From a phage: 64,000 nucleotides of DNA. The number at the start of each line of letters is the position of its first letter. Position 1 is the stretch's first letter. Of the stretch, positions 1 through 64,000 are shown one piece after another. The stretch lies in the NCBI GenBank assembly GCA_032691205.1, contig GCA_032691205.1_4541.1, one strand, 5' to 3'. A program made the position numbers and the translations under genes. The notes beneath the pieces are model-generated. The model had not been told where the DNA came from. It worked only from the letters and a program-made list of their open reading frames with translations, and did no database searches.

Positions 1-27
1 ATTAGTTAGGCTTTTTGTGATTTTCAT
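1..27 (-). CDS. hypothetical protein (5' end only; gene runs off the left edge)
   Basis: Minus-strand ATG at 25-27 just downstream of repeat unit 1 (49-104); weak RBS. Confidence 0.25.
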
Positions 28-48
28 GATTTTTCTCTCTTCTTGTGA

Positions 49-104
49 GCGGCACCATTGCCGCCCTACAAGATACATATTACCAGACTAAGCCGACTTG
101 TCAA
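49..104 (-). promoter_or_regulatory. early promoter + 5'-UTR hairpin unit 1
   Basis: Minus strand reads TTGACA-16nt-TAATAT, then hairpin GCGGCA-CCAT-TGCCGC (49-64), then RBS and ATG. Confidence 0.6.
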
Positions 105-216
105 ACTATTTTTTCTTTTTCTTTGCTTCCAACCGTCTAAGGTTACGGCTTGACTTATTGCGCAAGGCGCTTAGATCGTCGTACCCTTTCCATGCTTGCA
201 TATCTTTCGGATTCAT
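88..216 (-). CDS. hypothetical small basic protein (42 aa)
   Basis: Hand-translated minus ORF MNPKDMQAWKGYDD...; RBS AAGGGG before ATG at 216. Confidence 0.3.
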
Positions 217-225
217 GTTATCCCC

Positions 226-387
226 TTACTTGTTAGCCGGATTATATGCCAGGACCGCGCCGCTTGCTTTCACGCTTTCCGCTTCATAGTTGCGCAGATC
301 GTTTTCTGTAAGGTTGAGCGCGATCACTTCCTCGATCTCAACGTCAGCGGCAAGGGCGATCTCTTTGATAATGTCTGTTGTTTTCAT
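226..387 (-). CDS. hypothetical protein (53 aa)
   Basis: Hand-translated minus ORF MKTTDIIKEIALAADVEIEE...; below the 60-aa cutoff of the ORF track. Confidence 0.35.
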   Translation of the reverse strand: MKTTDIIKEIALAADVEIEEVIALNLTENDLRNYEAESVKASGAVLAYNPANK

Positions 388-397
388 AGTACGCACC

Positions 398-517
398 TTA
401 TAAGATGATTGATAAGATAGTGATAACGAAAGCGATTATACTGATGGCAAATGTCATCTTTTTACCTTCGGATACTGCCGGATTCTCTACCGTGTATTCT
501 ACTGTGTACTTGCTCAT
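398..517 (-). CDS. hypothetical small hydrophobic protein (39 aa)
   Basis: Minus ATG at 517 with RBS GAGAGGA, directly downstream of unit 2; hydrophobic C-terminus. Confidence 0.35.
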   Translation of the reverse strand: MSKYTVEYTVENPAVSEGKKMTFAISIIAFVITILSIIL

Positions 518-540
518 CGTGTAATCCTCTCGTTTGCTTT

Positions 541-596
541 GGGAACTATTCCCGCCGCCCTATGAATTAAATATACACTATCTCAAAATGATTGCA
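541..596 (-). promoter_or_regulatory. early promoter + 5'-UTR hairpin unit 2
   Basis: Hairpin GGGAA-CTA-TTCCC (541-553); minus-strand -10 TATATT and -35 TTGCAA. Confidence 0.5.
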
Positions 597-613
597 AGCC
601 TTTTTCTAAATTT

Positions 614-898
614 TTATGCAGTAAACAAACCATCATTTACAACGGCGGCGATGATCTCCCGCGCCATTGATTCAGGGAAAGGGGCGCTATAGTCCTGGCT
701 TGTCTCATCGGTATCAGTGATCCAATGATAAGCTAACGAGTAAAAGCCTTTACTAACTGTTTTCAGTGAGATGACGATCACTCGGTCAAGCTTATTGGTG
801 AATGTTGCCGTTAATGTGTTACCCTCCTGCGTCATGTTGGACAAGTAAGCGGGATCATTAATCAGGGAAAACATTAGCACGGTGTTAGCTTTACTCAT
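614..898 (-). CDS. hypothetical protein
   Basis: Track ORF 614..928 trimmed to the internal ATG at 898, which has RBS GAGGA and sits downstream of hairpin 3. Confidence 0.6.
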   Translation of the reverse strand: MSKANTVLMFSLINDPAYLSNMTQEGNTLTATFTNKLDRVIVISLKTVSKGFYSLAYHWITDTDETSQDYSAPFPESMAREIIAAVVNDGLFTA

Positions 899-918
899 GA
901 TTGCATCCTCAAAGGGGC

Positions 919-973
919 GCGGCACCATTGCCGCCCTACACGATAACTATAACACAATGTAAAACAGGATCAA
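919..973 (-). promoter_or_regulatory. early promoter + 5'-UTR hairpin unit 3
   Basis: Minus strand TTGATC-16nt-TATAGT, hairpin GCGGCA-CCAT-TGCCGC (919-934). Confidence 0.6.
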
Positions 974-1176
974 CCTTTATTTTTCCACGGTGTCAGCTTG
1001 TTAATCATTGGTGATAAATAGCGTTTACCAACGTAAAACAGCACGCCAACTGATGCAACGGCGGCGATCTCATGCATAGCCGACGGGAAACGGGTATCAT
1101 AATAAGATCCAATAATAGCAATAGCGGCAACGGCTGCAACGTCGATAATGATTTTTTCTTGTTTTGCGGTGATCAT
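970..1176 (-). CDS. hypothetical small membrane protein
   Basis: Track ORF trimmed to ATG at 1176 (RBS AAAAAGG) downstream of hairpin 4; hydrophobic segment IIIDVAAVAAIAIIG. Confidence 0.55.
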   Translation of the reverse strand: MITAKQEKIIIDVAAVAAIAIIGSYYDTRFPSAMHEIAAVASVGVLFYVGKRYLSPMINKLTPWKNKG

Positions 1177-1198
1177 AATATTTACCTTTTTGTATGGT

Positions 1199-1256
1199 GG
1201 GGGAACTATTCCCCGCCTGATGTAATACAGTTTAACAGGTCCGGTTATGGTGTCAA
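1199..1256 (-). promoter_or_regulatory. early promoter + 5'-UTR hairpin unit 4
   Basis: Minus strand TTGACA-16nt-TAAACT, hairpin GGGGAA-CTA-TTCCCC. Confidence 0.6.
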
Positions 1257-1262
1257 CCACTT

Positions 1263-1448
1263 TTAAAGATATTTTATACTGATAACGTTTTCCGGTTTAA
1301 CCTTGTTGTGATGTGCATCAACATAGATCAAACCATCGTCAGAAAAGCCCAGGATCACGCCCTGCGCAATAAAACCGTATTCGTCACGGTAACGCACGGC
1401 TATTTTTAACGTTGCGTTGTAGGCTGTTTTAAGCTCGCTTAAAGTCAT
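1263..1448 (-). CDS. hypothetical protein
   Basis: ORF 61 aa with RBS GAGGATAA before ATG at 1448. Confidence 0.5.
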   Translation of the reverse strand: MTLSELKTAYNATLKIAVRYRDEYGFIAQGVILGFSDDGLIYVDAHHNKVKPENVISIKYL

Positions 1449-1465
1449 CTTTGTTTATCCTCTAC

Positions 1466-1495
1466 ATGTAAAAAGAAAGGGCGCTTGGTGCGCCC
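1466..1495 (-). terminator. rho-independent terminator
   Basis: Hairpin GGGCGC-TTGGT-GCGCCC followed on the minus strand by TTTCTTTTT, directly after the stop of 1505..1651. Confidence 0.55.
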
Positions 1496-1504
1496 CTTAT
1501 TATG

Positions 1505-1651
1505 TTAATCCTCTAAATCCATCCAATTATATTTGTCACTCTTCCCGCGCTTTGTTTTATTGCGCTTGTCGCCTTTGCGGATCACTTCCTCGTTCCAGGC
1601 CTTGCGGATCTTGGAAGATTGAATTTTTTCTGCGCGATTAGATGTATTCAT
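1505..1651 (-). CDS. hypothetical small basic protein (48 aa)
   Basis: Hand-translated MNTSNRAEKIQSSKIRKAWNEEVIRKGDKRNK...; RBS GAGGAAA; between unit 5 and the terminator. Confidence 0.45.
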   Translation of the reverse strand: MNTSNRAEKIQSSKIRKAWNEEVIRKGDKRNKTKRGKSDKYNWMDLED

Positions 1652-1671
1652 TTTGTTTCCTCTTCATATGA

Positions 1672-1724
1672 GCGGCACCATTGCCGCTATATTGTTAATT
1701 TAAGCTGTTTTGTAAAATTGTCAA
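1672..1724 (-). promoter_or_regulatory. early promoter + 5'-UTR hairpin unit 5
   Basis: Minus strand TTGACA-16nt-TAAATT, hairpin GCGGCA-CCAT-TGCCGC. Confidence 0.6.
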
Positions 1725-1730
1725 GGTTTA

Positions 1731-2084
1731 TCATTCATAAGAGCAAGCAAGGATCACGCCTGCAATATAAAGCCAATAATTTTCCCTTTCTCGTTGGATT
1801 TTATCATCGCTGCTATTCTCTTTAATGTATCCCCAGGATGTTAACAAGCGATCAATTTCCCAATATTCGAAAGCGATATTGATATCTGATGGCAAACCTT
1901 GTAACCATGATGCAAGTGCTTTAACAATACTATAATTAAAACGTGATTGGTTATCAGGGTACCAGTACTCGGAATTAAAACGGCGCATCAATTCCGCGAT
2001 CTTCTCTTTTTCGGTTGTAATACCGTAATCATTAAAATCGATAGCGGCAAGTATGTACTCTTTAATTGCATTTTGTGCTTTCAT
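1731..2084 (-). CDS. hypothetical protein
   Basis: ORF 117 aa downstream of unit 6. Confidence 0.65.
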   Translation of the reverse strand: MKAQNAIKEYILAAIDFNDYGITTEKEKIAELMRRFNSEYWYPDNQSRFNYSIVKALASWLQGLPSDINIAFEYWEIDRLLTSWGYIKENSSDDKIQRERENYWLYIAGVILACSYE

Positions 2085-2103
2085 GGTCTTTCTCTCTTTT
2101 TGA

Positions 2104-2160
2104 GCGGGAACTATTCCCGCCCTACGTGTAACAGTTTACTAAAAATTAAATCGGTGTCAA
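2104..2160 (-). promoter_or_regulatory. early promoter + 5'-UTR hairpin unit 6
   Basis: Minus strand TTGACA-16nt-TAAACT, hairpin GCGGGAA-CTA-TTCCCGC. Confidence 0.6.
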
Positions 2161-2163
2161 GCT

Positions 2164-2385
2164 TTATTTTGTTACTACCATTTGGTACCCTGTTTCAATG
2201 TTAGTAAATACTGTTATTCCGTCCTGGCGTTCACTCATTAGCATACAAGGCGCTAACATCCTTTCTACTGCCTTGCACTCATTGTAAACGGCGGTTATGT
2301 CTCCTGCGGCCTTGTCTTCTGTGGTGAATGTATCGTTTACGTAAACCTGACCAGCGACAACGGCGACAATAGCGAAAGTGATCAT
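2164..2385 (-). CDS. hypothetical protein
   Basis: ORF 73 aa (MITFAIVAVVAG...). Confidence 0.6.
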   Translation of the reverse strand: MITFAIVAVVAGQVYVNDTFTTEDKAAGDITAVYNECKAVERMLAPCMLMSERQDGITVFTNIETGYQMVVTK

Positions 2386-2418
2386 GATGTTTCCTTGTTA
2401 GTAGTGGTTTCTCTTCTC

Positions 2419-2456
2419 TATAGCGCCCATTATAAGGCGCTATAACGAAAAGTCAA
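2419..2456 (-). promoter_or_regulatory. variant promoter with a palindrome over the -10
   Basis: Minus strand TTGACT-16nt-TATAAT; the -10 lies in the loop of a 9-bp palindrome TATAGCGCC/GGCGCTATA. Confidence 0.45.
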
Positions 2457-2459
2457 CGA

Positions 2460-2627
2460 TTATTTTTTAAGGCTTAAAGTACCTAACTTGTCAGCATGAC
2501 GCAGACCAGGGAAGATCCATTTTCCTGATTCATCTTTTACAGGGGCTTTAAGCGTAGCGCCCAGGTTGGCGGCGTTAACTTTACGGGCAACGTTGCGAGC
2601 GGCTTCACGGGTAGTAAAAGTGATCAT
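2460..2627 (-). CDS. hypothetical protein (55 aa)
   Basis: Hand-translated MITFTTREAARNVARKVNAANLG...; downstream of unit 7. Confidence 0.45.
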   Translation of the reverse strand: MITFTTREAARNVARKVNAANLGATLKAPVKDESGKWIFPGLRHADKLGTLSLKK

Positions 2628-2650
2628 GATGTTTTCCTCTTCTCTTTGTT

Positions 2651-2713
2651 AGGCGGTGGACCATTCCGCCGCCTTGATGTAATACAGTTTACTTTATTTT
2701 TGCAGTATTGCAA
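2651..2713 (-). promoter_or_regulatory. early promoter + 5'-UTR hairpin unit 7
   Basis: Minus strand TTGCAA-16nt-TAAACT; 10-bp hairpin AGGCGGTGGA-CCAT-TCCGCCGCCT with one G.U pair. Confidence 0.6.
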
Positions 2714-2718
2714 GCGTT

Positions 2719-2931
2719 TTATGAAATAATCGTCAAAGTAAAATTGTAATCACCTGATTGGTACAATACTTTATCACCGAACGTTCCAACACGTTTAACA
2801 TTGCAATATATACCCATAACACTTTTTACATCTTTGATATTCTTCACGCCTGTAATATCTTTATTAAAATGATCGTGATCAGAAAATAAAACTTGACTTG
2901 CATTTTTTAACAGTGTGCGGATATTAGCCAT
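2719..2931 (-). CDS. hypothetical protein
   Basis: ORF 70 aa downstream of unit 8. Confidence 0.6.
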   Translation of the reverse strand: MANIRTLLKNASQVLFSDHDHFNKDITGVKNIKDVKSVMGIYCNVKRVGTFGDKVLYQSGDYNFTLTIIS

Positions 2932-2956
2932 CGTGATAATCTCTCTTCTGTTGTGA

Positions 2957-3012
2957 GCGGCACTATTGCCGCCCTACGTAATACAGTTTACTCTTTTTCT
3001 TTCCCGTGTCAA
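2957..3012 (-). promoter_or_regulatory. early promoter + 5'-UTR hairpin unit 8
   Basis: Minus strand TTGACA-16nt-TAAACT, hairpin GCGGCA-CTAT-TGCCGC. Confidence 0.6.
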
Positions 3013-3021
3013 CAATCTTTT

Positions 3022-3249
3022 TCAGATTAATTCATCCAGGCATAACAGGCGATCAACGTTGAGATCGGTCAGGCTGATGGTTGGCACCTGGTAGGATTCG
3101 ATGTACTCGACGCTTGCATATTCCCCAAAATTAGCAATAGCCCACTTATTCAAGATCTCACATACATCATTAATCTTTTTGTTTGTTACAACTGCAATAA
3201 CCTGGGAAGTGCCAACGGTGCCGGATACGCGAACAATATTGATAGCCAT
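3022..3249 (-). CDS. hypothetical protein
   Basis: ORF 75 aa downstream of unit 9. Confidence 0.6.
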   Translation of the reverse strand: MAINIVRVSGTVGTSQVIAVVTNKKINDVCEILNKWAIANFGEYASVEYIESYQVPTISLTDLNVDRLLCLDELI

Positions 3250-3271
3250 AATCTTTAATCTCTCTGTTGTT

Positions 3272-3331
3272 GGCGGGAAACCACTTCCCGCCCTATGTGA
3301 TACATCTTACACTAATTTTAAACGTTGTCAA
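3272..3331 (-). promoter_or_regulatory. early promoter + 5'-UTR hairpin unit 9
   Basis: Minus strand TTGACA-16nt-TAAGAT, hairpin GGCGGGAA-ACCAC-TTCCCGCC. Confidence 0.6.
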
Positions 3332-3340
3332 CTGTTTTTA

Positions 3341-3580
3341 TTACATTCCAACCATCGCGGCGCGGATCGCAGTTTTACTATACTTAAAGCCGTCTGGCGT
3401 TGTAGTGATTCCATCCTGTTTCAAACGGTAGCACATTAAATCAGCCGCCTGATCTTTATTACCGCACTCATTGATCAATCCCAATGCAAACCGATACAAT
3501 CCCTCATCGTTATTAATCCACAGGCTTACATTCCAATGAGTTTTGTTTTTGTGACCGTTGTACATTTTAGATTTAGCCAT
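3341..3580 (-). CDS. hypothetical protein
   Basis: ORF 79 aa downstream of unit 10. Confidence 0.6.
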   Translation of the reverse strand: MAKSKMYNGHKNKTHWNVSLWINNDEGLYRFALGLINECGNKDQAADLMCYRLKQDGITTTPDGFKYSKTAIRAAMVGM

Positions 3581-3603
3581 GATTTTTCTCTCTTTTTCAG
3601 TGA

Positions 3604-3662
3604 GGCGGGAAGTGTTCCCGCTCTCTATGTAATACAGTTTACTCTTTTTATTCGTGCTGTCA
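3604..3662 (-). promoter_or_regulatory. early promoter + 5'-UTR hairpin unit 10
   Basis: Minus strand TTGACA-16nt-TAAACT, hairpin GCGGGAA-GTG-TTCCCGC. Confidence 0.6.
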
Positions 3663-3669
3663 ATGCTTT

Positions 3670-4023
3670 TTATAAATCTTTTTTACGTTTTACATCGCTT
3701 GCATGACTGTATACAGCGATCCCATTATCACGACAAAAACGGGTAAGGTATGATCCGCGTGAAAACTCTTTCCCTTCCAGGTCAACAACCTTGCTAAATT
3801 CTTCCAGGGCAACGGTATCAAAATGATCACCATAACCATATTGAAACGGCACGTTAACAACTTCAATCAATTTACCGCCGATCTCAACGTCCACGCTTAA
3901 AGAAAAATATGTGTTACCGTAGGACTGTTGAAACCAGCGACGGGCGCTAATGTGAACGGCTTCAATCTCACCAATTTTAAATTGAGTGTTACCCAGGATC
4001 GCAACGTTGATATTTTTAGCCAT
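3670..4023 (-). CDS. hypothetical protein
   Basis: ORF 117 aa downstream of unit 11. Confidence 0.65.
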   Translation of the reverse strand: MAKNINVAILGNTQFKIGEIEAVHISARRWFQQSYGNTYFSLSVDVEIGGKLIEVVNVPFQYGYGDHFDTVALEEFSKVVDLEGKEFSRGSYLTRFCRDNGIAVYSHASDVKRKKDL

Positions 4024-4048
4024 GATTTTTTCTCTCTTTTTGGTTAGT

Positions 4049-4100
4049 GGGAAGTGTTCCCGATAAAAGTTATTATGCTTATACTATCGTTTTTTGTCAA
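4049..4100 (-). promoter_or_regulatory. early promoter + 5'-UTR hairpin unit 11
   Basis: Minus strand TTGACA-17nt-CATAAT, hairpin GGGAA-GTG-TTCCC. Confidence 0.55.
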
Positions 4101-4119
4101 TAGTATAAGACTAAAACTT

Positions 4120-4299
4120 TTAACGATAATCGTCGTAGGCTTTATTAACCTGGCGAATATAACATTCGAAAGCGAGATCAATAGAATCATATTCCCGCAC
4201 ATAATCCCCGTAAGAAACTACATACACACCTTTTTGATCCTCAAACGTCATGATGATAGAATCCAGGCCGATGATTTCAGTTTTAGCGATGATAGTCAT
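4120..4299 (-). CDS. hypothetical protein (about 59 aa)
   Basis: Hand-translated MTIIAKTEIIGLDSIIMTFEDQKG...; downstream of unit 12. Confidence 0.45.
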   Translation of the reverse strand: MTIIAKTEIIGLDSIIMTFEDQKGVYVVSYGDYVREYDSIDLAFECYIRQVNKAYDDYR

Positions 4300-4320
4300 A
4301 ATAATAACCTTTTTATTGTT

Positions 4321-4377
4321 GGCGGCACCATTGCCGCCCTACGTGATAAACTATACCAGAATTTTAAACAGTGTCAA
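4321..4377 (-). promoter_or_regulatory. early promoter + 5'-UTR hairpin unit 12
   Basis: Minus strand TTGACA-16nt-TATAGT, hairpin GGCGGCA-CCAT-TGCCGCC. Confidence 0.6.
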
Positions 4378-4387
4378 ACGTTTTTTC

Positions 4388-4633
4388 TTAGTTTGCGAAA
4401 TATGGCGCGGCGGCTGATGCCGTTAATCTCCAAGTGATTTGGCTATCGATCAAGTATTCTTCATTCTTGATCCGCACGGTATCAATCGAGAAGTTACTGA
4501 AAGGCTTGCTCTTGATTTTACGAACAACCGTTACACGACGGTTATTTTTCATCTCTTTTAACTGAATCCAGGCGTAACCTTTTTCATTGACAAATATTTC
4601 ATTGTGATTGGTGATAGATGATAAGTGTTTCAT
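4388..4633 (-). CDS. hypothetical protein
   Basis: ORF 81 aa downstream of unit 13. Confidence 0.6.
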   Translation of the reverse strand: MKHLSSITNHNEIFVNEKGYAWIQLKEMKNNRRVTVVRKIKSKPFSNFSIDTVRIKNEEYLIDSQITWRLTASAAAPYFAN

Positions 4634-4656
4634 GATTTGTTTCTCTTCTGTTTTGA

Positions 4657-4716
4657 GCGGTGGACCATTCCGCCGCCCTATGTGTTACATCTTACTACTT
4701 TTTTAAACATTGTCAA
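4657..4716 (-). promoter_or_regulatory. early promoter + 5'-UTR hairpin unit 13
   Basis: Minus strand TTGACA-16nt-TAAGAT, hairpin GCGGTGGA-CCAT-TCCGCCGC. Confidence 0.6.
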
Positions 4717-4724
4717 GGATATTT

Positions 4725-5006
4725 TTAACTATATGATCCACATCGTTCGCAGTAGTGATCATCGTCGTCATCTGCTACCTGGCTGATAAAATGATCTACC
4801 TTTGCTTTCAAATTATTATAATTGCTTTCTACTTCCTGTAGTCGTCGTTGGTAGTATTCCAGGGCTTGCACATAGGCCATTTGTTCGGTTTTAGCTTGCA
4901 CAGCTAAATTCATGCCGCGCGTTTCATCGTATAACCAATAACCATCATTACATTCACTAATAGATAGTGTAGGGCTTAGTTTTTCGTGACGGATAACCTT
5001 GCTCAT
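4725..5006 (-). CDS. hypothetical protein
   Basis: ORF 93 aa. Confidence 0.6.
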   Translation of the reverse strand: MSKVIRHEKLSPTLSISECNDGYWLYDETRGMNLAVQAKTEQMAYVQALEYYQRRLQEVESNYNNLKAKVDHFISQVADDDDDHYCERCGSYS

Positions 5007-5016
5007 GGTGTGCCCC

Positions 5017-5124
5017 TTACTTCAAAATGATTGTTGTGATAACTGCTACGGTGATCCAAAATGGAACGGCTAGAATGATAGCGTTAATCGTTCCAACCGT
5101 CAAACTATTTCCTTTATTAATCAT
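5017..5124 (-). CDS. hypothetical small membrane peptide (about 35 aa)
   Basis: Hand-translated MINKGNSLTVGTINAIILAVPFWITVAVITTIILK; RBS AAGAGG; downstream of unit 14. Confidence 0.35.
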   Translation of the reverse strand: MINKGNSLTVGTINAIILAVPFWITVAVITTIILK

Positions 5125-5153
5125 TGTAAGCCTCTTGCATAATTTCACTATGA

Positions 5154-5210
5154 GCGGCACCATTGCCGCCCTACGTGGTAAATATTATGCCAGTGGCGGC
5201 GATATGTCAA
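5154..5210 (-). promoter_or_regulatory. early promoter + 5'-UTR hairpin unit 14
   Basis: Minus strand TTGACA-17nt-TAATAT, hairpin GCGGCA-CCAT-TGCCGC. Confidence 0.6.
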
Positions 5211-5773
5211 AGACTATTTTCAAAGTTTTCTAGTGCGATCCTTTTTTCTTCCTCTGTCGGCTGATAATCAGGAAAAGCATCAACACACAACAACGGCGGG
5301 ATCTCTTCGTACTCTTCCTCTTCCGTTGTCTCCTCGTCTTCCTCCTGGGCTATGGCTGCAATTTTGGCTAATTTTCTTTCAGCTTGAATCAATTTACCAT
5401 CAAGTACGTTTTTTGCCATGTTGTAAGCGGTCCAGGTGATGCGCTTACTTTCCAGGGCCTGATCGAGCGCCGCTATCTTGCTGGGGTATTCATCCAGGAC
5501 ACGAAAAGCCGGATCAACTTTGTACAAAGGATTATCTTTCGCGCCGTCGCTCGCATCTTCCGCACTGGATAAATCAGCGTTACCATTTGCCAGCCAGCCA
5601 GGGCGCACATAACGCGCTTTTACGTTGCCGTTACTACGTGCTAATCTGTTACCTATTTGCTCACCGCTATATCCCGTGGATTCATCGATAAGATGATCGG
5701 GAATGATGCGCGGATCATCTGCTTCATGTTTTACCCAAGACTGGATCACATATTCGCGGCCCATATTAACCAC
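5207..5773 (-). CDS. hypothetical protein with acidic C-terminal tract
   Basis: ORF 188 aa; EEDEETTEEEEYEE tract. Confidence 0.65.
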   Translation of the reverse strand: MVNMGREYVIQSWVKHEADDPRIIPDHLIDESTGYSGEQIGNRLARSNGNVKARYVRPGWLANGNADLSSAEDASDGAKDNPLYKVDPAFRVLDEYPSKIAALDQALESKRITWTAYNMAKNVLDGKLIQAERKLAKIAAIAQEEDEETTEEEEYEEIPPLLCVDAFPDYQPTEEEKRIALENFENSL

Positions 5774-6023
5774 CTTTTTTCAACAATTGGCATACTTTAA
5801 AAAGACTTGCTGAATCCTTGCAAGGGTAGAAAGATGTACGATAATCACGTACGCCAACCTTGCGGATCTCGATGTTCTCGCATGTTGTTTGATCAAAGAT
5901 ATTTATTTCATCACGCCCCCTTATATAAACATAGTGGGGATGTATTAACGCATATTTTGCTAATCTGTAAAAAGCGTTATCTTTGAACGCGATCACGTGA
6001 CCTTTTAATTTGATGTAAAACAT
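5766..6023 (-). CDS. hypothetical protein
   Basis: ORF 85 aa downstream of unit 15. Confidence 0.6.
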   Translation of the reverse strand: MFYIKLKGHVIAFKDNAFYRLAKYALIHPHYVYIRGRDEINIFDQTTCENIEIRKVGVRDYRTSFYPCKDSASLFKVCQLLKKGG

Positions 6024-6041
6024 TCTACCACCTTACAAATA

Positions 6042-6096
6042 GCGGGAACTATTCCCGCTTTATGTAACATATTAACAAATTATTCGTTAATGTCAA
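6042..6096 (-). promoter_or_regulatory. early promoter + 5'-UTR hairpin unit 15
   Basis: Minus strand TTGACA-16nt-TAATAT, hairpin GCGGGAA-CTA-TTCCCGC. Confidence 0.6.
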
Positions 6097-6099
6097 GCC

Positions 6100-6372
6100 T
6101 TAAAGCAAAAACGCTACATCTTGCGCTTTTAGTGTAGTATCAACCATTTTCGGGCTTTTATAATCAACAAAGCGCGCGGTTTTTTCAATAGCGAAACCGA
6201 GATAATCTTGCTTGTTGAAATTACATTCTTTCTTAAATGTTTCCCGTGCAATGGCAATCGCTGCGTCCAGGGATAAACGCCCGTCAATATTGATATTAGC
6301 GAAAGATCCGCCACCGCTCATAGGTTTACCAGTTGTGCCAGCTACGATCATTGTTGCGCTATATGATGCCAT
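6100..6372 (-). CDS. hypothetical protein
   Basis: ORF 90 aa downstream of unit 16. Confidence 0.6.
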   Translation of the reverse strand: MASYSATMIVAGTTGKPMSGGGSFANINIDGRLSLDAAIAIARETFKKECNFNKQDYLGFAIEKTARFVDYKSPKMVDTTLKAQDVAFLL

Positions 6373-6397
6373 GATGATAATCTCTCTTCTGTTACGA

Positions 6398-6456
6398 GCG
6401 GGAAACCACTTCCCGCCCTATGTGATACATCTTATCAGGTTGTTGTTTGTTGTCAA
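6398..6456 (-). promoter_or_regulatory. early promoter + 5'-UTR hairpin unit 16
   Basis: Minus strand TTGACA-16nt-TAAGAT, hairpin GCGGGAA-ACCAC-TTCCCGC. Confidence 0.6.
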
Positions 6457-6462
6457 TACTTT

Positions 6463-6660
6463 TTATTCTATCCCTGCAATTTGATTAACGCGCTTGCATT
6501 TTGTAGCGTGCTGGTCTTCTGTAATGACTCCCATTTCTAACAGGGAATCAATGAAAGATAAAACCGTTTCATGATCATCCTGGGGATGACTGAACTCAGT
6601 AAAACCGTTTACTATTACGTTGATTTGTCCAGCTTTCGCCACAATGTGCAATGTTGCCAT
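6463..6660 (-). CDS. hypothetical protein
   Basis: Track ORF 6463..6750 trimmed to the ATG at 6660 downstream of hairpin 17. Confidence 0.55.
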   Translation of the reverse strand: MATLHIVAKAGQINVIVNGFTEFSHPQDDHETVLSFIDSLLEMGVITEDQHATKCKRVNQIAGIE

Positions 6661-6681
6661 GATCTTAACTCCAAATAGTGA

Positions 6682-6738
6682 GCGGCACCATTGCCGCGCT
6701 ACGTGGTAAATATTATGCCGCCACCTGGCGAACGTCAA
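6682..6738 (-). promoter_or_regulatory. early promoter + 5'-UTR hairpin unit 17
   Basis: Minus strand TTGACG-17nt-TAATAT, hairpin GCGGCA-CCAT-TGCCGC. Confidence 0.6.
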
Positions 6739-6847
6739 CCACTTTTTCAATCTTTTTTATTTTCTTTTTGCTTGCTATATATAAAGGAAAGGGTTATCAT
6801 CTTTCTACCGCGCCAACCAGGGCGCACAACAAAGAAAGGGCGACACC

Positions 6848-7114
6848 ATGACAAATACTACATTACATCTTATGCACTCATTGGGCTGGCAAGGCGGCAC
6901 GGTGCACCAGGTAGCAAGCGCAACGGGCTTAAAGGTTGAAACCGTTCTCAACCTATCAGATTATAAGGTCGAGGATAGTTATCAATTACAAAGTTACACG
7001 GGCGGTTTTACCTGGGCGCGTGAAGGTGGGAAAGAAAGCAATATACCACATTGGGGAAAAGGTGATATTCATTTTTGGCTAGGTGTCCTGACCTGGCAAG
7101 AAAACAAAAAATAA
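6848..7114 (+). CDS. hypothetical protein
   Basis: ORF 88 aa on the plus strand with RBS GAAAGGG; first rightward ORF after the leftward array. Confidence 0.4.
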   Translation: MTNTTLHLMHSLGWQGGTVHQVASATGLKVETVLNLSDYKVEDSYQLQSYTGGFTWAREGGKESNIPHWGKGDIHFWLGVLTWQENKK

Positions 7115-7116
7115 TC

Positions 7117-7145
7117 TTGACAAGCCCAGGGATAGGGCTTATACT
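7117..7145 (+). promoter_or_regulatory. sigma70-like promoter firing into the ORF-free region
   Basis: TTGACA (7117-7122), 17 nt, TATACT (7140-7145). Confidence 0.5.
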
Positions 7146-7376
7146 GTTTTACATACAGAAGAGGAAGCGCCACCCCACGGCGTAAAGGCGGGGCTAACAT
7201 ACCAGGGGCACTGGTTGGAAGGTTGATCGCCGGTAGGCTGGGCGCTATATATTTGTAAAGAAATGTAAAGATAAAATAATCGCTTGCTTTCCTGGCTGGA
7301 TCTGTTATTCTTATTACATGGCGAGGGGACACGGGAGCGCGAGACAAACACCGCCCCTGCGCGTCATTCTCTAAAT

Positions 7377-7395
7377 GAGAATGATTATCATTTAC
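7377..7395. promoter_or_regulatory. Fur-box-like palindrome
   Basis: GAGAATGATTATCATTTAC matches 15 of 19 positions of the Fur consensus GATAATGATAATCATTATC; related palindromes at 7365-7383, 7435-7453, 7463-7483. Confidence 0.3.
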
Positions 7396-7502
7396 CTTAT
7401 CAAATAAGAATAAATCTCATTTATAAACTTAAATGCGAATCATTATCATTTGCATTTCCATATGAGAACTCTTCTCATTCTCACCTGCATAAAAATTTTT
7501 GT

Positions 7503-7560
7503 AAACTTTAAATTTTGCTTTTGTACTTTCATTTTTGTAAAAGCAAAAAAACTTTAAATA
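7503..7560. repeat. direct repeat copy A (~58 bp)
   Basis: AAACTTTAAATTTTGCTTTTGTACTTTCATTTTTGTAAA...AAACTTTAAATA; second copy at 7640-7697. Confidence 0.6.
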
Positions 7561-7639
7561 CTGTGGGCGCGCAAAATTTTTAAAATTTTCCTTGACTTTT
7601 GAGTTTTGTTTTGTATCTAACATTTTAAGATAATTTTCC

Positions 7640-7697
7640 TAAACTTTAAATTTTGGTTTTCAACTTTCACTTTTGTAAATTCTTAAAAAGTTTAAAT
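7640..7697. repeat. direct repeat copy B (~58 bp)
   Basis: AAACTTTAAATTTTGGTTTTCAACTTTCACTTTTGTAAA...AAAGTTTAAATA; imperfect copy of 7503-7560. Confidence 0.6.
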
Positions 7698-7840
7698 AAT
7701 TTGAGGGATTTTTGAGATAATGGATAGTGGGAATTTGATATAACCTTTAATCTTATTAGTAGACCTTCAGGAACCCACCTAGATCGAATCCTAGTGATGC
7801 AAACTGAAAAAGATAAGTGTTTGTATAGGACAAAATAACA

Positions 7841-7874
7841 GGCTCTCTACGGTGCTGTAGGAGCCTTATTTCTG
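7841..7874. terminator. bidirectional rho-independent terminator
   Basis: Hairpin GGCTC(T)CTAC-GGTGCT-GTAGGAGCC flanked by T-runs on both strands; just downstream of the NADAR gene stop. Confidence 0.5.
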
Positions 7875-7921
7875 TGCTACAAAGTGACACCTTTGTTCTA
7901 AAAATGAAAAAAGTTAAAATA

Positions 7922-8464
7922 TCACAAATATCGTCTTTGCGGTATTTTGTCTGGGAAAAGTATTTCGATCAGTTTATTATGATATTTGCCTAAAAGATTC
8001 TGCCCTTTCCAGGTGGCAGGGTTTAGCACCCCTGGTTCATACATCCCCATTCCAATTCCGTAAACCTTATCGTAGGGGCTTGCTTCAACAAACGTTTTGT
8101 ATTGGTAAAGGTGTAAGTCTGCATACAAATCTGGATTCTGTACATATTTCAAGCATAAACCTCGCATAACAATACGCTCACGGTTCTCTTCCCATACATT
8201 GTTATCAAAATCCGACACTGCCCTACCCATACGTTTGTAATAAGCTTGGATCTTCTCATCTTTCCGTATCAAACTATGAGTCAGAATAGCCTGTGCAGTG
8301 TTGTGGTCATTAAAAAGCAAAGCTTTACGCCACATCATATATTGTTCGACACAATTAAATGTCTGATTGTAACCTGGTTCGGTTTCTGTAAAGGGTGCAA
8401 TATACCAATTACTAAAAACATCTTTATGTGAAAAGAAGAATACATAATCATCAGTTATTCGCAT
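7922..8464 (-). CDS. NADAR-domain protein (YbiA/DUF1768-like)
   Basis: 180 aa; motifs FFFSHKDVFSNWY, EQYMMWRKALLF, FDNNVWEENRERIVMRGLCLKYVQNPDL, GIGMGMYEPG read as NADAR family. Confidence 0.65.
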   Translation of the reverse strand: MRITDDYVFFFSHKDVFSNWYIAPFTETEPGYNQTFNCVEQYMMWRKALLFNDHNTAQAILTHSLIRKDEKIQAYYKRMGRAVSDFDNNVWEENRERIVMRGLCLKYVQNPDLYADLHLYQYKTFVEASPYDKVYGIGMGMYEPGVLNPATWKGQNLLGKYHNKLIEILFPDKIPQRRYL

Positions 8465-8675
8465 TTTTCATGCCTTCTAAAACTTTAGCTTGCCCGTCTT
8501 GAAAAGCTTTCATCAGAACTATCTTAAGATTGATTTCCAAACGTTCTTCATCCTCTCTATAACAATCCAACACTGCTTTAAGTTCATCATAGTGGTTCAG
8601 AATAGGTTTAAAGATTTCATGGTCTGCTAAACGTGCCATAGTTTCTCCTTTGTTAATCCATCCACCAGTAGCCAT
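8451..8675 (-). CDS. hypothetical protein
   Basis: ORF 74 aa, overlaps neighbours in operon fashion. Confidence 0.5.
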   Translation of the reverse strand: MATGGWINKGETMARLADHEIFKPILNHYDELKAVLDCYREDEERLEINLKIVLMKAFQDGQAKVLEGMKNANN

Positions 8676-9018
8676 AAACTGCGTCTGCGTCGATGAGTTT
8701 GTGTTTGTTGTTCCGCATGTAGTCTAAGATAAGTAGACGTTTATTGTATCTGGAGAGATTATGACCCTCTTTTCCGCCATAGTCAAAATATTTTGCAAGA
8801 TCTTTACACTCAAACAAAATCAGTTCGGGAGTTTCTTCACACTGGTCTGTCTGGTACACTTGACGAATGATCATGTATACATCGTCGTCTTCCGCTAAAT
8901 GCTCTACTGGTCCACATCCAGCAGGAACAAATTCATAGTCCCATCTGATCAGATGTTTCTCTACTGCTTCAAAGAAGTCCATTCTTTCGTTGCGCATAAT
9001 TTGAACGTCAACTAACAT
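8653..9018 (-). CDS. hypothetical protein
   Basis: ORF 121 aa. Confidence 0.55.
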   Translation of the reverse strand: MLVDVQIMRNERMDFFEAVEKHLIRWDYEFVPAGCGPVEHLAEDDDVYMIIRQVYQTDQCEETPELILFECKDLAKYFDYGGKEGHNLSRYNKRLLILDYMRNNKHKLIDADAVYGYWWMD

Positions 9019-10472
9019 GTTTCCTCCTCTCTCATTATTCCACCTGCTTGGTTGATAGCACTTAAGACGATAGCCAAATCCTCGCGCAGGAAGGTTTCAC
9101 TATGACCATCTTTCATGTGCAAGCGTTCTACACAGCCAATAGACGGTAGAATCTGATCAGTCTTAGACTTTAGCTTACTCTCTAACGCCCTGCAAGCTTG
9201 GTAGGACGGCAGATCGAACAATGCTATACGGCGCATAGAGTAATTGTTGTTTGCATTCTGCCCTTTGATCCTGATATCACTGTCCTTTGCAATCCCCAAC
9301 TTGTAAGCTCCCGTGTCTTCTCCGTACTCATCAAGAATAATATTGATGTAAAATTCTTGCATATTTCTGTTCTTACAGCCTGGACAACCTTTCCCATTGA
9401 GATAATCGGTAGGTGTGATCGTTTGCTCTCCATGCTCCCTACATAGATATTTAAACTTGCTGTTATTGCTTACCTTATCAATGAATCCTATAAATTGATC
9501 CCCTCGTTCCTGGCAAGCTTTGGTCATACGGTAGGCCCATTGTTCAGGAGTGTAATGATAATATTTAGAACAACGGCAAGGAAGGCCACCCCTTTTCAAA
9601 TGACTCATCTTCATCTCAAATTTATTATCGCATAAGCCTTCTTTACAATAATCATCCTCTGCACATATAGGACATTCTACAGTCCAGTAAACCTGACGAC
9701 CTAATCTATCTACTCTATCGCTACGATAATATTTACGCTCTACATTATCAGGACAAGCTTTTATAAAATCTTCAACATGTTGTTTATCCTCCATTGTATT
9801 CCTTTGTTTCGTCATTTCTCTTTGACAACTGTAGCATCCAGTCCCTTGTTTAGCACTGTTTACAGTGGTAGTGCACCATTGACCATGAACCTTACACTCA
9901 CAAATCAACTTAGTGCGGGAACCGTTCCACGGTTCCACATAGCCTCTAACAATCCAGGGTTTTTCTTTATAAGCTTCTTCTACTTCTTCTTTATGTTTCT
10001 CCCATGCAATCGATGTTCTTTCTCTGTTTGCTTCTCCCATACACTTCCTGCATCCACTCCCGTTTTTCGCAGAAGATATAGAAGTAGACCTCCACTCCCC
10101 ATGTAAAGCACAACAACAAACCAGTTTAGTATTCCATCCTTTCCATTCTCCGTGCCATCCTGTAACAGTCCAAAACTTACCTGCCTGATTGTAAGTGGTT
10201 TGCACTTCTTCTTTATATTGCTCCCAGGTTTTTGATTTGTTTATAGATACTGCTTTACTTATAATCTCCCTACCGCATTCTGGACAACCCCTCCCTAGTT
10301 TAGCGGTATTTATGCTTGTTGTTTTCCATTCTCCATGCAGAGCACAGATGCATCTAAGTTTAGTTTTATTGCCGTTCCACGGCTCAATATAATCTACAAC
10401 AGTCCAAGACTTACCTTGATAAGCTTGTTTTATATCTGTTTTATATTGTTCCCAAGTGACTATTTTTGGCAC
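9012..10472 (-). CDS. Cys-rich tandem-repeat protein with T5orf172-like (GIY-YIG-related) C-terminal domain
   Basis: 486 aa; four or five ~45-aa modules each with W..GxxTKL.C.C..HGEW...S/T..AK.G.GC..C; C-terminus EFYINIILDEYGE...YKLGIAKDSDIRIKGQ...MRRIALFDLP...HSETF. Confidence 0.6.
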   Translation of the reverse strand: MPKIVTWEQYKTDIKQAYQGKSWTVVDYIEPWNGNKTKLRCICALHGEWKTTSINTAKLGRGCPECGREIISKAVSINKSKTWEQYKEEVQTTYNQAGKFWTVTGWHGEWKGWNTKLVCCCALHGEWRSTSISSAKNGSGCRKCMGEANRERTSIAWEKHKEEVEEAYKEKPWIVRGYVEPWNGSRTKLICECKVHGQWCTTTVNSAKQGTGCYSCQREMTKQRNTMEDKQHVEDFIKACPDNVERKYYRSDRVDRLGRQVYWTVECPICAEDDYCKEGLCDNKFEMKMSHLKRGGLPCRCSKYYHYTPEQWAYRMTKACQERGDQFIGFIDKVSNNSKFKYLCREHGEQTITPTDYLNGKGCPGCKNRNMQEFYINIILDEYGEDTGAYKLGIAKDSDIRIKGQNANNNYSMRRIALFDLPSYQACRALESKLKSKTDQILPSIGCVERLHMKDGHSETFLREDLAIVLSAINQAGGIMREEETC

Positions 10473-10529
10473 ACCTCCCCCTTTAGCTATTAGTGCGAGC
10501 CTACAACAAAAGAATAACTAAAATCCCTC

Positions 10530-10560
10530 CATAACAAATGCCCCTTGCGGGGCATCTTTA
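10530..10560 (-). terminator. rho-independent terminator after the ATPase gene
   Basis: Hairpin ATGCCCC-TTGC-GGGGCAT with flanking T-rich runs. Confidence 0.45.
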
Positions 10561-11700
10561 TTAGAACACGCTACCAAGTGTAGTGGAACGTTGTGTTACA
10601 GGCTCCAGCACCACTCGCAGAGTGTTTCCTGGTGTAGTGCTCATCACCAGAATCTTACCACCTTCAATCAGATCACAAGTTAGACCATCAGCAGTTGCAC
10701 ATAGATCAATATGTGGATCGCCATCTTCGTCTAGGATAACATAACTGTTGGTTTCCATTGCTTCCACTTCATCATCTTTCAAGCTTTGCAGATAGATGTT
10801 CAGGGAACAAGCACCCGACAAAAACTTAGTAGGGGTGAAGTCGTGCCAGTTATTGATCCAATTCACCTTCAAGGTTTTGCCATTAGCTACGATAGAAGCC
10901 ACATTCCATTTAGCATCGTTGCCTAAAGAAATACCCATCATTTCAAGACATTCTTTAAAAGTCATTTTTGGATAGAAATTCAATTCTTCTACAATGCCTT
11001 GAATAACATCGAAAGACAACTCTGTGCTAACATCCCATAAACGTTGGAAGTTATCTACGTGCTTTTTATTTACCAAGTTCTTATCCAAGTAATCTAACAT
11101 GGTTTCACTAGACAGTTTATCGTAATTGAAACTGTAATAGATACGACTAGGACGGTTTACAAAATATTCCGAGATATAGCCACTATTTTTAGTGAGGATG
11201 TAAAGTTTATTCCCACTTCCTGTTCCATCCAACAAGGTCAACAGTGCTTCCTGATCTTCTTTTTTAGCGTACACTTTATCAAATTCGTCAAATAAAACAA
11301 CAGCACGATCTGTAATTTTACTCATAAATTCTAAGAATCCAGCATCTGTGTAAGGTTGTGTAACCAAAATGGTTGGAATACCTAAACCTTCTGTGGACAT
11401 TAAAGACATGCTAATCAGTTTAGCTAACATCGTCTTACCACTGCCCTTTGTCCCTGTCAGTAACACCCCAGTATTTTTACCTTCTTTACTACGACGAGCA
11501 AATGTTTTAATAACATGTGCGGCGCGGTCTTTAGTTTCCCCATAAAGAGTGTTCGGAAGAGAGAAACTTTCGCCACGCACTAAAGAGTAGTTACCGTGCG
11601 GATCGCAGTTGACAACCCAAACTCCAGCAGGAAGTTTATTAGCTTCAACGCCATATTCCTTATTTACAACAGCCACATCTCCAAAAATAGTGTATTTCAT
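10561..11700 (-). CDS. P-loop NTPase (AAA-type ATPase)
   Basis: 379 aa; Walker A GTKGSGKT, Walker B VVLFDEFDKV. Confidence 0.75.
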   Translation of the reverse strand: MKYTIFGDVAVVNKEYGVEANKLPAGVWVVNCDPHGNYSLVRGESFSLPNTLYGETKDRAAHVIKTFARRSKEGKNTGVLLTGTKGSGKTMLAKLISMSLMSTEGLGIPTILVTQPYTDAGFLEFMSKITDRAVVLFDEFDKVYAKKEDQEALLTLLDGTGSGNKLYILTKNSGYISEYFVNRPSRIYYSFNYDKLSSETMLDYLDKNLVNKKHVDNFQRLWDVSTELSFDVIQGIVEELNFYPKMTFKECLEMMGISLGNDAKWNVASIVANGKTLKVNWINNWHDFTPTKFLSGACSLNIYLQSLKDDEVEAMETNSYVILDEDGDPHIDLCATADGLTCDLIEGGKILVMSTTPGNTLRVVLEPVTQRSTTLGSVF

Positions 11701-12056
11701 TAGAACGTTTCTCCTTTTAAAATAATTACTGTAAACTTTGCAGTTTTTTCACTCTTAATATTCTTGATTAATAAGTATTCTCCTCCAGGGGCATCTTTAT
11801 ATTGTTTAATAGCTACTATTTCATTTTTGCAAGTGGCTATAATCGAATAAAAAGGACGTTCCGTGTTATCTTCTTTTCCTGTATATGCCTCAACATCTTT
11901 ACACTCTTCTAGAACACCATTTCCAGGTGTATAGTAAAATTTGTTGCCTGTGATCACAACATCTTTACCAATATCCGTTTTAACTGCTACAAATTTTTGA
12001 GCGTAAGTGGTGAAGCTTACGGTAGCCAGCAATGTGGCTAAGATTAATTTTTTCAT
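11700..12056 (-). CDS. secreted hypothetical protein
   Basis: Start set at MKKLILATLLATVSFTTYA (signal peptide) with RBS GGAGGG. Confidence 0.6.
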   Translation of the reverse strand: MKKLILATLLATVSFTTYAQKFVAVKTDIGKDVVITGNKFYYTPGNGVLEECKDVEAYTGKEDNTERPFYSIIATCKNEIVAIKQYKDAPGGEYLLIKNIKSEKTAKFTVIILKGETF

Positions 12057-12067
12057 AAACTTCCCTC

Positions 12068-12232
12068 CTATTCCCACAACATACAAATCGCAGCGACAAA
12101 CATATTAGCAATAGCCGCACCAAGAACTATAAACATCGCCAGTTCTGAACAATATTCACCAACCAGAGGGGATACTATTGCACAAAGTAGTCCCAATGTC
12201 AAACACAAATTGATGATGAAGTTTAAAATCAT
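12068..12232 (-). CDS. hypothetical small membrane protein (54 aa)
   Basis: Hand-translated MILNFIINLCLTLGLLCAIVSPLVGEY...; RBS AGGAGA. Confidence 0.35.
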   Translation of the reverse strand: MILNFIINLCLTLGLLCAIVSPLVGEYCSELAMFIVLGAAIANMFVAAICMLWE

Positions 12233-12241
12233 ATTCTCTCC

Positions 12242-12433
12242 TTACAACCAACCCTTTGCCCGGTAGCCTTTAGAAAATCCATCTTCCCATTCTTCGAATT
12301 CCTTTTTGTGTGTCTTTGGACAATATGGATTTACTTTATTAAACATACCAAACTTGAACCCTGCGGTATACCCTTTCTTAAAAGCTATTGATTCTAAAGA
12401 GATCATATTCTTTCTCCTCTTAGAACTCGACAA
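12242..12433 (-). CDS. hypothetical protein
   Basis: ORF 63 aa. Confidence 0.5.
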   Translation of the reverse strand: MSSSKRRKNMISLESIAFKKGYTAGFKFGMFNKVNPYCPKTHKKEFEEWEDGFSKGYRAKGWL

Positions 12434-12671
12434 TGATTTTGTCTAAGTGTTCTGCTTCAACTTGGGATAATGTTAACACCTGCACCAAACCTCTGTCAAT
12501 GCCTAATTTGATCACTTGCAAATAATCACCGAAAAGATCAGAGATTTCAATCTGGTGTTCAGTAACCACCACGACCTCGTTACCCTTGGTATACTCTCTC
12601 CAGATTCGTCCACACTTGTAAATGAAATCTTTCTGGTCTTCACTGATCATCTTAGGCTTAACGCTTAACAT
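12420..12671 (-). CDS. hypothetical protein
   Basis: ORF 83 aa. Confidence 0.55.
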   Translation of the reverse strand: MLSVKPKMISEDQKDFIYKCGRIWREYTKGNEVVVVTEHQIEISDLFGDYLQVIKLGIDRGLVQVLTLSQVEAEHLDKIIVEF

Positions 12672-13027
12672 TACATACTCCCGTATTCTGGTTCAATATT
12701 ATGTTTACGACAAATGGTATCCCAACGTTCATTACCAAAACTTCTTCCATGTAGAGCGTTAAATGCGAAATGCTCTGCCAACCACAATACTACATCATCA
12801 GGATCTGTGTCAAGAGGAATTCTAAACTCTCGATCATAACGCATACGCAGAATAAAATCCTTATCATCTTCAAGGAGATACATGTGACTTTTAGCCCGTG
12901 ATGCCAAATCAAAGAAAGGAGGCTCATCTTTCCAAACGTGACGCTCAACTTCAACACCATGATCAACTACCAGAGTAGCAATCACCTCTCTCATTTCTTT
13001 ACTAAACATATTACCTCCATTAACCAA
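12671..13027 (-). CDS. hypothetical protein
   Basis: ORF 118 aa. Confidence 0.6.
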   Translation of the reverse strand: MVNGGNMFSKEMREVIATLVVDHGVEVERHVWKDEPPFFDLASRAKSHMYLLEDDKDFILRMRYDREFRIPLDTDPDDVVLWLAEHFAFNALHGRSFGNERWDTICRKHNIEPEYGSM

Positions 13028-13208
13028 TTAGTTCAACCGATTTGCAAATGTAAATCCAAACTGGAGTGAGCATAAGAGCTATACCGAATACACAATTCCA
13101 CTTAATTCCCATTTCCTCTATTAGAGACATGATTAAGCCAACAGCACTAATAATCAGATAGATCCCTAAGAAAGCCATTGTGAAGAATTCAGACATATTT
13201 AGCTCCAA
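13020..13208 (-). CDS. hypothetical small membrane protein
   Basis: ORF 62 aa, two hydrophobic segments. Confidence 0.5.
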   Translation of the reverse strand: MELNMSEFFTMAFLGIYLIISAVGLIMSLIEEMGIKWNCVFGIALMLTPVWIYICKSVELIG

Positions 13209-13555
13209 AGATTATCAAAATAACTAGCGAATAAAAGACGGCCCTCTAATCGTGCCTTCCTTTGATCTTCAGCATACACGATTTCTGGATTACCACTATC
13301 AATAAAAGCATTCTCCATCTTTTCTAAAATATTTAACCACTCTCTTCTACCTGTCTCCTCTTCTTCATCTGTATACGGCGCACTTCTATTTGGATACAAA
13401 ACACGCATCAGTTTAGTGGGGATCATGACAAACGTGCTATTGTTTGCCTTCTCACGGAAGGCTTTAATTCCTGCATAGATTACCTTCCCCAAAGCTGCAT
13501 CCAAATCCATCAGGTCACTTTCTTCTATTTGAATTTCATCGTGTACAATTTTCAT
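13199..13555 (-). CDS. hypothetical protein
   Basis: ORF 118 aa. Confidence 0.6.
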   Translation of the reverse strand: MKIVHDEIQIEESDLMDLDAALGKVIYAGIKAFREKANNSTFVMIPTKLMRVLYPNRSAPYTDEEEETGRREWLNILEKMENAFIDSGNPEIVYAEDQRKARLEGRLLFASYFDNLWS

Positions 13556-13839
13556 CGTGCCTTCTCCCGATCTGCATCTAATTTCAACAAGAAAGCTGTA
13601 TACTCTTCCGAACCTTGGTGTAAAAACATGCGATAAGAGCTTACCAGTTTCTTCGTTGTCGTATAACGTTCCATTTCCCCAACAACACCTCCACCTAGTG
13701 TGTAGAGCACAATACCTTCAACTCCAACATAGGTTACTACTTCAACCAAATCTGTGTTATCCCAATAGTAGTTAGGTGACACAATAAGATCGCCCACTGC
13801 CAGTTTAATGTTTGCTACTTCATCTTGTGAATAATACAT
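13552..13839 (-). CDS. hypothetical protein
   Basis: Track ORF trimmed to ATG at 13839 with strong RBS AGAGGAGAA. Confidence 0.55.
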   Translation of the reverse strand: MYYSQDEVANIKLAVGDLIVSPNYYWDNTDLVEVVTYVGVEGIVLYTLGGGVVGEMERYTTTKKLVSSYRMFLHQGSEEYTAFLLKLDADREKAR

Positions 13840-13876
13840 TTGGTTCTCCTCTCTTAATTGATGGAAATAGTATACC

Positions 13877-14368
13877 TTACCACATAATCTCGCGCAACTC
13901 TTTTTCTTCTTTAAAATTACGCAAGTTTTCCAGTGCACGGTTTAGGTCTTCTTCCGTCTCTGCTTTCTGGACTTTTTCCATCATTTTTGCAACAATATTT
14001 TTCTTAACTTGCAAATCTGGAACAGGCATACGTTTTTCCATTTCATAAACTTCTCGTTTATGGCGTTCCTCCATCTCTGCTTTTTCTTTTACCCAATCCG
14101 CCTCGTCCATTGCACCTTTGCAGACACAAGTGTAACCTTTAATAGTATAATCACCATGTTCAATACCAGGTTGAAGAGCTAAGGCTTCATTACCACAATA
14201 CGCGCACAACGGACGACCTGGCATTTTCAAAGTTTTGGTAGCCTTAGCGCCACATTGACTATCCCAGCTTGTTTTATAACTGGAACCGTTGTCTCCGTGA
14301 GAACGACCAACCAAGAAGTTACGGAAGAAACCCATAGCACGTTCGTCAATGTAATCAGGGTAAGCCAT
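13877..14368 (-). CDS. hypothetical Cys-containing protein
   Basis: ORF 163 aa; CAYCGN...CVCKG. Confidence 0.6.
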   Translation of the reverse strand: MAYPDYIDERAMGFFRNFLVGRSHGDNGSSYKTSWDSQCGAKATKTLKMPGRPLCAYCGNEALALQPGIEHGDYTIKGYTCVCKGAMDEADWVKEKAEMEERHKREVYEMEKRMPVPDLQVKKNIVAKMMEKVQKAETEEDLNRALENLRNFKEEKELREIMW

Positions 14369-14380
14369 TATATTCTCCTT

Positions 14381-14674
14381 TCACATTAAGACACGTTTTG
14401 TGTCGATGGGTGCATTATCAAACATGTTAAGAACATTGTCAAGCAGTTTTACTAATTCGTTTGTAATTTGTTCCTTTGAACGGGAGGAAGTGAGCACTTT
14501 GCTTTCACCAACAATATGCATAACTTTTATAGGAGCGTCTAAAATGATGTTGTGCTGACGATCCTCTTCAAAAGAAGCCAACCATTTCTCATTGTTACCG
14601 TGCAAGGCTACAATCACACCAAAACCGTTAATTGTTTCAGAAATATTCTTAGTTGCTAAAGTAATGTTCATCAT
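14381..14674 (-). CDS. hypothetical protein (first gene of the leftward operon)
   Basis: ORF 97 aa; divergent from the plus promoter at 14731. Confidence 0.6.
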   Translation of the reverse strand: MMNITLATKNISETINGFGVIVALHGNNEKWLASFEEDRQHNIILDAPIKVMHIVGESKVLTSSRSKEQITNELVKLLDNVLNMFDNAPIDTKRVLM

Positions 14675-14730
14675 CTACCTCTCTTGTTAATGTTCATACA
14701 TGATACCTGAAAATAATTTCAGATCAAGTA

Positions 14731-14758
14731 TTGACATACTTTTTAATCTTGTTAAGAT
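14731..14758 (+). promoter_or_regulatory. sigma70-like promoter for the rightward block
   Basis: TTGACA (14731-14736), 16 nt, TAAGAT (14753-14758). Confidence 0.6.
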
Positions 14759-14788
14759 CAACTCCTACCAAACAAAAGGAGAAAACAA

Positions 14789-15232
14789 ATGCAAAACATC
14801 CAAAACATCAAACTGACTTGGCCCGAAGCTAAAGAAGCAATGAAGGAAGGTAGACGTGTTGAGCACCGCCATTTTTGTGGTGGCGAATGGTTTGAGATGC
14901 GAGATGGTGTTATTCTCGACGAACAAGGTTATAACATGGAAACTTGGTTCAGAGGGGAAGCTTGGCAGGAAGAGGGTTGGTCTGTAATTGAAAAAGAGGA
15001 CAGTAAGGAAGAAGGCGTGTTGTCTAATGTAGAACGCGAGGTGAGGGAAACAAAGACACCTGTTTTGGATTTTGTATACCTGGAAGAACTTGTGGCAGCA
15101 TCTTTTGTAGCAGGAAACCTTTGGAATACACCTGTTAGCCGACTGGAGAACCAAAATAACCCGTCTGCTCGTAATCACAAGCTTTATAAGGGTAAAGGTC
15201 ACAACAAATTAAAGAAAGGAAAGAAGAAATGA
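14789..15232 (+). CDS. hypothetical protein
   Basis: ORF 147 aa, RBS AAAGGAGAA. Confidence 0.65.
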   Translation: MQNIQNIKLTWPEAKEAMKEGRRVEHRHFCGGEWFEMRDGVILDEQGYNMETWFRGEAWQEEGWSVIEKEDSKEEGVLSNVEREVRETKTPVLDFVYLEELVAASFVAGNLWNTPVSRLENQNNPSARNHKLYKGKGHNKLKKGKKK

Positions 15233-15375
15233 TCTACAAAAACAAGTTCACTGGTTGTCTCCGTAAATTTATCGATAAGAAAGGGTTTGTTTCTCTTGAC
15301 AACGGGGTTACATGGACAGAGAATGGCACTTCAGAACAGTTAATCAAAGCTTTGCCTTACTACGAGGAGGTTTAA
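15229..15375 (+). CDS. hypothetical protein (48 aa)
   Basis: ATGA overlap with the upstream stop; MIYKNKFTGCLRKFIDKKGF... Confidence 0.4.
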   Translation: MIYKNKFTGCLRKFIDKKGFVSLDNGVTWTENGTSEQLIKALPYYEEV

Positions 15376-15699
15376 ATGTCAAACAGTCTGTTTAGCGTGT
15401 CAATTGCACCACGTGTCAATATCCGTTGTCAGTTTGTTACTTTACCTGGTGTAACGCATATCACATTAGAATACGATCCTCGCTCACGAGACAACCCAAT
15501 CACAGGGAAAATTGATTGTGCTTATGGTGATTTTGTTATGGATCACCAAACCATCTTATGCTGTGTGCAACGCTTACAGGCAGGATCTTTATACATCTTT
15601 AAGAAAACTGTGTTCCAAGAGATTGCTCAAGCAGTTGAAAGTGGTATGGAGACTCTTAACGCTATGATTGAAGCAGCCAACAAGAAGGAGGTTTTATGA
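15376..15699 (+). CDS. hypothetical protein
   Basis: ORF 107 aa, RBS GAGGAGG. Confidence 0.65.
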   Translation: MSNSLFSVSIAPRVNIRCQFVTLPGVTHITLEYDPRSRDNPITGKIDCAYGDFVMDHQTILCCVQRLQAGSLYIFKKTVFQEIAQAVESGMETLNAMIEAANKKEVL

Positions 15700-15956
15700 C
15701 ACTTTATCACGTAACTACAGAAGGCGACTGTGAAGGCCGCACTACAAAAGATTTGGGGTATGTTGAAGCAGATTCACCTGAACATGCTATCAAATACCTG
15801 CATTCCATCGGGAAGTATGCGGGTTATGAGTATACTATCTACGAGGTTGAAATTATTAACCTTATACAAGTGGCAACTCCTATGGCAGAGTTGAAACATC
15901 TTAAGGCAAAAGTAAGACCTGGTATAGTGTCCGATTACAAAGGGGAAGTAAAGTGA
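15696..15956 (+). CDS. hypothetical protein
   Basis: ORF 86 aa, overlapping stop/start. Confidence 0.6.
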   Translation: MTLYHVTTEGDCEGRTTKDLGYVEADSPEHAIKYLHSIGKYAGYEYTIYEVEIINLIQVATPMAELKHLKAKVRPGIVSDYKGEVK

Positions 15957-16165
15957 GTGGATGGATTAAAGTATCTGGTACTGAGGATGTTCCTATCGGA
16001 GAGTGGCTTGTAATCATGGCAAACGGCAAGAAGGGATTCTGTGAAGTTAACAAAACACGCAATGGCACGATAGCTGTTATCAATGGTCATTTTTATTTTG
16101 ACTTGGCACCTGTGATCGCATACCATGAACTACCAACATATGAAGAGGAGATTAACAATGGCTAA
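15953..16165 (+). CDS. hypothetical protein
   Basis: ORF 70 aa. Confidence 0.55.
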   Translation: MSGWIKVSGTEDVPIGEWLVIMANGKKGFCEVNKTRNGTIAVINGHFYFDLAPVIAYHELPTYEEEINNG

Positions 16166-16475
16166 CAAAGAACCACATGTATATACTGCACTGGTAAAAC
16201 ATTTGAACAAAGAACGTAACAGGATCATTGCAGATTATCGTAAATTTAAACGTAGTAGTCTAAATCGTAAATACATGCCACATGCAGCTTTTGACGCTAC
16301 ACGTGCAGTGTTTCGTGCAAAGATTGCGGAAATGGATAATCTGCTTAAGCTTGCACGATTATCTATTCAGGCATCCAAAGTAACAGGGGTCACTCACTTC
16401 TTTGACTTCGATACTAAAGCACTATATGCACCAGAAGCAGGTGAACAATTGATTTATCTACTTACCAAAAAATAA
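16158..16475 (+). CDS. hypothetical protein
   Basis: Start set at MANKEPHVY with RBS GAGGAG. Confidence 0.55.
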   Translation: MANKEPHVYTALVKHLNKERNRIIADYRKFKRSSLNRKYMPHAAFDATRAVFRAKIAEMDNLLKLARLSIQASKVTGVTHFFDFDTKALYAPEAGEQLIYLLTKK

Positions 16476-16651
16476 GTGTTGACTTTTTTCAAAAAATATG
16501 CTACCCTAACCCCGAAGGGTCGAGCGATAGCGAGTATAGATTATGTAATAGATTAATCTCTATCGTTAGATGTTCGAAGAACAGAGATTTAAGTACTTGT
16601 TCTTATCGGTAGATGATCGTAAGATCAAGAACAATAATAGGAGAGTGTGTT

Positions 16652-16849
16652 ATGTTAGTCAGTGAAATACTACCTGACTCTAATGGTAATCAGATCACTA
16701 TTGATTGGTTTCCTGGTACTGGTACGCTAGATCTAACTGCTGAATGGTCTGGTGATATTTATGGAGAAGGTGTATTATCATTGTCTACAGAACAAATGAT
16801 CATCCTTCGTGACTTCTTAATTAGTTTAGATCTAGGAGAAAACAAATGA
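16652..16849 (+). CDS. hypothetical protein
   Basis: Start set at MLVSEILPD with RBS AGGAGAG. Confidence 0.5.
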   Translation: MLVSEILPDSNGNQITIDWFPGTGTLDLTAEWSGDIYGEGVLSLSTEQMIILRDFLISLDLGENK

Positions 16850-17115
16850 GTAAAACTTCTGTTGAGTTTATCGAGAAATCCCCTGTTCCAAAGTTATACC
16901 GTTTATCTGAAATTGAACCTATGTCTGTTTTCTACTATTACATTGCAGAAGTAGATGAACAAGAACGGGAATACTATTTGGCTACAGATACAGGTGCAGT
17001 GTGCTTAACAGGTTCTCGTGCAGGAGAATACATTGTGAATAGTCGTTTTAATGAAGCAGACTCCTGTTGGGCTAAGGTTGAAACTAAGATTGTCATCAAC
17101 ATCACCAATCATTAA
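16846..17115 (+). CDS. hypothetical protein
   Basis: ORF 89 aa. Confidence 0.55.
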   Translation: MSKTSVEFIEKSPVPKLYRLSEIEPMSVFYYYIAEVDEQEREYYLATDTGAVCLTGSRAGEYIVNSRFNEADSCWAKVETKIVINITNH

Positions 17116-17137
17116 GACTAATCTGACAAAGAGTTAC

Positions 17138-17167
17138 TTGACATGTGCAAAGCTCTTTGTGTAGAAT
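17138..17167 (+). promoter_or_regulatory. sigma70-like promoter
   Basis: TTGACA, 18 nt, TAGAAT upstream of 17198. Confidence 0.45.
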
Positions 17168-17197
17168 AAAGATTCACTTACTAAGGAGATTTTATAA

Positions 17198-17395
17198 ATG
17201 GCTACAAAGAAACAGAAAATGAAATGTCTTACTCTCACTGAACTGGGTCAAGCTTCCAACTGCGTTACTGTTGGTAAGATTTATTCTACAGTTCTTGATA
17301 AAGACAACAACAGTTTTACTTTCAAAGATGATAACGGAAACCCTCAAGTTGGAATCTACCCTTCCTGTGCTTTTGGTACTTGGGAAAAAGTTTAA
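17198..17395 (+). CDS. hypothetical protein
   Basis: ORF 65 aa, RBS AAGGAGA. Confidence 0.55.
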   Translation: MATKKQKMKCLTLTELGQASNCVTVGKIYSTVLDKDNNSFTFKDDNGNPQVGIYPSCAFGTWEKV

Positions 17396-17587
17396 TTAAC
17401 TGATCGGAGGGAGTATGCAAGACAAGAAAAACAATGTTCGTTATGCTTTGTACGGACGTATGGGCGTAGATTGTGAATGGAGACTTCTGTTACAGCGTAT
17501 TCCCTCTTATCAAGAAGCTATGACGAAGCGAGAACATTATAAGAAGACGTGGAGACACGTTGTTTGCAAACATTACGAGGAGGCATA

Positions 17588-17896
17588 ATGAGCACATTAT
17601 CAACAGCAGTCAAGTTCCACCAAGATTATGAAGAAGCTGTCAAAGATGCTGACAATCCTTCCTCATTAGTGTTTGAGGATCGTACAGGTTTGAAGTGGGT
17701 TAAATCTTTCGATGAGATCTATTTCTGGTATCCGCAGGGAGCCACAAGCGATAGTTCTCTGTATAGCTACGAACTGGAATACCGTGGCCCTGTAGACGAA
17801 GATGAAAACTTTATCATGTATTTCGTAAATAATGGTTGCGGTGAAACGTTTAATGTTGTATTCTCTAAAGCAGATGAGTCTGACGAGGAGGTGTAA
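17588..17896 (+). CDS. hypothetical protein (paralog A of tandem pair)
   Basis: Start at MSTLSTAVKF (RBS GAGGAGG); shares DEIY...FIMYFVNNGCGETFNVVF pattern with the next ORF. Confidence 0.6.
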   Translation: MSTLSTAVKFHQDYEEAVKDADNPSSLVFEDRTGLKWVKSFDEIYFWYPQGATSDSSLYSYELEYRGPVDEDENFIMYFVNNGCGETFNVVFSKADESDEEV

Positions 17897-18201
17897 TGTT
17901 GTATAACCCGACTTTAAGCTTGGCAGTTGCAGCCCACATGCTGTACAATGATTCTGTGAAGGATGAGTTGTCGCCTGTGAGTTTAGCTTTCTATCTGATA
18001 GACAGGGATTGGATGTTCTCTGGCGAGGATGAAATCTACTACGTAAATTCACGCGGTTTTATTGAAAGTTTTGAACTTGAACATCGCGCACCAACAGCAG
18101 AAGATGATCGTTTTATTATGTTCTGTGTAAATGATGGTTACGGAGAGGTATATGACGTAGTATTCTTCAAAAACCGACAGAAGACTGAAGAGGAATTCTA
18201 A
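17896..18201 (+). CDS. hypothetical protein (paralog B of tandem pair)
   Basis: EDEIYYVNSRGF...FIMFCVNDGYGEVYDVVFF resembles the upstream ORF. Confidence 0.6.
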   Translation: MLYNPTLSLAVAAHMLYNDSVKDELSPVSLAFYLIDRDWMFSGEDEIYYVNSRGFIESFELEHRAPTAEDDRFIMFCVNDGYGEVYDVVFFKNRQKTEEEF

Positions 18202-18564
18202 ATGAAAAGGCTACTTTGTGTCCTGATGTTGATGATTGCCACCAATGCTACAGCCGCCCGTGATGGTTTCAAGATTGGGGTGGAAGGTAGCCAATTCTTC
18301 ACTTGGTATGGTGGGGAGGCTGTCTACCAAGTGGATGATAAAAAGTATAACTGCAAGTTTGATCGTATAGATCGTGGAGTGGATAATTGGGGTGACGCTT
18401 ACAAAGCCACAGGTTTCTATTGCACAAAAGATTTATATATTACAGTCAAAGAACCACAAGACAACAGAAAGGTGTTGTTCATTGTGGTAAACCCTGCTAA
18501 ATTTGAAGAACGTAAAGCTTACTATGCAGATATGTTCATTGAATACAAAAAGGAGGAAAAATGA
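18202..18564 (+). CDS. secreted hypothetical protein
   Basis: Signal peptide MKRLLCVLMLMIATNATAA. Confidence 0.6.
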   Translation: MKRLLCVLMLMIATNATAARDGFKIGVEGSQFFTWYGGEAVYQVDDKKYNCKFDRIDRGVDNWGDAYKATGFYCTKDLYITVKEPQDNRKVLFIVVNPAKFEERKAYYADMFIEYKKEEK

Positions 18565-18923
18565 GAGAAACAATCGTAGATGTTGTTATTAATGGTCAAC
18601 GTTATGTGCCTGTTGTAGAGAAAGCTGAACCAGATGCTTTAGATGTTGTTTTTGAAGACGATGATCTTGGCACTGTTACTGTGCGTGAATATTTCAGACG
18701 ACTGCTCTCTACGCTTTGGGAAGAAGAAGATAGTTTCAGTGGAAAACGCCCTTTCGGTAACTCTTGCTGGCAGTTCGATTTGATTATTGGTTTGATCGAT
18801 GCTGGGTACCTGGAAGGTAAAGTTTATCGTGACGAAGATGGTGGTATAGAAGATACCGACTATGATCGTGAAGAAGCAGATAAACTCATCCAGGGTCTGA
18901 TCGCACGTATGTGTTTAGGTTAA
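18561..18923 (+). CDS. hypothetical acidic protein
   Basis: ORF 120 aa. Confidence 0.55.
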   Translation: MRETIVDVVINGQRYVPVVEKAEPDALDVVFEDDDLGTVTVREYFRRLLSTLWEEEDSFSGKRPFGNSCWQFDLIIGLIDAGYLEGKVYRDEDGGIEDTDYDREEADKLIQGLIARMCLG

Positions 18924-18924
18924 T

Positions 18925-19293
18925 ATGAAGGTATTAAACTTTTACCATTTAGGCAAAACAATCCCAGAAGGTGCTGTTTATATTGGTAGAGCAATGCCAC
19001 ACATGGGGCTAAAAGCCTCCAAGTTTGCAAACCCTTTTAAGTTAAAAGATGATGAACCACGAGGATCAACTATACAAAGGTATAAAGAGTGGTTGTGGGA
19101 GCAAATTCGTTGTGGTAAGATCACTCTTGAAGATTTATTAGGGTTAGAAGGGAAAGATTTAGTTTGTTTCTGCTCACCTCAACCTTGTCATGGAGATGTA
19201 TTGGTAGCAGCCGTAGCTTGGGCTAGAAAAGAGTGGGACAAAAGGCATCCTACTTATGTAGACAATTATTGGATTTGGGAGGAGAATTTTTGA
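18925..19293 (+). CDS. DUF4326-like protein
   Basis: FANPFKL ... LVCFCSPQPCHGDVL resembles the DUF4326 signature. Confidence 0.45.
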   Translation: MKVLNFYHLGKTIPEGAVYIGRAMPHMGLKASKFANPFKLKDDEPRGSTIQRYKEWLWEQIRCGKITLEDLLGLEGKDLVCFCSPQPCHGDVLVAAVAWARKEWDKRHPTYVDNYWIWEENF

Positions 19294-19643
19294 AAAATAT
19301 TATTGATGTGGATGTGTTTGGTATCACAACACTACAAGACAAACAAGCAACATTGTATTATCATAAAAAAGAGGACCAAGCTTACATCTACATCGGGGCA
19401 GAAAAGTTTGGTGTCGGAGATATGGTTTTAAATGTTGAAGGAGATCTTCCTTTAGAACAAAAGTTGAAAGTTTTTCGTTTCACAGGAGATGTTAAACTAG
19501 ATGGCGTTATCGCAATCCTACAAGAAGACCATTATTATATGGTAACTTTCGTTACTCCTGCTTTCTCTGGCCTTAATGGAGAAGAAGCTCTTAATGATGT
19601 TATTATCTTAAAGATTGGTAATGCTCTAAACGATGTAAACTAA
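19291..19643 (+). CDS. hypothetical protein (start uncertain, possibly TTG)
   Basis: RBS GGAGGAG precedes TTG at 19291; the track ORF begins earlier at 19233. Confidence 0.35.
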
Positions 19644-19656
19644 AGGGGGAGTGAGT

Positions 19657-20166
19657 ATGTTCTTTGATGCAAATTCTCTTTTTGTATCTACAGCAGGGCA
19701 GTCTGCTGTTAATGCAGAATTTGAGGAAAGAGAAGAATGGATTGATAATCACAACTACGATCCAAGTAATTTAAACTGGTGCAGTTTGGATGTTGGTAAT
19801 CTTAGTAGAGATAATGCACTTAGAGCATACTACTCTGTATATACTGTTGACAATCTTTATCAATACTACGTGTTTCGTAGTCTTATTGTTAATCTTAATT
19901 TAGCTGGACGTTTAAAGAACAATAAGGCATTCACATTGGGACATTATATTCCCTTCCGTAAAGGTGGTGTGCATTTTCCATGCAATTGGATTATTCAAAC
20001 ACGAAAAGAAAACAGTTTAGCAGGAGACACCATGCCAAGATTTAAAGATAAGTGGACATGGGAAAAACAAATGGGGTACATTAATGCACATTTGCCACCT
20101 AATCTAAAAGAACCTTACGCCAGCAGAGCTAAGGAAATGATGAGGATTGTCAAGAGTTTTTATTAA
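19657..20166 (+). CDS. hypothetical protein
   Basis: ATG at 19657 with RBS AAGGGGGAG. Confidence 0.55.
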   Translation: MFFDANSLFVSTAGQSAVNAEFEEREEWIDNHNYDPSNLNWCSLDVGNLSRDNALRAYYSVYTVDNLYQYYVFRSLIVNLNLAGRLKNNKAFTLGHYIPFRKGGVHFPCNWIIQTRKENSLAGDTMPRFKDKWTWEKQMGYINAHLPPNLKEPYASRAKEMMRIVKSFY

Positions 20167-20180
20167 GAGAGGAGAAATAC

Positions 20181-22811
20181 GTGTCTACACAATTGAGTTT
20201 TACACCTACTGATGAACAATACGCTATTGAAAGCGGGTATAAAGAAAATCGTTTCGTTACAATTCAAGCTAAATCTGGATCAGGTAAAACGTCAACACTG
20301 TATATGTTGGCTAATGGCACAAATGATAGTATTCTATATTTGGCATTTAACAAAAGTATGGCAGAGGAAGCTCGACGTAAAATGCCGCCCAATGTTATGT
20401 GCCGAACGCTACATTCAATCTGTTACCAACGTCTTCCACAAAACCTTCGACACAAATTGTCTCGTCCAGAAGGTCAATATGTTAACGTAGCTGGAACTGG
20501 TAGTGAGATTGCCAAAAAATTCAAGATTCAGAATTTGATTGATAAGAATGGTAAAGTGCTACTGACTCGTGCAATGATCGGGTTAATGGTAAAACAAACT
20601 TTAGCTAAATATGAGTTTTCTGACGATGAACATATTGGACATAAACATTTTCCTAAAGTGCATATGTCAGATCTTAAACGTAAGAACATCAACGAACAAA
20701 AACTTATTAACGAAGTTGTTAAATATGCGAAGCAACTTTGGCGTGAGCGTATTGATCCTAAATCAGAAACCATTATGACTCATGACACCTATGTGAAACT
20801 CTTTGAATTGAGTAAAGAAGATTTAGGATACGATATTATTTTTGGAGATGAATTCCAGGATGTTAACCCTGCATTCCTGTCTATCCTTCGCAATGCTAAA
20901 TCGGCTAAACGTATTGTTGTTGTGGGTGATGAGTTTCAGTGTGTGTCTGAGAACACTTTGCTTAACACTGAACAAGGGAAAGTTTTAATGAAAGATCTTC
21001 AGGTCGGGGATAAAGTAGAGTCTTACTTAAACGGTAAAGTGGTGTTTAAAACAGTCACAAACAAAACTTTATCTACTCGAACAGAAGGCAGAAACATTAT
21101 TACATCCAAAGGGAATACGTTAGACATGACTCACAATCATCGCATATGGGCTTCTTCTTACACTTTAAAAGAAGACCAAATGATTGTTTACCTTATGTGG
21201 AGAAAAGATTTAGGCTTTCGTGTAGGAATTACTAACAAATTCGATGATAAAGAAGGTTTTTCTAAACTGGGGCAACGTACACGTTCTGAAAAAGCACAGA
21301 AATTGTGGGTGTTGGATATTGTTGAAAACCGTGAAGCTGCTATGGAAAAAGAAATGGCATACAGTTTACAATATGGCATTCCTACTTGTGTATTTGAAGC
21401 AAGTTCACGCAGTATTAATCAAGAAAGGGTCAATAACATTTTTGAACAATTCGGACAAAACGGTTTTAAACTTTTAGAGGATAAAGATTATCATTTTGAC
21501 TATCCTCATTGGCACAGTATTAACTCTTCAACAGAGAATCGCAAAATGCTTACTGTCTCACTGCGTGCTCAAGGTAAGAAAGGGACTGAGGTGCACTTTG
21601 AATGGACAGAAGAAGAGATGCAGATTTTCGATACTTTGGTAGAGGCAGGTGTTAAGATAAGTAATGCTAAAAATGCAGGTCGTTTCCGTGTTCGTAAGTA
21701 TTTTGCATCTTATAGTGAAGCTTTAACTTTCGCAGAAGAAATTTTAACTATTATTCCTTTCGCCTCTTTGAAAGAGTCTATGGCATCTGTAGATGGTGTA
21801 AAGTATAACTTAATACCTGCCGCAGGATTGTTTAAAGGAATGTCTGTGCTTGTTAAAAACGGGGATACTGTTGTTGCTGAAGAGATTGTAGAGATTGAAG
21901 ATACTCAAGGTTTCTACTATGATGTAGAGATTGAAGATACTGCAAACTTCTTTGGGAATAACATTTTAAGTCATAATTGTATCTACCAGTTCCGAGGTAG
22001 TTCTAATATGATGGTTGAGACTGCCACATATGGGGTTGAGTTGCCTCTGACAGCTTGTTTTCGCTTTGGTCCTAAAGTTGCGGACATTGCTAATGCGATC
22101 CTTTCTGATCGCTCACCTCTGAAGCATCCGCTGGTAGGGAAAGGTTATGATACTGTCACTGGAAGTTTTCATTCTGATGTGGTAGATTATAGTAAACCTT
22201 ACACCATTATTTTCCGTAAGAATTTGACCCTGTTGCTCGAAGCTATGGATCGAATCGCTAACGGAGAAGAGATTATTATTAACGTAGATACCAAAGATTT
22301 CATTTCTATGGTTGATAGTGTTAATGCTTTACGTAGAGGTGATTTGGACAAAGTTAAGCATGAGACAGTTCTACCTTACACTTCTTGGGAAGAATTTGTA
22401 GAGTGTGCAGAATCAGATCCTGATGCAAAACGACTTTTAAACATCGTTGTTTCTGGTAAAGCTAATAATATTGCATACACTTTACGTATGCACCGTAACT
22501 CTCCAACGGCTAAAGTTACTTTAACTACAGCCCACAAATCAAAAGGTTTGGAATGGGATCAGGTTATTGTTGCAAATGACTTCCCTTCTAATTATGATAA
22601 GAAGGGTGAGTGGGTAGGTCTTGAAGAATCAGAACGAAATCTTCTGTATGTTGCACATACACGTTGTATTAAATGTCTGCAATGGAACCGAACTGTTCAA
22701 GAGATTTTAGACATGCATCGTTTAGGTAAGAGCACGGCTCCTGTATCTGAAGAAGATAAGCTTATAGCTGCCCTTGCTCGTAAGATTAATCAAATCAGAG
22801 AGGATCGTTAA
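20181..22811 (+). CDS. UvrD/PcrA-like superfamily 1 DNA helicase, interrupted by an intein
   Basis: GTG start with RBS; Walker A AKSGSGKTST, motif II FGDEFQDVNP, motif III rebuilt as GDEFQ|CIYQFRGS after removing 20940-21977. Confidence 0.8.
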   Translation: MSTQLSFTPTDEQYAIESGYKENRFVTIQAKSGSGKTSTLYMLANGTNDSILYLAFNKSMAEEARRKMPPNVMCRTLHSICYQRLPQNLRHKLSRPEGQYVNVAGTGSEIAKKFKIQNLIDKNGKVLLTRAMIGLMVKQTLAKYEFSDDEHIGHKHFPKVHMSDLKRKNINEQKLINEVVKYAKQLWRERIDPKSETIMTHDTYVKLFELSKEDLGYDIIFGDEFQDVNPAFLSILRNAKSAKRIVVVGDEFQCVSENTLLNTEQGKVLMKDLQVGDKVESYLNGKVVFKTVTNKTLSTRTEGRNIITSKGNTLDMTHNHRIWASSYTLKEDQMIVYLMWRKDLGFRVGITNKFDDKEGFSKLGQRTRSEKAQKLWVLDIVENREAAMEKEMAYSLQYGIPTCVFEASSRSINQERVNNIFEQFGQNGFKLLEDKDYHFDYPHWHSINSSTENRKMLTVSLRAQGKKGTEVHFEWTEEEMQIFDTLVEAGVKISNAKNAGRFRVRKYFASYSEALTFAEEILTIIPFASLKESMASVDGVKYNLIPAAGLFKGMSVLVKNGDTVVAEEIVEIEDTQGFYYDVEIEDTANFFGNNILSHNCIYQFRGSSNMMVETATYGVELPLTACFRFGPKVADIANAILSDRSPLKHPLVGKGYDTVTGSFHSDVVDYSKPYTIIFRKNLTLLLEAMDRIANGEEIIINVDTKDFISMVDSVNALRRGDLDKVKHETVLPYTSWEEFVECAESDPDAKRLLNIVVSGKANNIAYTLRMHRNSPTAKVTLTTAHKSKGLEWDQVIVANDFPSNYDKKGEWVGLEESERNLLYVAHTRCIKCLQWNRTVQEILDMHRLGKSTAPVSEEDKLIAALARKINQIREDR
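20940..21977 (+). mobile_element. intein in the helicase (346 aa)
   Basis: Begins CVSENTLLNTEQGKVLMKDLQVGDKV (block A), TxxH at LDMTHNH, ends FYYDVEIEDTANFFGNNILSHN followed by +1 Cys. Confidence 0.75.
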
Positions 22812-23063
22812 ATGGCAGGGTATCACATAACAGACATTAAGAAACAATCTTACGGAAGCATAGAAAAGATTAAAGAGGAAGTGGAAGAACTTTTCGATGC
22901 TGTTGAACAGGATTGCAAAATAATGCAACTTGTTGAACTATCTGATATTATAGGTGCTGTCGAGGGAGTGTTAGAACAACAGTTCCCAGGTACGACTTTA
23001 CAAGATTTGATCATTATGTCAAACATTACTAAACGTGCGTTTCGCACAGGAGGAAGGTCATGA
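22812..23063 (+). CDS. hypothetical protein (possibly MazG-like)
   Basis: 83 aa helical; EEVEELFDAVEQ...LSDIIGAVEGVLEQ is only loosely MazG-like. Confidence 0.3.
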   Translation: MAGYHITDIKKQSYGSIEKIKEEVEELFDAVEQDCKIMQLVELSDIIGAVEGVLEQQFPGTTLQDLIIMSNITKRAFRTGGRS

Positions 23064-23617
23064 ACACAGGTGTGATTGCCGAAGCCATCCAGAGTTATGG
23101 ACGCTTTGCTGAAATGTTAGATGTTCCTTATTTAGTGGATGCAGATATTTTGGCATTCACACTGCCACCTGGCAAAGAAGATGCTCCTTTGGGGCATCCT
23201 AATGGGAAGTTTTATGTTGCCAGTGCCGAGCAATCATTCTTGCAAATGGAAAAGGATGGCTACGAGTTTATCGCTGGTCATCCCTACATGGCCCTGACAC
23301 CATGTTACCGCACAGAGGAAGTGTTGGATGATTCTCACTTCAACATCTTCTTGAAGCTGGAGTTGATTGAGTTCTATCCCAGCTTTGGTGAAGTGAAAGA
23401 GTATGCCGAAGAAATGCGATACTTCTTCTGGACCTACTACAAAGTCCAAACAAGAATTGTAGAAACAGAAATAGGGCTTGACGTGGAAGACATGAATGGT
23501 TTAGAATTAGGGTCATTCGGAACAAGATTGTCCCCACAAGGTCATCCATATATTTATGCAACAGCCATAGCCGAACCTCGTGCATCTATGGCAATTAACA
23601 GGAGGAATCATGATTAA
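23060..23617 (+). CDS. hypothetical protein
   Basis: ORF 185 aa, RBS AGGAGGAAGG. Confidence 0.6.
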   Translation: MNTGVIAEAIQSYGRFAEMLDVPYLVDADILAFTLPPGKEDAPLGHPNGKFYVASAEQSFLQMEKDGYEFIAGHPYMALTPCYRTEEVLDDSHFNIFLKLELIEFYPSFGEVKEYAEEMRYFFWTYYKVQTRIVETEIGLDVEDMNGLELGSFGTRLSPQGHPYIYATAIAEPRASMAINRRNHD

Positions 23618-24995
23618 TAAATTTGCCCGTAAACAGGAAGTTGCTGAAGCAGCACGTCGCGCTGGTGTGTATGACAAATTGTGTGAAGGTATTGTGAAGG
23701 TGTATGGCTGGGAGGGAGAAGATGATCCAACCTGTTCAGGTGATTTTGCAATGAACGATATGACCTTCCCATATATTTCCTACAATGCCTCCACTGGTGA
23801 AATAAACGGTGTAACCAGCACCAGTGTTGATCGTTATCCAGACGCAGAACAAACCACAGGAGGTTACATGTTAGATCTGATTCTTAAGAAATCAGGGTTA
23901 TTGGGAATCGAAGACGTTTTCGTAGATGCAGATAGTTTATCATTAGGAGATGTTGTTAAACTACTGGTAGACTTTAGATTTGCAACAGGTAAAAGCTTCT
24001 GGAAGCCAGAAGATGCTGAACGTTTGAAGACAATCGATCCAAGTATGTATGAACTGCCACAATATAAAGATAAACAATTCCGCAAGGTTATCTTCTTTGA
24101 TCGTCAAGCAGGCTTAGATGCAATGCATATTGAAGTTGGGGATTTACCACGCCCACACTCTGCTGCTACTGGTGATCGCGGCCTTGTAGAAGTCACGGCT
24201 CAAGAATTTAAAAATATGTTTGCTGCGAAATACGATGAAGCTGCGCCTGTGCCAAGTATTGAAGAGCAAGAGGAAGAACAGTTTGTAGCGGAAGATACTG
24301 CATTTGAATATCTGCCGAACACAGGTGTTATGCCTTCAGAAGATTTCGTGCAGGTTCGCTTCAACAATGGTCAAACAGATGTTGCTAAGGGAACAGTATT
24401 CACTTGGAATATCGACAATCTGGAAGAGTGGGCGATTAAAGAATACTTCATTCTCCCGCGCACGGCAAAATACAACTATAATAATGGTGGACACCGCCCT
24501 TGTGGTGGTCACGTAGAAGTTCTCTTTCGTGACGGAACTACGGATAGTGGATCGGCTACGCATTTCACTTGGGGTCATGTTGGATATGATCGGGATATTG
24601 TTGGTTGGCTTCCAACTAACAACCCTAAACCACGTTACCGTAAGCCTCGTAAGAAGCCTCCGGTAGGTAAGAAGAGTGTCGTTCGTGTCCTCTACACTAC
24701 GCAACAGACCTACACATTTAAAAATGTGGTAGACGTGCAAGTAACCGAGGAGCGAGTTTATATCCAATATGATCGTGAAGTTACAGAGGGTATCAAAGAA
24801 TCGGTTACTACCGAAATTGAAAATAAGCTTGTTATGGCAATCATTGTGGAAGAAAGTAAAGTAGAGAACGGTAAAGCCTATACTGTTCGTGATAGCTTCT
24901 TGCGTAATATCGATGGAACCTGGGATTACAATGGACACGATGGGACCGCTGTGAAGAACGGTAAGATCATGGGAAGACAATTCCTCTCCAAATGA
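23610..24995 (+). CDS. hypothetical protein
   Basis: Start at MINKFARK with RBS CAGGAGGAA; 461 aa. Confidence 0.65.
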   Translation: MINKFARKQEVAEAARRAGVYDKLCEGIVKVYGWEGEDDPTCSGDFAMNDMTFPYISYNASTGEINGVTSTSVDRYPDAEQTTGGYMLDLILKKSGLLGIEDVFVDADSLSLGDVVKLLVDFRFATGKSFWKPEDAERLKTIDPSMYELPQYKDKQFRKVIFFDRQAGLDAMHIEVGDLPRPHSAATGDRGLVEVTAQEFKNMFAAKYDEAAPVPSIEEQEEEQFVAEDTAFEYLPNTGVMPSEDFVQVRFNNGQTDVAKGTVFTWNIDNLEEWAIKEYFILPRTAKYNYNNGGHRPCGGHVEVLFRDGTTDSGSATHFTWGHVGYDRDIVGWLPTNNPKPRYRKPRKKPPVGKKSVVRVLYTTQQTYTFKNVVDVQVTEERVYIQYDREVTEGIKESVTTEIENKLVMAIIVEESKVENGKAYTVRDSFLRNIDGTWDYNGHDGTAVKNGKIMGRQFLSK

Positions 24996-25004
24996 TAAAA
25001 CTTA

Positions 25005-25027
25005 AAGGCGCACTTTGCGCCTTTTTT
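25005..25027 (+). terminator. rho-independent terminator
   Basis: AAGGCGC-ACTTT-GCGCCTT then TTTT. Confidence 0.6.
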
Positions 25028-25098
25028 GATTTCCCTCAAAGCTTTTTTCGGTTGAAAGAGGTAGAATAATAGTTCTACTCACAAAATAAGGATTAATA

Positions 25099-25971
25099 AT
25101 GAAAGATTTGTACCAAGATGTTTTTTCTTTTTTAGATCGCACTTCAGAAACATACACTAGAGAGAATGCAAACAAACCTTCCCACCTTGTTAACACGCAC
25201 AGGGATCTCTTGGCGGGGATTTTAAGCAAACATATGGCAATGACACAGATACTGCCAAAAAACTTGTCAGAGTGGCATACAGAAGGTTTTGGACATATTC
25301 ACGACTTGGATTATCTGCTCTCTCCTCTTACAAACTGTTGTCTTGTTAATTATCAAGATATGTTAGAGAATGGTTTTAAGATCGGTGCTGCACAGATAGA
25401 AAAACCAAAATCTATTGGAGTAGCTACTACAGTGCTAACTCAAATCATCCAAGCTGTTGCCTCCAGTCAGTATGGAGGTCAGACGTGTGCTCACATTGAT
25501 AAAGGTCTTAGTCCTTATGTTGAAGCCAGTTTCCTTAAAAACATGGAGATAACCAAACGTCGCTACGGTTGTTATGCAAGGAAAGAAGCCCTAGAAATGA
25601 CCGAACAAGATGTATATGACGCTATGCAAACTCTCTTGTATCAGGTTAACACTTTAATGAGTGTTAATGGACAATCTCCTTTTATTACAATCAGTATGGG
25701 TCTGGATACCTCTGTTTTTGGCAGAATGATCACAGCTAACTATCTTAAAGTGCATAGTAACGGTCTAGGCAAAGATCATGTAACGCCTGTATTCCCTAAA
25801 GTTATTTTCTTTTTACAAGAAGGTGTTAACATGAAACCTAGTGATCCTAACTACGACCTTAAGCAACAAGCTTTGGCATGTTGTGCTGATCGTATTTATC
25901 CAGATTTTATTTCTGTTCCTTTGAACAAAGAAGTTACGGGATCAGCAGATGGTACCGTTACGAGTATGGGT
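25099..25971 (+). CDS. nrdD: anaerobic ribonucleoside-triphosphate reductase NrdD, exon 1
   Basis: NrdD-like N-terminus (ENANKPSHLVNTHRDLLAGILSKH, NCCLVNYQDMLENGFKIGAAQIEKPKSIGVAT); exon ends ...VTSMG at 25971. Confidence 0.75.
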
Positions 25972-26740
25972 AAACTATAACTGCTCATGTAAAATCTGCC
26001 TAAACGGGGGAACTCTCAACGAGACAATCCCGTGCTAAACGTAACAGAACTCCCAACACAGAAGAAGGGGGTACTGATATGAGAAAACAAATTCGTGATT
26101 TTGAAGGGTATGAAATTGACGAGCTTGGAAATGTTTATTGTACCAGGTATAAGGATGAAAGAATCCTTCGCTCGTGGGAAGAAATAAACACAGGATACCA
26201 ACTTGTCAGAATACGTAAAAACAAGAAAACTGTTTGCTTTCGGGTGCACAGACTTGTAGCTGAAGCGTTTTTACCCAATCCAGACAATTTACCTTATGTG
26301 AAGCATAAAGGTGACAATAGGAAAGACAACAGTGTATACAATCTTGAGTGGGGATCTTGTCCAGACAACACGCAAGAGGGTTACGATAATAACTGTTATG
26401 CTTTCTATACAAGGTGTCACAGTGTAAAAGCTACTCATAAGGCTACTGGTGAAGTTTTTTACTTTAAAAGTCTGAGATGTTGTGCTGACGCTTTAGGGTT
26501 GGACAGAAAAAGAATATCTGCAATCTTAAAGCGAGGAGCACCAAATAATTATGATTATGAGTTCTGTTACGAAATGCCTAACGACTAGCTGTGATGAATG
26601 TAGCAGCGTAGGGTGTAAGCCTATGACACCCCAAATGGTAGACATGCTTTAAGCATGAAGATATAGTCTGATCTGCATGGTGACATGCAGCAGCACGTAA
26701 TGGTGCGGGAGCGGCCTTGCGAGCCACTTTGAACATAATG
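25972..26740 (+). mobile_element. group I intron in nrdD carrying an HNH gene
   Basis: Exon 1 ends in U, intron ends in G (..CATAATG|TGT); joined exons read ..VTSMG|CRSFLSYY.. as one 604-aa NrdD. Confidence 0.65.
26079..26588 (+). CDS. HNH homing endonuclease (intron-encoded)
   Basis: 169 aa; VHRLVAEAFLPNPDNLPYVKHKGDNRKDNSVYNLEW; own RBS GAAGGGGG. Confidence 0.65.
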   Translation: MRKQIRDFEGYEIDELGNVYCTRYKDERILRSWEEINTGYQLVRIRKNKKTVCFRVHRLVAEAFLPNPDNLPYVKHKGDNRKDNSVYNLEWGSCPDNTQEGYDNNCYAFYTRCHSVKATHKATGEVFYFKSLRCCADALGLDRKRISAILKRGAPNNYDYEFCYEMPND

Positions 26741-27682
26741 TGTAGAAGTTTCTTGTCGTACTATGCCACCGAACAAGGAGAAAAATATGATGGACGATTC
26801 AACCTTGGAGTAGTTTCTATCAACTTGCCTCTGATTGCTGCGGAAGCGAGAAGTAAAGGAGAATCTTTCACCGATCTTCTTAATAAACATATGGAGATAG
26901 CCTACGATGCTCACATGTTACGTGTAAACCGTATCAGACATACCAAAGCATCGGAAAACCCTATTCTTTTCATGGAAGGGGCTTTAGCGCGTTTAAATGC
27001 CAACGATGAAATTGGTGCTTTGTTTGAAGGTGGTTATGCTTCTATTAGTATTGGTTATGTAGGTCTTGCCGAAGCTTTGGAAATCCTTTATCCAGAGGAA
27101 AAAGATAAAAAGGAACTAGGTAAAAACATTCTGCAACATATGAAAGATGTGTGTGCTGTGTTTAAAGAACGATCTAAGTTGGCATTTAGTCTTTATGGAA
27201 CTCCAGCAGAATCCTTGTGCTATAAATTTGCAACAGCTTTAAATGAAAAATATCCAGGTCTGGTAGAAAGAGACTATCTTACTAATTCTTTTCATCAACC
27301 TGTAGGGTTGGTAACAAATCCTTTTGAAAAATGGGATTATGAAGCAGGTTTTGCACAGATTAGCAATGGTGGTAACATAAGTTATGTCGAAACACCAAAC
27401 TTAAAGAATAACTTAGAAGCTTTGGAGACTTTAGTAGACTACGCTTATGAACATATTCACTATTTTGGTATTAATCAGCCCGTGGATCAATGCTTTAAGT
27501 GTGGTTTTCATGGAGAATTTAAGGCAACGGCTAAAGGGTTTGAGTGTCCTGATTGTGGCAACCATGAAGAAGAAACTATTTCTGTAGTTAGACGTGTATC
27601 AGGGTATCTTTCTGCCCCTAATTCACGGCCTTATAACAAAGGTAAAATGCAGGAAGTTTTGCAAAGGGAGAAACATCTTTGA
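26741..27682 (+). CDS. nrdD: anaerobic ribonucleoside-triphosphate reductase NrdD, exon 2
   Basis: C-terminal Zn ribbon CFKCGFHGEF...CPDCG and glycyl-radical motif RRVSGYLS. Confidence 0.75.
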   Translation, partial: CRSFLSYYATEQGEKYDGRFNLGVVSINLPLIAAEARSKGESFTDLLNKHMEIAYDAHMLRVNRIRHTKASENPILFMEGALARLNANDEIGALFEGGYASISIGYVGLAEALEILYPEEKDKKELGKNILQHMKDVCAVFKERSKLAFSLYGTPAESLCYKFATALNEKYPGLVERDYLTNSFHQPVGLVTNPFEKWDYEAGFAQISNGGNISYVETPNLKNNLEALETLVDYAYEHIHYFGINQPVDQCFKCGFHGEFKATAKGFECPDCGNHEEETISVVRRVSGYLSAPNSRPYNKGKMQEVLQREKHL

Positions 27683-28149
27683 ATTTTGCAGGATATGAAC
27701 CTGTAGATCTTATTAATGGTGAGGGAGTTAGGTGCTCCCTCTGGGTTAGTGGTTGTAGCCACGGTTGTCGTGGCTGTTTTAACCAGAAAGCCTGGTCTTA
27801 TTCTTATGGGAAACCGTTCACTAACGAAAATGTAGAGCAAGTTTTAAAAGATTTGTCAAGACCATTTGTAAAAGGTTTAACAATTTTAGGAGGAGAACCA
27901 TTAGATCCGCAGAATATTTACAATGTTAAAAACCTTATAGAAAAGGTTAGAGACGTTTATGGGTCAAGCAAAGATATAATGGTGTATACAGGATATACTT
28001 TTGAGGAAGTGCCTTTGTATATTAAAAATCTTGTTGACATTATTGTAGACGGAAAGTATGAAATAAACAATCCAACCACAAAACCTTTCAGAGGGTCAGA
28101 TAATCAAAGATTATGGACCAAAACGGCAAGTGGTTGGCAATCAGATTAA
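27679..28149 (+). CDS. nrdG: anaerobic ribonucleotide reductase activating protein NrdG
   Basis: GVRCSLWVSGCSHGCRGCFNQ radical-SAM motif; TTG start overlapping the nrdD stop. Confidence 0.8.
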   Translation: MNFAGYEPVDLINGEGVRCSLWVSGCSHGCRGCFNQKAWSYSYGKPFTNENVEQVLKDLSRPFVKGLTILGGEPLDPQNIYNVKNLIEKVRDVYGSSKDIMVYTGYTFEEVPLYIKNLVDIIVDGKYEINNPTTKPFRGSDNQRLWTKTASGWQSD

Positions 28150-28162
28150 CTTAGGAGGTTTC

Positions 28163-28354
28163 ATGGTTACATATTTTGCTGTAGGAGATAGAGTAGGGAC
28201 GGCAGGAGAACTTTTGAAGAACAGTGATCGGGACGTTAAGGACATTCTTGCAACCCTTGCGGATATTTTACAAAGAAAAGAGTTGCTTTCTGATCGAGAT
28301 GTTGCTAAATTACTTGATATCGGAGGAGATGAACTTCAAAGACTTCCATTTTAA
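28163..28354 (+). CDS. hypothetical protein
   Basis: Start at MVTYFAVGD with RBS AGGAGG. Confidence 0.5.
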   Translation: MVTYFAVGDRVGTAGELLKNSDRDVKDILATLADILQRKELLSDRDVAKLLDIGGDELQRLPF

Positions 28355-28369
28355 GTGAGGAGATAAGTA

Positions 28370-28975
28370 ATGCAACATAGTGTAGTAGTCAATATGCCGA
28401 ATAGTGGGGATAAATCTTTTGGTGTCCCTGCTAAAAAAGTGTGGAAAGCCCATTTTCATCTTACTTTATCTAACGTTAGTTCTGAAGAGTTGATGAAAGC
28501 AGCTAAGATTATTGGTGCCAAATGCACAACAATTGATTTACATCGGGATACAAAGTCTCAACGTGATCGTATGTTAACAAAGTATCAAAGCGATCTCGAC
28601 ACTACTTTAATGTTGCAGTGTGTAGAAAAACTTGAGAATGCAGGTTTCAATGTTGTTCGTTACAAACTGGAACGAATGTTTAAACATGTTGCCTGTGTTC
28701 TTTTCATGGATCTAAGTAAAGAAAATTATGGAGAAGTTCACATTAAGACTTCAGCAAGTGATCCCGAAGTAGAAACAAACTTCTTCCGTATTTCTTCTAA
28801 TGCTGAAGAAATTGATTACCGATTTTATAATGCTCGCTTATATTCCGCAGAAGATAAGTTGCGTTTCAATGAAGCGTATGATATGCTCTTGAACAGTGGG
28901 ATACAGATAAAAGGCTACCACATAGAACAAGTTGTGGTAGACAGTAACTTAAATCTTGATGCGTGGTGGGCCTAG
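28370..28975 (+). CDS. hypothetical protein
   Basis: ORF 201 aa, RBS GAGGAGATAAG; first gene of the Ter-like block. Confidence 0.65.
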   Translation: MQHSVVVNMPNSGDKSFGVPAKKVWKAHFHLTLSNVSSEELMKAAKIIGAKCTTIDLHRDTKSQRDRMLTKYQSDLDTTLMLQCVEKLENAGFNVVRYKLERMFKHVACVLFMDLSKENYGEVHIKTSASDPEVETNFFRISSNAEEIDYRFYNARLYSAEDKLRFNEAYDMLLNSGIQIKGYHIEQVVVDSNLNLDAWWA

Positions 28976-28976
28976 T

Positions 28977-29633
28977 ATGACAATAAAACATATTTCTTTT
29001 GATGTATGGAATACTCTTATTTCTGCCAATCAAAACTATGCAGATGCACGTACGCACACTATTGCTACATATGGTAGAATGTCTGAACGTGCGGCAAAAG
29101 AAGCATATAAAGATGCCAAAGAAATTATGGATAATGCTGCACTAAATGGGTGTGCAGAAGGTGTAGCATATGCATGGAATATGTTGGGAAGAAAGATAGG
29201 TTTAACCCCTGTAGAATCTGCACAAATGCGTTTTGAGTGTGAGCAATGGTTTCTTAAATTTCCTCCACATATCGCTTTAGATTTGCCAGTTTGTTTGCTA
29301 TACTTGTCTGGTAAATATGATCTTAGTATTAAAAGCAATACTAATTTTATATCTGGGGATATTTTGCGTCGTGCTTGTATGTTCGACAGTTGGAATTGTT
29401 TTGAATTTATGCATTTTTCAGACGAACATCTGTTATGTAAACCAGATCCTAGATTCTTTGTTAGGACCGCCACATATTCAAGCATTCCTTTGAAGGCTGA
29501 AGAGATTTTACATGTTGGGGACAGCGAAGAATTTGATGGTAAATGTGTTGACATAGGGATTAACTTCTGTCATATTAAGAACCCTAACGATTTACTAGAG
29601 AAACTTAAAAGAGGAGAAATTGTAAATGCGTAA
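28977..29633 (+). CDS. HAD-superfamily-like hydrolase (divergent)
   Basis: ISFDVWNTL (motif I with the second Asp replaced) and LHVGDSEEFDGK (motif IV-like). Confidence 0.4.
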   Translation: MTIKHISFDVWNTLISANQNYADARTHTIATYGRMSERAAKEAYKDAKEIMDNAALNGCAEGVAYAWNMLGRKIGLTPVESAQMRFECEQWFLKFPPHIALDLPVCLLYLSGKYDLSIKSNTNFISGDILRRACMFDSWNCFEFMHFSDEHLLCKPDPRFFVRTATYSSIPLKAEEILHVGDSEEFDGKCVDIGINFCHIKNPNDLLEKLKRGEIVNA

Positions 29634-30453
29634 TCAAACTCAAATTTTTGCAAATAAATTTGATGACCTGGAAACTGCTACTTTTGATATCAAAGACTAT
29701 TCAAAATTGAAATTTGGTTGTAACCAAGCTGCGCGTCGTATGGGTAAAGAATTGGCACTTCAGTTTTTTGCTCAAGTGGCAATGAAACATATTGGGGAAC
29801 AATTTGTTATCATCCCTTCTCCTTATAACCATGTGCACAATGCTGCAACAATGATGACAGATCATTTTATTAATTACTTTAATATGTTGCAAGCACAATA
29901 TGATCAAGGTCGTTCAGCAGAACTGGATATTATTCATCGTAAAGTTAGCTATATCAACGATTATGGTTTCTTGGATAAAGCTAGTCGTAAGAAACTTATT
30001 GATGGGGATACATTCTACTGCAACAAAGAATTCTGGGGTGATAAGAAGCTTGTGTTCATTGATGATGTAAATATCACCGGAACTCATGAAGACAAACTGA
30101 TTGAGATTCTTGATGAAAATCAAGTTAAAAATGATGTTTACTTCTTGTATTTTGCAAAATATGAAGGTAATCAAGCAGATACTGAAGCTAAACTGAATTT
30201 TAACTACATCAATACACCAGAAGCGTTTGTTAAAATGATTAATGAAGAACGTGATGCACAGTGTCTTGTTCGTCCTATTAAGTATCTTATGGGCCAAAAT
30301 CACGAAGACTTCAAAATCATTCTTAGCCAATTGCCACACTACTATGTAGAGCAACTTTTCTTCGGATGTTTGGGAGAAGGTTACAACCGAATTTCAAAGT
30401 ATGCTGAAAACTTTGAATTCTTGGATCGTTACACAAAACAACACATTCTGTAA
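29626..30453 (+). CDS. phosphoribosyltransferase-like protein
   Basis: PRPP-binding signature KKLVFIDDVNITGTHEDKL. Confidence 0.55.
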   Translation: MRNQTQIFANKFDDLETATFDIKDYSKLKFGCNQAARRMGKELALQFFAQVAMKHIGEQFVIIPSPYNHVHNAATMMTDHFINYFNMLQAQYDQGRSAELDIIHRKVSYINDYGFLDKASRKKLIDGDTFYCNKEFWGDKKLVFIDDVNITGTHEDKLIEILDENQVKNDVYFLYFAKYEGNQADTEAKLNFNYINTPEAFVKMINEERDAQCLVRPIKYLMGQNHEDFKIILSQLPHYYVEQLFFGCLGEGYNRISKYAENFEFLDRYTKQHIL

Positions 30454-30466
30454 TAAGGAGCTAAAA

Positions 30467-30940
30467 ATGCTTAAAATGAAAACAGGTAATCTTATTGATG
30501 CCGCTAAAGCAGGTGAAGTAACTGTTATTGCTCATTGTTGCAATTGTATGTGTAATATGGGAGCAGGAATTGCTCCGCAAATTAAACGAGCATTCCCTTA
30601 TGCATATGCGGCAGATTTAGACACAATGGCTGGTGATCAAAGTAAGTTAGGTTCTTTTAGTTTAGGGGTGCCAGACGAACAATCAGACCCTTTGGTATAT
30701 AATCTATACGGGCAATACCGTTACGGATACAATGCTAAAGGTCGTCAGTTGGACTATGATGCACTTTACGATGCACTAATAGCTATGGCTAATGATTTGC
30801 TTCTCCGTGACCAAAAATGTAAGATAGGTTTACCTATGATTGGAGCGGGACATGCCGGAGGTAATTGGGCTATCATCCAAGTGATGATTGAAGAAACTTT
30901 AGTAAAAACAGGTCACGATGTGACTATTTATAAACTTTAA
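30467..30940 (+). CDS. macro-domain protein (ADP-ribose binding/hydrolase)
   Basis: Start MLKMKTGN with RBS TAAGGAG; EVTVIAHCCNCMCNMGAGIAPQIKRAFP and IGLPMIGAGHAGG. Confidence 0.65.
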   Translation: MLKMKTGNLIDAAKAGEVTVIAHCCNCMCNMGAGIAPQIKRAFPYAYAADLDTMAGDQSKLGSFSLGVPDEQSDPLVYNLYGQYRYGYNAKGRQLDYDALYDALIAMANDLLLRDQKCKIGLPMIGAGHAGGNWAIIQVMIEETLVKTGHDVTIYKL

Positions 30941-30952
30941 GAGGAGATTAGT

Positions 30953-31174
30953 ATGGGTGTTTTTGCAGGTATTGTTGCAGTGGTAAGCTTTTTTGTTATT
31001 GCTTTTATGCTTAGTTTGATTCCAGCTTGGTTACTGTTGCTGGCTTACAACTATGTTGCTGAAGTTATGGGTCATGCAGATATCACTGTCCCAGTAACCT
31101 TCTGGACCGTGGTTTGTGTTTCGTTTATTTTGGCGGTATTACGAGGAATCTTTTCCTCTCATTCAACAAAATAA
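30953..31174 (+). CDS. hypothetical small membrane protein
   Basis: 73 aa, two predicted TM helices. Confidence 0.55.
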   Translation: MGVFAGIVAVVSFFVIAFMLSLIPAWLLLLAYNYVAEVMGHADITVPVTFWTVVCVSFILAVLRGIFSSHSTK

Positions 31175-31177
31175 GTG

Positions 31178-31236
31178 TTGACATAGTTCTTAAAAAGAGT
31201 AAGATATATCACATGAAGCGGGGAATAGTTCCCCGC
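31178..31236 (+). promoter_or_regulatory. early-type promoter + 5'-UTR hairpin unit (only plus-strand copy), upstream of terC
   Basis: TTGACA-16nt-TAAGAT then hairpin GCGGGGAA-TAG-TTCCCCGC (31218-31236), RBS AGAGGAGAA. Confidence 0.6.
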
Positions 31237-31253
31237 AAAGAGAGGAGAAAAGA

Positions 31254-32228
31254 ATGCAACTCGGTTTCCCAATTATTGATGTAGTTGTTTTAGTTGGTAT
31301 TTTAGCATTGTCTATTGGTATCGATTTCTTTGGTCATAAAGAGAATAAAGAAATTGGAATTAAATCTGCTTTGCTTTGGTCTGTTTTTTGGATTGCTTTA
31401 GCTTTAGGGTATTACGCATTCATTTGGGTAGAACATGGTAAAGAGTTTGCCGCGCTTTTCCTAAGTGGCTATGTGTTGGAAAAGAGTCTTTCTGTAGATA
31501 ACCTAATGGTGTTCATGGCAATTTTTGCAAGCTTTGGAATTAAGAGCACACATCTCCAACATAAGATTCTACTTTGGGGGATTGCAGGAGCCATTGTCTT
31601 CCGAGGTATTTTTGTTGCAGCAGGGACCGCTTTGTTTAACCTTCATTGGTCGGTCCAAGTGTTGTTCGGTTTGATTGTAGCTTGGTCTGCCGTGGCTATC
31701 ATCAAAGGTGGTGACGAAGAAGAGGATATTGATTACTCTAAACATTGGGCTGTTCGTTTAGTAGGTAAAGTTCTGCCTGTGCACAATGCACTGGATGGTG
31801 AAAAGTTCATCACCATTAAGAATGGTATTAAATATGCAACTCCTGCTCTTCTTTGTGTGTTTGTTATTGAGCTTACAGATATTGTCTTCTCTTTTGATTC
31901 AGTTCCGGCTGTGATCGGTGTGACACAAGAACCTCTGCTAGTTTATTCTGCAATGCTGATGGCTGTTCTTGGTTTACGTGCACTTTTCTTTGTGTTAAGT
32001 GTAGCTGTGAAATATCTGGTTCACTTAGAGAAAGCTGTTGCTGTGGTTCTGGTGTTTGTTGGTGCTAAACTTATGTATCACCCGTTCGGTGAAACACTTC
32101 ATGCCAAGTGGTCATTCCTCCCGCATGATATTTCCCCTAACGTAAGTCTGATGATTGTTCTAGGCACATTATCTCTTGGTGTTATTGCAAGCTTTATCTT
32201 CCCTGAAAAAGAAGAAGCTACTGTTTAA
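31254..32228 (+). CDS. terC: TerC-family integral membrane protein
   Basis: 324 aa multi-pass; conserved LEKSLSVDNLMVF and ELTDIVFSFDSVPAVIGV. Confidence 0.65.
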   Translation: MQLGFPIIDVVVLVGILALSIGIDFFGHKENKEIGIKSALLWSVFWIALALGYYAFIWVEHGKEFAALFLSGYVLEKSLSVDNLMVFMAIFASFGIKSTHLQHKILLWGIAGAIVFRGIFVAAGTALFNLHWSVQVLFGLIVAWSAVAIIKGGDEEEDIDYSKHWAVRLVGKVLPVHNALDGEKFITIKNGIKYATPALLCVFVIELTDIVFSFDSVPAVIGVTQEPLLVYSAMLMAVLGLRALFFVLSVAVKYLVHLEKAVAVVLVFVGAKLMYHPFGETLHAKWSFLPHDISPNVSLMIVLGTLSLGVIASFIFPEKEEATV

Positions 32229-32234
32229 TAAATG

Positions 32235-32258
32235 AGCCTCCTTCGGGAGGCTATTTTA
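32235..32258 (+). terminator. rho-independent terminator
   Basis: AGCCTCC-TTCG-GGAGGCT then ATTTTAT. Confidence 0.6.
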
Positions 32259-32270
32259 TAGGAGAGACTT

Positions 32271-32621
32271 ATGAGTAATTTTGATGAAATTCAAGAACTT
32301 GTTTGGGATTTATCTGGTGATGTGGATTACGTTTTAGATTATCTTTCAAAAGTTTACCCTGGGGTAAGCGTTATGATCGTGACCAAAGATCCAATTAATT
32401 TGCCTCCTAATGTGGTAGCTTGTTGTGGGAGTGGTTCAGGGGAAGTGGAGCCTGTATCCCGTTGGGAATTAACTAAAGCTGTTTCAAAACGAAACGGTGA
32501 AGTTTTGAATATTGATATCGAGCAAATATGGACTTCTCCAGCAGCTAAATGGAATGATCCGAATGGTTGGGACTTGTTCTTCTGGGATAATGAAACTGAT
32601 GATGAGGTATTTTTAAAATGA
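32271..32621 (+). CDS. hypothetical protein
   Basis: ORF 116 aa. Confidence 0.55.
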   Translation: MSNFDEIQELVWDLSGDVDYVLDYLSKVYPGVSVMIVTKDPINLPPNVVACCGSGSGEVEPVSRWELTKAVSKRNGEVLNIDIEQIWTSPAAKWNDPNGWDLFFWDNETDDEVFLK

Positions 32622-32804
32622 AATACTTGTTGGTTGTGTTTGAAAATATTTGTTTTGCAATAGGGTTGTTTGTTGTAATTTTTGTATTGACAAGCGTAAT
32701 CAACGGCAGTAAAGTGAGTTTATACCGAGATGGAGAGCAACTTTATTGCTTCTCTGGAGATTTCAAACACAGATGTATTAATAGCCAAAACGAGGAAAGC
32801 AAAT

Positions 32805-33242
32805 ATGAAAAAACTAGCCCTGATTTTAATTGGTTGTATCTTTTTAACAGCTTGCGAGGATGAAACAAATCCTGCACAATACCAACAACCTCCTCAACAA
32901 TACGCTCAACAAGGATCTGACGGAGATACAACTATTATCAACAATGGTGGCGGTTCTAGTAGTAGCGGTGTTGGTGAGTTTGCTACAGGTATGTTGTTAG
33001 GGCATATGATGAGTGGCGGTAGTAATCGTAGCAGTGGGGATTATAACGATAACAGAACGATTATTAATAAGCATTATAATACACCTAAACCGAAAACTAA
33101 TTTTTATAGTAAGCCTAAACAAGAGATAAAAACTTATGAAAAGCCGAGACAAACTTTTAAAACAAATAGTAGCTATACAACTCGTAAATCTTACAATAGC
33201 CCTTTAAGTAAAAAGAGTTCATCTCGTAGCAAGCGACGTTAA
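32805..33242 (+). CDS. lipoprotein with Gly-rich segment
   Basis: MKKLALILIGCIFLTAC lipobox; GGGSSSSGVGEFATGMLLGHMMSGG; RBS GAGGAAAG. Confidence 0.55.
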   Translation: MKKLALILIGCIFLTACEDETNPAQYQQPPQQYAQQGSDGDTTIINNGGGSSSSGVGEFATGMLLGHMMSGGSNRSSGDYNDNRTIINKHYNTPKPKTNFYSKPKQEIKTYEKPRQTFKTNSSYTTRKSYNSPLSKKSSSRSKRR

Positions 33243-33256
33243 TAAGGAGAAAAACA

Positions 33257-33850
33257 ATGACAATTTCTATTCGTACTTCCATCGTAGGTGTTAAAAGGTT
33301 GCCTAATGCTTTGCAAATCACACGCGCTTTGAGGGATACATTCTCTGCTGTGGACGAGCATAAGATGCTTGATAATCTTTCAAATTGGCCCTATTTCCAT
33401 TATTTTAAAAATGAAGATGACGAGTTTATAGACGCTGTTTCTTATGGTTATGATTTCGGTAAGGAGGTTTCTGCTGAAGAATTTGTAGCTATGGTGTTCC
33501 CAAACGGTTTGCCTACTCGCAGTAAACGTAAAAAAGGACCAAAAAACAAGAAACGTGCTACTAATAAAGCTACCATTTTCTTTACTGATGGCACACAATA
33601 TACGATTAAAGATTTTGAAGAGGTATCTTATACAGCAGGTGGGAATCTTTCTTTCTACACCATCAAAAAACAAAACTCTACGTTCAGCCATGTTTCTAAC
33701 ATGATTGAAATGTTAGTAGAAGATATTGAAAGCGTAGCTGTGTTAGGTATGCATAAAAGCTTTTTAATTACAAATATTTCAGATTTCAGTGCACGTTTAT
33801 CTGGTCCTGATTTTGAAACCACGACCACGCATTTCACTTTTAAGGTGTAA
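33257..33850 (+). CDS. hypothetical protein
   Basis: ORF 197 aa, RBS AAGGAGAA. Confidence 0.6.
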   Translation: MTISIRTSIVGVKRLPNALQITRALRDTFSAVDEHKMLDNLSNWPYFHYFKNEDDEFIDAVSYGYDFGKEVSAEEFVAMVFPNGLPTRSKRKKGPKNKKRATNKATIFFTDGTQYTIKDFEEVSYTAGGNLSFYTIKKQNSTFSHVSNMIEMLVEDIESVAVLGMHKSFLITNISDFSARLSGPDFETTTTHFTFKV

Positions 33851-33853
33851 GTT

Positions 33854-34444
33854 ATGTATACCGAGAGAGACTTGCAACTCTTGTGGTGGGAAGTGATGCA
33901 GGAAATAAAAGAAGATTTTCCTGTTTACTACAACATGTTACGTGAAGCAGGATATAAAGCTTGTGTTAGAAACAAAGTGAATAACTCTTTCGGTTGGTGC
34001 AACTACCGAGATAAAATTGTTGTTGTAAATTGGCACTTGCATAAGAACTCTACAAGAGATATGATCGTGGATACAATGAAGCACGAAATTGCTCATGCTA
34101 TTGATGGTTGTATGGGTAAGTTTAGTAGACACGGTGCTCATTGGCAAAAACTGGCAGCAGAGTTAGGGGCTAATCCTAAAGCCACTTCCAAAGAGCCGTT
34201 GAACCACGAATATAAATATGTTCTTGTTCTGGTAGATAGGTTTGCGACAAGATGTGTTAGAGGTTATAATCGTAAACCTAATCGCATGTACCCAGGTAAG
34301 CAACCTAATATGTGGTTGAAATCAGATAAAGAAGGGACCGAAGGAAAATTATGGTTGTATAAATGGGACGATTGGGTTAAAGTAGCTAAAGAGTACGGTG
34401 TTTCACCATATATAAGAGATGCAGAAGAGGAGAATGAAGAATGA
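33854..34444 (+). CDS. SprT-like zinc metallopeptidase
   Basis: HExxH motif MKHEIAHAIDGCMGKFSRHGAHWQ. Confidence 0.5.
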   Translation: MYTERDLQLLWWEVMQEIKEDFPVYYNMLREAGYKACVRNKVNNSFGWCNYRDKIVVVNWHLHKNSTRDMIVDTMKHEIAHAIDGCMGKFSRHGAHWQKLAAELGANPKATSKEPLNHEYKYVLVLVDRFATRCVRGYNRKPNRMYPGKQPNMWLKSDKEGTEGKLWLYKWDDWVKVAKEYGVSPYIRDAEEENEE

Positions 34445-35553
34445 CAAGTCCATTTTTAAAAGCAGCTACTGGCGGTCAGAAGAAGCCTGAAATGAGCGTA
34501 TTTGCTGCAACAACAGATGCAAGTAAATCTGTATTCGCTCCAAGCGTGTTAGATGCCAGTCCTGTTTATGCACCAGCGGCACCGCAAGAAGTTCCAGTTT
34601 TGCCTTCTATGACCCGACAAGAGATCGAAGAGATTGGGGCAGAGGCAGGAACAACCTTGCGTTCCTTGAATGCCGAGGTATTAAAACATCAACGTAGTAA
34701 TCAAGGCGATCAGATGAGTGAACGACTCACAGCTTTGATTAAACAGGCAAAACAACTTGATCCAAACTCTATTAAACAAAGCAAGGGTATTACTAAACTC
34801 ATTAAAAAAGTTATGGGTATGAAAGAAGATCTGTTTGGGGAGTTTGATAATGTTAATAACCGTATTGAAGAGTTGGTAAAAAACCTTCAAATGGATATTC
34901 GCAAAGAAGAAGATTCCTTGGTATATCTTGAAAAGCTACATCAAGCTATTGGACAATATGCTGCAAGTTTGAACCGAGATATGCAGCTTCTAACAGCAAC
35001 CTATGAAAAAGAAGAACAAGCTTTGGCTGCTCTTCCAGAAGATGCAGTAGAACAGCGACAAGTGATCCGAGATACTTTGGATCTTCTGGAGATTCGTATT
35101 GCAGATTTAAAAGCATTGCGCCTACTGTGTGTCCAAATGGGACCGCGTGTACAAGGTATGCAAAAAGTTTCTGCAAGCTTAATGCGATCTGCGCGTAACA
35201 TAGTAAATAATGTTATTCCTGCTTACTCTGCTAACTTCTCAATGTATATCGAGAGCTTACGTCAAATGAAAGCAGCAGAGACGCAGAATAACGTTCTTGA
35301 TGAATTTAACCTGGCAATTAAACTGGGTAGCGATCTTGCCACACAGAATCAGATCGAAGCAGCAGCCCTGGCTAACCGCCAAGTGCTCGATATTGAAACT
35401 CTGCGTCACGATCAGGAAAACTTGGTTAAAATGTTGGAAGAAACTAACCGCATCAATACGGAAGCCCGTGCTGCTCGTGTTGATTATATTAATGAAGTTC
35501 AATCTCTGGAAGACGGGATGGTAGCTGCTGTGAAACGAGGGCTTGGTAAATGA
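34441..35553 (+). CDS. TelA-like (toxic anion resistance family) protein
   Basis: 370 aa, almost entirely helical/coiled-coil; size and composition fit the TelA/KlaA family. Confidence 0.4.
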   Translation: MTSPFLKAATGGQKKPEMSVFAATTDASKSVFAPSVLDASPVYAPAAPQEVPVLPSMTRQEIEEIGAEAGTTLRSLNAEVLKHQRSNQGDQMSERLTALIKQAKQLDPNSIKQSKGITKLIKKVMGMKEDLFGEFDNVNNRIEELVKNLQMDIRKEEDSLVYLEKLHQAIGQYAASLNRDMQLLTATYEKEEQALAALPEDAVEQRQVIRDTLDLLEIRIADLKALRLLCVQMGPRVQGMQKVSASLMRSARNIVNNVIPAYSANFSMYIESLRQMKAAETQNNVLDEFNLAIKLGSDLATQNQIEAAALANRQVLDIETLRHDQENLVKMLEETNRINTEARAARVDYINEVQSLEDGMVAAVKRGLGK

Positions 35554-35747
35554 GAATCCGTATCTATATAATTGATGAAGACATTGGTGTCCGTTATGAT
35601 GACGAAAAACGATTCGCGCCGATGGGAGGCATATATCCCCCAAGTGTTCTAGCAGTTTGTCGTGATTGTTATATTTATGAAGGTTGTCGTAACTTCCGTA
35701 AATTCGAACTCCTTGCAGATATTGACTTCAATGAGGAGGAGGAGTAA
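35550..35747 (+). CDS. hypothetical protein
   Basis: ORF 65 aa, acidic C-terminus. Confidence 0.45.
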   Translation: MRIRIYIIDEDIGVRYDDEKRFAPMGGIYPPSVLAVCRDCYIYEGCRNFRKFELLADIDFNEEEE

Positions 35748-35920
35748 TGAAAATATTACGAGTGAATATTGAAACTGCTTGGTGTGGATGCAATGAGGTT
35801 GTGGATATCGAAATTGAAGATGATATGTCTCAAGAGGATATAGAAGATCTTGCGCACGAAACCTTTCAGGACTATTGTAATTACGGGTTTCATATTTTAG
35901 AGGAGGAAGAAGATGTTTAA
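35747..35920 (+). CDS. hypothetical protein (57 aa)
   Basis: ATG at 35747 with RBS GAGGAGGAGGAG. Confidence 0.4.
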   Translation: MKILRVNIETAWCGCNEVVDIEIEDDMSQEDIEDLAHETFQDYCNYGFHILEEEEDV

Positions 35921-36116
35921 CTACGATAACGACCCTAATATTATCCAGTTAACCCGACAAGAACTGATCACAATCATTGAAGATGCTTTTATTGATGGTT
36001 GGAATACACAAGATAATGACTGGGGTGGACCCGAAGCTTTTCTGGAACATCATAAAGCTTATGGAGAATTTTGTGAAACCACTGTAGCTCTTGATAATCT
36101 GAAGGAGGGTTTGTAA
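35913..36116 (+). CDS. hypothetical protein
   Basis: ORF 67 aa, RBS GAGGAGGAAGAAG. Confidence 0.5.
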   Translation: MFNYDNDPNIIQLTRQELITIIEDAFIDGWNTQDNDWGGPEAFLEHHKAYGEFCETTVALDNLKEGL

Positions 36117-36679
36117 TGGGTTGTTTTAGTTTTTTGTGCAAAGAATCGGGCAAAGCTGCCCTTTCTACTTCTTTCGACGGATCACCTTGCTACCTCTTTC
36201 TTTTGAAAGACGGTGTTGTTATTGAAGAGATGTATGGCAACTATGATAGTTATGGTTGTGTTTTCTCTGGAAAAGAGGATGAAAATGGCGTTCGTGAACG
36301 GTTCGAATGGGCTATGGATTGGAGTAAGGTTTGTGATTTGATGCATTCCTCAAATCCAAGGGACGGTATCGCTATGGTGCTGGAAGAGTACTTTACAGGT
36401 GAAATCCCTACAGAACAATCTGACGGAGATCCTAACCAAGGTTGGGGTGATGGTGAAGAAGATCCAGATTGTTTTTTCAGCACAGAAAAGAATAAGTTTA
36501 AACGTGTTGACAACCCTTATCACAAAGTGCATAATACTCTCATTGAAACAGAAGATGACAAGATGGAAATTGAAGAAGATGATCCTCTTGTAACACTTCC
36601 TATAAGTGAGTTACAAAAGATCACTAAGGAAGCTTACGATTTGGGCTTCAAAATTGGTAGAGGAGGTATGCGTGTTTAG
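36116..36679 (+). CDS. hypothetical acidic protein
   Basis: ORF 187 aa, RBS GAAGGAGG. Confidence 0.6.
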   Translation: MGCFSFLCKESGKAALSTSFDGSPCYLFLLKDGVVIEEMYGNYDSYGCVFSGKEDENGVRERFEWAMDWSKVCDLMHSSNPRDGIAMVLEEYFTGEIPTEQSDGDPNQGWGDGEEDPDCFFSTEKNKFKRVDNPYHKVHNTLIETEDDKMEIEEDDPLVTLPISELQKITKEAYDLGFKIGRGGMRV

Positions 36680-36950
36680 ATTCAATATTCAAGAAGAAAA
36701 AAGTCAGGATTTACCTATTGCTTTCGAAGATCTTGACGTAGGGGCCACATTCATGTATTATGATGCCTATGAAGACGCAGGGTTGGATACCTACCGCAAC
36801 TTGGTGTTCATTAAAAATTCCACAAACAGTGCGATCTGTATTAATGGATCACTAGCACAACGAGGCTATACTCATTGCATCCCACCAGATACAAATATGG
36901 TGGAAGTAGATTTAGAAGTTACCAATATTACACTTAAGAAGGAGAAATAA
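36673..36950 (+). CDS. hypothetical protein (cassette copy A, small partner)
   Basis: GTG start with RBS GGAGG; ...FEDLDVGATFMYYDAYEDAGLD...LEVTNITLKKEK is paralogous to 37972..38241. Confidence 0.55.
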
Positions 36951-36951
36951 T

Positions 36952-37746
36952 ATGTCCGAGAAAATCAGCCTGAAAAAACGTCAAGAAAACCTTGCTTTCT
37001 CTCTGAAAAAGAATAAGAACCTGAATGAAGGTAAGATTGTTCTTCGTGTAGCATGTGCTCTAGATATTTCTGGTAGTATGCATGGTCTATATTCTAGTGG
37101 AGTAGTGAGTGATTTTGTAGGTAAACTGCTTCCTTTTGGTATGCTGTTCGACGATAATCAACAAATTGATATGTGGGCCTTCAATACGAGTTCCCAAGAG
37201 CTTACTCCAGCAACAGCAGACGTTTACGATGACTATGTTGGTAAATGTATGCGTAATGTTCGTATTGGAGGTGGAACAAATTACGCCCCTGTAATGGCAG
37301 ATATCTACGATGAGTATTTTGGCACTGTTACCAAATATATTACCACTAAACAAGTGGTACAAGAGGAGGCTCCAAAGAAAGGCTTCTTTAATCGTCTGCT
37401 TGGTAAAACTGAAACAGTATCTGTAGAGCGTGAAAAGGTTGTAGCTGTGTCTGAACCAGGTGCTGACGTTACCCCTGGTGTTGTATTCTTCCAGACGGAT
37501 GGTGAGAATGGTGATCCTAGTGCTGTTCGTCGTCTTATTGAAGAGAATAAGAATAAACCTATTTATTGGTTCATGGTTGGCGTTGGTAATGAGAAGTTTG
37601 GCTTCCTGAAAGAACTGGCAAATGCTTATGATAATGTTGGTTTTATTGGCATTAAAGATTTAGACTTGACAGATTCAGAGCTTTATGACAAACTCTTATC
37701 TGAAGAGTTCGGAGAGTGGGTTGTTAAAGTAGGTGCTAAAAAATGA
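36952..37746 (+). CDS. vWA-domain protein (TerY-like)
   Basis: N-terminus MSEKISLKK; MIDAS motif ALDISGSM. Confidence 0.6.
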   Translation: MSEKISLKKRQENLAFSLKKNKNLNEGKIVLRVACALDISGSMHGLYSSGVVSDFVGKLLPFGMLFDDNQQIDMWAFNTSSQELTPATADVYDDYVGKCMRNVRIGGGTNYAPVMADIYDEYFGTVTKYITTKQVVQEEAPKKGFFNRLLGKTETVSVEREKVVAVSEPGADVTPGVVFFQTDGENGDPSAVRRLIEENKNKPIYWFMVGVGNEKFGFLKELANAYDNVGFIGIKDLDLTDSELYDKLLSEEFGEWVVKVGAKK

Positions 37747-37991
37747 TCGACGAGCTTGCCTCTCAAGTCATAGAAAATTATTGGCGTGAGAGAGAAGCTT
37801 TCATTATGCGCAGTCTCAAAGAGTATTTCATTGGGACTGTGCGAATGGAAGATATTGTAAGTAGAGTAGAGATTCATGTATGGCCTGATTATGAAGAATG
37901 GGTTGACAAAGAAAATGAAAATGCTATAATTCTTCGTATATACAAACCGGAGATAACATTAGGAGGAAGAAGTGTTAAACTTCGAAATTGA
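37743..37991 (+). CDS. hypothetical protein
   Basis: ORF 82 aa. Confidence 0.5.
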   Translation: MIDELASQVIENYWREREAFIMRSLKEYFIGTVRMEDIVSRVEIHVWPDYEEWVDKENENAIILRIYKPEITLGGRSVKLRN

Positions 37992-38241
37992 TGAGCAAAA
38001 AGTAAATAAACGATGCCTTACCATTAAAGATTTGGATGTAGGAGATACTTTCGTCTATGAAAATGCATTTGACGAAAATGGTTTAGACCTTAGTGAAATC
38101 ATTGTTTATTTAAAAGTAGATGATGGGGAAAATGATTATTCTGCTGTAGAACTAAACCATCATGCACAATTAGTATCAATCCAAAACACATCTAAGCTTT
38201 TGGAAGTAGAATTGACTGTAACTGGTATTACACTTAAATAA
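37972..38241 (+). CDS. hypothetical protein (cassette copy B, small partner)
   Basis: GTG start with RBS AGGAGGAAGAA; ...IKDLDVGDTFVYENAFDENGLD...LTVTGITLK is paralogous to 36673..36950. Confidence 0.55.
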   Translation: MLNFEIDEQKVNKRCLTIKDLDVGDTFVYENAFDENGLDLSEIIVYLKVDDGENDYSAVELNHHAQLVSIQNTSKLLEVELTVTGITLK

Positions 38242-38256
38242 TAGAGGAGACAAAAG

Positions 38257-38859
38257 ATGACTGATAAAATTTCCCTGAAAAAAGGCTCTAGCGAAAAAAT
38301 TTCCCTGAAGAAAGTTGCTCCGGCTCTGAAAGAACTGCGCCTGGAATTCTCTTGGAAATCTGATTCTAAACTGGATCTGGATGTAAGTGCACTGGTTTGT
38401 CGTCATAATGCCGCTGGCAATCCTGAAATGCTGTCCGCACGTCATCTGGTTTGCTATGCTAACAAGTTTGATCCTGAACGTTCTACCTTCGCTGGTGACG
38501 ATGTTCGTGATGGGACTGGCAGCATGGAGCAGATTGATATTACTCTGGCTAAAATCTCTCCTGATGCACAAGAGATTGCCTTTGTTCTGACCATTGATGA
38601 TGATACAGGTCTGAAACGTTTTGGTCATGCTTCTGAAGGTATGCTTAAAATCTTCGACTCCGAGCGTAATGTGGAAATTCTGGATTTTGACTTCCTGGCT
38701 CCTGAAGTAGCTGGCAACACAATCTGCCACGTGGCTTCCCTGGTTCGTGAAGATGGAGAATGGAAGCTGAAAGCATATGGTGTAGGTAAAGCTGGTCTGG
38801 ATATTTGCGATGTGGTGATGGCCTTCGGTGGTAAAAAAGAATGGTATGAATGTCCATAA
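38257..38859 (+). CDS. terD: TerD-family protein
   Basis: MTDKISLKKGSSEKISLKK N-terminus, DLDVSALV, GDDVRDGTG, IAFVLTIDDD, REDGEWKLKAYGVG fit TerD along its length. Confidence 0.75.
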   Translation: MTDKISLKKGSSEKISLKKVAPALKELRLEFSWKSDSKLDLDVSALVCRHNAAGNPEMLSARHLVCYANKFDPERSTFAGDDVRDGTGSMEQIDITLAKISPDAQEIAFVLTIDDDTGLKRFGHASEGMLKIFDSERNVEILDFDFLAPEVAGNTICHVASLVREDGEWKLKAYGVGKAGLDICDVVMAFGGKKEWYECP

Positions 38860-38877
38860 TAATTAACAAATGATTTT

Positions 38878-38900
38878 GAGGGGGAGAAATCCCCCTCTTG
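38878..38900 (+). terminator. terminator-like hairpin after terD
   Basis: GAGGGGGA-GAAA-TCCCCCTC; short T-run. Confidence 0.4.
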
Positions 38901-38926
38901 CAATAAAGCCTCTATCGTGTTATACT
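38898..38926 (+). promoter_or_regulatory. sigma70-like promoter
   Basis: TTGCAA, 17 nt, TATACT. Confidence 0.5.
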
Positions 38927-38958
38927 AGAAGTTCGTTAACTTAAAAAGGAGGCAAAAT

Positions 38959-39480
38959 TTGCTGATAAAAAACTTTGTAACAGTTGCGTTACTATCCTTA
39001 ACTGCTTTTACATTTACACCTGTTGTGGCGAAAGCCGAAGCTGCAAACGTAAAAACCGCTAAAGTAGTTCACAAATGTACAAAGCAATATAATGATAAAA
39101 TTCTATTAGCTTGTGCAATTTACGCAGAAGGTCGCGGTCTGGGTAAAAAAGGAATGAATGCCGTTGGGAATGTGGTAATCAACAGAAGAAATGATGCCTA
39201 CTTCCCTAACACAGTCAAGGGAGTCTTGTTCCAGAAAGGGCAATTCTCATATGCGAAAACTTTTAACGTGACAGAGAAAGATAAGTGGCAGGAAGCAAAA
39301 GCAATAGCGGAGCGTTTACTTTATTTAGAGAAACATTTTCCTGAATTGCGGTCTGTTTTAGATGTTACTAAAGGTGCTCTATACTTCAAGAAACGGAATA
39401 TAAGGACACACTGGGAGCGTGATATGCGTCTTGTTTATCGAGATAAAGTGCATGGTTTCTATCTACCAAAGGGGAGTTAA
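38959..39480 (+). CDS. secreted cell-wall hydrolase (SleB/CwlJ-like)
   Basis: TTG start with RBS AAGGAGG; signal peptide; LACAIYAEGRGLGKKGMNAVGNVVINRR...VLFQKGQFSY. Confidence 0.55.
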   Translation: MLIKNFVTVALLSLTAFTFTPVVAKAEAANVKTAKVVHKCTKQYNDKILLACAIYAEGRGLGKKGMNAVGNVVINRRNDAYFPNTVKGVLFQKGQFSYAKTFNVTEKDKWQEAKAIAERLLYLEKHFPELRSVLDVTKGALYFKKRNIRTHWERDMRLVYRDKVHGFYLPKGS

Positions 39481-39481
39481 A

Positions 39482-39766
39482 ATGCAAGAAGATAATACTG
39501 TTGTTGTAGCAAGTTACCTGGTTGTCGGTCTTACCGAAGAGGACGTATACTACACCCGTAAACATTTGGAAGCATACGCTACTTTGTTTATGGAAGATGA
39601 AAAAGATGTAGATAAATATAGCATTGATATGATCAACGACAGTATTTATCCTTGTATGGTTCTTAAAGTAGATGCTGTGCTGTGGGAGCGTTTTGCAAGG
39701 ACTCATGATGCTGTAGAATGCTCCGCAGTAATGTCTCAAAACAACATTTTAGGGGAGATTCACTGA
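39482..39766 (+). CDS. hypothetical protein
   Basis: ATG 39482 with RBS AAGGGGAG. Confidence 0.55.
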   Translation: MQEDNTVVVASYLVVGLTEEDVYYTRKHLEAYATLFMEDEKDVDKYSIDMINDSIYPCMVLKVDAVLWERFARTHDAVECSAVMSQNNILGEIH

Positions 39767-39996
39767 TGGGAGAAGTCATTGAAGTAAATTTTCGCACTAA
39801 ACAAAAAGTGCAAAAATATGTTGTTATTAAAAACATTTGCGTTGTCTGCTTCAATACTGTAATATATGATTCACGACGCGGAGAAAACGAAAATGAACCT
39901 TACATTGAAATTTCTAAGAACAAAGGTCAATGTATTTGTAAGAACTGTGCAGTAGCTATTAAGGAGGTTGTAAATGAAAACGCTTGGGACCAATGA
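39766..39996 (+). CDS. hypothetical Cys-containing small protein
   Basis: ATGA-coupled start; CVVCFNTV...CICKNC. Confidence 0.5.
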   Translation: MGEVIEVNFRTKQKVQKYVVIKNICVVCFNTVIYDSRRGENENEPYIEISKNKGQCICKNCAVAIKEVVNENAWDQ

Positions 39997-40165
39997 AACT
40001 GGCGAGATCTCTCTTCAAGAAGTGACAAACGACAAGCTGATTAAACTACGGGATGTAGCTCGTGACCATCTCCAAGAATCTTTTAAAGAATATATGGAAG
40101 CACGAGATCGTGTCATCCAAATCCAACAAGAAATGATTAAACGTGGGATTGTAGCTGACAGTTAA
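39974..40165 (+). CDS. hypothetical protein
   Basis: ORF 63 aa. Confidence 0.5.
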   Translation: MKTLGTNETGEISLQEVTNDKLIKLRDVARDHLQESFKEYMEARDRVIQIQQEMIKRGIVADS

Positions 40166-40181
40166 TATAACGGAGGGGAGA

Positions 40182-40745
40182 ATGATTTATTATATTACTC
40201 CCTATCTGACAGGAAATATCGGCAAGGCTATCAATGAAGCTATTGCCGTTCTTCCAGATGATAGTTGGGTGTGCTTAAGAGATACCGATACAATGTTCCT
40301 CCTGCCTGATCAACCATCTATGCTTGAAGAGCTTGTTATGTCAAACCCGCCTTTTGATGTAATAGGTGCAACTTGTAACAGGTTAGGTAGTGGTTATCAG
40401 CTTTTCTCTAACCAAATTAACGATGATCCAAATATTCTAAACCATATAGAATATGCTAAGATTGCAAGAGAATATCATAAAGTGAGTGTTGAAGAAGTTC
40501 CTTTCGGAACACCTCTGGCAGGTTTCTTTTTGCTTTTTAGAAAATCATTGTGGAATGAAGTTCCTTTCGAAGAAAAATCTATCCAATTCGACCTAATTTT
40601 CTCTCGCACTTTACATGAAAAAGGAAAGAGGTTAGGATTGATGCGGGGAATGTATCTGTTTCACATTTACAGATTAGGTCAAACAAATCCTCAACGGTCT
40701 ATACATCATTTATTACACTGTCACGATCACAGTAAAACTATCTAG
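40182..40745 (+). CDS. putative glycosyltransferase (GT-A-like)
   Basis: 187 aa; CLRDTDTMF as a possible DxD motif. Confidence 0.35.
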   Translation: MIYYITPYLTGNIGKAINEAIAVLPDDSWVCLRDTDTMFLLPDQPSMLEELVMSNPPFDVIGATCNRLGSGYQLFSNQINDDPNILNHIEYAKIAREYHKVSVEEVPFGTPLAGFFLLFRKSLWNEVPFEEKSIQFDLIFSRTLHEKGKRLGLMRGMYLFHIYRLGQTNPQRSIHHLLHCHDHSKTI

Positions 40746-40753
40746 GAGAGAAA

Positions 40754-41437
40754 ATGGAAAATATTAAAATCGGAGTGGGTGTTATCACTGTAGGTGTCCG
40801 TCCACTTAAAGACTATCTTGTAACAGATCCACATGCAGATTTTCGAGTATTCAACGATCCAGATCGTAAAGGTGTAGCTTACGCCAGGAATGAACTTATG
40901 CACCAGTTTTATGAAGAAGGTTATGATTATTGGTTTATTTTTGACGACGATTGCTACCCAATCATGGAGGGATGGGAAACATATTTTGTAGATCAAGCTG
41001 TCTCTGGAGGATGGGATTTCTTTGGTATGCCGGAGTATTTCAAAGATAAAGTTGTTGGGAGTAAAGGAGAAGTTATTCTCTGGGAACTTGCAATGTGTCA
41101 ATTTGCAATGTATTCTCGTGCCGTTGTTGAGAAGATGGGTTATTTCCGCCCTTACACTCACGGCTATGGTTTTGAAGATGCTGAATGGGTACACCGTTTG
41201 AAAGCTGCTGGTTTGAATCAGGGTATTCAGGCAATACCTTGTCCACTTCGTATCATGGCTTATATCCACCCAGACGATGTTTTTGGAAACAATCCTATGC
41301 CTTTTGCTAATCTGACAAAAGAAGAGAAAGAAGCTGCTATTGGCATTAACTGGGAAGAATATAAAGCGTCTTTAGAAGATATTAAAAATGGGAAAATCCG
41401 AATTTCTTATGAGGAGGCACTGGCACATGTCAAATAA
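40754..41437 (+). CDS. glycosyltransferase (GT-A fold, DxD type)
   Basis: GVAYARNELMHQFYEEGYDYWFIFDDDCYP. Confidence 0.5.
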   Translation: MENIKIGVGVITVGVRPLKDYLVTDPHADFRVFNDPDRKGVAYARNELMHQFYEEGYDYWFIFDDDCYPIMEGWETYFVDQAVSGGWDFFGMPEYFKDKVVGSKGEVILWELAMCQFAMYSRAVVEKMGYFRPYTHGYGFEDAEWVHRLKAAGLNQGIQAIPCPLRIMAYIHPDDVFGNNPMPFANLTKEEKEAAIGINWEEYKASLEDIKNGKIRISYEEALAHVK

Positions 41438-42374
41438 AAAATGGACTAAACTGAAAATTGATGCAAAACCTCACAGTGGTTGTGATTATCATCGTATTGT
41501 TATGCCATTTAACAACAATAATCTTCAACCTAAGAAAGATGTTGTTGTGTTTAACCGTATTCACTCTAAAGGTGCAGAATATGTTTTGTCCCTGAAACGT
41601 CAAGGTGTTAAGATTGTTGTAGATTTAGATGATTTCTACCAACTTAATCCAGAACATTATTTAGCAAGTCTATACGAGTCAAACACCCATTCTATTGTAG
41701 CTATGGTTAAGCTTGCTGATGTGGTCATTGTGACTACGGAATACTTGGCATATAAGATCCGTCACTTAAATAGGAATGTTGTTGTGATCCGAAATGCACT
41801 TCCTTTTGATAGCGGACAATTCACTTTGTCAAATGATCGTTCATCCGGTACCCCTGTCGTATGGGCTGGCGGTGCTAGTCACGAACCCGACTTACGACTA
41901 GTCTCTAATACTTTCGACGATGAACTTCTTACTATTGCGGGATATGAGGCATCACAGAGCATCACGGGACAAGAGTGGATTAAGATTCGCAGAAATTTAC
42001 CAAATGCCAAATATAAAGCCGCTGTAAAAGATTTAGATAATTACATGAGTGTTTACGAGGGTCATGCTATTGCTATAGCTCCTCTGGTAGATAACGATTT
42101 TAATAATTGTAAAAGTAATCTCAAAATCTTGGAAGCTGGGGCAAAAGGTATTCCAATTGTTTGTTCTAAGGTATTACCTTATTTTAACCCTGTAGATGCT
42201 CGCGCTGTTGCTTACGCAGAGAATAAAGCAGAATGGCATTACGAAATTGTTAAGCTTCTTCGCAATCCGAACTATCGGGAAGATCGTGGCTTGTTCTTAG
42301 CGGAACATGTTCGAACACATTATAATCTGGCAGATGCAAACGAATTGCGACGCCAGGTTATTGAAAGTTTGTAG
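41427..42374 (+). CDS. glycosyltransferase (GT-B-like), paralog 1
   Basis: Start MSNKKW; C-terminal KSNLKILEAGAKGIPIVCS; N-terminus CDYHRIVMPF. Confidence 0.5.
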   Translation: MSNKKWTKLKIDAKPHSGCDYHRIVMPFNNNNLQPKKDVVVFNRIHSKGAEYVLSLKRQGVKIVVDLDDFYQLNPEHYLASLYESNTHSIVAMVKLADVVIVTTEYLAYKIRHLNRNVVVIRNALPFDSGQFTLSNDRSSGTPVVWAGGASHEPDLRLVSNTFDDELLTIAGYEASQSITGQEWIKIRRNLPNAKYKAAVKDLDNYMSVYEGHAIAIAPLVDNDFNNCKSNLKILEAGAKGIPIVCSKVLPYFNPVDARAVAYAENKAEWHYEIVKLLRNPNYREDRGLFLAEHVRTHYNLADANELRRQVIESL

Positions 42375-42381
42375 GTGAAGT

Positions 42382-43326
42382 ATGGGACAAATAATTCTTG
42401 ACAATCGTAACGGAATCAATTATAGTGTCTGCGATTTCCATAGGGTAGTGCTGCCTTACTCAAGGCAGTTCTCTTCACAACCTAAACACAACGTTTTCGT
42501 TTTTAACGGAGTGCCAACAAAAGGTAAAGAGGGCTTTTTAGCCCTTAAAAACCTGGGCTTTAAAATGGTTATGGATTTGGATGACTCTTTAGTTATTCCA
42601 AAAGGACACATGTTAGAAGGTATTTTTGAATCAGGTATTCGTGAACATTTAAAATGGTTTTTAGAGCACAGTGATCTTGTTACAACTACGACACCTGCCT
42701 TGCAAGTTGAACTTTCACAATACAATGATAATGTGCACATAATCCCTAATGGACTTCCTTACGATGAAGGTCAATTTGTGTTGACCCGTGATCGCTACTC
42801 CAAAACTCCATTAGTCTGGGCTGGAAGTGAAACACATAAACAAGATTTGGCTATCTTGCCCGATTTTGGTAAAGATCTTACAATATGTGGTTTTCGTAGG
42901 GATTCTGAAGTTTTAAGTAGTCGTGAATGGTCTTTAATCAGGGAAAATGTAGCACCAACTTGTGTTTATGAAGGTGTAAGACCATATGCCAACTACATGG
43001 AATCTTACGATGGTCATCAAATCAGTCTTGCACCATTGATCGATAACGTGTTTAATAATGCAAAAAGCAATCTTAAAATTCTTGAGGCAGGTGCTAAGGG
43101 TTTACCTTTAATCTGCTCTCCTCGTGAGAATTATCATACACAAGAGTTTAAAGATTTGTTATTCTTTGCTGAAACACCTTCCGAGTGGAAAGATATTACG
43201 GAATACTTATTAAGTGCTCCCGATGTTTGCATGGAGAAAGGATTAGCATTAGCTAAGTATGTCAGGACTCATTATCACATTGATGTGTTGAATGAGCGTC
43301 GTAGACTTTTATTTGAGGAGCTATAA
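42382..43326 (+). CDS. glycosyltransferase (GT-B-like), paralog 2
   Basis: CDFHRVVLPY and KSNLKILEAGAKGLPLICS, collinear with 41427..42374. Confidence 0.5.
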   Translation: MGQIILDNRNGINYSVCDFHRVVLPYSRQFSSQPKHNVFVFNGVPTKGKEGFLALKNLGFKMVMDLDDSLVIPKGHMLEGIFESGIREHLKWFLEHSDLVTTTTPALQVELSQYNDNVHIIPNGLPYDEGQFVLTRDRYSKTPLVWAGSETHKQDLAILPDFGKDLTICGFRRDSEVLSSREWSLIRENVAPTCVYEGVRPYANYMESYDGHQISLAPLIDNVFNNAKSNLKILEAGAKGLPLICSPRENYHTQEFKDLLFFAETPSEWKDITEYLLSAPDVCMEKGLALAKYVRTHYHIDVLNERRRLLFEEL

Positions 43327-43604
43327 TGATTAACACTTTCGATTTTGAATACACCACTCGTAACGGGAAAGCCTTGGTCGTGGAGGTGGATTACTATTAT
43401 GAAGAACCTAATCCACTTTCTCGTGAAAGCGATTGGGATTACCACGGAGGGCTTTTAATTGACGGTATTCGTTTTTATGAAGGATCTACAGAAGTTTTTG
43501 AAAAAGATTTAAATGTAACTGTAGCAGAAATTGCTTTCCAATTTAGAAAGCACATGGAAGAACTTGAAGCAGAATATATGATGGAGACTAACGAACCATT
43601 TTAA
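43326..43604 (+). CDS. hypothetical protein
   Basis: ORF 92 aa. Confidence 0.55.
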   Translation: MINTFDFEYTTRNGKALVVEVDYYYEEPNPLSRESDWDYHGGLLIDGIRFYEGSTEVFEKDLNVTVAEIAFQFRKHMEELEAEYMMETNEPF

Positions 43605-43616
43605 CAGGAGAACAAA

Positions 43617-45395
43617 GTGTCGCACATTATAACTAAATATGGATTTGATGTTGATCTTAGCAAGGAAGGGCATACAGGTTGTCCGCGCTGCATGAAAAAT
43701 GGCAAGGATCGCTCTCGTAATAACCTGATGGTTTATGGATTAGATTCTAATGGAGAGCATAAAGGTGCTAAGTGCTTTGCGTGTGAATACACTATTCCTA
43801 GCGTAGAATGGTTACGAGAAAATGGTGAAGTTTTAGAAGAAGAGGAGGAGATTGTGGGTTCGGAATTTAATAAACAGATTCATCGTAAAATTGTTCAAGA
43901 AACATCAACCAACCCACGTGGTTATCGAGGCATTAAAGAAAAAGTTTCATCTTTCTATGGTGTTCGTTATGAATACCGTCAGGAAGGGGATCAGATGGTA
44001 GTAGAAAGTTGTTTATATCCAACTACTATCGGTAAAGAATTGGTTGGTTTTAAGCGTCGTATTCATCCTAAAGATTTCAGTAAACCTATTGGTCAAGTAG
44101 GTAAAGATGTAGATCTTTTTGGACAAATTCGTTTTGCAGACCGTTCTCATACTGTGGTAATTACAGGTGGTGAACACGATGCTCTGGCAGCTTATCAAAT
44201 GCTGTCTGAAAACTTGGACAACAAATATGAACTTCCAGCAGTAGTTAGTGGCACAACTGGTGAAACCAGTATGTATAAACAAGTTCAGGCACAATACCCT
44301 TTCTTTGAAAAATTTAAGAAGATTATTGTTTGCATGGATAATGACAAAGCAGGTAATGAGGCATTTGAAAATATTGTTAAGGTGCTGCCTCGTAACAAAG
44401 TCTACCGTATGCAGATGGATCTTAAGGATGCCAATCAGTATCTGGAAGAAGGTCGTGCAAAAGATTTCGTAAAAGCTTTTTGGAGTGCTCGTCTATACAC
44501 CCCAGCAGGTGTTTATGCTTCTAATGTCTTGTATGAAGCTGCATTAGAATGCTTGGAATCCAAGATGATTACCTTGCCTCCTTTTATGCGTGTTGCTGCA
44601 AATATGCTGGGTGGTGGTTTAGTAGAGGAAGAGATTACAGTCATCCTGGCAAAGACCAGTATCGGTAAAACTTTGATGGTGAACGAGATCACCAAACATA
44701 TTATTGTTGCGCACCCAGAACATACCCTAGGTATTCTGTCCTTGGAAGCAACTTATAAGAAATATTCTCGTAACCTGTTGTCCTCGTTCCTACATATTCC
44801 TCTACACAGGAAAACACCGGAAGAGAAATTTCAAATCTTGGAAGAGAATAAAGAAAAAATCCTAGATTTTTACGAAAGAGAAGATGGATCACCACGTTTT
44901 TATGTGTGTGATGATCGTGGAGCAGATGTGGAGTCTATCAAAGAAAAAGTTTTGGAGATGATCATCTATTTTGGAGTAACAATTCTTGTTATCGACCCTT
45001 ATTCTGATTTGCTTTCTGGTATGGATGTTCAAGCCCAGGAAGAGTTAGCAACATGGTTGAAGCGCATCATGAAAGAGTATGCTATAACTATTATCGTCAT
45101 CTCACACGTTAAGAAATCGGCTAATGGTGGCAATGAACACTTAACAGAGGACGATGCAATGGGTAGTAGTTTCTTGGCTAAAGGTGCTGGTATTACCTTG
45201 GCTTTGGAACGAGATAAAGCCGCTGAAGACCCTGTAGAACGCAATACGACTCATTGCTTTATCCTAAAAAACCGTGAGTTCTCGGAAACTGGTCCGGCAG
45301 GGCAGTTTTACTATGACATTAGAACTGCAACTCTGCATGACAAAGAGCAGTATTTCAACAATCCTGCTAATTTGCCTACGGATAGCAATTATTAA
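43617..45395 (+). CDS. DNA primase-helicase (T7 gp4-like)
   Basis: N-terminal Zn ribbon HTGCPRCMKNG...KCFACEY; C-terminal Walker A ILAKTSIGKTLM and Walker B ILVIDPYSD. Confidence 0.7.
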   Translation: MSHIITKYGFDVDLSKEGHTGCPRCMKNGKDRSRNNLMVYGLDSNGEHKGAKCFACEYTIPSVEWLRENGEVLEEEEEIVGSEFNKQIHRKIVQETSTNPRGYRGIKEKVSSFYGVRYEYRQEGDQMVVESCLYPTTIGKELVGFKRRIHPKDFSKPIGQVGKDVDLFGQIRFADRSHTVVITGGEHDALAAYQMLSENLDNKYELPAVVSGTTGETSMYKQVQAQYPFFEKFKKIIVCMDNDKAGNEAFENIVKVLPRNKVYRMQMDLKDANQYLEEGRAKDFVKAFWSARLYTPAGVYASNVLYEAALECLESKMITLPPFMRVAANMLGGGLVEEEITVILAKTSIGKTLMVNEITKHIIVAHPEHTLGILSLEATYKKYSRNLLSSFLHIPLHRKTPEEKFQILEENKEKILDFYEREDGSPRFYVCDDRGADVESIKEKVLEMIIYFGVTILVIDPYSDLLSGMDVQAQEELATWLKRIMKEYAITIIVISHVKKSANGGNEHLTEDDAMGSSFLAKGAGITLALERDKAAEDPVERNTTHCFILKNREFSETGPAGQFYYDIRTATLHDKEQYFNNPANLPTDSNY

Positions 45396-45414
45396 GGGCT
45401 TCGGCCCTTTTATT
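45394..45414 (+). terminator. rho-independent terminator
   Basis: AAGGGC-TTCG-GCCCTT then TTATT. Confidence 0.6.
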
Positions 45415-45425
45415 AAAAATACCTG

Positions 45426-45454
45426 TTGACAACTTTACGGAAGGGACTTATACT
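45426..45454 (+). promoter_or_regulatory. sigma70-like promoter
   Basis: TTGACA, 17 nt, TATACT upstream of 45488. Confidence 0.55.
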
Positions 45455-45487
45455 TGTCTCATCAACCAAACAAGAGGAGAAGTAAAA

Positions 45488-45919
45488 ATGCGTATGACAA
45501 TCGATCTGAATGCAAAAGTTAAAGCTGCTGGTGCTCTGGGTGCTGGTGTTATTAAACACAAACAAGCGTTGGCATTTGCCATCCCACATATGATTGTTGA
45601 GGATCATCCTGAAGAGTTTGCTGTAAAAGTTGTTGAGAACAATGTCTCTGTTATTGAACATCTTCCAACTGGACGTTCTTACCGTGTTGTTTCTTCTAAA
45701 GGTTTCCGTTTCGATGTAAGCCCTTCTTTCACAAAAGGTGCTGGTCGTAGTAAAGTGGGTATTCTTTCTTACAAATATTATATCGATAAAGTTGCAGATG
45801 GTGTTGCATTCTGTCGTGTAAGTGAAGGTAAAGTAGATATCATCTTTAAAAATACCAAAAACATGGTTATTTCTGACGATGGTAAAGTTGACCTCACTAT
45901 TGAGTTCGCTAACAACTAA
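45488..45919 (+). CDS. hypothetical protein
   Basis: 143 aa with own promoter and RBS AAGAGGAGAAG. Confidence 0.65.
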   Translation: MRMTIDLNAKVKAAGALGAGVIKHKQALAFAIPHMIVEDHPEEFAVKVVENNVSVIEHLPTGRSYRVVSSKGFRFDVSPSFTKGAGRSKVGILSYKYYIDKVADGVAFCRVSEGKVDIIFKNTKNMVISDDGKVDLTIEFANN

Positions 45920-45928
45920 GGAGGACTA

Positions 45929-46723
45929 TTGAGCAAGTTGAACACACTTGATCAATATTACACTAACCCCGCTTATGCGGGGTTCTTATGTGATAAGATC
46001 AAAGAAATTTTTGGAGAGGAAGCTAACTACGTAGAACCATCTGCGGGAGAAGGAGCTTTCTCTTCTTGTTTTAAAAACATAACTTCTTTTGATATTGACC
46101 CTAAGTTTGAAGATTGTATTGAGGCAGATTTTTTAGCTCAATCTGTTGAGTCTGTTGGTAGTGTAACTGCTTTTGTCGGTAATCCTCCGTTTGGAAAAAA
46201 TGCTAGTCTTGCCATTAAGTTCTTTAACCATTGTGCTGAAATGTTGGATAACGAAGGTGGTATTTGTTTTATCTTGCCTCGCACATTTCAAAAAATCTTT
46301 TTTGCACACAAACTAAATCCCCACATGCATCTTCTTTACGAAGAAGAATGTCCAAAAGGATCTTTTATTCTTCATGGAGAACCTTGGGATGTTCCTTGTG
46401 TATTCCAGATATGGATTAAACGCAACGAGAAGCGTTCTCCCGTTGTTTTAGGAGAGAATCGACTATTCGTATTAGGTAACAGTAAAGACTACGATATAGC
46501 CGTTAGGAGAGCGGGAGCAAGTGCAGGTAAAGTGTTATCAGAAGAAGATTCTTTATCTGAAGCATCTACCTATTTTTTAAAAGCCTTGACTTCTAATCTT
46601 AAAACGCGTATCATTGAGGCTTACCCGTTACTTAAAGCTGAAGCTAGTAAAACTGCGGGAGTAAGAAGTTTAAGTTTAAAAGAACTTCAGTGGGTTCTGG
46701 AGAACATTAGAAAGGAGGAATAG
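45929..46723 (+). CDS. DNA N6-adenine methyltransferase
   Basis: TTG start with RBS AAGGAGG; motif I VEPSAGEGAF, motif IV FVGNPPFG. Confidence 0.65.
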   Translation: MSKLNTLDQYYTNPAYAGFLCDKIKEIFGEEANYVEPSAGEGAFSSCFKNITSFDIDPKFEDCIEADFLAQSVESVGSVTAFVGNPPFGKNASLAIKFFNHCAEMLDNEGGICFILPRTFQKIFFAHKLNPHMHLLYEEECPKGSFILHGEPWDVPCVFQIWIKRNEKRSPVVLGENRLFVLGNSKDYDIAVRRAGASAGKVLSEEDSLSEASTYFLKALTSNLKTRIIEAYPLLKAEASKTAGVRSLSLKELQWVLENIRKEE

Positions 46724-49700
46724 TGAGTAAGTTTACATGGGATATTGAAGCAAACGGATTGTTGAATAATGACACTATTGATTATTTAGCTAGTCCTTAT
46801 CGTCTCAAAGACACATTTCAAATGCACTGTATTGTCTTAGAGAACCATGAAACAGGAGAAATAGTAGCTTTCCACGATGGCCCTAAATACATCTTTGATG
46901 GGCGTCCTTATGAAGAGTCAGATGGTAAATACACATATGTTCTTAAAGAGTATGTGGCGCAAGATTACACGCATTTTCAACTAAAAGATTTCCCAGACTT
47001 TATTAATCATGAAGGTTATTTTAAAGACAAGCCTGAATATCTGGTTGAAATGGCTGTGGCTCACAACGGTATCAACTACGACTGGTTGGCTACAAAACTG
47101 TTTTATGGATTAGATTACAGTGTTAAATATAATACGTGGGGCAAAAATAAGGTAAAACTTATTGACTCCTTGATTTTGAGTAAAGTGTTAAACCCAGATC
47201 GAAAGATTGAGGGCAAATCAGGACATAGCTTGGCAGCACTTTCTCGAAAGGCAGGGGGTGATGTAAAAATAGATTTCCGTAAAGAGATTCCAGAAGAAGA
47301 TCGATTTAAGACTTTTGCTGCTGATATGCTTTATTACTGTATCTATGACAACAAAGCCAATACGAGCGTATATAATTACCTTATGGAAGAGTGGGGTGAT
47401 TATGATAAATGGGAAGGTCCATTTGAACTTGAACAACGTGTAGCAGACATTATTACACGCCAGGAACACCGTGGGTTTGCTTTTAACATGAAGCAAGCAG
47501 AAGAGAACCTTGCTTTTTTGGATGCAGAAATGGAGCGTCTTCGTTTACTCGTTGAGCCTATTTTGCCACCTAAACCAGCAACAAAAGGTTATCTTAAGGC
47601 TTTTATTCCACCTAAGTTGCAAATTAAAAAGAACTTAGAGCCAACTAACCATATGATCAATTTTGCTAAGAAACATGATGGTCATTTGGAAGAGAGGGAT
47701 GGAGATTGGTGGTTAGTGATGTTGGGGAAAGAGTGGAAACTGCCAGTTGCAGCAGATGAGCCTTTGTGTGATCCTAATATCCCTGCAACATTGAACGATA
47801 CTACCCATATTAAAAACTGGCTTGTAGGATTAGGTTGGGTACCGTCTGAATATAAAGATAAAGACTTGACTCTTAAATCTGGCACCAAGATTAAAAAGAG
47901 CGAGGAAGAACTTCAGAAAGGTATTCGAGCTTACGTTGAGCAAACTCTATCTTCTAATTTTTGTCAGGATCGTTGTGATCATCTGGAGTGCACACCGGAA
48001 ACCTTGGAAAGGAAGATTCAAGAGCGTATAGCAAAAGGTAAAGGTCGCGGTCTTAAAGTATTGACTAACCCATGTTTTACCAAAGGTCAGGAAAAAGAAA
48101 TTTGTCCTAACCTGCAAGCTTTGGGTGAGAAATTTCCTTATGCTACACAGATTGTAGAATACTTAACGTATAAGCATCGTAGGAACTCTATTTTAGGCGG
48201 TGGTGCTGATTGGGAAGAAGACGAAGAAGATCAAGAATACAACAAAGGTTTCTTGGCAGCAGTTCGTGCAGATGGACGTATACCTACGCCAGCGGCTACA
48301 TGCGATGCAGCAACCTCTCGTATGAAGCATAGGTCTGTAGCTAATATTCCTCGTGTCACATCTTTGTTTGGATGGCAGATGCGTAACCTGTTTGGTGTAG
48401 AGGTTCCTAAATACTTCCAGATTGGTTATGACTTTGATTCATTAGAGGCGAAGATTGAGTCGCATTATACGTGGAGATATGATAATCCTGATCATGCTTA
48501 CTGTAATGCACTTCTGTTAGAAAAACCAAACGATGTGCATACTATGATGGCAAAACATATTACTGATATTATTGGACGTAAGTTTGAACGTGGTCCTGCT
48601 AAGAGCGTTAAATACGGTTGTGTACCTGTAGATAATACGGAAGTGTTAACAAGAACGGGTTGGAAGAAACGTAAAGATCTTTTTGTAGGGGATGAAGTTT
48701 TATCTTATAATACTCACACCGCTCTTTACGAATATACCCCTATTCTTAAGCTGTGGGACTATAACGATGCAGAAGTTGTCTCTCTCGGTAACAAGTGGTT
48801 CAAAGTAGAAGTTACTAACGATCATATGTGGATTAACGCACAGAGAAAAACTATGCGATCAGATGGTAACAATGTTAAGTATATGCAAGTGGAGCGTAGA
48901 TCTACAGAGGATTTAAACTCGGAGTCAAACATAATTGCAGCAGGGCGATCTGGTGTGGTGTCTACTCTAACAGTGGAAGAAGGTCGTTTCTTAGGCTGGC
49001 TTCTTTCGGATGGCTACTATAAGTGGTCTGGCAAAGCCAGAAATAAAGTAATGGGTATTACAGTCACGGTAGATCAAGATGAGAAAAAATTCTTAGAAGA
49101 AGCACGTGAGGCTGTGGGAGATATCTTCACATTTGACGAGTATGTATCTGGAACGATGCATTCATTACGTCCTAATAAGAGTCAGTTTAGGGAATTTTTG
49201 ACTAAATGTGGCGTTGAAGTGGGTCAAAATAAGCACGAAGTGGACTGGTCTACATTAATTGCTAATCAAGGTCAAGCTGTGTTGGAAGCATTCTTAGAGG
49301 CATTCTGGATGGCAGATGGTCATAAGCGTCCAAACGGCAGTTTTGTTATCCGTCAAAAGAAAGGTAAGATTAGCGACGCTGTTTCTTTGGCTATCAATAT
49401 GACAGGTAATATTGCGTATGGTTCTGTTCAAAAAGATGGCATGTTAACGTTGGCAATCAATAACGGACAAACTATTTCAGGACAGAGGTTGACAAAAGCT
49501 TTTTCACGAGTAACAGATGTATTCTGTATCTCAACCAAGAATGAATCTTTTGTTATGCGTCAGAATGGTTTTATCACGTTGACAGGTAACTGCACGTACG
49601 GCGCTCAAGCAGACAAGGTTGCTAAAACAATTGGTAGCGATAAATACACAGGTCAATTAGTGTTCGATGCTTTCTGGGAAGCTGCATTCCCACTGGCGCG

Positions 49701-50292
49701 TCTTAAAGAACGTTTAAACGATTTCTGGGTTAAGACTGGTAAACAGTATGTTTTGGGTATTGACGGTCGTAAGGTTCCTACTCGTTCTGCTCACGCGATT
49801 CTTAACTCTCTGTTCCAAAGTGGTGGGGTTATCTGTGCTAAACGTGCAATGGTTATTTATGACGATATGATCGAAGAAGAAGGACTAAGTGTTGACTTCT
49901 TTAAAGATGACTGGAAGAATAAAGACTTCGTGCAACAAATGATTGCATATCACGATGAAGCCCAGCTTGAAGTTTCTCGTAACCTTGTAGAATTTAAATG
50001 GTTTTCACCTGAATCATTAGGTTGGAAGAAAGTAGACGATCCTGAAGAACAAAAGAAAATTGATAAAGAATGCCTTGCTAAAGTCGAAGAATGGAAGCAT
50101 AATAAGGAAAAAGAGACAGGGCAAATTTGGGCTAACATTCATGAATCTCCCAAAGGTGGATGGTTTACAGCCTATAGTCGGGCAGGTGAACTTGCTGCCT
50201 TAGCTGTTACTAAGGCTGGAGAATTTTACAATCTTAATGTTCAGCTTACTGCCGGATATGATGTGGGTAATTCCTGGGCATCCTGTCATTGA
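46723..50292 (+). CDS. family A DNA polymerase with 3'-5' exonuclease, interrupted by an intein
   Basis: GTG start; N-terminus FTWDIEANGLL...HCIV resembles T7 gp5; motif B rebuilt as PAKSVKYG|CTYGAQADKVAKTIG after removing 48619-49590. Confidence 0.85.
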   Translation: MSKFTWDIEANGLLNNDTIDYLASPYRLKDTFQMHCIVLENHETGEIVAFHDGPKYIFDGRPYEESDGKYTYVLKEYVAQDYTHFQLKDFPDFINHEGYFKDKPEYLVEMAVAHNGINYDWLATKLFYGLDYSVKYNTWGKNKVKLIDSLILSKVLNPDRKIEGKSGHSLAALSRKAGGDVKIDFRKEIPEEDRFKTFAADMLYYCIYDNKANTSVYNYLMEEWGDYDKWEGPFELEQRVADIITRQEHRGFAFNMKQAEENLAFLDAEMERLRLLVEPILPPKPATKGYLKAFIPPKLQIKKNLEPTNHMINFAKKHDGHLEERDGDWWLVMLGKEWKLPVAADEPLCDPNIPATLNDTTHIKNWLVGLGWVPSEYKDKDLTLKSGTKIKKSEEELQKGIRAYVEQTLSSNFCQDRCDHLECTPETLERKIQERIAKGKGRGLKVLTNPCFTKGQEKEICPNLQALGEKFPYATQIVEYLTYKHRRNSILGGGADWEEDEEDQEYNKGFLAAVRADGRIPTPAATCDAATSRMKHRSVANIPRVTSLFGWQMRNLFGVEVPKYFQIGYDFDSLEAKIESHYTWRYDNPDHAYCNALLLEKPNDVHTMMAKHITDIIGRKFERGPAKSVKYGCVPVDNTEVLTRTGWKKRKDLFVGDEVLSYNTHTALYEYTPILKLWDYNDAEVVSLGNKWFKVEVTNDHMWINAQRKTMRSDGNNVKYMQVERRSTEDLNSESNIIAAGRSGVVSTLTVEEGRFLGWLLSDGYYKWSGKARNKVMGITVTVDQDEKKFLEEAREAVGDIFTFDEYVSGTMHSLRPNKSQFREFLTKCGVEVGQNKHEVDWSTLIANQGQAVLEAFLEAFWMADGHKRPNGSFVIRQKKGKISDAVSLAINMTGNIAYGSVQKDGMLTLAINNGQTISGQRLTKAFSRVTDVFCISTKNESFVMRQNGFITLTGNCTYGAQADKVAKTIGSDKYTGQLVFDAFWEAAFPLARLKERLNDFWVKTGKQYVLGIDGRKVPTRSAHAILNSLFQSGGVICAKRAMVIYDDMIEEEGLSVDFFKDDWKNKDFVQQMIAYHDEAQLEVSRNLVEFKWFSPESLGWKKVDDPEEQKKIDKECLAKVEEWKHNKEKETGQIWANIHESPKGGWFTAYSRAGELAALAVTKAGEFYNLNVQLTAGYDVGNSWASCH
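48619..49590 (+). mobile_element. intein with LAGLIDADG homing endonuclease, in the polymerase
   Basis: Starts CVPVDNTEVLTRTGWKK; LAGLIDADG motifs FLGWLLSDGYY and LEAFWMADGH; ends VMRQNGFITLTGN followed by +1 Cys. Confidence 0.75.
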
Positions 50293-50310
50293 TCTAACGT
50301 ATTGTTTTAT

Positions 50311-50332
50311 AAGGGGCTTCTGCCCCTTTATA
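50311..50332 (+). terminator. terminator-like hairpin
   Basis: AAGGGGC-TTCT-GCCCCTT then TATA. Confidence 0.4.
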
Positions 50333-50341
50333 GGAGAAGAT

Positions 50342-50533
50342 ATGAGTTACGATTTAGATTATTTTGGTATGCCTTACCTACCAGATGAATTTGAAGGTGA
50401 AGAAGAACGTGAATGGGACGATGGGGATATCCGTTGTTGGTCTTGTGGTAAAGATATGTCCTATGAACAACATATGCACAATGATGGTTTCTGCATACAT
50501 TGTTATAATGAAATTGATCTGGAGGAAGATTAA
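50342..50533 (+). CDS. hypothetical Cys-rich small protein
   Basis: Start MSYDLDY with RBS AGGAGAAG; CWSCG...CIHC. Confidence 0.5.
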   Translation: MSYDLDYFGMPYLPDEFEGEEEREWDDGDIRCWSCGKDMSYEQHMHNDGFCIHCYNEIDLEED

Positions 50534-50700
50534 TGGGAAATGGTATCATGATTTGCTATAAAATTGTGCGTATTGTCGGAGACGAAGTTATCACTCGGTA
50601 TTTTATGATAGAGTCTCAAGCCGATGAGGTTTACAATGACTGGCTTGAAAAAGGTGGATACGATTTTGTATCTAAAGAAACTTTCCGTTTAGAAGTATAA
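50533..50700 (+). CDS. hypothetical protein (55 aa)
   Basis: ATG 50533 with RBS GGAGGAAG. Confidence 0.4.
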   Translation: MGNGIMICYKIVRIVGDEVITRYFMIESQADEVYNDWLEKGGYDFVSKETFRLEV

Positions 50701-50710
50701 GGAGAAAACA

Positions 50711-50929
50711 ATGCGTAAATTAGTGAGCTTTAATGTTTCAATTCTTGTTGATGAACAAAATGAAGATGTTATTAAAGGTCTTGCAAATAAGATTGCAGGT
50801 GGAATGACGGAAGCTGAAGTGTGGGAAGAATGTGCTCGACTTTATGAGGAAGGTGTTATTGAGGTCTTGGGGGATGAGATTAATATGGACGATGTTGTAA
50901 AAGTAACTGTGGAGCGTATCCATGACTAA
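50711..50929 (+). CDS. hypothetical protein
   Basis: ORF 72 aa, RBS AAGGAGAAAA. Confidence 0.55.
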   Translation: MRKLVSFNVSILVDEQNEDVIKGLANKIAGGMTEAEVWEECARLYEEGVIEVLGDEINMDDVVKVTVERIHD

Positions 50930-51515
50930 ATCAAAACAAATCAATATTGCCAAAGAAATTCTTACCGTATTAAAGATTGCTGATCCTAATTCTGTCTTGG
51001 CTGGCGGCGCTGTTCGTGATTGGTGTATTCTTGATATTGCTGGACGTGATCTGGATTTTTACACGTCTCTTCCTGCACATCGATCAGAAGAGCAAATACA
51101 AGAATTGATTGCATCTGCTTTGATGGGAACTAATGTTCGTAAATTAGGAAACAAAGAAGCTTCGGATAACTACGAGGGTGTTACTGGTCTTAAACACGTT
51201 TTTGAGTTTGAACGTGATGGTCAGCTTTGCAACCTTATGATTATGGAACCAAGCGTAATGACAACCTTTCTAAATGAGTTTGATCTGTCCATCTGCCAGG
51301 CTGCATTTGATGGGAAGGATTGTTATTACTCTAAAGATTTTGAAACAACTTTGGAAACAGGGATCTGCTTCTTGCACAAAGATGTTAGAGAAGATGCCAA
51401 ACACGTTATTAAAATTGCTACACGTTTCCCATATCTTCGTTTTGTGAAAGAGGTTAAGGTTCCACGTCCACCTCAAGTAGATACCAGATTGGAAGAAGAT
51501 GATATTCCTTGGTAA
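50922..51515 (+). CDS. minimal nucleotidyltransferase (CCA-adding/poly(A) polymerase head-domain type)
   Basis: 197 aa; LAGGAVRDWCILDIAGRDLDFYT matches the GGxxRD...DxD signature. Confidence 0.5.
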   Translation: MTKSKQINIAKEILTVLKIADPNSVLAGGAVRDWCILDIAGRDLDFYTSLPAHRSEEQIQELIASALMGTNVRKLGNKEASDNYEGVTGLKHVFEFERDGQLCNLMIMEPSVMTTFLNEFDLSICQAAFDGKDCYYSKDFETTLETGICFLHKDVREDAKHVIKIATRFPYLRFVKEVKVPRPPQVDTRLEEDDIPW

Positions 51516-51522
51516 TTAAAGC

Positions 51523-51552
51523 TTGACAATATTAAACATTTTATGATAGGAT
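51523..51552 (+). promoter_or_regulatory. sigma70-like promoter
   Basis: TTGACA, 18 nt, TAGGAT upstream of 51561. Confidence 0.4.
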
Positions 51553-51560
51553 AGCATTCA

Positions 51561-51953
51561 ATGACTGAACGTTCTAAGATAGCTGTTGAAACTGTTTATG
51601 GAAATTATACCAGTTTAACACTAGTTGAGAAAAATGTTGTAGGTCTTGACAACTCTTTTTATTTTCAAATTTTGGTTATTCAAGGTGGAAACAAGAAGCT
51701 AACTGCTCGTGTTGAAACATCTGAAATAATTGAAACCACTGTTACAAACAAAGAATTCATTTCACTGCAAGATACAATCCGAAACGTTATAGACGAAGAA
51801 GGCAAAGCTGCCACAATTAAACTCGGAGGTTTCCCAGTGCAAATAGTTCATTTCCCTAATGGTGAAATTGGAGTTGGAATAGGTAAAGGTAAATACCTGT
51901 TAGAGCAAGATGATATGGAAAGACTCCGCTCTTTCTGTGCAAAATTAATGTAA
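51561..51953 (+). CDS. hypothetical protein
   Basis: ORF 130 aa. Confidence 0.6.
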   Translation: MTERSKIAVETVYGNYTSLTLVEKNVVGLDNSFYFQILVIQGGNKKLTARVETSEIIETTVTNKEFISLQDTIRNVIDEEGKAATIKLGGFPVQIVHFPNGEIGVGIGKGKYLLEQDDMERLRSFCAKLM

Positions 51954-51969
51954 TGTAGAGGAGATAATA

Positions 51970-52857
51970 ATGTCCGTAATTAATACTGAAACTGATCGTA
52001 AAGGCAAAACCGTAACTTATGCAACTGGTATCGTAGACTACGTTAAACTGGATAAATTCGCTGAACCTAAAACTTTTCATTGGGAAGGAAAAACGATTGT
52101 TTCAACTCACCGGGCTTCTCTTGTTCTGAAAGAGAAAGGTGCTAAACCAGATGAGAAAGGTGTTTGGATTTCTCTTGGTGATATTGAACTGAAAGAAGGT
52201 TATGAAAACCTGCAAGTTAAAGAAGGTGATAACTGGATCACTATTGAAAAAGGTGTAGAAGTAAGTATTGATATTGATCGCGTTGACAATAAAGGCGGTA
52301 AAACTTACTACAATACTAAAAAATCTCGTATTACAGTATTGTCTACCGATGGTGTTCAGAAGTCTAACAAATCTTCTGGCAATAAAGGTTCCAACGATGC
52401 TGCTCCTAAGCAACCCTATAAAAAACGTGATACTGTAGGTCTGGAAACTGGTCACGCAGTAAATGGTGCACTGGAACTGATTCGTAATGGTGTTAAAGGT
52501 GATGCTTTCGATATCGCTGGGGTTGTTCAATCTGCAACTGTCACGCTGAAATCGGAAATTGCTGAATCTCGTGGCGTTGATATTAATGACTATGATCTTG
52601 GGGCATCTGTTGGTCACGCTATCCTAAATGCTTGTAAAGACCATACCATTAAGACTGTATCTGTAGAAGATCTGATTGATTCTGCTCGTAAAGTTCTGGC
52701 TCTGTCTGATAAAGTTGCTGCTGCCATTCGTGGTTCCGCAGAACAACCTAAGAAAGAAGAGAAGAAAGAAGTTAAGAAGCCTGAACCACAACCAGAACCA
52801 ACTCCAAGTAATCAAGAAGAACCTCCAATGGACTTCGACGAAGATATTCCTTTTTGA
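51970..52857 (+). CDS. ssb: single-stranded DNA-binding protein
   Basis: 295 aa; Gly/Ser-rich linker and acidic tail PMDFDEDIPF, near-identical to the E. coli SSB tip MDFDDDIPF. Confidence 0.6.
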   Translation: MSVINTETDRKGKTVTYATGIVDYVKLDKFAEPKTFHWEGKTIVSTHRASLVLKEKGAKPDEKGVWISLGDIELKEGYENLQVKEGDNWITIEKGVEVSIDIDRVDNKGGKTYYNTKKSRITVLSTDGVQKSNKSSGNKGSNDAAPKQPYKKRDTVGLETGHAVNGALELIRNGVKGDAFDIAGVVQSATVTLKSEIAESRGVDINDYDLGASVGHAILNACKDHTIKTVSVEDLIDSARKVLALSDKVAAAIRGSAEQPKKEEKKEVKKPEPQPEPTPSNQEEPPMDFDEDIPF

Positions 52858-53285
52858 TCAGTAAGTTATGCTCGTGTTGTGGGGCTGAAAAGCCCCTCAA
52901 CATGTTCCAAGTAAGGAAGGCTTCTAAAGATGGCTATACGGCATCCTGTAAAGCTTGCTTAAAAGAACGTGACCGTATACGAGATCAAGACCCTAATCGT
53001 AAAGCAGCAAAAGAAAAGTATGTAAAGGGAAAAGGAAAGGATAAAGCAGACGCGGCTAAAAAACGTTGGCAAGAAAAGAATCCCAAGAAGCGTAGTGTTC
53101 ACGTTTTAGTTGGTAACGCACTCCGAGATGGAAAGTTAGTGAAACAACCTTGCCAAGTGTGTGGGTCTGTTGATGTTCATGCTCATCATTGTGATTATGA
53201 TAAACCACTAGATGTTCTATGGCTGTGTCCTCTGCACCATGAGGCTTGGCATCAAGAACATGGTGAAGGGTTGAACGCTGAATAA
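52854..53285 (+). CDS. HNH endonuclease
   Basis: CSCCG...CKAC Zn ribbon; CQVCGSVDVHAHHCDYDKPLDVLWLCPLHHEAWH. Confidence 0.6.
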   Translation: MISKLCSCCGAEKPLNMFQVRKASKDGYTASCKACLKERDRIRDQDPNRKAAKEKYVKGKGKDKADAAKKRWQEKNPKKRSVHVLVGNALRDGKLVKQPCQVCGSVDVHAHHCDYDKPLDVLWLCPLHHEAWHQEHGEGLNAE

Positions 53286-53290
53286 AAGAA

Positions 53291-53318
53291 AGGAGCCAAA
53301 TGGCTCCTTTTCTTATTT
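53291..53318. terminator. bidirectional terminator between convergent blocks
   Basis: AGGAGCC-AAAT-GGCTCCT with T-runs on both sides. Confidence 0.6.
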
Positions 53319-55985
53319 ATAACCCGAAGGGATGCTGTTGTAATCAGAAAGTTTTGTGCAATACCTGAAGAGGTAACTATTAGCTACTCCACCTAATGTG
53401 TTTGTTAATGTTGTTCCTGTTCCTGTAAGATTTGTGCATCCACTAAAGAAAGAAGATAATGCTCCACGTTTACCACAAACAGTTAACCCTGGGTTGTCAT
53501 TAAAGATCTTATTAAAATCTGTAAGTCCTAAACAACCTTGGAATGTAGCTGTTAAAGAGGTCACTTTCGTTGGAATATTATCAAACATTCCTGCTGGAAC
53601 TTCTGCAAGAGAGGTGCAATCTTTAAAGGTGTAAGAATATCTTGTAACTTTTGACAGATTCTTAAATAAATCTGAAGGAATAGATGTTAAAGATGTACAA
53701 CCTTCAAACGTGCTTGACATTGTTGTCATTGAAGGAAATAAAGCATCACTGAATAATCCTTCAGGGATAGCTGTCAAACTTGTGCAGCCAGAGAAGATAC
53801 CGCTTATAGATGTTCCGGTGTAAGATGTGTTACTAAAACAATCAGAAGTTATTCGTCTTAAGTTAGCACAACCTTTTAAGAATTGTGAGGCTGGGCTTGT
53901 AGAATAACTGATTCTATTACCGCCCCAAAGTTCTAAAAGACTTGGGTTTGCTTCCATAGACACTTCCACACTATTAACTACTGAAGCACTTGCAAATTCA
54001 ATAGCCAGTCTATATTCTCCTGCTGGATAACTATCCACTGTAGAGAAAGCTTTGTTTCTAAATATTACTTTACTTGAAGGAACTACAACGTCATCCACCT
54101 TAACTACAAAGTTAGCTGGTGTAACAGTACCCGATAAAGTTGGGAACGTAATTGCCCCATCTGCCGAGTGGTTGAAATATCCGTTTAGAACCGTTAAATT
54201 ACTACTCGGAGATGGAGCTAACTCCTTTCCCGCAACAGCATTCACTGTGAGATAAGAACTATCTTCGGCAGTTACCACACCTTGATAAGTTGCTCTACAA
54301 CCGATACGACAACCTCCATCAGCAACCGCTGTAATAACGCCTGTAACAGGGTCAACTGTTGCTACCGTAGGGTCATTAGAGAAATACTCAACAACCATAC
54401 CAGGTAAGCTTGCTGCTCCTGTTGGCGTTATTTCTGCTACCATTGTTTGTGTTGTTCCTACATCCATCGCAGATAAGCTAGGGGTGTAAACACTCAATGT
54501 TGAAGCATATCCTCCAGAGGTATCTGATAAAGTTGTTCCTTCAGCGTTTAAGGCTGTCATACCTGCATCAAAACCACCTTCTGCATGGAAAGTCATTAAA
54601 CCAGTAGATGATATTGTCATGTTTGCAGGGGCAGAAGAAGTGTATTTAATATTGAAAAGTTTACCTCCTCCTGGGCTAACAGAATGTGTCAACTGTTTAG
54701 TTCCACCTACAATACAAATTCCTAAAGAATCTGTAGTTAAGCCAGTTGCCAGAATATCACCCGTAATCACGGAGCTTGCTATTGGTGTGAATTTATTATA
54801 GTTTAGACCGCTATTGAACAGATACGAGGCTTTCCCATCTTTCCAAATACCGGAATAATACATATCTCCATTATAAACGAAAAAGGTTCCTTGATAACCT
54901 AATTGGTTAGTAACATCCATATTCAGCGTATGAACGCTTGTGAGCTTGTTTATATCCCAAGAACCCACTCCTTCAGGTTTAACTGGTTTTCCCACTTGGA
55001 GTGGATCTCCGCTCGCAGAATCATACCCCAAACCTAAGTTTGCAGTGTAGTTCTTACCAATAGCCCACAAGGAATTATTGATCCCAACGAAAAAAGAGTG
55101 GCGGCTTGGTGGAAACTTCCATGTTGAGAAACCTGCTGCAAAGGTATCCAGTTTAGTGTAGGTTGTTTCTGTATTAGACCTAACATATAAGTAGTTTACT
55201 GTACCCGTGCCACCGGAGGTATCTCCTACAACTATTGTCTGGGAAACTGTATTGATGTAATCTTTGACATACACTGTTTCAGTAGCGGATATCTTAGCAT
55301 TGACAAAAGCTGTTGTTGTGTTATTATTACCTGCTAAACCTTTACTAGCTCCACAAACACGCAAGGTTCCCACATTGTTGACATAAGAGCATTGGTTGTA
55401 ACCTGCATCAAAAGCAACTGCTGCACTTGTTATCTGACGAGGAGTAGAAACTTCGTTAGTAGTACTTGCACCTAAACTGCCTACTGTGTTTTGACCTGAT
55501 CCATAAAGAACACCACTATTCATTAACCAGAGAGTGTTGTTATATCCTCCCTTAACCTCTTTAAGATTAGCTAAAGAGATAGTCCCTGTTATTACAGATG
55601 GAAAGCTGGTCCAAGTAGTTACACATGCGTCCGTACCACCTGCTGCTATAGATCCTACCAACCCTGCTGTCAATCCTGAATATTGCCATCCCCCACTGTT
55701 AGTTTTAATAACAAAACAACGATCTGCGGTAAACACATCCGCTACTACAGTAGAAGCTAAATGGAAATTATTGAATCGTGCACTACGAGTTCCATCTGCA
55801 ATCTCACCAAAAAGGTTTGCGCCTTGAGTAAACAATCTACCATCATTAAGCAAAATTGCTAAACTACTGTTAGAATTACCAGCGTTATCTGGGTAATCTA
55901 AAGTAATTACTTTTTTAACAATACCTGCTGGCAGAGGAACGACACCAGTGCTGGTCATAATAGTAAATATTGGAATTGGAAACAT
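53313..55985 (-). CDS. tail fibre protein with RCC1-like repeats, Big_2 domain and BspA-type leucine-rich repeats
   Basis: 890 aa; GxNxxGxLG-like repeats (YGSGQNTVGSLG, LWAIGKNYTANLGLG), Ig-like segment VATVDPVTGVITAVADGG, C-terminal FxGCxxLxxIP repeats. Confidence 0.6.
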   Translation of the reverse strand: MFPIPIFTIMTSTGVVPLPAGIVKKVITLDYPDNAGNSNSSLAILLNDGRLFTQGANLFGEIADGTRSARFNNFHLASTVVADVFTADRCFVIKTNSGGWQYSGLTAGLVGSIAAGGTDACVTTWTSFPSVITGTISLANLKEVKGGYNNTLWLMNSGVLYGSGQNTVGSLGASTTNEVSTPRQITSAAVAFDAGYNQCSYVNNVGTLRVCGASKGLAGNNNTTTAFVNAKISATETVYVKDYINTVSQTIVVGDTSGGTGTVNYLYVRSNTETTYTKLDTFAAGFSTWKFPPSRHSFFVGINNSLWAIGKNYTANLGLGYDSASGDPLQVGKPVKPEGVGSWDINKLTSVHTLNMDVTNQLGYQGTFFVYNGDMYYSGIWKDGKASYLFNSGLNYNKFTPIASSVITGDILATGLTTDSLGICIVGGTKQLTHSVSPGGGKLFNIKYTSSAPANMTISSTGLMTFHAEGGFDAGMTALNAEGTTLSDTSGGYASTLSVYTPSLSAMDVGTTQTMVAEITPTGAASLPGMVVEYFSNDPTVATVDPVTGVITAVADGGCRIGCRATYQGVVTAEDSSYLTVNAVAGKELAPSPSSNLTVLNGYFNHSADGAITFPTLSGTVTPANFVVKVDDVVVPSSKVIFRNKAFSTVDSYPAGEYRLAIEFASASVVNSVEVSMEANPSLLELWGGNRISYSTSPASQFLKGCANLRRITSDCFSNTSYTGTSISGIFSGCTSLTAIPEGLFSDALFPSMTTMSSTFEGCTSLTSIPSDLFKNLSKVTRYSYTFKDCTSLAEVPAGMFDNIPTKVTSLTATFQGCLGLTDFNKIFNDNPGLTVCGKRGALSSFFSGCTNLTGTGTTLTNTLGGVANSYLFRYCTKLSDYNSIPSGYK

Positions 55986-55995
55986 TTAAACCCTC

Positions 55996-56023
55996 CATAA
56001 AAAGAAAGCCCCTTTCGGGGCTT
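55996..56023 (-). terminator. rho-independent terminator
   Basis: AAGCCCC-TTTC-GGGGCTT followed on the minus strand by TTTCTTTT. Confidence 0.55.
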
Positions 56024-56026
56024 CTG

Positions 56027-58051
56027 TTATCGTGTTACAACAACCATGTCCACGATATCACCCACACCAGGATACGTTAATTGCAAAATTGTTACTGCGT
56101 TAGCAGTAGTTGCTATTTCTGTATCATTTAGTGCTCCATAAGACGCATCTAGTGTAACCGTGTGCCCCGTTGTATCTTGAATCAAATAAATCATTGCTGA
56201 AAACGCTTTAGGTTTTGTAGAGCCAGTGACACCAGGCCATGCTCCAACTGTCAGAGCGTCAGTTACTGTAACAACATACATATTGGAAGTTCCAGAAGGA
56301 GTCCAAGATGCTCCAGAGTTGGCAGTAGTTGTTTCAAGTTCCATGAAACCTGCTGTAACTCTAGTTGGTGTTATAGCTTCCGTAGGATCTGATCCTGATA
56401 GTTCGATCCAGTTTCCATCAGAACGACCATACGTCAAGCCGTCTTGAGGGGCTTCTGGTATACTAGGAAGAGTTCCTATAAGTGTCCATGTAGAAGAATC
56501 TGTTTTCTTAAACACTGCTCCAGTGTTAGTATTGAAGGCGTAATCATTGATAACACCGTCTCCTGCGACTGGATTAGTTGTTGCTACAAACCACTGTGCG
56601 CCGTCCTTACCGTTGGTCCCATCAGTACCGTTGGTTCCGTTTGTTCCAGGATCACCCTTATCACCTTTGTCACCCTTCTCACCTTTGTCACCTTTAATAC
56701 TTCCCATGTCAACAAAAGATGCGGAATTGGTGTCTTGATCGTAAGTATAGATGTAAAGATTACTAGTGTCTTCAGTTAAGTAAGCATCACCATAGTTATT
56801 GTAAACAGGGAGAGCTTCACTGTTCGGAACATGACCTTTAGCTGTAATTGATGTTCCTCCAAGACTGCCAACATTCATCCATTCCGTAGCATCTTGAACC
56901 CAAACATACAAATCATTATTAATTTTATATGCATCGCCTACTTCTCCAGTAGGAGGAAGTTCAGCTTCACTGTTCAGAACCCCGATAATCTCTAAGCCTG
57001 ATCCTGTTGCACCCACTGGTCCTTGTGGACCTAGTTCACCTTGTGGACCTCGCTCTCCTTGATCACCCTTGTCCCCTTTTGGACCTTTAAGTGAGGCAAT
57101 AAAATCTACTTCTGTCCCTTCATTACCAGCATCCAGCCAACTTTGATATGCAGATTTCCCTTCATCTCCATCTGTTCCATCAAGACCGTCTTTACCTGCC
57201 TCACCTTGTGGACCTTGAGGACCAACAATATTACCCATGTTGACCCAAGCTGTCCCGTTAGAGACATAAAGATTACCATTGATAGAATAAGCTTGGCTTA
57301 CGTTTTCAGAGTTAGGTTGTGGTAAGTTACTTGTAGAAGGCAAATCCCCACGATAATCAAAACCGTTGGCGTTAACACCAGGTGCTCCCTGTGGCCCTGT
57401 AGGACCAACATCACCTTTATCACCTTTTATAGAGGTAAGAAAATCATAAACAGATCCTGTATTACCATCTGCCAACCATACCTCATAAGCTGATTTCCCT
57501 TCTGGTCCAAGAGAAGAAATAAGTTTCCAAACAGAACCATCCCAAGCGTAGATTACATCACCTACGATATAACCATCCCCTGCAACGTTACCTGTGGATG
57601 GTAGTTCACTAGTGCTTGCTAATGATCCTTTAATATTAAGTTGAGCACCAGTATCCCCTTTCAAAGAAGCAAGCCATTGTGCTTCTGTTCCAACAAAACC
57701 ATTATCAAGTGCGATCTGATAAGCCGATTTACCAGCTTCAGGTATTGTTTCCGACAGATCATCAATCTGTTGCTGCATTGCCGTAAACTTGGCATTGATA
57801 ATTGCTATATCATCAGCGGTCCCAACACTTTGCCATGCAAGGGAAGAAATACCACCTGTGGTGGCTGGCGTAGAGTTTGCTGGAACTACTTTAGGAAAAG
57901 TTCCTTTCCATTGGTAATAATTCCCTTCTGCTGCTAACAGCAAAACTTCACGGGAATTACGTAATGTAAAACCTGCCTCAAAGCTGCGACGTTTTCGATA
58001 AGTAGCTTCTACCAGATCGGCTATCGCACTATTAGGTCTTGTTAAATTCAT
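56027..58051 (-). CDS. collagen-like repeat tail fibre protein
   Basis: 674 aa; Gly-X-Y tracts (GPQGPQGEAGKDGLDGTDGDEG, GPKGDKGDQGERGPQGELGPQGPVG, GDKGEKGDKGDKGDPGTNGTNG) between KSAYQ..WL modules. Confidence 0.65.
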   Translation of the reverse strand: MNLTRPNSAIADLVEATYRKRRSFEAGFTLRNSREVLLLAAEGNYYQWKGTFPKVVPANSTPATTGGISSLAWQSVGTADDIAIINAKFTAMQQQIDDLSETIPEAGKSAYQIALDNGFVGTEAQWLASLKGDTGAQLNIKGSLASTSELPSTGNVAGDGYIVGDVIYAWDGSVWKLISSLGPEGKSAYEVWLADGNTGSVYDFLTSIKGDKGDVGPTGPQGAPGVNANGFDYRGDLPSTSNLPQPNSENVSQAYSINGNLYVSNGTAWVNMGNIVGPQGPQGEAGKDGLDGTDGDEGKSAYQSWLDAGNEGTEVDFIASLKGPKGDKGDQGERGPQGELGPQGPVGATGSGLEIIGVLNSEAELPPTGEVGDAYKINNDLYVWVQDATEWMNVGSLGGTSITAKGHVPNSEALPVYNNYGDAYLTEDTSNLYIYTYDQDTNSASFVDMGSIKGDKGEKGDKGDKGDPGTNGTNGTDGTNGKDGAQWFVATTNPVAGDGVINDYAFNTNTGAVFKKTDSSTWTLIGTLPSIPEAPQDGLTYGRSDGNWIELSGSDPTEAITPTRVTAGFMELETTTANSGASWTPSGTSNMYVVTVTDALTVGAWPGVTGSTKPKAFSAMIYLIQDTTGHTVTLDASYGALNDTEIATTANAVTILQLTYPGVGDIVDMVVVTR

Positions 58052-58077
58052 TTATCTCTCCTATCATTAGACCATTC

Positions 58078-58107
58078 TATTGGAAGAAGAGGGGGATTCC
58101 CCCCTCT
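58078..58107 (-). terminator. terminator-like hairpin
   Basis: GAGGGGGGA-TTC-CCCCCTC palindrome after the stop of 58114..61167. Confidence 0.35.
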
Positions 58108-58113
58108 ATTCCA

Positions 58114-61100
58114 TTAGGTTGTTGGCACATCTACTACTGGCGTTGGGCGAATAACCGCAGTATTACCTACAGAAACATTACTGGAATCATTAGGTATGGT
58201 TTTAATTCTAACTCCAGCACTTGTAGGCGTTACAATTGGATCTGCAATGTCTATTTTAACTGGGTTAGTCCACGTATCATTATCTTGATAAGGTGCACGA
58301 GTAATAACTGTGTCCAAATCTGCTCCACCTACGCCAGCACCAGGAATACGGATACGTGTCCCTGCTGACAGAGGATAATGATACAACCAAGAAGCATTTG
58401 TTGCTGTCCCGTTAGGAGTCAAGTTCTGTGTCAGGAAGGTATCTCCTGCCTGTGTAGCTCGAATACCGAAAGCTGGGATATCTGGAATATATGCCCCACT
58501 TGTTGTTACAAGGAAGAACGTATTATCCGCCTTGACTATCATATCACCTTTGTCAAACTCTTTCCCTGTTGGGAAATGCATTCCATCAATGTTTCGACTA
58601 GGATTAGGCTCTAAGTAATAAACTTTGCCCGTTGTCCCTACAATAGCTCCAATACCACCTGCGATATTGGTATACATATTAGCTTCAACATTACAGTTGA
58701 CACGATGAATATCCGAGTAACGGCAACGGCTCCACTGTGGACGACCAGTAACCATCGTCTTGCCATCTGGGTAACAGTTTACGTTAACCATTTCAAGAAC
58801 AGATTTTTCTCTACGGAAGAATCCATCATAAAATGTTCCTGGACCAGATTCAGGTTGACCAACACAATCGAAGATATTACAGGTGATGTTAGACATTGAA
58901 AGCCAAGAAGCTATACCGAACAACTGCAATGCAGCGCAACGAATATTTTCAAAGCTAACTCTGTTTTCATAACCTGGCCCAGCGGAAACTCCCGCAAAAA
59001 CACGCCCAGTTTTGGTGTGAATGTTACGAACAGAATAGTTAAAGCATGGGTTTGAAGGTCTACCCTGTGCCGGAACTACCGGATTACCCTCTTCGTCCAG
59101 AACTGCGTTAGTTCCCCACTCCAAATAAATCATACGGATATTACTTGCAAGTGTGCTACCGTCTGTTTTAGGCTCTCCATAAACACCGTCAATCGTAAAA
59201 TCTTTACTTCCATACATTACAACTGCGCCAGTTGCCAAACCTGTCCCAACAGATACGGTTTGATCTGGATCGCCATGAATGTTTTCGATAGAAATATTAC
59301 GACCAACTTCTACGTGGACAATCTGACGGCAACGTTTTGCAAAAACGTTACGAATTGTAATATTCTTGCAATATTGATCATCAGGGATTCCGTAACCATA
59401 TGGTCCTTTACCAGCTACACCGATACCGATACCCCAGTTGGACAGAGGAATAGGAGCGTTAGTCCCATCGATATTAGACAGGTAAATATTCTCAATCACA
59501 CAACCATCATCATAATGTTTATTGATGACGTTCAGTTCTATCGCATCACCTTGCATGTCCATGAAGGTAAGGTTACGGAAGACACCGCGTGTTACTGGTT
59601 CTCCTGTCCCTTGTTGAAGGATGCCATATAACCCGTTTTTAAAAGTACAATTATCAATTTCAAAAGTACCTGATATTGGGTTGCCTTGGAATACCAAGCT
59701 ACCAACTTGACCTGCGCGAGGAGCACCGTCCCACAAACAATCGAACATGCGCACAGCACCACCCCAATACATAACACGAGAGTTACGGAAAGTTGTGCCT
59801 TCTACTGTAGCATTCTGCACACGATAGTCGCGTTGACCACGGAACACACCACCACGCAAAGTGATACCTTGAATATCAAAAGAGCTTGTCGTGAAAGTCA
59901 TATCGCAACCGTAAGCATCGAGAATCTTACTTTTCGAAGCTTTTGCTGCTAACAGTGCCGCCTGGAAAGCTGCTTCTGGTGTGGTATAGGTAGTTGTATT
60001 GTTAGCAAATTCTGACAAGTAGACAACATCGAATAAATCGTTGTATGTTCCACCACGAGGGGTTAACAGTCCTTCCGTATTAGTTAGAACCCATGCGTTT
60101 GGACCTAATCCACCGCTTGTCTCTAATGTGTCAGAGGCCAAAATACTTTTTGGTAAACTTCCAGCCCAACGATAACGACCAGCACCACGTCCAATCGTCT
60201 GATTTTTAGCTGTCAGAGTTACATTATTACCAAAGCTTGTAGGCAAATGAACAAACTGTCCACGTTCAACAGCTAATGCAGAAAGATCTACAGATCCGCC
60301 AGAATAAGTCATTACTCCAGAAACAGACAAAGATGTTAAAGTCCCTGTGATGTTAGGAGGCAATGTGTAGGAAGATTGTGCTACTGGATCATACAGAGCT
60401 TTAATCCCTGTTAATGATTGACCCGCTGTTGCGTAAGCTACTTCATCATCCAACAAACCGTATTTACGAGCAATAGTTTGTAAAGGTACTTTATCCATGC
60501 TTTCTGTCAGTTCTTCAGTTTTTGTTTCTAAACTGACAAGACGGTTTTCTAAGTTAGGATCTGTATCTGCGGAAGCTACGATTTTACCAATATAGGCAAA
60601 AAGCTTGTTTGGCAGTCCTGTTGCAGGATCATGTCCCAAAGGTTCAGATAAAATGATTTTACTATCTTCTATGCGGAAAGCTTCTCCCAGAACCTGAATA
60701 ACACCATTGATTGTAACAATAGCACTATCAAAGATGTAGGGAGGACTGATTACTGTTTCATAACCAGTTGCACCAGAATATACCCAAGGGGTGACTTCTG
60801 TTGCTAGTTGTTCTGTCTTCAGTCCCCACAATACCCAGTTGTTATCTCCTACTGGAGTCCCTTGCATAGGAATTGGGTTTACCAGTGTAGCATTAGGCGC
60901 ATAGTAATAACCACTCAACACTCCATTCTGGAAATAACGAAGTTGGTTAAAAACTGTTTCGTTTGTGCCTTGCGCCCAATCCAATGGGCTTTTAAAGAAA
61001 AAGTTGTCAACAAGGGCTTTTCTCAGGGTTGGTATCAACCCTGATTCTGTTTCAATACTCTCTGTAGCACTTCCATTAATAACATCATGGAGTTGGTTAG

Positions 61101-61167
61101 ATGAGAAAATAACCAGGTCTACGCCCTGTTCGAGAGACGTTGCTGGATATGTTGGGAATGTTGCCAT
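58114..61167 (-). CDS. tailspike/tail fibre with predicted right-handed beta-helix (possible depolymerase)
   Basis: 1017 aa; periodic N/G/V/I rungs (NCTFKNGLYGILQ, NITIRNVFAKRC, NISIENIHGD). Confidence 0.55.
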   Translation of the reverse strand: MATFPTYPATSLEQGVDLVIFSSNQLHDVINGSATESIETESGLIPTLRKALVDNFFFKSPLDWAQGTNETVFNQLRYFQNGVLSGYYYAPNATLVNPIPMQGTPVGDNNWVLWGLKTEQLATEVTPWVYSGATGYETVISPPYIFDSAIVTINGVIQVLGEAFRIEDSKIILSEPLGHDPATGLPNKLFAYIGKIVASADTDPNLENRLVSLETKTEELTESMDKVPLQTIARKYGLLDDEVAYATAGQSLTGIKALYDPVAQSSYTLPPNITGTLTSLSVSGVMTYSGGSVDLSALAVERGQFVHLPTSFGNNVTLTAKNQTIGRGAGRYRWAGSLPKSILASDTLETSGGLGPNAWVLTNTEGLLTPRGGTYNDLFDVVYLSEFANNTTTYTTPEAAFQAALLAAKASKSKILDAYGCDMTFTTSSFDIQGITLRGGVFRGQRDYRVQNATVEGTTFRNSRVMYWGGAVRMFDCLWDGAPRAGQVGSLVFQGNPISGTFEIDNCTFKNGLYGILQQGTGEPVTRGVFRNLTFMDMQGDAIELNVINKHYDDGCVIENIYLSNIDGTNAPIPLSNWGIGIGVAGKGPYGYGIPDDQYCKNITIRNVFAKRCRQIVHVEVGRNISIENIHGDPDQTVSVGTGLATGAVVMYGSKDFTIDGVYGEPKTDGSTLASNIRMIYLEWGTNAVLDEEGNPVVPAQGRPSNPCFNYSVRNIHTKTGRVFAGVSAGPGYENRVSFENIRCAALQLFGIASWLSMSNITCNIFDCVGQPESGPGTFYDGFFRREKSVLEMVNVNCYPDGKTMVTGRPQWSRCRYSDIHRVNCNVEANMYTNIAGGIGAIVGTTGKVYYLEPNPSRNIDGMHFPTGKEFDKGDMIVKADNTFFLVTTSGAYIPDIPAFGIRATQAGDTFLTQNLTPNGTATNASWLYHYPLSAGTRIRIPGAGVGGADLDTVITRAPYQDNDTWTNPVKIDIADPIVTPTSAGVRIKTIPNDSSNVSVGNTAVIRPTPVVDVPTT

Positions 61168-61170
61168 TAA

Positions 61171-61506
61171 TTACCCCTTATTCTGTGTACGTTTAACTAT
61201 GTCATCTAGCATCATTTGGATAGTCGCATTCTTGAGGTCCATAATCTTTTCAATTTTTTGCTCAAGGGTGTTATTATTTGCCATTAATGTAGAGTTAATT
61301 TGATTTAGCATCTGGGTAAGTTCGGCTTTAGTTGCATAAGTTGATTCAACAAAGACCAACTTCTTCTCTAGCTCTCGACTTTTCTCCTCCATTTCCTCAA
61401 GATCAGAGCCGAATTTATCCATTTTTTGTTTGAAAAAGAACCAGATGACTCCGATTAAAGGGATTATTGCATCCTTTGCAAGTCCCCATGCTTCTTGAAA
61501 TTCCAT
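61171..61506 (-). CDS. hypothetical coiled-coil protein
   Basis: ORF 111 aa. Confidence 0.55.
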   Translation of the reverse strand: MEFQEAWGLAKDAIIPLIGVIWFFFKQKMDKFGSDLEEMEEKSRELEKKLVFVESTYATKAELTQMLNQINSTLMANNNTLEQKIEKIMDLKNATIQMMLDDIVKRTQNKG

Positions 61507-61515
61507 AGTGATCCC

Positions 61516-62061
61516 TTATTCTGTCGGTAATGTAGGCCAATCTATAGCGTAAGGATAGTCTTTTTGAAGCGGAACACGATTTAGTTTAACTACATAAACT
61601 TGAAGATTTTTAAGATAAGCTAATTCGTCTTCAGTAGCCATTTCTAAATCTTTAGCATACTGTAGAGGTGTTATAAGTGCTACCGCTGTTTCTTGTAAAG
61701 AGCGAATTTTTGCACTAGCTTGTGTCATCAACTCTTCACGGGAATACTCTTTATTCTTAAGAGTTAAGGTTTCTAAATCCAGAACCTTGTTCCTAATATC
61801 CTCAAAAGTATCTATGTTAAAGTCTACTTGTGCTATAGAAAGATCTTCAGGGCAAAGTAGTGTAGGATCAGTATTCCAAAACACAATACGTTTTTGATCA
61901 TCAAAAACGACTTTCATTTTATCGTTATTGAATTCTGTGCTACGTAAATCATACCAATCGTAACCTTGATCGCAACGAAGAAAAAGAATGTTCTCTGCTT
62001 CTACCAATTCTTTTAGTTCAGGGTCTTCAGGAATATATTTTTTAAAGTTTGTAAATATCAT
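61516..62061 (-). CDS. hypothetical protein
   Basis: ORF 181 aa. Confidence 0.6.
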   Translation of the reverse strand: MIFTNFKKYIPEDPELKELVEAENILFLRCDQGYDWYDLRSTEFNNDKMKVVFDDQKRIVFWNTDPTLLCPEDLSIAQVDFNIDTFEDIRNKVLDLETLTLKNKEYSREELMTQASAKIRSLQETAVALITPLQYAKDLEMATEDELAYLKNLQVYVVKLNRVPLQKDYPYAIDWPTLPTE

Positions 62062-63123
62062 TTAGCCTCCAATATCGTACCAGTTTCCGTTAACGTTGCG
62101 CTGGAGGCGTTTGAAGTAAACCCCACCGATGTTATCCGCAGAGCTACGTCCTGTTTCCTGTACGATAATACCAGAAAGAACATAACCAGAAGAACAGATA
62201 TAAGTCCAAGAAACCTCGTTCCCTGGTGGATAATACACACCTTGGCTAGTATAACGAATATCTCTTACAAAGGTTCCGTTAGCATAGTTGTAGTTATTTG
62301 TAATCTGACTTTGATGATTACTTTCTACATTGTTTATACGAGAAGAGAGGTTGTTGTTAACATTATTCAAGTTGTTTTGAACAGTGTTAATATTCGTCTG
62401 CAATGTGTTCTGAAGGGAAGTCAAACGAGAGTTCAGATAATCTAAACGAACTAAAGCATTCCCGTTAGAAGTGTCTTGTCCACTGTTTGATCTTGGATTA
62501 TCTATTAGAACATAACCTGCATCATATAAACGAACACCTGCCGATACACTACCTGTGCTAGGATTTCTACGATAGATGTAAAGCTGACCTCCGCTTTGAT
62601 ACTCGGCAGAAATCTCGCCATTCGTTTGTCCTGCAAAGTTTTTGAAGAACAGTGTTGCAGGATCTGTTGTGGAAGTACCGTTAACATAAACATCACCACC
62701 ATAAATAGCACCACCCGCATCACGTTTTACCAACACGTTTGGTGTTACTGTTGAACTAGTGGCATCCGTAATGTTTGCCGACAAGTGATTATGACTGTTA
62801 TCTTGAACCTGGATAGATAAAGTAACTTCTTTGTTACCGTTCCAAGTAGCTTCACCAGTAGCATCACCTGCCATTGTAATCTTAGTTCCCACTAAAGGCA
62901 AGTAGGTATTAGGTAAAGTTGGAAGAAAGTCATCCACCAAATAGCGAATCCATAAACCGATATTATTAAGAATCCAGTTCATTTCTTCGCAAGTCATGAT
63001 TTGACCATAATCCATACCAACTGTGCGGATGGTTTCTTTAGGTCTAATTTTGTTTGTGTTTAAAGTTCCTGGGAGCGTTACAGTTTGTGTAGCCCAGTCA
63101 GGATAATATATTGGCTTCGCCAT
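62062..63123 (-). CDS. tail fibre/baseplate-associated protein
   Basis: 353 aa; Asn/Thr-rich coiled segment NTLQTNINTVQNNLNNVNNNLSSRINNVESN. Confidence 0.5.
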   Translation of the reverse strand: MAKPIYYPDWATQTVTLPGTLNTNKIRPKETIRTVGMDYGQIMTCEEMNWILNNIGLWIRYLVDDFLPTLPNTYLPLVGTKITMAGDATGEATWNGNKEVTLSIQVQDNSHNHLSANITDATSSTVTPNVLVKRDAGGAIYGGDVYVNGTSTTDPATLFFKNFAGQTNGEISAEYQSGGQLYIYRRNPSTGSVSAGVRLYDAGYVLIDNPRSNSGQDTSNGNALVRLDYLNSRLTSLQNTLQTNINTVQNNLNNVNNNLSSRINNVESNHQSQITNNYNYANGTFVRDIRYTSQGVYYPPGNEVSWTYICSSGYVLSGIIVQETGRSSADNIGGVYFKRLQRNVNGNWYDIGG

Positions 63124-63132
63124 TTAAACTCC

Positions 63133-63762
63133 TTAATCTATTTGCTTGAGAAGCGTACACATGCGTCCTGTTTCATCCCCAGTAGATTCCATGTACAGGG
63201 AACCTAAACCACCAATACCATGAGGCGGTTTGGTAGCATAATAAGAACTAAAACCAAAAGCTGATCCTGCTTTTGCTCCAAGACGGTAGCTACTAATAAT
63301 AGGGAAAACACTTAGCAACTGCTCTAAAGCTTGATCAGATTGAAGACACAGGTTGTAGAAAAACACATCAAAGGTTTTATTCAAACCTACGTAAGTATTA
63401 AGCGTTTCACGCTCTGTTCCTGTGAAACGGGCGAAGATATCAATTATGTCACCACGAGTCCCCGATGAGGCTACGCGGTAAGCCCTGATTTTTAATATTG
63501 TTCTATACTCTTCATCATCAGAGCCATTACGTTCGATCCCCATTTCTTCCCCTAGAATATCTAGGTATTTGCCTGTGGCTGTAGAGATCAAGCGGTGTTT
63601 AGCAAGATAGATCATTGCCTGATCTATCTTTTGCTTTTCACTGGATACGATGTAGAGGAGCTTGACAATGTTAGGAGAAGATTTAAAATCTTCAATCAGA
63701 AGGTTTTTAACATCTTCATTGATACTGGCCCAAGTTGTTACATGGTCAACACTCACTGCCAT
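63133..63762 (-). CDS. hypothetical structural protein
   Basis: ORF 209 aa in the structural block. Confidence 0.55.
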   Translation of the reverse strand: MAVSVDHVTTWASINEDVKNLLIEDFKSSPNIVKLLYIVSSEKQKIDQAMIYLAKHRLISTATGKYLDILGEEMGIERNGSDDEEYRTILKIRAYRVASSGTRGDIIDIFARFTGTERETLNTYVGLNKTFDVFFYNLCLQSDQALEQLLSVFPIISSYRLGAKAGSAFGFSSYYATKPPHGIGGLGSLYMESTGDETGRMCTLLKQID

Positions 63763-63764
63763 TT

Positions 63765-64000
63765 TTACACTCCATACTCGTAAGAAATGTTATCAAGGTC
63801 AAAAGAAGGGACAACATTATAAGCAGGAACTATATTATTCTCTGTATATTTACTGTCATCCTCAGTATTAAGTTTAACATAAACACGAAGAGAAGTCAAG
63901 CGTCCAAAAGCAAGTGCTGCATAAATAACACCTTTGATTTGATCGTTCGTTACTGAAGAACCTAACTCAAAGTAAGCTTGCAGGTTTTGTAAAGCTTCTA
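63765..64000 (-). CDS. hypothetical protein (3' end only; gene continues beyond the window)
   Basis: Minus-strand frame open from stop at 63765-63767 to the window edge, checked codon by codon. Confidence 0.45.
   Translation of the reverse strand, partial: EALQNLQAYFELGSSVTNDQIKGVIYAALAFGRLTSLRVYVKLNTEDDSKYTENNIVPAYNVVPSFDLDNISYEYGV

Follow-up and report, generated by a model that had tools for sequence, protein, structure and literature searches.

The window analysed here, a 64,000-nt stretch of phage DNA (GenBank assembly GCA_032691205.1, contig GCA_032691205.1_4541.1), comes from a Phapecoctavirus. The last gene of its minus-strand tail-fibre operon begins with an ATG codon, encodes a protein of 890 aa, and follows baseplate genes, a short fibre and chaperone, a colanidase-like spike and a collagen fibre. 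The gap to the co-oriented fibre genes is only 41 nt. The initial annotation had described the neighbours as collagen-like and beta-helix fibres, and a Pfam search agreed, identifying the adjacent genes as a collagen-like fibre (674 aa, with Tail_spike_N and Collagen domains) and a beta-helix spike (1017 aa). Upstream of the 890-aa gene is a terminator-like hairpin that possibly attenuates expression of this last gene (Table 1). Neither a signal peptide nor an enzymatic domain was seen in the protein by inspection of the translation and a Pfam domain search. In a general PHROG scan, eight larger ORFs from other parts of the window, among them a helicase, ribonucleotide reductases, an ATPase and an endonuclease, had unrelated assignments and gave no RCC1-like match.

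Table 1. Features of the 890-aa gene and its surroundings (window coordinates)
Feature	Position	Strand	Basis or remark
Whole gene, 890 aa	53313..55985	minus	ORF list; orthologue of Phapecoctavirus ESCO5 gp226 and 'TfpM1'; PHROG 11922
N-terminal peptide, aa 1-16 (MFPIPIFTIMTSTGVV)	55938..55985	minus	Candidate virion anchor (inferred)
Seven-bladed RCC1-like beta-propeller, aa 23-404	54774..55919	minus	HMM, model and Foldseek
Big_2 Ig-like domain 1, aa 409-496	54498..54761	minus	HMM and model
Big_2 Ig-like domain 2, aa 497-583	54237..54497	minus	HMM and model; ends in YQGVVTAxDSSYLxVNAV junction motif
Recombination breakpoint, codon 584/585	54234..54235	minus	DNA comparison with ESCO13
Beta-sandwich cap domain, aa 590-695 (~105 aa)	53901..54218	minus	Predicted structure and homologues
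Leucine-rich-repeat solenoid, aa 700-890; seven units FxGCxxLxxIPxxLF... and C-terminal cap LSDYxSIPxxYK	53316..53888	minus	
Ribosome-binding site GGAGGG, 5 nt before ATG	55991..55996	minus	Read from sequence
Terminator-like hairpin and T-run, between stop of 674-aa collagen fibre gene and 890-aa gene	56005..56024	minus	
Bidirectional intrinsic-terminator-like hairpin, directly past stop codon of 890-aa gene	53288..53311	.	
143-aa endonuclease ORF (HNH-like), neighbour, separate from 890-aa protein	52854..53285	plus	

The protein consists of an N-terminal candidate anchor peptide, a seven-bladed propeller, two Ig-like domains, a small beta-sandwich and a leucine-rich-repeat (LRR) tip, and the full-length AlphaFold2 model has a mean pLDDT of 87.8. 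The combination of RCC1-like, Ig-like and BspA-type leucine-rich repeats given in the initial annotation holds up in HMM searches, in the homologues and in the predicted structure, provided that BspA-type is taken in a broad sense. RCC1 and Big_2 exceed their HMM cut-offs on the 890-aa protein while LRR_5 falls below its own, and the propeller, the Ig-like domains and the LRR solenoid were all modelled. A PDB sequence search with the protein retrieved weak RCC1 and LRR matches but no solved homologue from a phage.

The gene is already known from databases. It is the same gene as ESCO5 gp226 (YP_009787159.1; PHROG 11922), from which it differs in nothing substantive; in ESCO5-type phages it occupies the same position, with ~98% protein identity over the full length and 97% DNA identity. 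It has been named TfpM1, with a length of 890 or 891 aa, and was called absent from Justusliebigvirus (PMC12695924). Published descriptions come without domain analysis, and what is new here is the family architecture; the gain is thus interpretive rather than one of discovery. The claim that this architecture is unusual has to be tempered, as conserved copies of the gene are found in at least 36 deposited phage genomes, the repeat type is abundant and similar LRR modules occur on other phage tail proteins.

The N-terminal half had been described as a series of GxNxxGxLG-type repeats. The fold and the blades are borne out, while the strict motif was found just twice (aa 55 and 164), the remaining blades being degenerate. 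A single Pfam RCC1 repeat (PF00415) was detected at aa 158-188, scoring 24.2 bits where 21.7 are required. The model for the whole domain, WD40_RLD (PF25390), matched aa 40-331 with an E-value of 8.5e-11, yet its 42.2 bits lie below the cut-off of 150. In the AlphaFold2 model 28 strands in aa 8-401 form seven four-stranded blades, mostly with pLDDT above 85, and a Foldseek search with the predicted propeller matched UVR8 (E 1.3e-13, TM 0.71), HERC2 and RCC1. The phage propeller resembles UVR8, RCC1 and the HERC2 RLD in predicted fold and blade number, with one blade above the Pfam RCC1 threshold, but is only 12-18% identical to them, and no evidence was found that it has a GEF or chromatin function. 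RCC1-like proteins occur in the virions of related phages, where they are encoded by other genes (PMC11370258).

A single Big_2-like segment had been noted behind the propeller. This segment proved to be a pair: Big_2 (PF02368) matched two stretches with 34.6 bits (cut-off 22.8), and the model contains two Ig-like sandwiches. The Ig region shows 62% identity to the Big_2 pair found in phi92 gp152 and EmilieFrey; with the C-terminal Ig domain of major tail proteins from siphophages, identity is 41-47%. Big_2 is typical of dispensable phage decoration modules, and the database record of phi92 gp152 carries the remark 'lambda protein V like fold'. Based on these resemblances, the protein could instead decorate the virion or act as an environmental adhesin, comparable to Hoc or the lambda gpV Ig domain, with Ig-like and LRR modules that would adhere weakly to mucus, debris or non-host surfaces and would be dispensable for infection. 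The hairpin in front of the gene and the predicted monomeric folds fit such a role as well. We nevertheless consider it unlikely, given that the gene lies within a tail-fibre operon and that its C-terminus is exchanged as described below.

The C-terminal 250 residues had been assigned to FxGCxxLxxIP-type repeats. These repeats are present but extend over only ~190 aa, and aa 590-695 form a separate beta-sandwich that the earlier description did not include. In homologues among the BspA/DUF285 surface proteins, the position of this beta-sandwich is taken by a PKD-like 'WGDG' cap. Seven copies of the motif [FLY]x[GDYN]C lie in the solenoid (aa 703, 731, 760, 787, 815, 847 and 873), while the rest of the protein has none; the unit spacing is 28, 29, 27, 28, 32 and 26 aa, compared with a homologue consensus period of 27. 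When the C-terminus was modelled alone, the LRR solenoid fold was present with a pLDDT of 91.4 and a pTM of 0.89.

None of the curated LRR families could be assigned directly. With LRR_5 (PF13306) the full protein gave no match at E<=1, and the isolated C-terminus reached E 0.0049 and 17.2 bits against a cut-off of 27.7. DUF285 (PF03382) gave E 0.099 and 0.026, with 12.8 and 14.7 bits against 25, and PARCEL (TIGR02167) gave 21.8 bits against 30. Canonical PARCEL repeats have 25 residues (PMC2996958), whereas the units of the tip have 26-32. Among the other sequences in the C-terminal homologue alignment (n=90), 33 match LRR_5 (best E 1.7e-26) and 29 match DUF285. From these comparisons the tip appears to be a relative of the LRR_5, DUF285 and PARCEL families that lies between them. 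It shares with BspA-family LRR_5 and DUF285/PARCEL surface proteins the consensus FxxCxxLxxIPxxLF, the preceding PKD-like cap and the solenoid fold, and its BspA/DUF285-domain homologues are 30-45% identical. It differs from them in having only seven units, in being carried on a phage fibre-locus protein and in scoring below the curated cut-offs.

The repeat type itself has over 14,000 cluster representatives among public sequences, and BFVD holds phage 'BspA family' proteins with similar LRR modules. One parallel of this kind is gp35 of the P2-like Klebsiella Reipivirus (Tail_P2_I, Big_2 and LRR_5/DUF285), which is 33% identical to aa 705-886. Like the 890-aa protein, it is a phage baseplate/tail protein with an Ig-like domain and BspA-type LRR; unlike it, gp35 is anchored by a P2 gpI baseplate domain, lacks the propeller and has many more repeats (7-8 matching places). 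A search for literature on LRR/BspA tail fibres gave nothing relevant. Bacterial BspA-family proteins are adhesins to host matrix, which again would suit a decoration protein.

Comparison with sister phages revealed where the tip begins. Compared with ESCO13, the DNA is 98% identical as far as window position 54235; the similarity is lost between 54234 and 52860 and returns at 52859, from where identity is 98.7%. The corresponding alleles of 888 or 891 aa (ESCO13 gp245, phiWec179) have the same locus and length and are 99-100% identical over aa 1-584, but their C-terminal 307 aa (GNGWYR-type, no Pfam match) are unrelated to the LRR tip. This 891-type C-terminus is homologous to the C-terminus of a Justusliebigvirus lateral tail fibre protein and to 'minor tail proteins' of siphophages (Kagunavirus), and so the slot holds tail-type binding modules. 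Elsewhere in the family the tip is a canonical DUF285 module (P0141, E 1e-42) or a further unrelated one, and some members of 565-609 aa are tipless, which brings the natural tip states of the gene to at least five. A fusion of Tail_spike_N to LRR (P0001) was rejected as a recurrent natural variant, since it was seen on a single contig and the rest of its cluster consisted of fragments. These alignments show that the tip is a cassette, replaced in sister phages by unrelated binding modules through recombination where the second Ig domain ends. The homology of the alternative tip to tail-fibre and minor-tail modules, and an exchange as sharp as expected for host-range determinants, both speak against a decoration protein. 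Conversely, the relatives without a tip and the phi92 copy, which looks frameshifted, suggest that the gene is dispensable, in line with decoration.

More distant relatives were found in other genera. rV5 gp27, the PVP-SE1 gp40-like proteins, phi92 gp152 and EmilieFrey bas61_0035 are each encoded by the syntenic last gene of the fibre locus and have the N-terminal peptide in common. The BASEL authors annotated the syntenic genes of rV5-like and phi92-like phages (rV5 gp27, bas61_0035) as encoding lateral tail fibres (PMC8594841). The tandem Big_2 is found again in phi92 gp152, bas61_0035 and the PVP-SE1/Seunavirus-like proteins, the last of which end after the Ig pair. Similarity over aa 1-195 is common to the rV5 and Seunavirus proteins; rV5 gp27, an 1878-aa protein annotated as Ig-like domain-containing, aligns to the 890-aa protein only over its first ~195 aa. 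EmilieFrey bas61_0035 lacks the propeller and instead combines a middle domain (annotated glycosidase) with the 891-type tip, and the counterpart of this middle domain, phi92 gp153, gave a weak SASA-esterase match.

The N-terminal peptide has low pLDDT in the monomer model. Its motif M[FYLI]P[IF]P was kept in every family member examined (among them the 890-aa protein, phi92 gp152, EmilieFrey 0035, rV5 gp27 and the Seunavirus-like proteins) whatever domain comes next, be it a propeller or an Ig domain. The family is built from a conserved N-terminal peptide followed by modules exchangeable around a constant tandem-Ig core, which is the sole element common to all members. This last feature leaves room for a reversed or bivalent arrangement, in which the propeller is the main carbohydrate-binding head, or both ends bind, and the Ig core attaches the protein to the virion. 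Between genera (P0133, P0141, P0146) the propeller does diverge faster, with 35-52% identity, than the Ig domains, with 65-71%, and it is exchanged or absent in relatives, an observation that also makes its part in the adhesin proposed below less certain. Against this, the N-terminal peptide is conserved regardless of the domain that follows, and within Phapecoctavirus the propeller is 99-100% identical between proteins with unrelated tips. Moreover, an N-terminal anchor and a C-terminal binding end are the rule in phage fibres. A reversed or bivalent arrangement is therefore judged improbable.

The predicted domains are all normally monomeric folds and no trimerisation element was seen in the 890-aa protein. 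This argues against a classical trimeric fibre, and the models point to a probably monomeric string of independently folding domains. The label of tail fibre or receptor-binding protein is plausible from the locus, the synteny and the tip exchange, and the gene does combine a fibre-locus position with a conserved N-terminus and a variable C-terminus, as expected of such proteins; the classical trimeric form is the part that appears unlikely. Based on synteny and modularity, we favour, as the probable role, a virion-attached modular accessory adhesin with an exchangeable tip. The short N-terminal peptide (M-F/Y-P-I-P-I/L-F...) would attach the protein to the virion, and the propeller and two Big_2 domains would form a spacer or stalk that may add weak glycan contacts. 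The C-terminal beta-sandwich and seven-unit LRR solenoid would then be the exchangeable ligand-binding tip. This tip would contact a host-surface structure during reversible adsorption and so contribute to host range. Among 13 LRR-type orthologues no hypervariable LRR face was found, the substitutions being spread evenly, a diffuse and uninformative pattern that counts, if at all, against an adhesin.

A literature search turned up neither proteomic detection in virions nor localisation or binding data on the 890-aa protein, which counts against the favoured reading. Mass spectrometry of the rV5 virion did not list gp27, the fibres were unresolved and gp152 unmentioned in a 2026 cryo-EM study of phi92, and an O177 'proteomics' paper was set aside because its analysis was in silico only. 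In line with that search, the protein might be non-structural, for example an LRR effector acting in or on the infected cell that merely adjoins the fibre genes; bacterial effectors often contain LRR domains. Such a role is very unlikely, however, as the gene is co-oriented with the fibre genes at a distance of 41 nt, the N-terminal peptide and Ig core are common to proteins annotated as lateral tail fibres, and the protein has neither signal peptide nor enzymatic domain.

Host genetics offered a further comparison. The LRR tip is found in phiWec188 and phiWec190, and the 891-type tip in phiWec179 and phiWec186; the former pair needs yhaH for infection and the latter flhD (PMC12548472), a correlation that would fit an adhesin with an exchangeable tip. 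The comparison of Wec179 with Wec188 was rejected as proof of tip function because it is confounded: TfpL (74% identity) and an extra 688-aa gene also differ. YhaH, being an inner-membrane protein, is unlikely to be the adsorption receptor. A bolder proposal, which we regard as doubtful, sees in the LRR tip a genuine receptor-binding domain that may recognise a protein rather than a glycan and belongs to a structural class uncharacterised experimentally in any phage. PDB searches and the literature searched yielded no experimentally characterised LRR receptor-binding protein of a phage. If it were true, the 891-type swap would switch Phapecoctavirus/'Wecvirus' phages between flagellum-dependent (flhD) and yhaH-dependent infection. 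M-F/Y-P-I-P would likewise be a universal plug for arbitrary monomeric binding modules on the baseplate, serving both Vequintavirinae and Stephanstirmvirinae.

phAPEC8-like and phi92-like phages are put into therapy cocktails because of their broad host range (PMC8594841, PMC10844046). The three-part modular make-up of the protein, its defined swap point at codon 584 and its five or more tip states could make it a useful starting point for engineering host range, and it would provide a tractable case of an LRR/BspA-type module in a cultured coliphage.

The sequence just downstream of the gene also varies between relatives. The HNH-like endonuclease ORF is carried on a 422-nt insertion that ESCO5 lacks, and lies within the segment that differs from ESCO13.

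The window belongs to a Phapecoctavirus (Stephanstirmvirinae), and the coordinates proposed in the initial annotation correspond to a genuine ORF that closes a minus-strand operon (see table). The neighbours were also described correctly as collagen-like and beta-helix fibres, since the operon encodes one of each. The gene itself is already known. At the DNA level it shares 97% identity with ESCO5 gp226, a gene annotated as 'tail protein', and with >30 further deposited genomes, and PHROG 11922 'tail protein' matches the product end to end. It was named TfpM1 in one paper, with 890 or 891 aa and without domain analysis (PMC12695924). RCC1-like, Big_2 (Ig-like), and BspA/DUF285-type modules are each already known from phage proteins as well. 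The novelty of this analysis is interpretive: a corrected domain map with a second Ig domain and an overlooked beta-sandwich, the assignment of the repeats to a place between LRR_5 and DUF285, an exactly pinned recombination breakpoint, a catalogue of alternative tips, and the conservation of an N-terminal peptide.

Features of the TfpM1 operon and other loci in the window
Feature	Position	Strand	Detail
TfpM1	53313..55985	-	890 aa; ATG start
Ribosome-binding site GGAGGG	5 nt upstream of TfpM1 ATG	-	from sequence
Terminator-like hairpin	56005-56024	-	GAAGCCCC-GAAA-GGGGCTTT + T-run
Collagen fibre	directly before TfpM1 in operon	-	674 aa; Tail_spike_N/collagen
Beta-helix spike	58114-61167	-	1017 aa; Tail_spike_N/beta-helix; 'colanic acid degradation'; same operon
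DUF2612 baseplate protein	operon ~63762-53313	-	
Fibre with own Caudo_TAP chaperone	operon ~63762-53313	-	353 aa
Lipoprotein	operon ~63762-53313	-	
Endonuclease ORF	52854-53285	+	143 aa
Insertion	52860-53281		422 nt
nrdD, two ORFs, and HNH ORF	25099-25980, 26079-26588, 26717-27682 region		

TfpM1 and the collagen fibre gene are 41 nt apart, and the hairpin lies in this gap, which suggests that the last gene may be expressed less than the upstream fibres. In the colanidase-like spike, Tail_spike_N is internal (aa 302-361) and preceded by an N-terminal extension of ~230 aa, which matches the tail-fibre PHROG phrog_4549 (aa 9-114); phi92 gp150 has only 804 aa. This extension may be a branching adaptor.

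Pfam models above threshold covered one RCC1 blade (24.2 bits vs 21.7) and two Big_2 stretches. The RCC1-like whole-domain model WD40_RLD gave an E of 8.5e-11, yet far under its cut-off, and DUF285 matched the full protein below threshold only. A confident AlphaFold2 model (87 aligned homologues, mean pLDDT 87.8) predicted a seven-bladed propeller of 28 strands (aa 8-401), two Ig-like sandwiches (aa 409-496 and 497-583), an additional beta-sandwich (aa 590-695), and a solenoid (aa 700-890). Together, Pfam, AlphaFold2, and the homologues bear out the RCC1-like, Ig-like, and leucine-rich repeat (LRR) parts of the initial annotation, which had missed the second Ig domain and the beta-sandwich.

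In TfpM1, the motif [FLY]x[GDYN]C is found only at aa 703, 731, 760, 787, 815, 847, and 873, therefore the repeats form seven units of 26-32 aa and span ~190 residues rather than the 250 first proposed. Searched by sequence, the tip (aa 585-890) had 203 relatives in one database. Against 1.84 billion library representatives it gave 14,309 matches at E<=1e-3 and 796 at E<=1e-30, many of the matches being giant repeat proteins. The family consensus comprises a PKD-like cap, repeats of 27 residues (FxxCTSLTSIPxxLFxxxxxVTxFxxx), and a C-terminal cap (L.dY..IP..W); the canonical PARCEL repeat has 25 residues (PMC2996958). Tip relatives match LRR_5 (33/90), DUF285 (29/90), and LRR_8 (11/90), while TfpM1 itself falls under the cut-offs of LRR_5, DUF285, and the PARCEL model TIGR02167. 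The label 'BspA-type LRR' therefore holds in the broad sense only, and the module is placed between LRR_5 and DUF285/PARCEL.

A full-length search with domain-wise identities found aa 1-584 to be 99-100% identical to proteins of 888/891 aa in sister phages (ESCO13, for example); the final 307 residues of those proteins bear no relation to TfpM1. In DNA terms, ESCO13 and the window share 98% identity from 58100 down to 54235 (codon 584), no relation from 54234 to 52860, and 98.7% identity again from 52859. The junction lies directly past the conserved motif YQGVVTAxDSSYLxVNAV. Among homologous alleles, P0141 has a canonical DUF285 tip (E 1e-42), P0140 carries yet another unrelated tip, and tip-less forms of 565-609 aa from Seunavirus and Cronobacter phages end after the Ig pair. 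The 891-type tip had no Pfam match. Its identity is 91.5% with the C-terminal end of EmilieFrey's 'lateral tail fiber protein' and 25-29% with 'minor tail proteins' from siphophages, which argues that the slot takes tail-type binding modules.

The endonuclease ORF (phrog_2340, E 3e-40; HNH-like motif CxxC...HHC...CPLHH) sits on an insertion between a convergent SSB-like gene and the TfpM1 terminator. The insertion is absent in ESCO5 and in L003, a Phapecoctavirus contig from Logan SRR10359460, and is present beside the LRR-type allele in phiWec188. The ORF possibly encodes a homing endonuclease, which would promote swaps of the adjacent tip cassette. In L003 (8001-9191), a 3.5-kb deletion seen on this contig alone joins window ~57832 to ~54284 within imperfect microhomology (CAAxGTGTxGxxACxGC), fusing the Tail_spike_N domain, which is the first 73 aa of the collagen fibre, to TfpM1 aa ~567-890 as a 396-aa Tail_spike_N-sandwich-LRR protein. 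TfpM1 tip modules with 90-99.7% protein identity to E. coli Phapecoctavirus alleles also occur in MG065650 'Campylobacter phage B15', OR584014 'Pseudomonas phage PsgM04F', and OP562383 'Acinetobacter phage ABPW7'; these host labels look doubtful, or the records look like contaminating coliphages.

At the other end, the syntenic EmilieFrey bas61_0035 (942 aa) starts with MYPIPLFMSTTSASVV, directly followed by two Ig domains, whereas in TfpM1, which starts with MFPIPIFTIMTSTGVV, the propeller separates this peptide from the Ig domains. The motif M[FYLI]P[IF]P recurs in phi92 gp152, rV5 gp27 (1878 aa), and every Seunavirus-like homologue. Three features define the family: a short peptide at the N-terminus, tandem Big_2 domains as the core (seen in each member examined apart from rV5 gp27, where the alignment covered only about the first 195 aa), and a location closing the fibre locus. 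The modules on both flanks are exchangeable. phi92 gp152, with two Ig domains, and gp153, with a weak SASA-esterase-like match and marked 'no RBS', look like pieces of one gene (L004, the phi92 sequence, 8956-10618) whose intact counterpart is bas61_0035; past the gp152 stop, the reading frame carries on with EmilieFrey sequence. A frameshift or a sequencing error may explain the phi92 copy.

Synteny, the way in which segments are conserved or swapped, and similar LRR modules on other phage tail proteins lead us to infer that TfpM1 is a side fibre or adhesin attached to the virion and probably monomeric. Such modules are found in Klebsiella Reipivirus gp35 (Tail_P2_I + Big_2 + LRR_5/DUF285) and in BFVD phage 'BspA family' proteins. 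The operon context and the conserved N-terminal peptide are less consistent with TfpM1 being a dispensable decoration or environmental adhesin, even though such a role would fit the Ig-like domains, the monomeric folds, the hairpin, and the existence of alleles that are broken or lack a tip. They also fit less well with a reversed polarity or a bivalent protein, as the variability of the propeller too might suggest, or with a non-structural LRR protein. As a virion-attached fibre, TfpM1 would be anchored by its N-terminal peptide, with the propeller and Ig domains as stalk and the beta-sandwich and LRR as an exchangeable tip that binds a ligand in reversible adsorption.

The LRR tip is carried by phiWec188 and phiWec190, and the 891-type tip by phiWec179 and phiWec186. 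The former pair requires yhaH and the latter flhD (PMC12548472). This correlation is confounded, because TfpL and an extra 688-aa gene differ between the groups too. TfpL is only 74% identical between phiWec188 and phiWec179, and the extra gene follows TfpL in phiWec188 (L008 6626-8692) and is missing from phiWec179. In the phi92 cryo-EM study, the fibres were not resolved.

Elsewhere in the window, nrdD, which codes for the anaerobic ribonucleotide reductase, is broken into two ORFs that correspond to phrog_487 positions 102-392 and 393-713, with an HNH endonuclease ORF (phrog_59, E 2e-34) between them. The gene is probably interrupted by an intron or mobile element, of the kind found in T-even phages.

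Follow-up and report, generated by a model that had tools for sequence, protein, structure and literature searches.

Two adjacent genes in a 64,000-nucleotide stretch of phage DNA (contig GCA_032691205.1_4541.1, referred to here as the window) are likely to specify receptor-binding proteins that a phAPEC8-type myophage carries on its virion, a 1017-aa colanidase tailspike (58114..61167) and a 674-aa long collagen-like tail fibre (56027..58051; "TfpM2" in the literature, phi92 gp151 type, phrog_15437). All genes and features given below lie on the minus strand. The identity of the two genes, their domain architecture, folds and homologies were established here.

The window belongs to Phapecoctavirus (Stephanstirmvirinae; phAPEC8-like E. 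coli myophages), many members of which match it at 97–98% nucleotide identity across 10,450 nt, the nearest (~98% over 10.4 kb) being AV125, ESCO5 and phAPEC8, and its gene order is the same as in members of the genus. A first-pass annotation, made from the letters alone, had delimited two ORFs at 56027-58051 and 58114-61167; these coordinates proved exact, and both ORFs match annotated CDSs of equal length in ESCO5 (gp227/gp228). Gene order and lengths in phAPEC8 and ESCO5 are the same as here and the tailspike is identical, the only difference, relative to phAPEC8, being the allele of the third fibre gene. The two genes are thus already-annotated tail proteins that are ordinary for phAPEC8-type phages and already known.

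The tailspike and its predicted target

The whole tailspike matched phrog_6117 (E 1e-282), showed 100% amino acid identity to the annotated "putative colanic acid-degrading protein" of phAPEC8 and was at least 99% identical in 61 phage records. Its beta-helix module (residues 372-1000, 58168..60054) is a right-handed parallel beta-helix that is homologous over its whole length, C-terminal domain included, to the phi92 colanidase tailspike gp150. The crystal structure of the latter (PDB 6E0V) was matched by residues 426-1000 in phmmer (1.4e-79), and a Foldseek search with the AlphaFold2 model agreed (1.2e-35, TM 0.67 normalised to the target), which bears out the earlier description of this gene as a beta-helix protein. 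The next Foldseek matches were classic beta-helix tailspikes (CBA120 TSP1-4, Sf6 and HK620), and the pLDDT of the model was ~85-97 over residues 400-680. Pfam Beta_helix was sub-threshold (E 0.0094), and in the copy of Pfam that was searched no model matched the N-terminus or the catalytic module; the names PF26208 and PF27800 were taken from precomputed annotations only, PF27800 being listed for an identical protein (P0001).

In phi92 (Justusliebigvirus), gp150 (PDB 6E0V/6E0W) occupies the same slot in the fibre cluster and has the same beta-helix fold. Residues 1-200, with the anchor, are 75% identical in phi92-like phages, whereas the catalytic module is only 33% identical, and the greater length of the protein here (1017 aa versus 804 aa in gp150) goes with a TD1-TD2 module of ~170 residues and a coiled coil that are missing from gp150. 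Outside the subfamily, the nearest catalytic modules were those of the podovirus "tailspike colanidase" (Bonnellvirus mellemsur/J8-65 type) and of the colanic acid-degrading protein of phage NST1. The podovirus enzyme shares 49% identity over 620 residues but is joined to another kind of N-terminal adaptor, and the 40-kb podovirus that carries it has no second spike. Residues 502-662 also matched E. coli WcaM (E 1e-25), a cellular, non-virion protein with a homologous beta-helix core; at 90 bits versus an equivalog cut-off of 808 bits, this match identifies a homologue and not an ortholog. Seven polar residues (D537, D541, E544, N546, Q615, H618 and E620) did not vary among 8 homologues drawn from six phage groups, even where identity fell to 26%, and are putative site residues.

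Colanic acid is an Rcs-induced slime exopolysaccharide common to E. coli and its relatives. The phi92 gp150 enzyme is reported to hydrolyse it at the beta-1,4 Glc-Fuc bond (Xu et al. 2025, cited by PMC13450770). From the homologies above we infer activity and substrate, and most likely the protein is a spike that would digest the colanic-acid slime layer. It would be a trimeric tailspike whose C-terminal beta-helix acts as a glycoside hydrolase cutting colanic acid, and which could open a path for the particle across mucoid layers, towards the cell-surface receptors that the other fibres use. The suggestion that this gene is a depolymerase candidate is upheld by the homology to the phi92 colanidase and by the WcaM match, and "depolymerase candidate" is the right wording for a protein characterised at the level of sequence and model. 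The literature search found no paper on phAPEC8, colanic acid and the tail together. Since genetic screens place the primary adsorption of relatives on ECA/NGR and the LPS core, and not on colanic acid, the tailspike probably has the accessory task of clearing a barrier and is not essential for receptor binding. A role as a defence or moron gene, as the phrog_6117 category "moron/auxiliary" would have it, was rejected in view of the virion anchor and the tailspike architecture.

The comparisons support colanic-acid exopolysaccharide, rather than a serotype-specific K capsule, as the predicted target. It is unlikely that the tailspike depolymerises another polysaccharide (K or O antigen, ECA or NGR) and that the colanic acid label is an annotation transferred from distant homologues, even though the identity to the assayed phi92 enzyme is low, the beta-helix scaffold is common to enzymes of many specificities and the WcaM score is far under its cut-off. 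The 6E0V match covers the whole module with its C-terminal domain, WcaM belongs to the colanic-acid gene cluster itself and the family shows no variation at the putative site residues. Moreover, the protein is near-invariant in 61 phages that were isolated on widely differing E. coli strains, in contrast to serotype-specific spikes, of which the third fibre described below is an example, and this is consistent with a target that stays the same from host to host. Some tailspikes are binding-only; that this one binds its polysaccharide and is catalytically inactive is highly improbable, given that the invariant acidic and polar residues are kept and that closely related family members are reported to be active. 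A colanidase thus remains the preferred reading of this module.

The collagen-like fibre

The collagen-like fibre matched phrog_15437 over residues 1-674 (E 0), was at least 99% identical in 35 records and showed 60% identity over its full length to the phi92-like, gp151-type fibre of PaulScherrer, which is annotated as "lateral tail fiber protein with type I collagen domain" and whose collagen runs are of other lengths. The N-terminus holds a single TD-like domain (residues 12-77, 57821..58018; Pfam Tail_spike_N, PF18668, E 1.7e-19, 70.1 bits versus a cut-off of 25), which is presumed to be the attachment domain. It matched PDB entries 9vvr (1.9e-13), 9occ, 5w6h and 4oj5 (residues 102-158) and is 56% identical to a stretch of K1F gp17.

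The shaft (residues 105-527, 56471..57739) consists of three "GKSAY" motifs, five beta units of ~45 aa, defined by motif and MAFFT alignment only, and four collagen runs. The runs, of 16-31 residues each and of uninterrupted G-X-Y, are located at 57377-57424 (residues 210-225, 6 glycines), 57158-57223 (residues 277-298, 8 glycines), 57002-57085 (residues 323-350, 10 glycines) and 56600-56692 (residues 454-484, 11 glycines). They are visible in the DNA as 9/18-nt tandem repeats, and together with the Pfam Collagen score (46.4 bits versus a cut-off of 27.2) they agree with the naming of this gene as collagen-like in the first-pass annotation. Matches to NCBIfam collagen-like adhesins were below the cut-off, and a self-BLAST of the protein found no significant internal repeats.

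The shaft is followed by a foldon-like trimerisation hairpin (residues 528-552, 56396..56470; IPEAPQDGLTYGRSDGNWIEL versus the T4 foldon, 13/22 identical), which matched fibritin/foldon entries in PDB with E values of 0.0016-0.08. The distal tip domain (residues 558-674, 56030..56380), the presumed receptor-binding end, matched PDB 9cuy_g residues 683-790 (E 1.5e-8), positions 751-868 of phrog_4549 as well as the rV5-like JeffSchatz lateral fibre's C-terminus, to which it is 51% identical. We propose a long trimeric fibre in which the N-terminal TD-like attachment domain would be followed by a short coiled coil, then by a shaft alternating collagen triple helix with small beta units, the 97 collagen residues of which would span ~28 nm at the standard rise per residue. 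A foldon-like clamp would close the shaft, and the 115-residue distal tip may bind a conserved surface structure.

Predicted attachment of the two proteins to the virion

The N-terminus of the tailspike (residues 1-119, 60811..61167; Pfam PF26208, "Phage_phiTE_241_N") is a virion anchor common to 67 proteins with differing C-terminal modules. Its profile matched residues 16-125 of the phiTE long tail fibre (PDB 9cuy_g, E 1.5e-25), and Foldseek matched 9cuy_i (E 3.6e-9). In the cryo-EM structure of phiTE, this anchor domain contacts wedge 2A and the sheath-initiator helix (PMC11972413). The tailspike is accordingly predicted to be attached to the virion through an N-terminal adaptor homologous to the phiTE fibre N-terminus that was modelled in the baseplate. 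In a 2026 cryo-EM study of phi92 the models of gp150 and gp151 fitted none of the fibre densities, and for that reason the position we infer for the two proteins on the virion rests on the homology to phiTE. Virion mass spectrometry for Phapecoctavirus was not found in the literature, the O177 "genomics and proteomics" paper being in silico only.

A small beta domain, a candidate branching domain of the XD/gp10-like kind, comes after the anchor (residues 120-200, 60568..60810). Its profile matched post-anchor domains of podovirus fibres and adaptors (9k4a residues 191-241, E 2e-10; 8vbx, 1e-6; 23sh, 2.4e-6; 8es4, 3.5e-6; the "tail adaptor" 7y22, 1.3e-4). In a comparison with the branching/XD regions known from experiment in CBA120 TSP2/TSP4 and podovirus RBP1, the match to residues 19-72 of CBA120 TSP2 was marginal (profile E 0.017), and that of the N-terminal module to CBA120 TSP4 1-335 was weak (Foldseek E 3.8e-3); the matched stretches are putative docking surfaces. 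Homology of the anchor-region profile to T4 gp10 (domains 2/3) was not detected by hhalign (probability 0.25%, with a single-sequence template of low sensitivity), nor was a significant fold likeness of the N-terminal module found by Foldseek (5iv5_AC, E 0.81), and the label "gp10-like" for residues 120-200 was dropped on the negative hhalign result. A helical, coiled-coil-like linker (residues ~203-226, 60490..60561; AlphaFold2 helices 206-225 and 227-235) leads to a tandem TD1-TD2 module of the CBA120/G7C tailspike type (residues 226-370, 60058..60492). This module matched PDB entries 4qnl (9e-30), 5w6f/6nw9 (3e-29), 4oj5 (6e-28) and 5w6h (9e-26), and Pfam Tail_spike_N at residues 302-361 (37.6 bits versus a cut-off of 25); it is unaligned in the PaulScherrer homologue and absent from phi92-like gp150. 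By its homologies the tailspike is therefore a mosaic: the baseplate anchor is of the phiTE type, the small domain after it is branching-like, the TD1-TD2 module is of the CBA120 type, and the predicted colanidase has its closest counterparts in podovirus enzymes.

Close comparisons are offered by the branched TSP1-4 tailspike complex of CBA120 (Ackermannviridae) and by G7C gp63.1/gp66; the TD1-TD2 module is homologous to TSP1, TSP3 and TSP4 and to gp63.1 (E 1e-26 to 1e-30). In CBA120 the hub spikes show the order anchor, small domain, TD1-TD2 and beta-helix, as in our tailspike, and the side-branch spikes of the branched complex, TSP1 and TSP3, start with a TD-like domain, as the collagen-like fibre does. 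Unlike in CBA120 and G7C, however, the anchor is of the phiTE and not of the TSP4 type, and the second protein is a collagen-like fibre and not a beta-helix spike. In rV5-like JeffSchatz bas55_0040 and phiTE gp241 (9CUY), the N-terminus corresponds to the tailspike anchor (46% identity; E 2e-24 and 1.5e-25) and the C-terminus to the tip of the collagen-like fibre (51% identity; E 5e-27 and 1.5e-8). There, both ends belong to one polypeptide with a plain shaft in the same genomic slot, whereas here two genes are found, with the depolymerase inserted after the anchor and the collagen shaft before the tip.

That rV5-like phages and phiTE have anchor and tip on a single polypeptide in this slot suggests that the collagen-like fibre may branch from the tailspike. 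The most likely docking site of the fibre would be a gp10/XD-type domain, for which residues 120-200 of the tailspike are the nearest candidate. We tentatively put forward, as a reading that is less likely than not, that the two proteins are the components of a branched receptor-binding complex, derived from one ancestral lateral fibre that was split in two. The tailspike would have retained the baseplate anchor and gained the docking domain, the TD1-TD2 module and the colanidase head; the fibre would have retained the old receptor-binding tip and would hang on residues 120-200 of the tailspike by its TD-like N-terminus.

The chances are about even that the two are instead independent fibres, separately attached to the baseplate or to another fibre (e.g. 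the fibre I arm), with residues 120-200 a mere spacer. In a review of Ackermannviridae, the receptor-binding proteins of Stephanstirmvirinae are said to be "each protruding the baseplate", every wedge of phi92 shows three fibre densities, of which fibre II connects to fibre I at the base of the latter, and similarity to T4 gp10 was not detected in the tailspike by the searches given above. On the other hand, the collagen-like fibre has no PF26208 anchor, yet it bears a tip that is carried on an anchored polypeptide in rV5-like and phiTE fibres, and the module order of the tailspike is that of the CBA120 hub spikes. A co-occurrence check, covering few relatives, gave a mixed result: a relative without the 120-200 domain also lacks a downstream fibre gene, which argues for branching, while in a metagenomic relative the domain is present and the downstream fibre lacks the TD-like N-terminus, which argues for independence. 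That the collagen-like protein belongs to the head or neck, as a whisker of the fibritin kind or a capsid spike, is improbable, though somewhat favoured by the foldon-like motif as in T4 fibritin. In the phi92 study, the AlphaFold3 model of gp151 resembles the Pa223 head spike gp52 and fits no tail-fibre density, but trimeric shafts built of repeats may look alike, and little weight can be given to this likeness. The N-terminal domain is a member of the TD family of tailspikes, the tip is common to phiTE and rV5-like fibres in which tip and baseplate anchor are parts of a single polypeptide, and the gene lies within the fibre cluster, beside the baseplate genes. A tail fibre, whether mounted on the tailspike or not, is thus the reading that we retain.

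The fibre cluster and its significance

The fibre cluster is syntenic with those of phi92-like and rV5-like phages. Next to the collagen-like fibre gene lies an 890-aa third fibre ("TfpM1" in the literature; 53313..55985), with an RCC1-like propeller, a Big_2 Ig domain and a weak BspA-LRR match, so that the first-pass annotation was right to see three differently built fibres in a row. Residues 1-584 of this protein are conserved, while residues 585-890 (allelic C-terminal cassette, 53316-54233) are replaced in phAPEC8 and many relatives, the window having the ESCO5/AV125 allele and not that of phAPEC8. On the other side of the tailspike gene are a 111-aa small protein with a hydrophobic N-terminal stretch (61171..61506, phrog_15210), which phi92-like, rV5-like and metagenomic relatives also have in this slot, just upstream of the fibre with the anchor, a tail fibre assembly chaperone (61516..62061; Pfam Caudo_TAP, E 6.6e-13; phrog_136) and a 353-aa short tail fibre known from the literature (62062..63123; phi92 gp147/Mu gpS type; phrog_4465, E 3e-108).

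A terminator-like hairpin (GAAGCCCCGAAAGGGGCTTT, then a T-run) was detected between the collagen-like and third fibre genes (56005..56024), and the hairpin scan gave a weak hairpin between the tailspike and collagen-like fibre genes (58092..58104). Terminator-like sites were modestly enriched (15 versus 8.5 expected). The sigma-70 promoter scan showed no enrichment, with 27 promoters found versus 26.7 expected, and therefore we make no promoter claims.

Multiple fibre and spike sets with glycan-hydrolysing domains have been described in Stephanstirmvirinae as a "nanosized Swiss army knife" (PMC8594841, PMC10844046), and the tailspike, the collagen-like fibre, the third fibre and the short fibre are this published adsorption apparatus. 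The proposal of a multi-receptor or capsule-degrading adsorption apparatus is therefore supported, the subfamily being known for such sets. If the branched arrangement is true, the two genes would be assigned to the fibre II region of phi92-type baseplates, and the "anchor-branch" design of Ackermannviridae and podoviruses would reach Stephanstirmvirinae, with a collagen-like fibre as the branch.

The host ranges of Phapecoctaviruses are among the broadest of coliphages, and these phages are used in therapeutic and biocontrol cocktails (PMC10844046). Bacteria that overproduce colanic acid are documented to gain broad phage resistance in this way (PMC12753057), and a colanidase carried on the virion would therefore be of practical relevance: it may guide the choice of phages to counter escape mutants that are mucoid, and may serve as an enzyme that is ready for use. 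Although the fibre genes are known ones, the homology of the anchor and the split-fibre relation offer a concrete, testable gene-to-fibre assignment for baseplates of the phi92/phAPEC8 type.

Gene order, phage identity and the variable fibre

Three large minus-strand ORFs follow one another in the window: the tailspike gene B (58114-61167, 1017 aa), the fibre gene A (56027-58051, 674 aa) and a third fibre gene, C (53313-55985, 890 aa). The coordinates given for A and B in the first-pass annotation were exact, and the CDSs annotated in phage ESCO5 are identical to the window fibre ORFs in length and order. Upstream of B, ORF calling identified genes for a small 111-aa product, a chaperone for tail fibres, a short fibre of 353 aa and a baseplate protein. 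In a Megablast search, 69 phage genomes aligned over 80% or more of 53313-63762; identity to AV125, ESCO5 and further members of Phapecoctavirus was ~97-98%, and phAPEC8 matched at 98.7% across it except for the first 922 nt. Because of this identity and the ESCO5 CDS match, the phage can be assigned by sequence to the phAPEC8-like E. coli myophages of the subfamily Stephanstirmvirinae.

Terminator-like hairpins were detected one after each fibre gene (53288-53311; 56005-56024, minus strand; 58092-58104, minus strand), and each of these genes may form a transcription unit with its own attenuation. The first hairpin is bidirectional and lies between convergent genes; the ORF convergent with C, at 52854-53285 on the plus strand, is Cys/His-rich (143 aa; CSCCG...CKAC...CQVCG...HHC...HH) and may encode an HNH or zinc-finger protein. 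The 111-aa ORF (61171-61506, minus strand) has a hydrophobic N-terminal stretch and is labelled "lipoprotein" in PHROGs. In phi92-like and rV5-like phages and in metagenomic relatives, the position between the chaperone and the anchor-bearing fibre is likewise filled by an ORF of 104-114 aa, and the product may help to assemble the anchored fibre. Elsewhere, the family-A DNA polymerase ORF (46723-50292, plus strand) carries an insert that weakly matches Hint (residues 624-714, E 0.09) and LAGLIDADG (residues 854-873, E 0.08), and the ORF's homologue in the phi92-like phage PaulScherrer is annotated as "intein-containing DNA polymerase precursor"; the insert probably represents an intein that contains a homing endonuclease. 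The window stops at 64000, short of the position at which ESCO5 encodes (21254-24019) a 921-aa endosialidase with an S74 chaperone, nearly identical to phi92 gp143 (PDB 4HIZ, E 0); AV125 was reported without an endosialidase gene.

As had been proposed, the three fibres in a row are differently built. C combines an RCC1-like propeller with a Big_2 domain and ends in a cassette of 306 residues (53316-54233, minus strand) with weak similarity to BspA-type LRRs (LRR_5), A is collagen-like with four uninterrupted G-X-Y runs, and B is a beta-helix protein. Residues 1-584 of C are conserved, phAPEC8 and many others diverge after residue 584, and the window version of the cassette was found in 34 records only, that of phAPEC8 being different. 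Since the cassette is allelic in Phapecoctavirus while residues 1-584 are conserved, C is the variable element, probably strain-specific, and its cassette is probably the host-range determinant of the cluster. In contrast, B is nearly invariant (at least 99% identity in 61 records). A is moderately variable within the genus, with at least 99% identity in 35 records, 95-99% in 14 and 90-95% in 16.

A colanidase-type tailspike built from modules

The proposal that B is a depolymerase candidate is supported by homology. B is identical (100% protein identity) to the "putative colanic acid-degrading protein" of phAPEC8 and matches phrog_6117, "colanic acid degradation" (E 1e-282); the local Pfam copy gave only Tail_spike_N at residues 302-361 and a sub-threshold Beta_helix. 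Residues 426-1000 match phi92 gp150 (6E0V) in the PDB sequence search (E 1.4e-79). In an AlphaFold2 model built from 39 homologues, the beta-helix has pLDDT ~85-97, and its top Foldseek match is again 6E0V, "colanidase tailspike protein gp150 of Phage Phi92" (E 1.2e-35), followed by the beta-helix tailspikes CBA120 TSP1-4, Sf6 and HK620 and then by PL6 lyases. Residues 502-662 match WcaM, the beta-helix protein of the colanic-acid cluster (NCBIfam, E 1e-25), which is taken as homology and not orthology because the score is far under the equivalog cut-off.

PMC13450770 credits Xu et al. 2025 with showing that phi92 gp150 cleaves the beta-1,4 linkage between glucose and fucose in colanic acid. 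That B acts on a different substrate was considered as an unlikely alternative. Its catalytic module is only 33% identical to that of the PaulScherrer homologue; from outside the subfamily, podovirus "tailspike colanidases" come closest (49%). We also considered, as unlikely, that B is inactive. Residues D537, D541, E544, N546, Q615, H618 and E620, on successive rungs, are invariant in B and seven homologues (from podoviruses, PVP-SE1, phi92-like phages, jumbo phages and an Ackermannviridae phage, with identities as low as 26%), the pattern to be expected of a retained active site.

Residues 1-200 of B are 75% identical to the PaulScherrer homologue. A large-database search found this N-terminal part on 67 proteins (650-1330 aa, encoded on contigs of ~150 kb) whose C-terminal parts vary (PF27800, PF27114, pectate-lyase, NosD, GDSL lipase, S74 peptidase), which makes it a conserved, socket-fitting anchor that carries exchangeable heads. 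A helical linker joins it to residues 226-370 (~145 residues), homologous to the tandem N-terminal tailspike domains TD1-TD2 of CBA120 TSP1/3/4 and G7C gp63.1 (E 1e-26 to 1e-30), a module that phi92-like gp150 lacks. The PVP-SE1 colanidase gp49 (970-3108) starts with a TD-like motif, YQWTGAYPKLVPADSTPETTGG, and not with the PF26208 anchor; therefore one enzyme module appears on different adaptors across phage groups. Records of Acinetobacter phage ABPW7, Klebsiella phage ZCKP1 and "Dompiswa phage" hold B at 99.7-100% identity, and "Campylobacter phage" A145 a phi92-like copy (~33% identical); these are coliphage-type genomes whose host labels look doubtful.

The anchor profile (residues 13-119) matches the 793-aa "putative tail fiber protein" of Pectobacterium phage phiTE (9CUY chain g, E 1.5e-25), a separate AlphaFold2 model of residues 1-205 matches the same chains (Foldseek, E 3.6e-9), and the precomputed Pfam family of the anchor is Phage_phiTE_241_N. 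In the phiTE cryo-EM structure the matching part of the long tail fibre consists of a bundle of helices and a globular domain, and by homology B would be mounted directly on the baseplate wedge. Homology of the N-terminal region to T4 gp10 was not detected (hhalign probability 0.25%; Foldseek E 0.81). Residues 120-200 form a distinct small beta domain whose profile matches the stretch after the tail-attachment domain in podovirus fibres and adaptors (9k4a, E 2e-10; 8vbx, 1e-6; 23sh, 2.4e-6; 8es4, 3.5e-6; 7y22 "tail adaptor", 1.3e-4) and, marginally, CBA120 TSP2 residues 19-72 (E 0.017). The third Foldseek match of the 1-205 model is CBA120 TSP4 fragment 1-335, with the anchor and XD (branching/docking domain) region (E 3.8e-3). 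Residues 120-200 are treated as a candidate branching domain.

Two genes matching the ends of one anchored fibre

A matches phrog_15437 "tail fiber protein" over its full length (E 0) and is the "TfpM2" of PMC12695924. It comprises a TD-like domain (residues 12-77, Tail_spike_N, E 1.7e-19), a heptad-like stretch seen in the sequence (78-104), three "GKSAY..." motifs (107, 185, 298), five beta units of ~45 residues, G-X-Y runs at 210-225, 277-298, 323-350 and 454-484 that are 9/18-nt tandem repeats at the DNA level, a foldon-like hairpin (528-552; 13/22 identical to the T4 fibritin foldon, with PDB fibritin matches) and a C-terminal domain of 115 residues. Compared with the phi92-like "lateral tail fiber protein with type I collagen domain", A shows 60% identity along its whole length, one of the differences being the shorter collagen runs of the relative.

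The C-terminal domain of A matches residues 683-790 of the phiTE fibre (9cuy_g, E 1.5e-8), so that this fibre corresponds to B at its N-terminus and to A at its C-terminus. The syntenic slot of rV5-like phages, which follows the short fibre, the chaperone and the small ORF and precedes an "intimin-domain" fibre, holds one 581-aa protein, whose N-terminus corresponds to B 10-114 (46% identity, E 2e-24) and C-terminus to A 570-674 (51%, E 5e-27). Because these termini match B and A, the single anchored fibre of Vequintavirus and phiTE appears as two adjacent genes here; unlike in those phages, the anchor bears an enzyme and the old tip sits on a collagen shaft starting with a TD-like domain.

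These matches, and the docking of TD1 of side-branch spikes onto XD3 of hub spikes in Ackermannviridae, motivate the tentative and rather doubtful proposal that A is mounted on B. Among the few relatives compared, co-occurrence was mixed: in one, the 120-200 domain is absent from the anchor protein and so is any further fibre gene; in another, the domain is present together with a further fibre gene, whose product lacks a TD-like N-terminus. Independent attachment of A and B was weighed, as was a location of A at the head or neck. In the 2026 phi92 structure, fibre III is the short fibre and fibre I was inferred to be the endosialidase, no gene was assigned to fibre II, and gp150 and gp151 could not be fitted.

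Implications for adsorption

The identity of the genes, their module boundaries and folds, and their patterns of homology and conservation are established directly here; the phi92 homologue's activity and the contacts that the phiTE anchor makes with the baseplate come from the literature. By inference, B trimers would sit at the wedge periphery and would clear colanic acid, so that other fibres reach their receptors. A would be a trimeric fibre with ~28 nm of collagen helix, attached through its TD-like domain, possibly to B, and its tip would bind a conserved ligand.

The multi-receptor or capsule-degrading apparatus suggested by the first-pass annotation is essentially the field's view: Stephanstirmvirinae carry several fibre sets with glycan-hydrolysing domains, the receptors named being ECA/NGR and the first outer-core glucose of LPS (PMC8594841; bioRxiv 10.64898/2026.04.02.716166). 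AV125, the closest relative, surpassed the rest of its collection in breadth of host range, and Phapecoctaviruses carrying a fibre-cluster gene came from secondary selection on phage-resistant ST410 strains, which included a colanic-acid-overproducing mutant.

Annotated copies of A, B and C exist in dozens of sequenced genomes, and the enzyme family has been characterised. The modest novelty lies in the module map of B, the correspondence of its anchor to the fibre attachment resolved in the phiTE structure, and the relation of A and B as a split fibre, which offers a testable proposal for part of phi92/phAPEC8-type baseplates.
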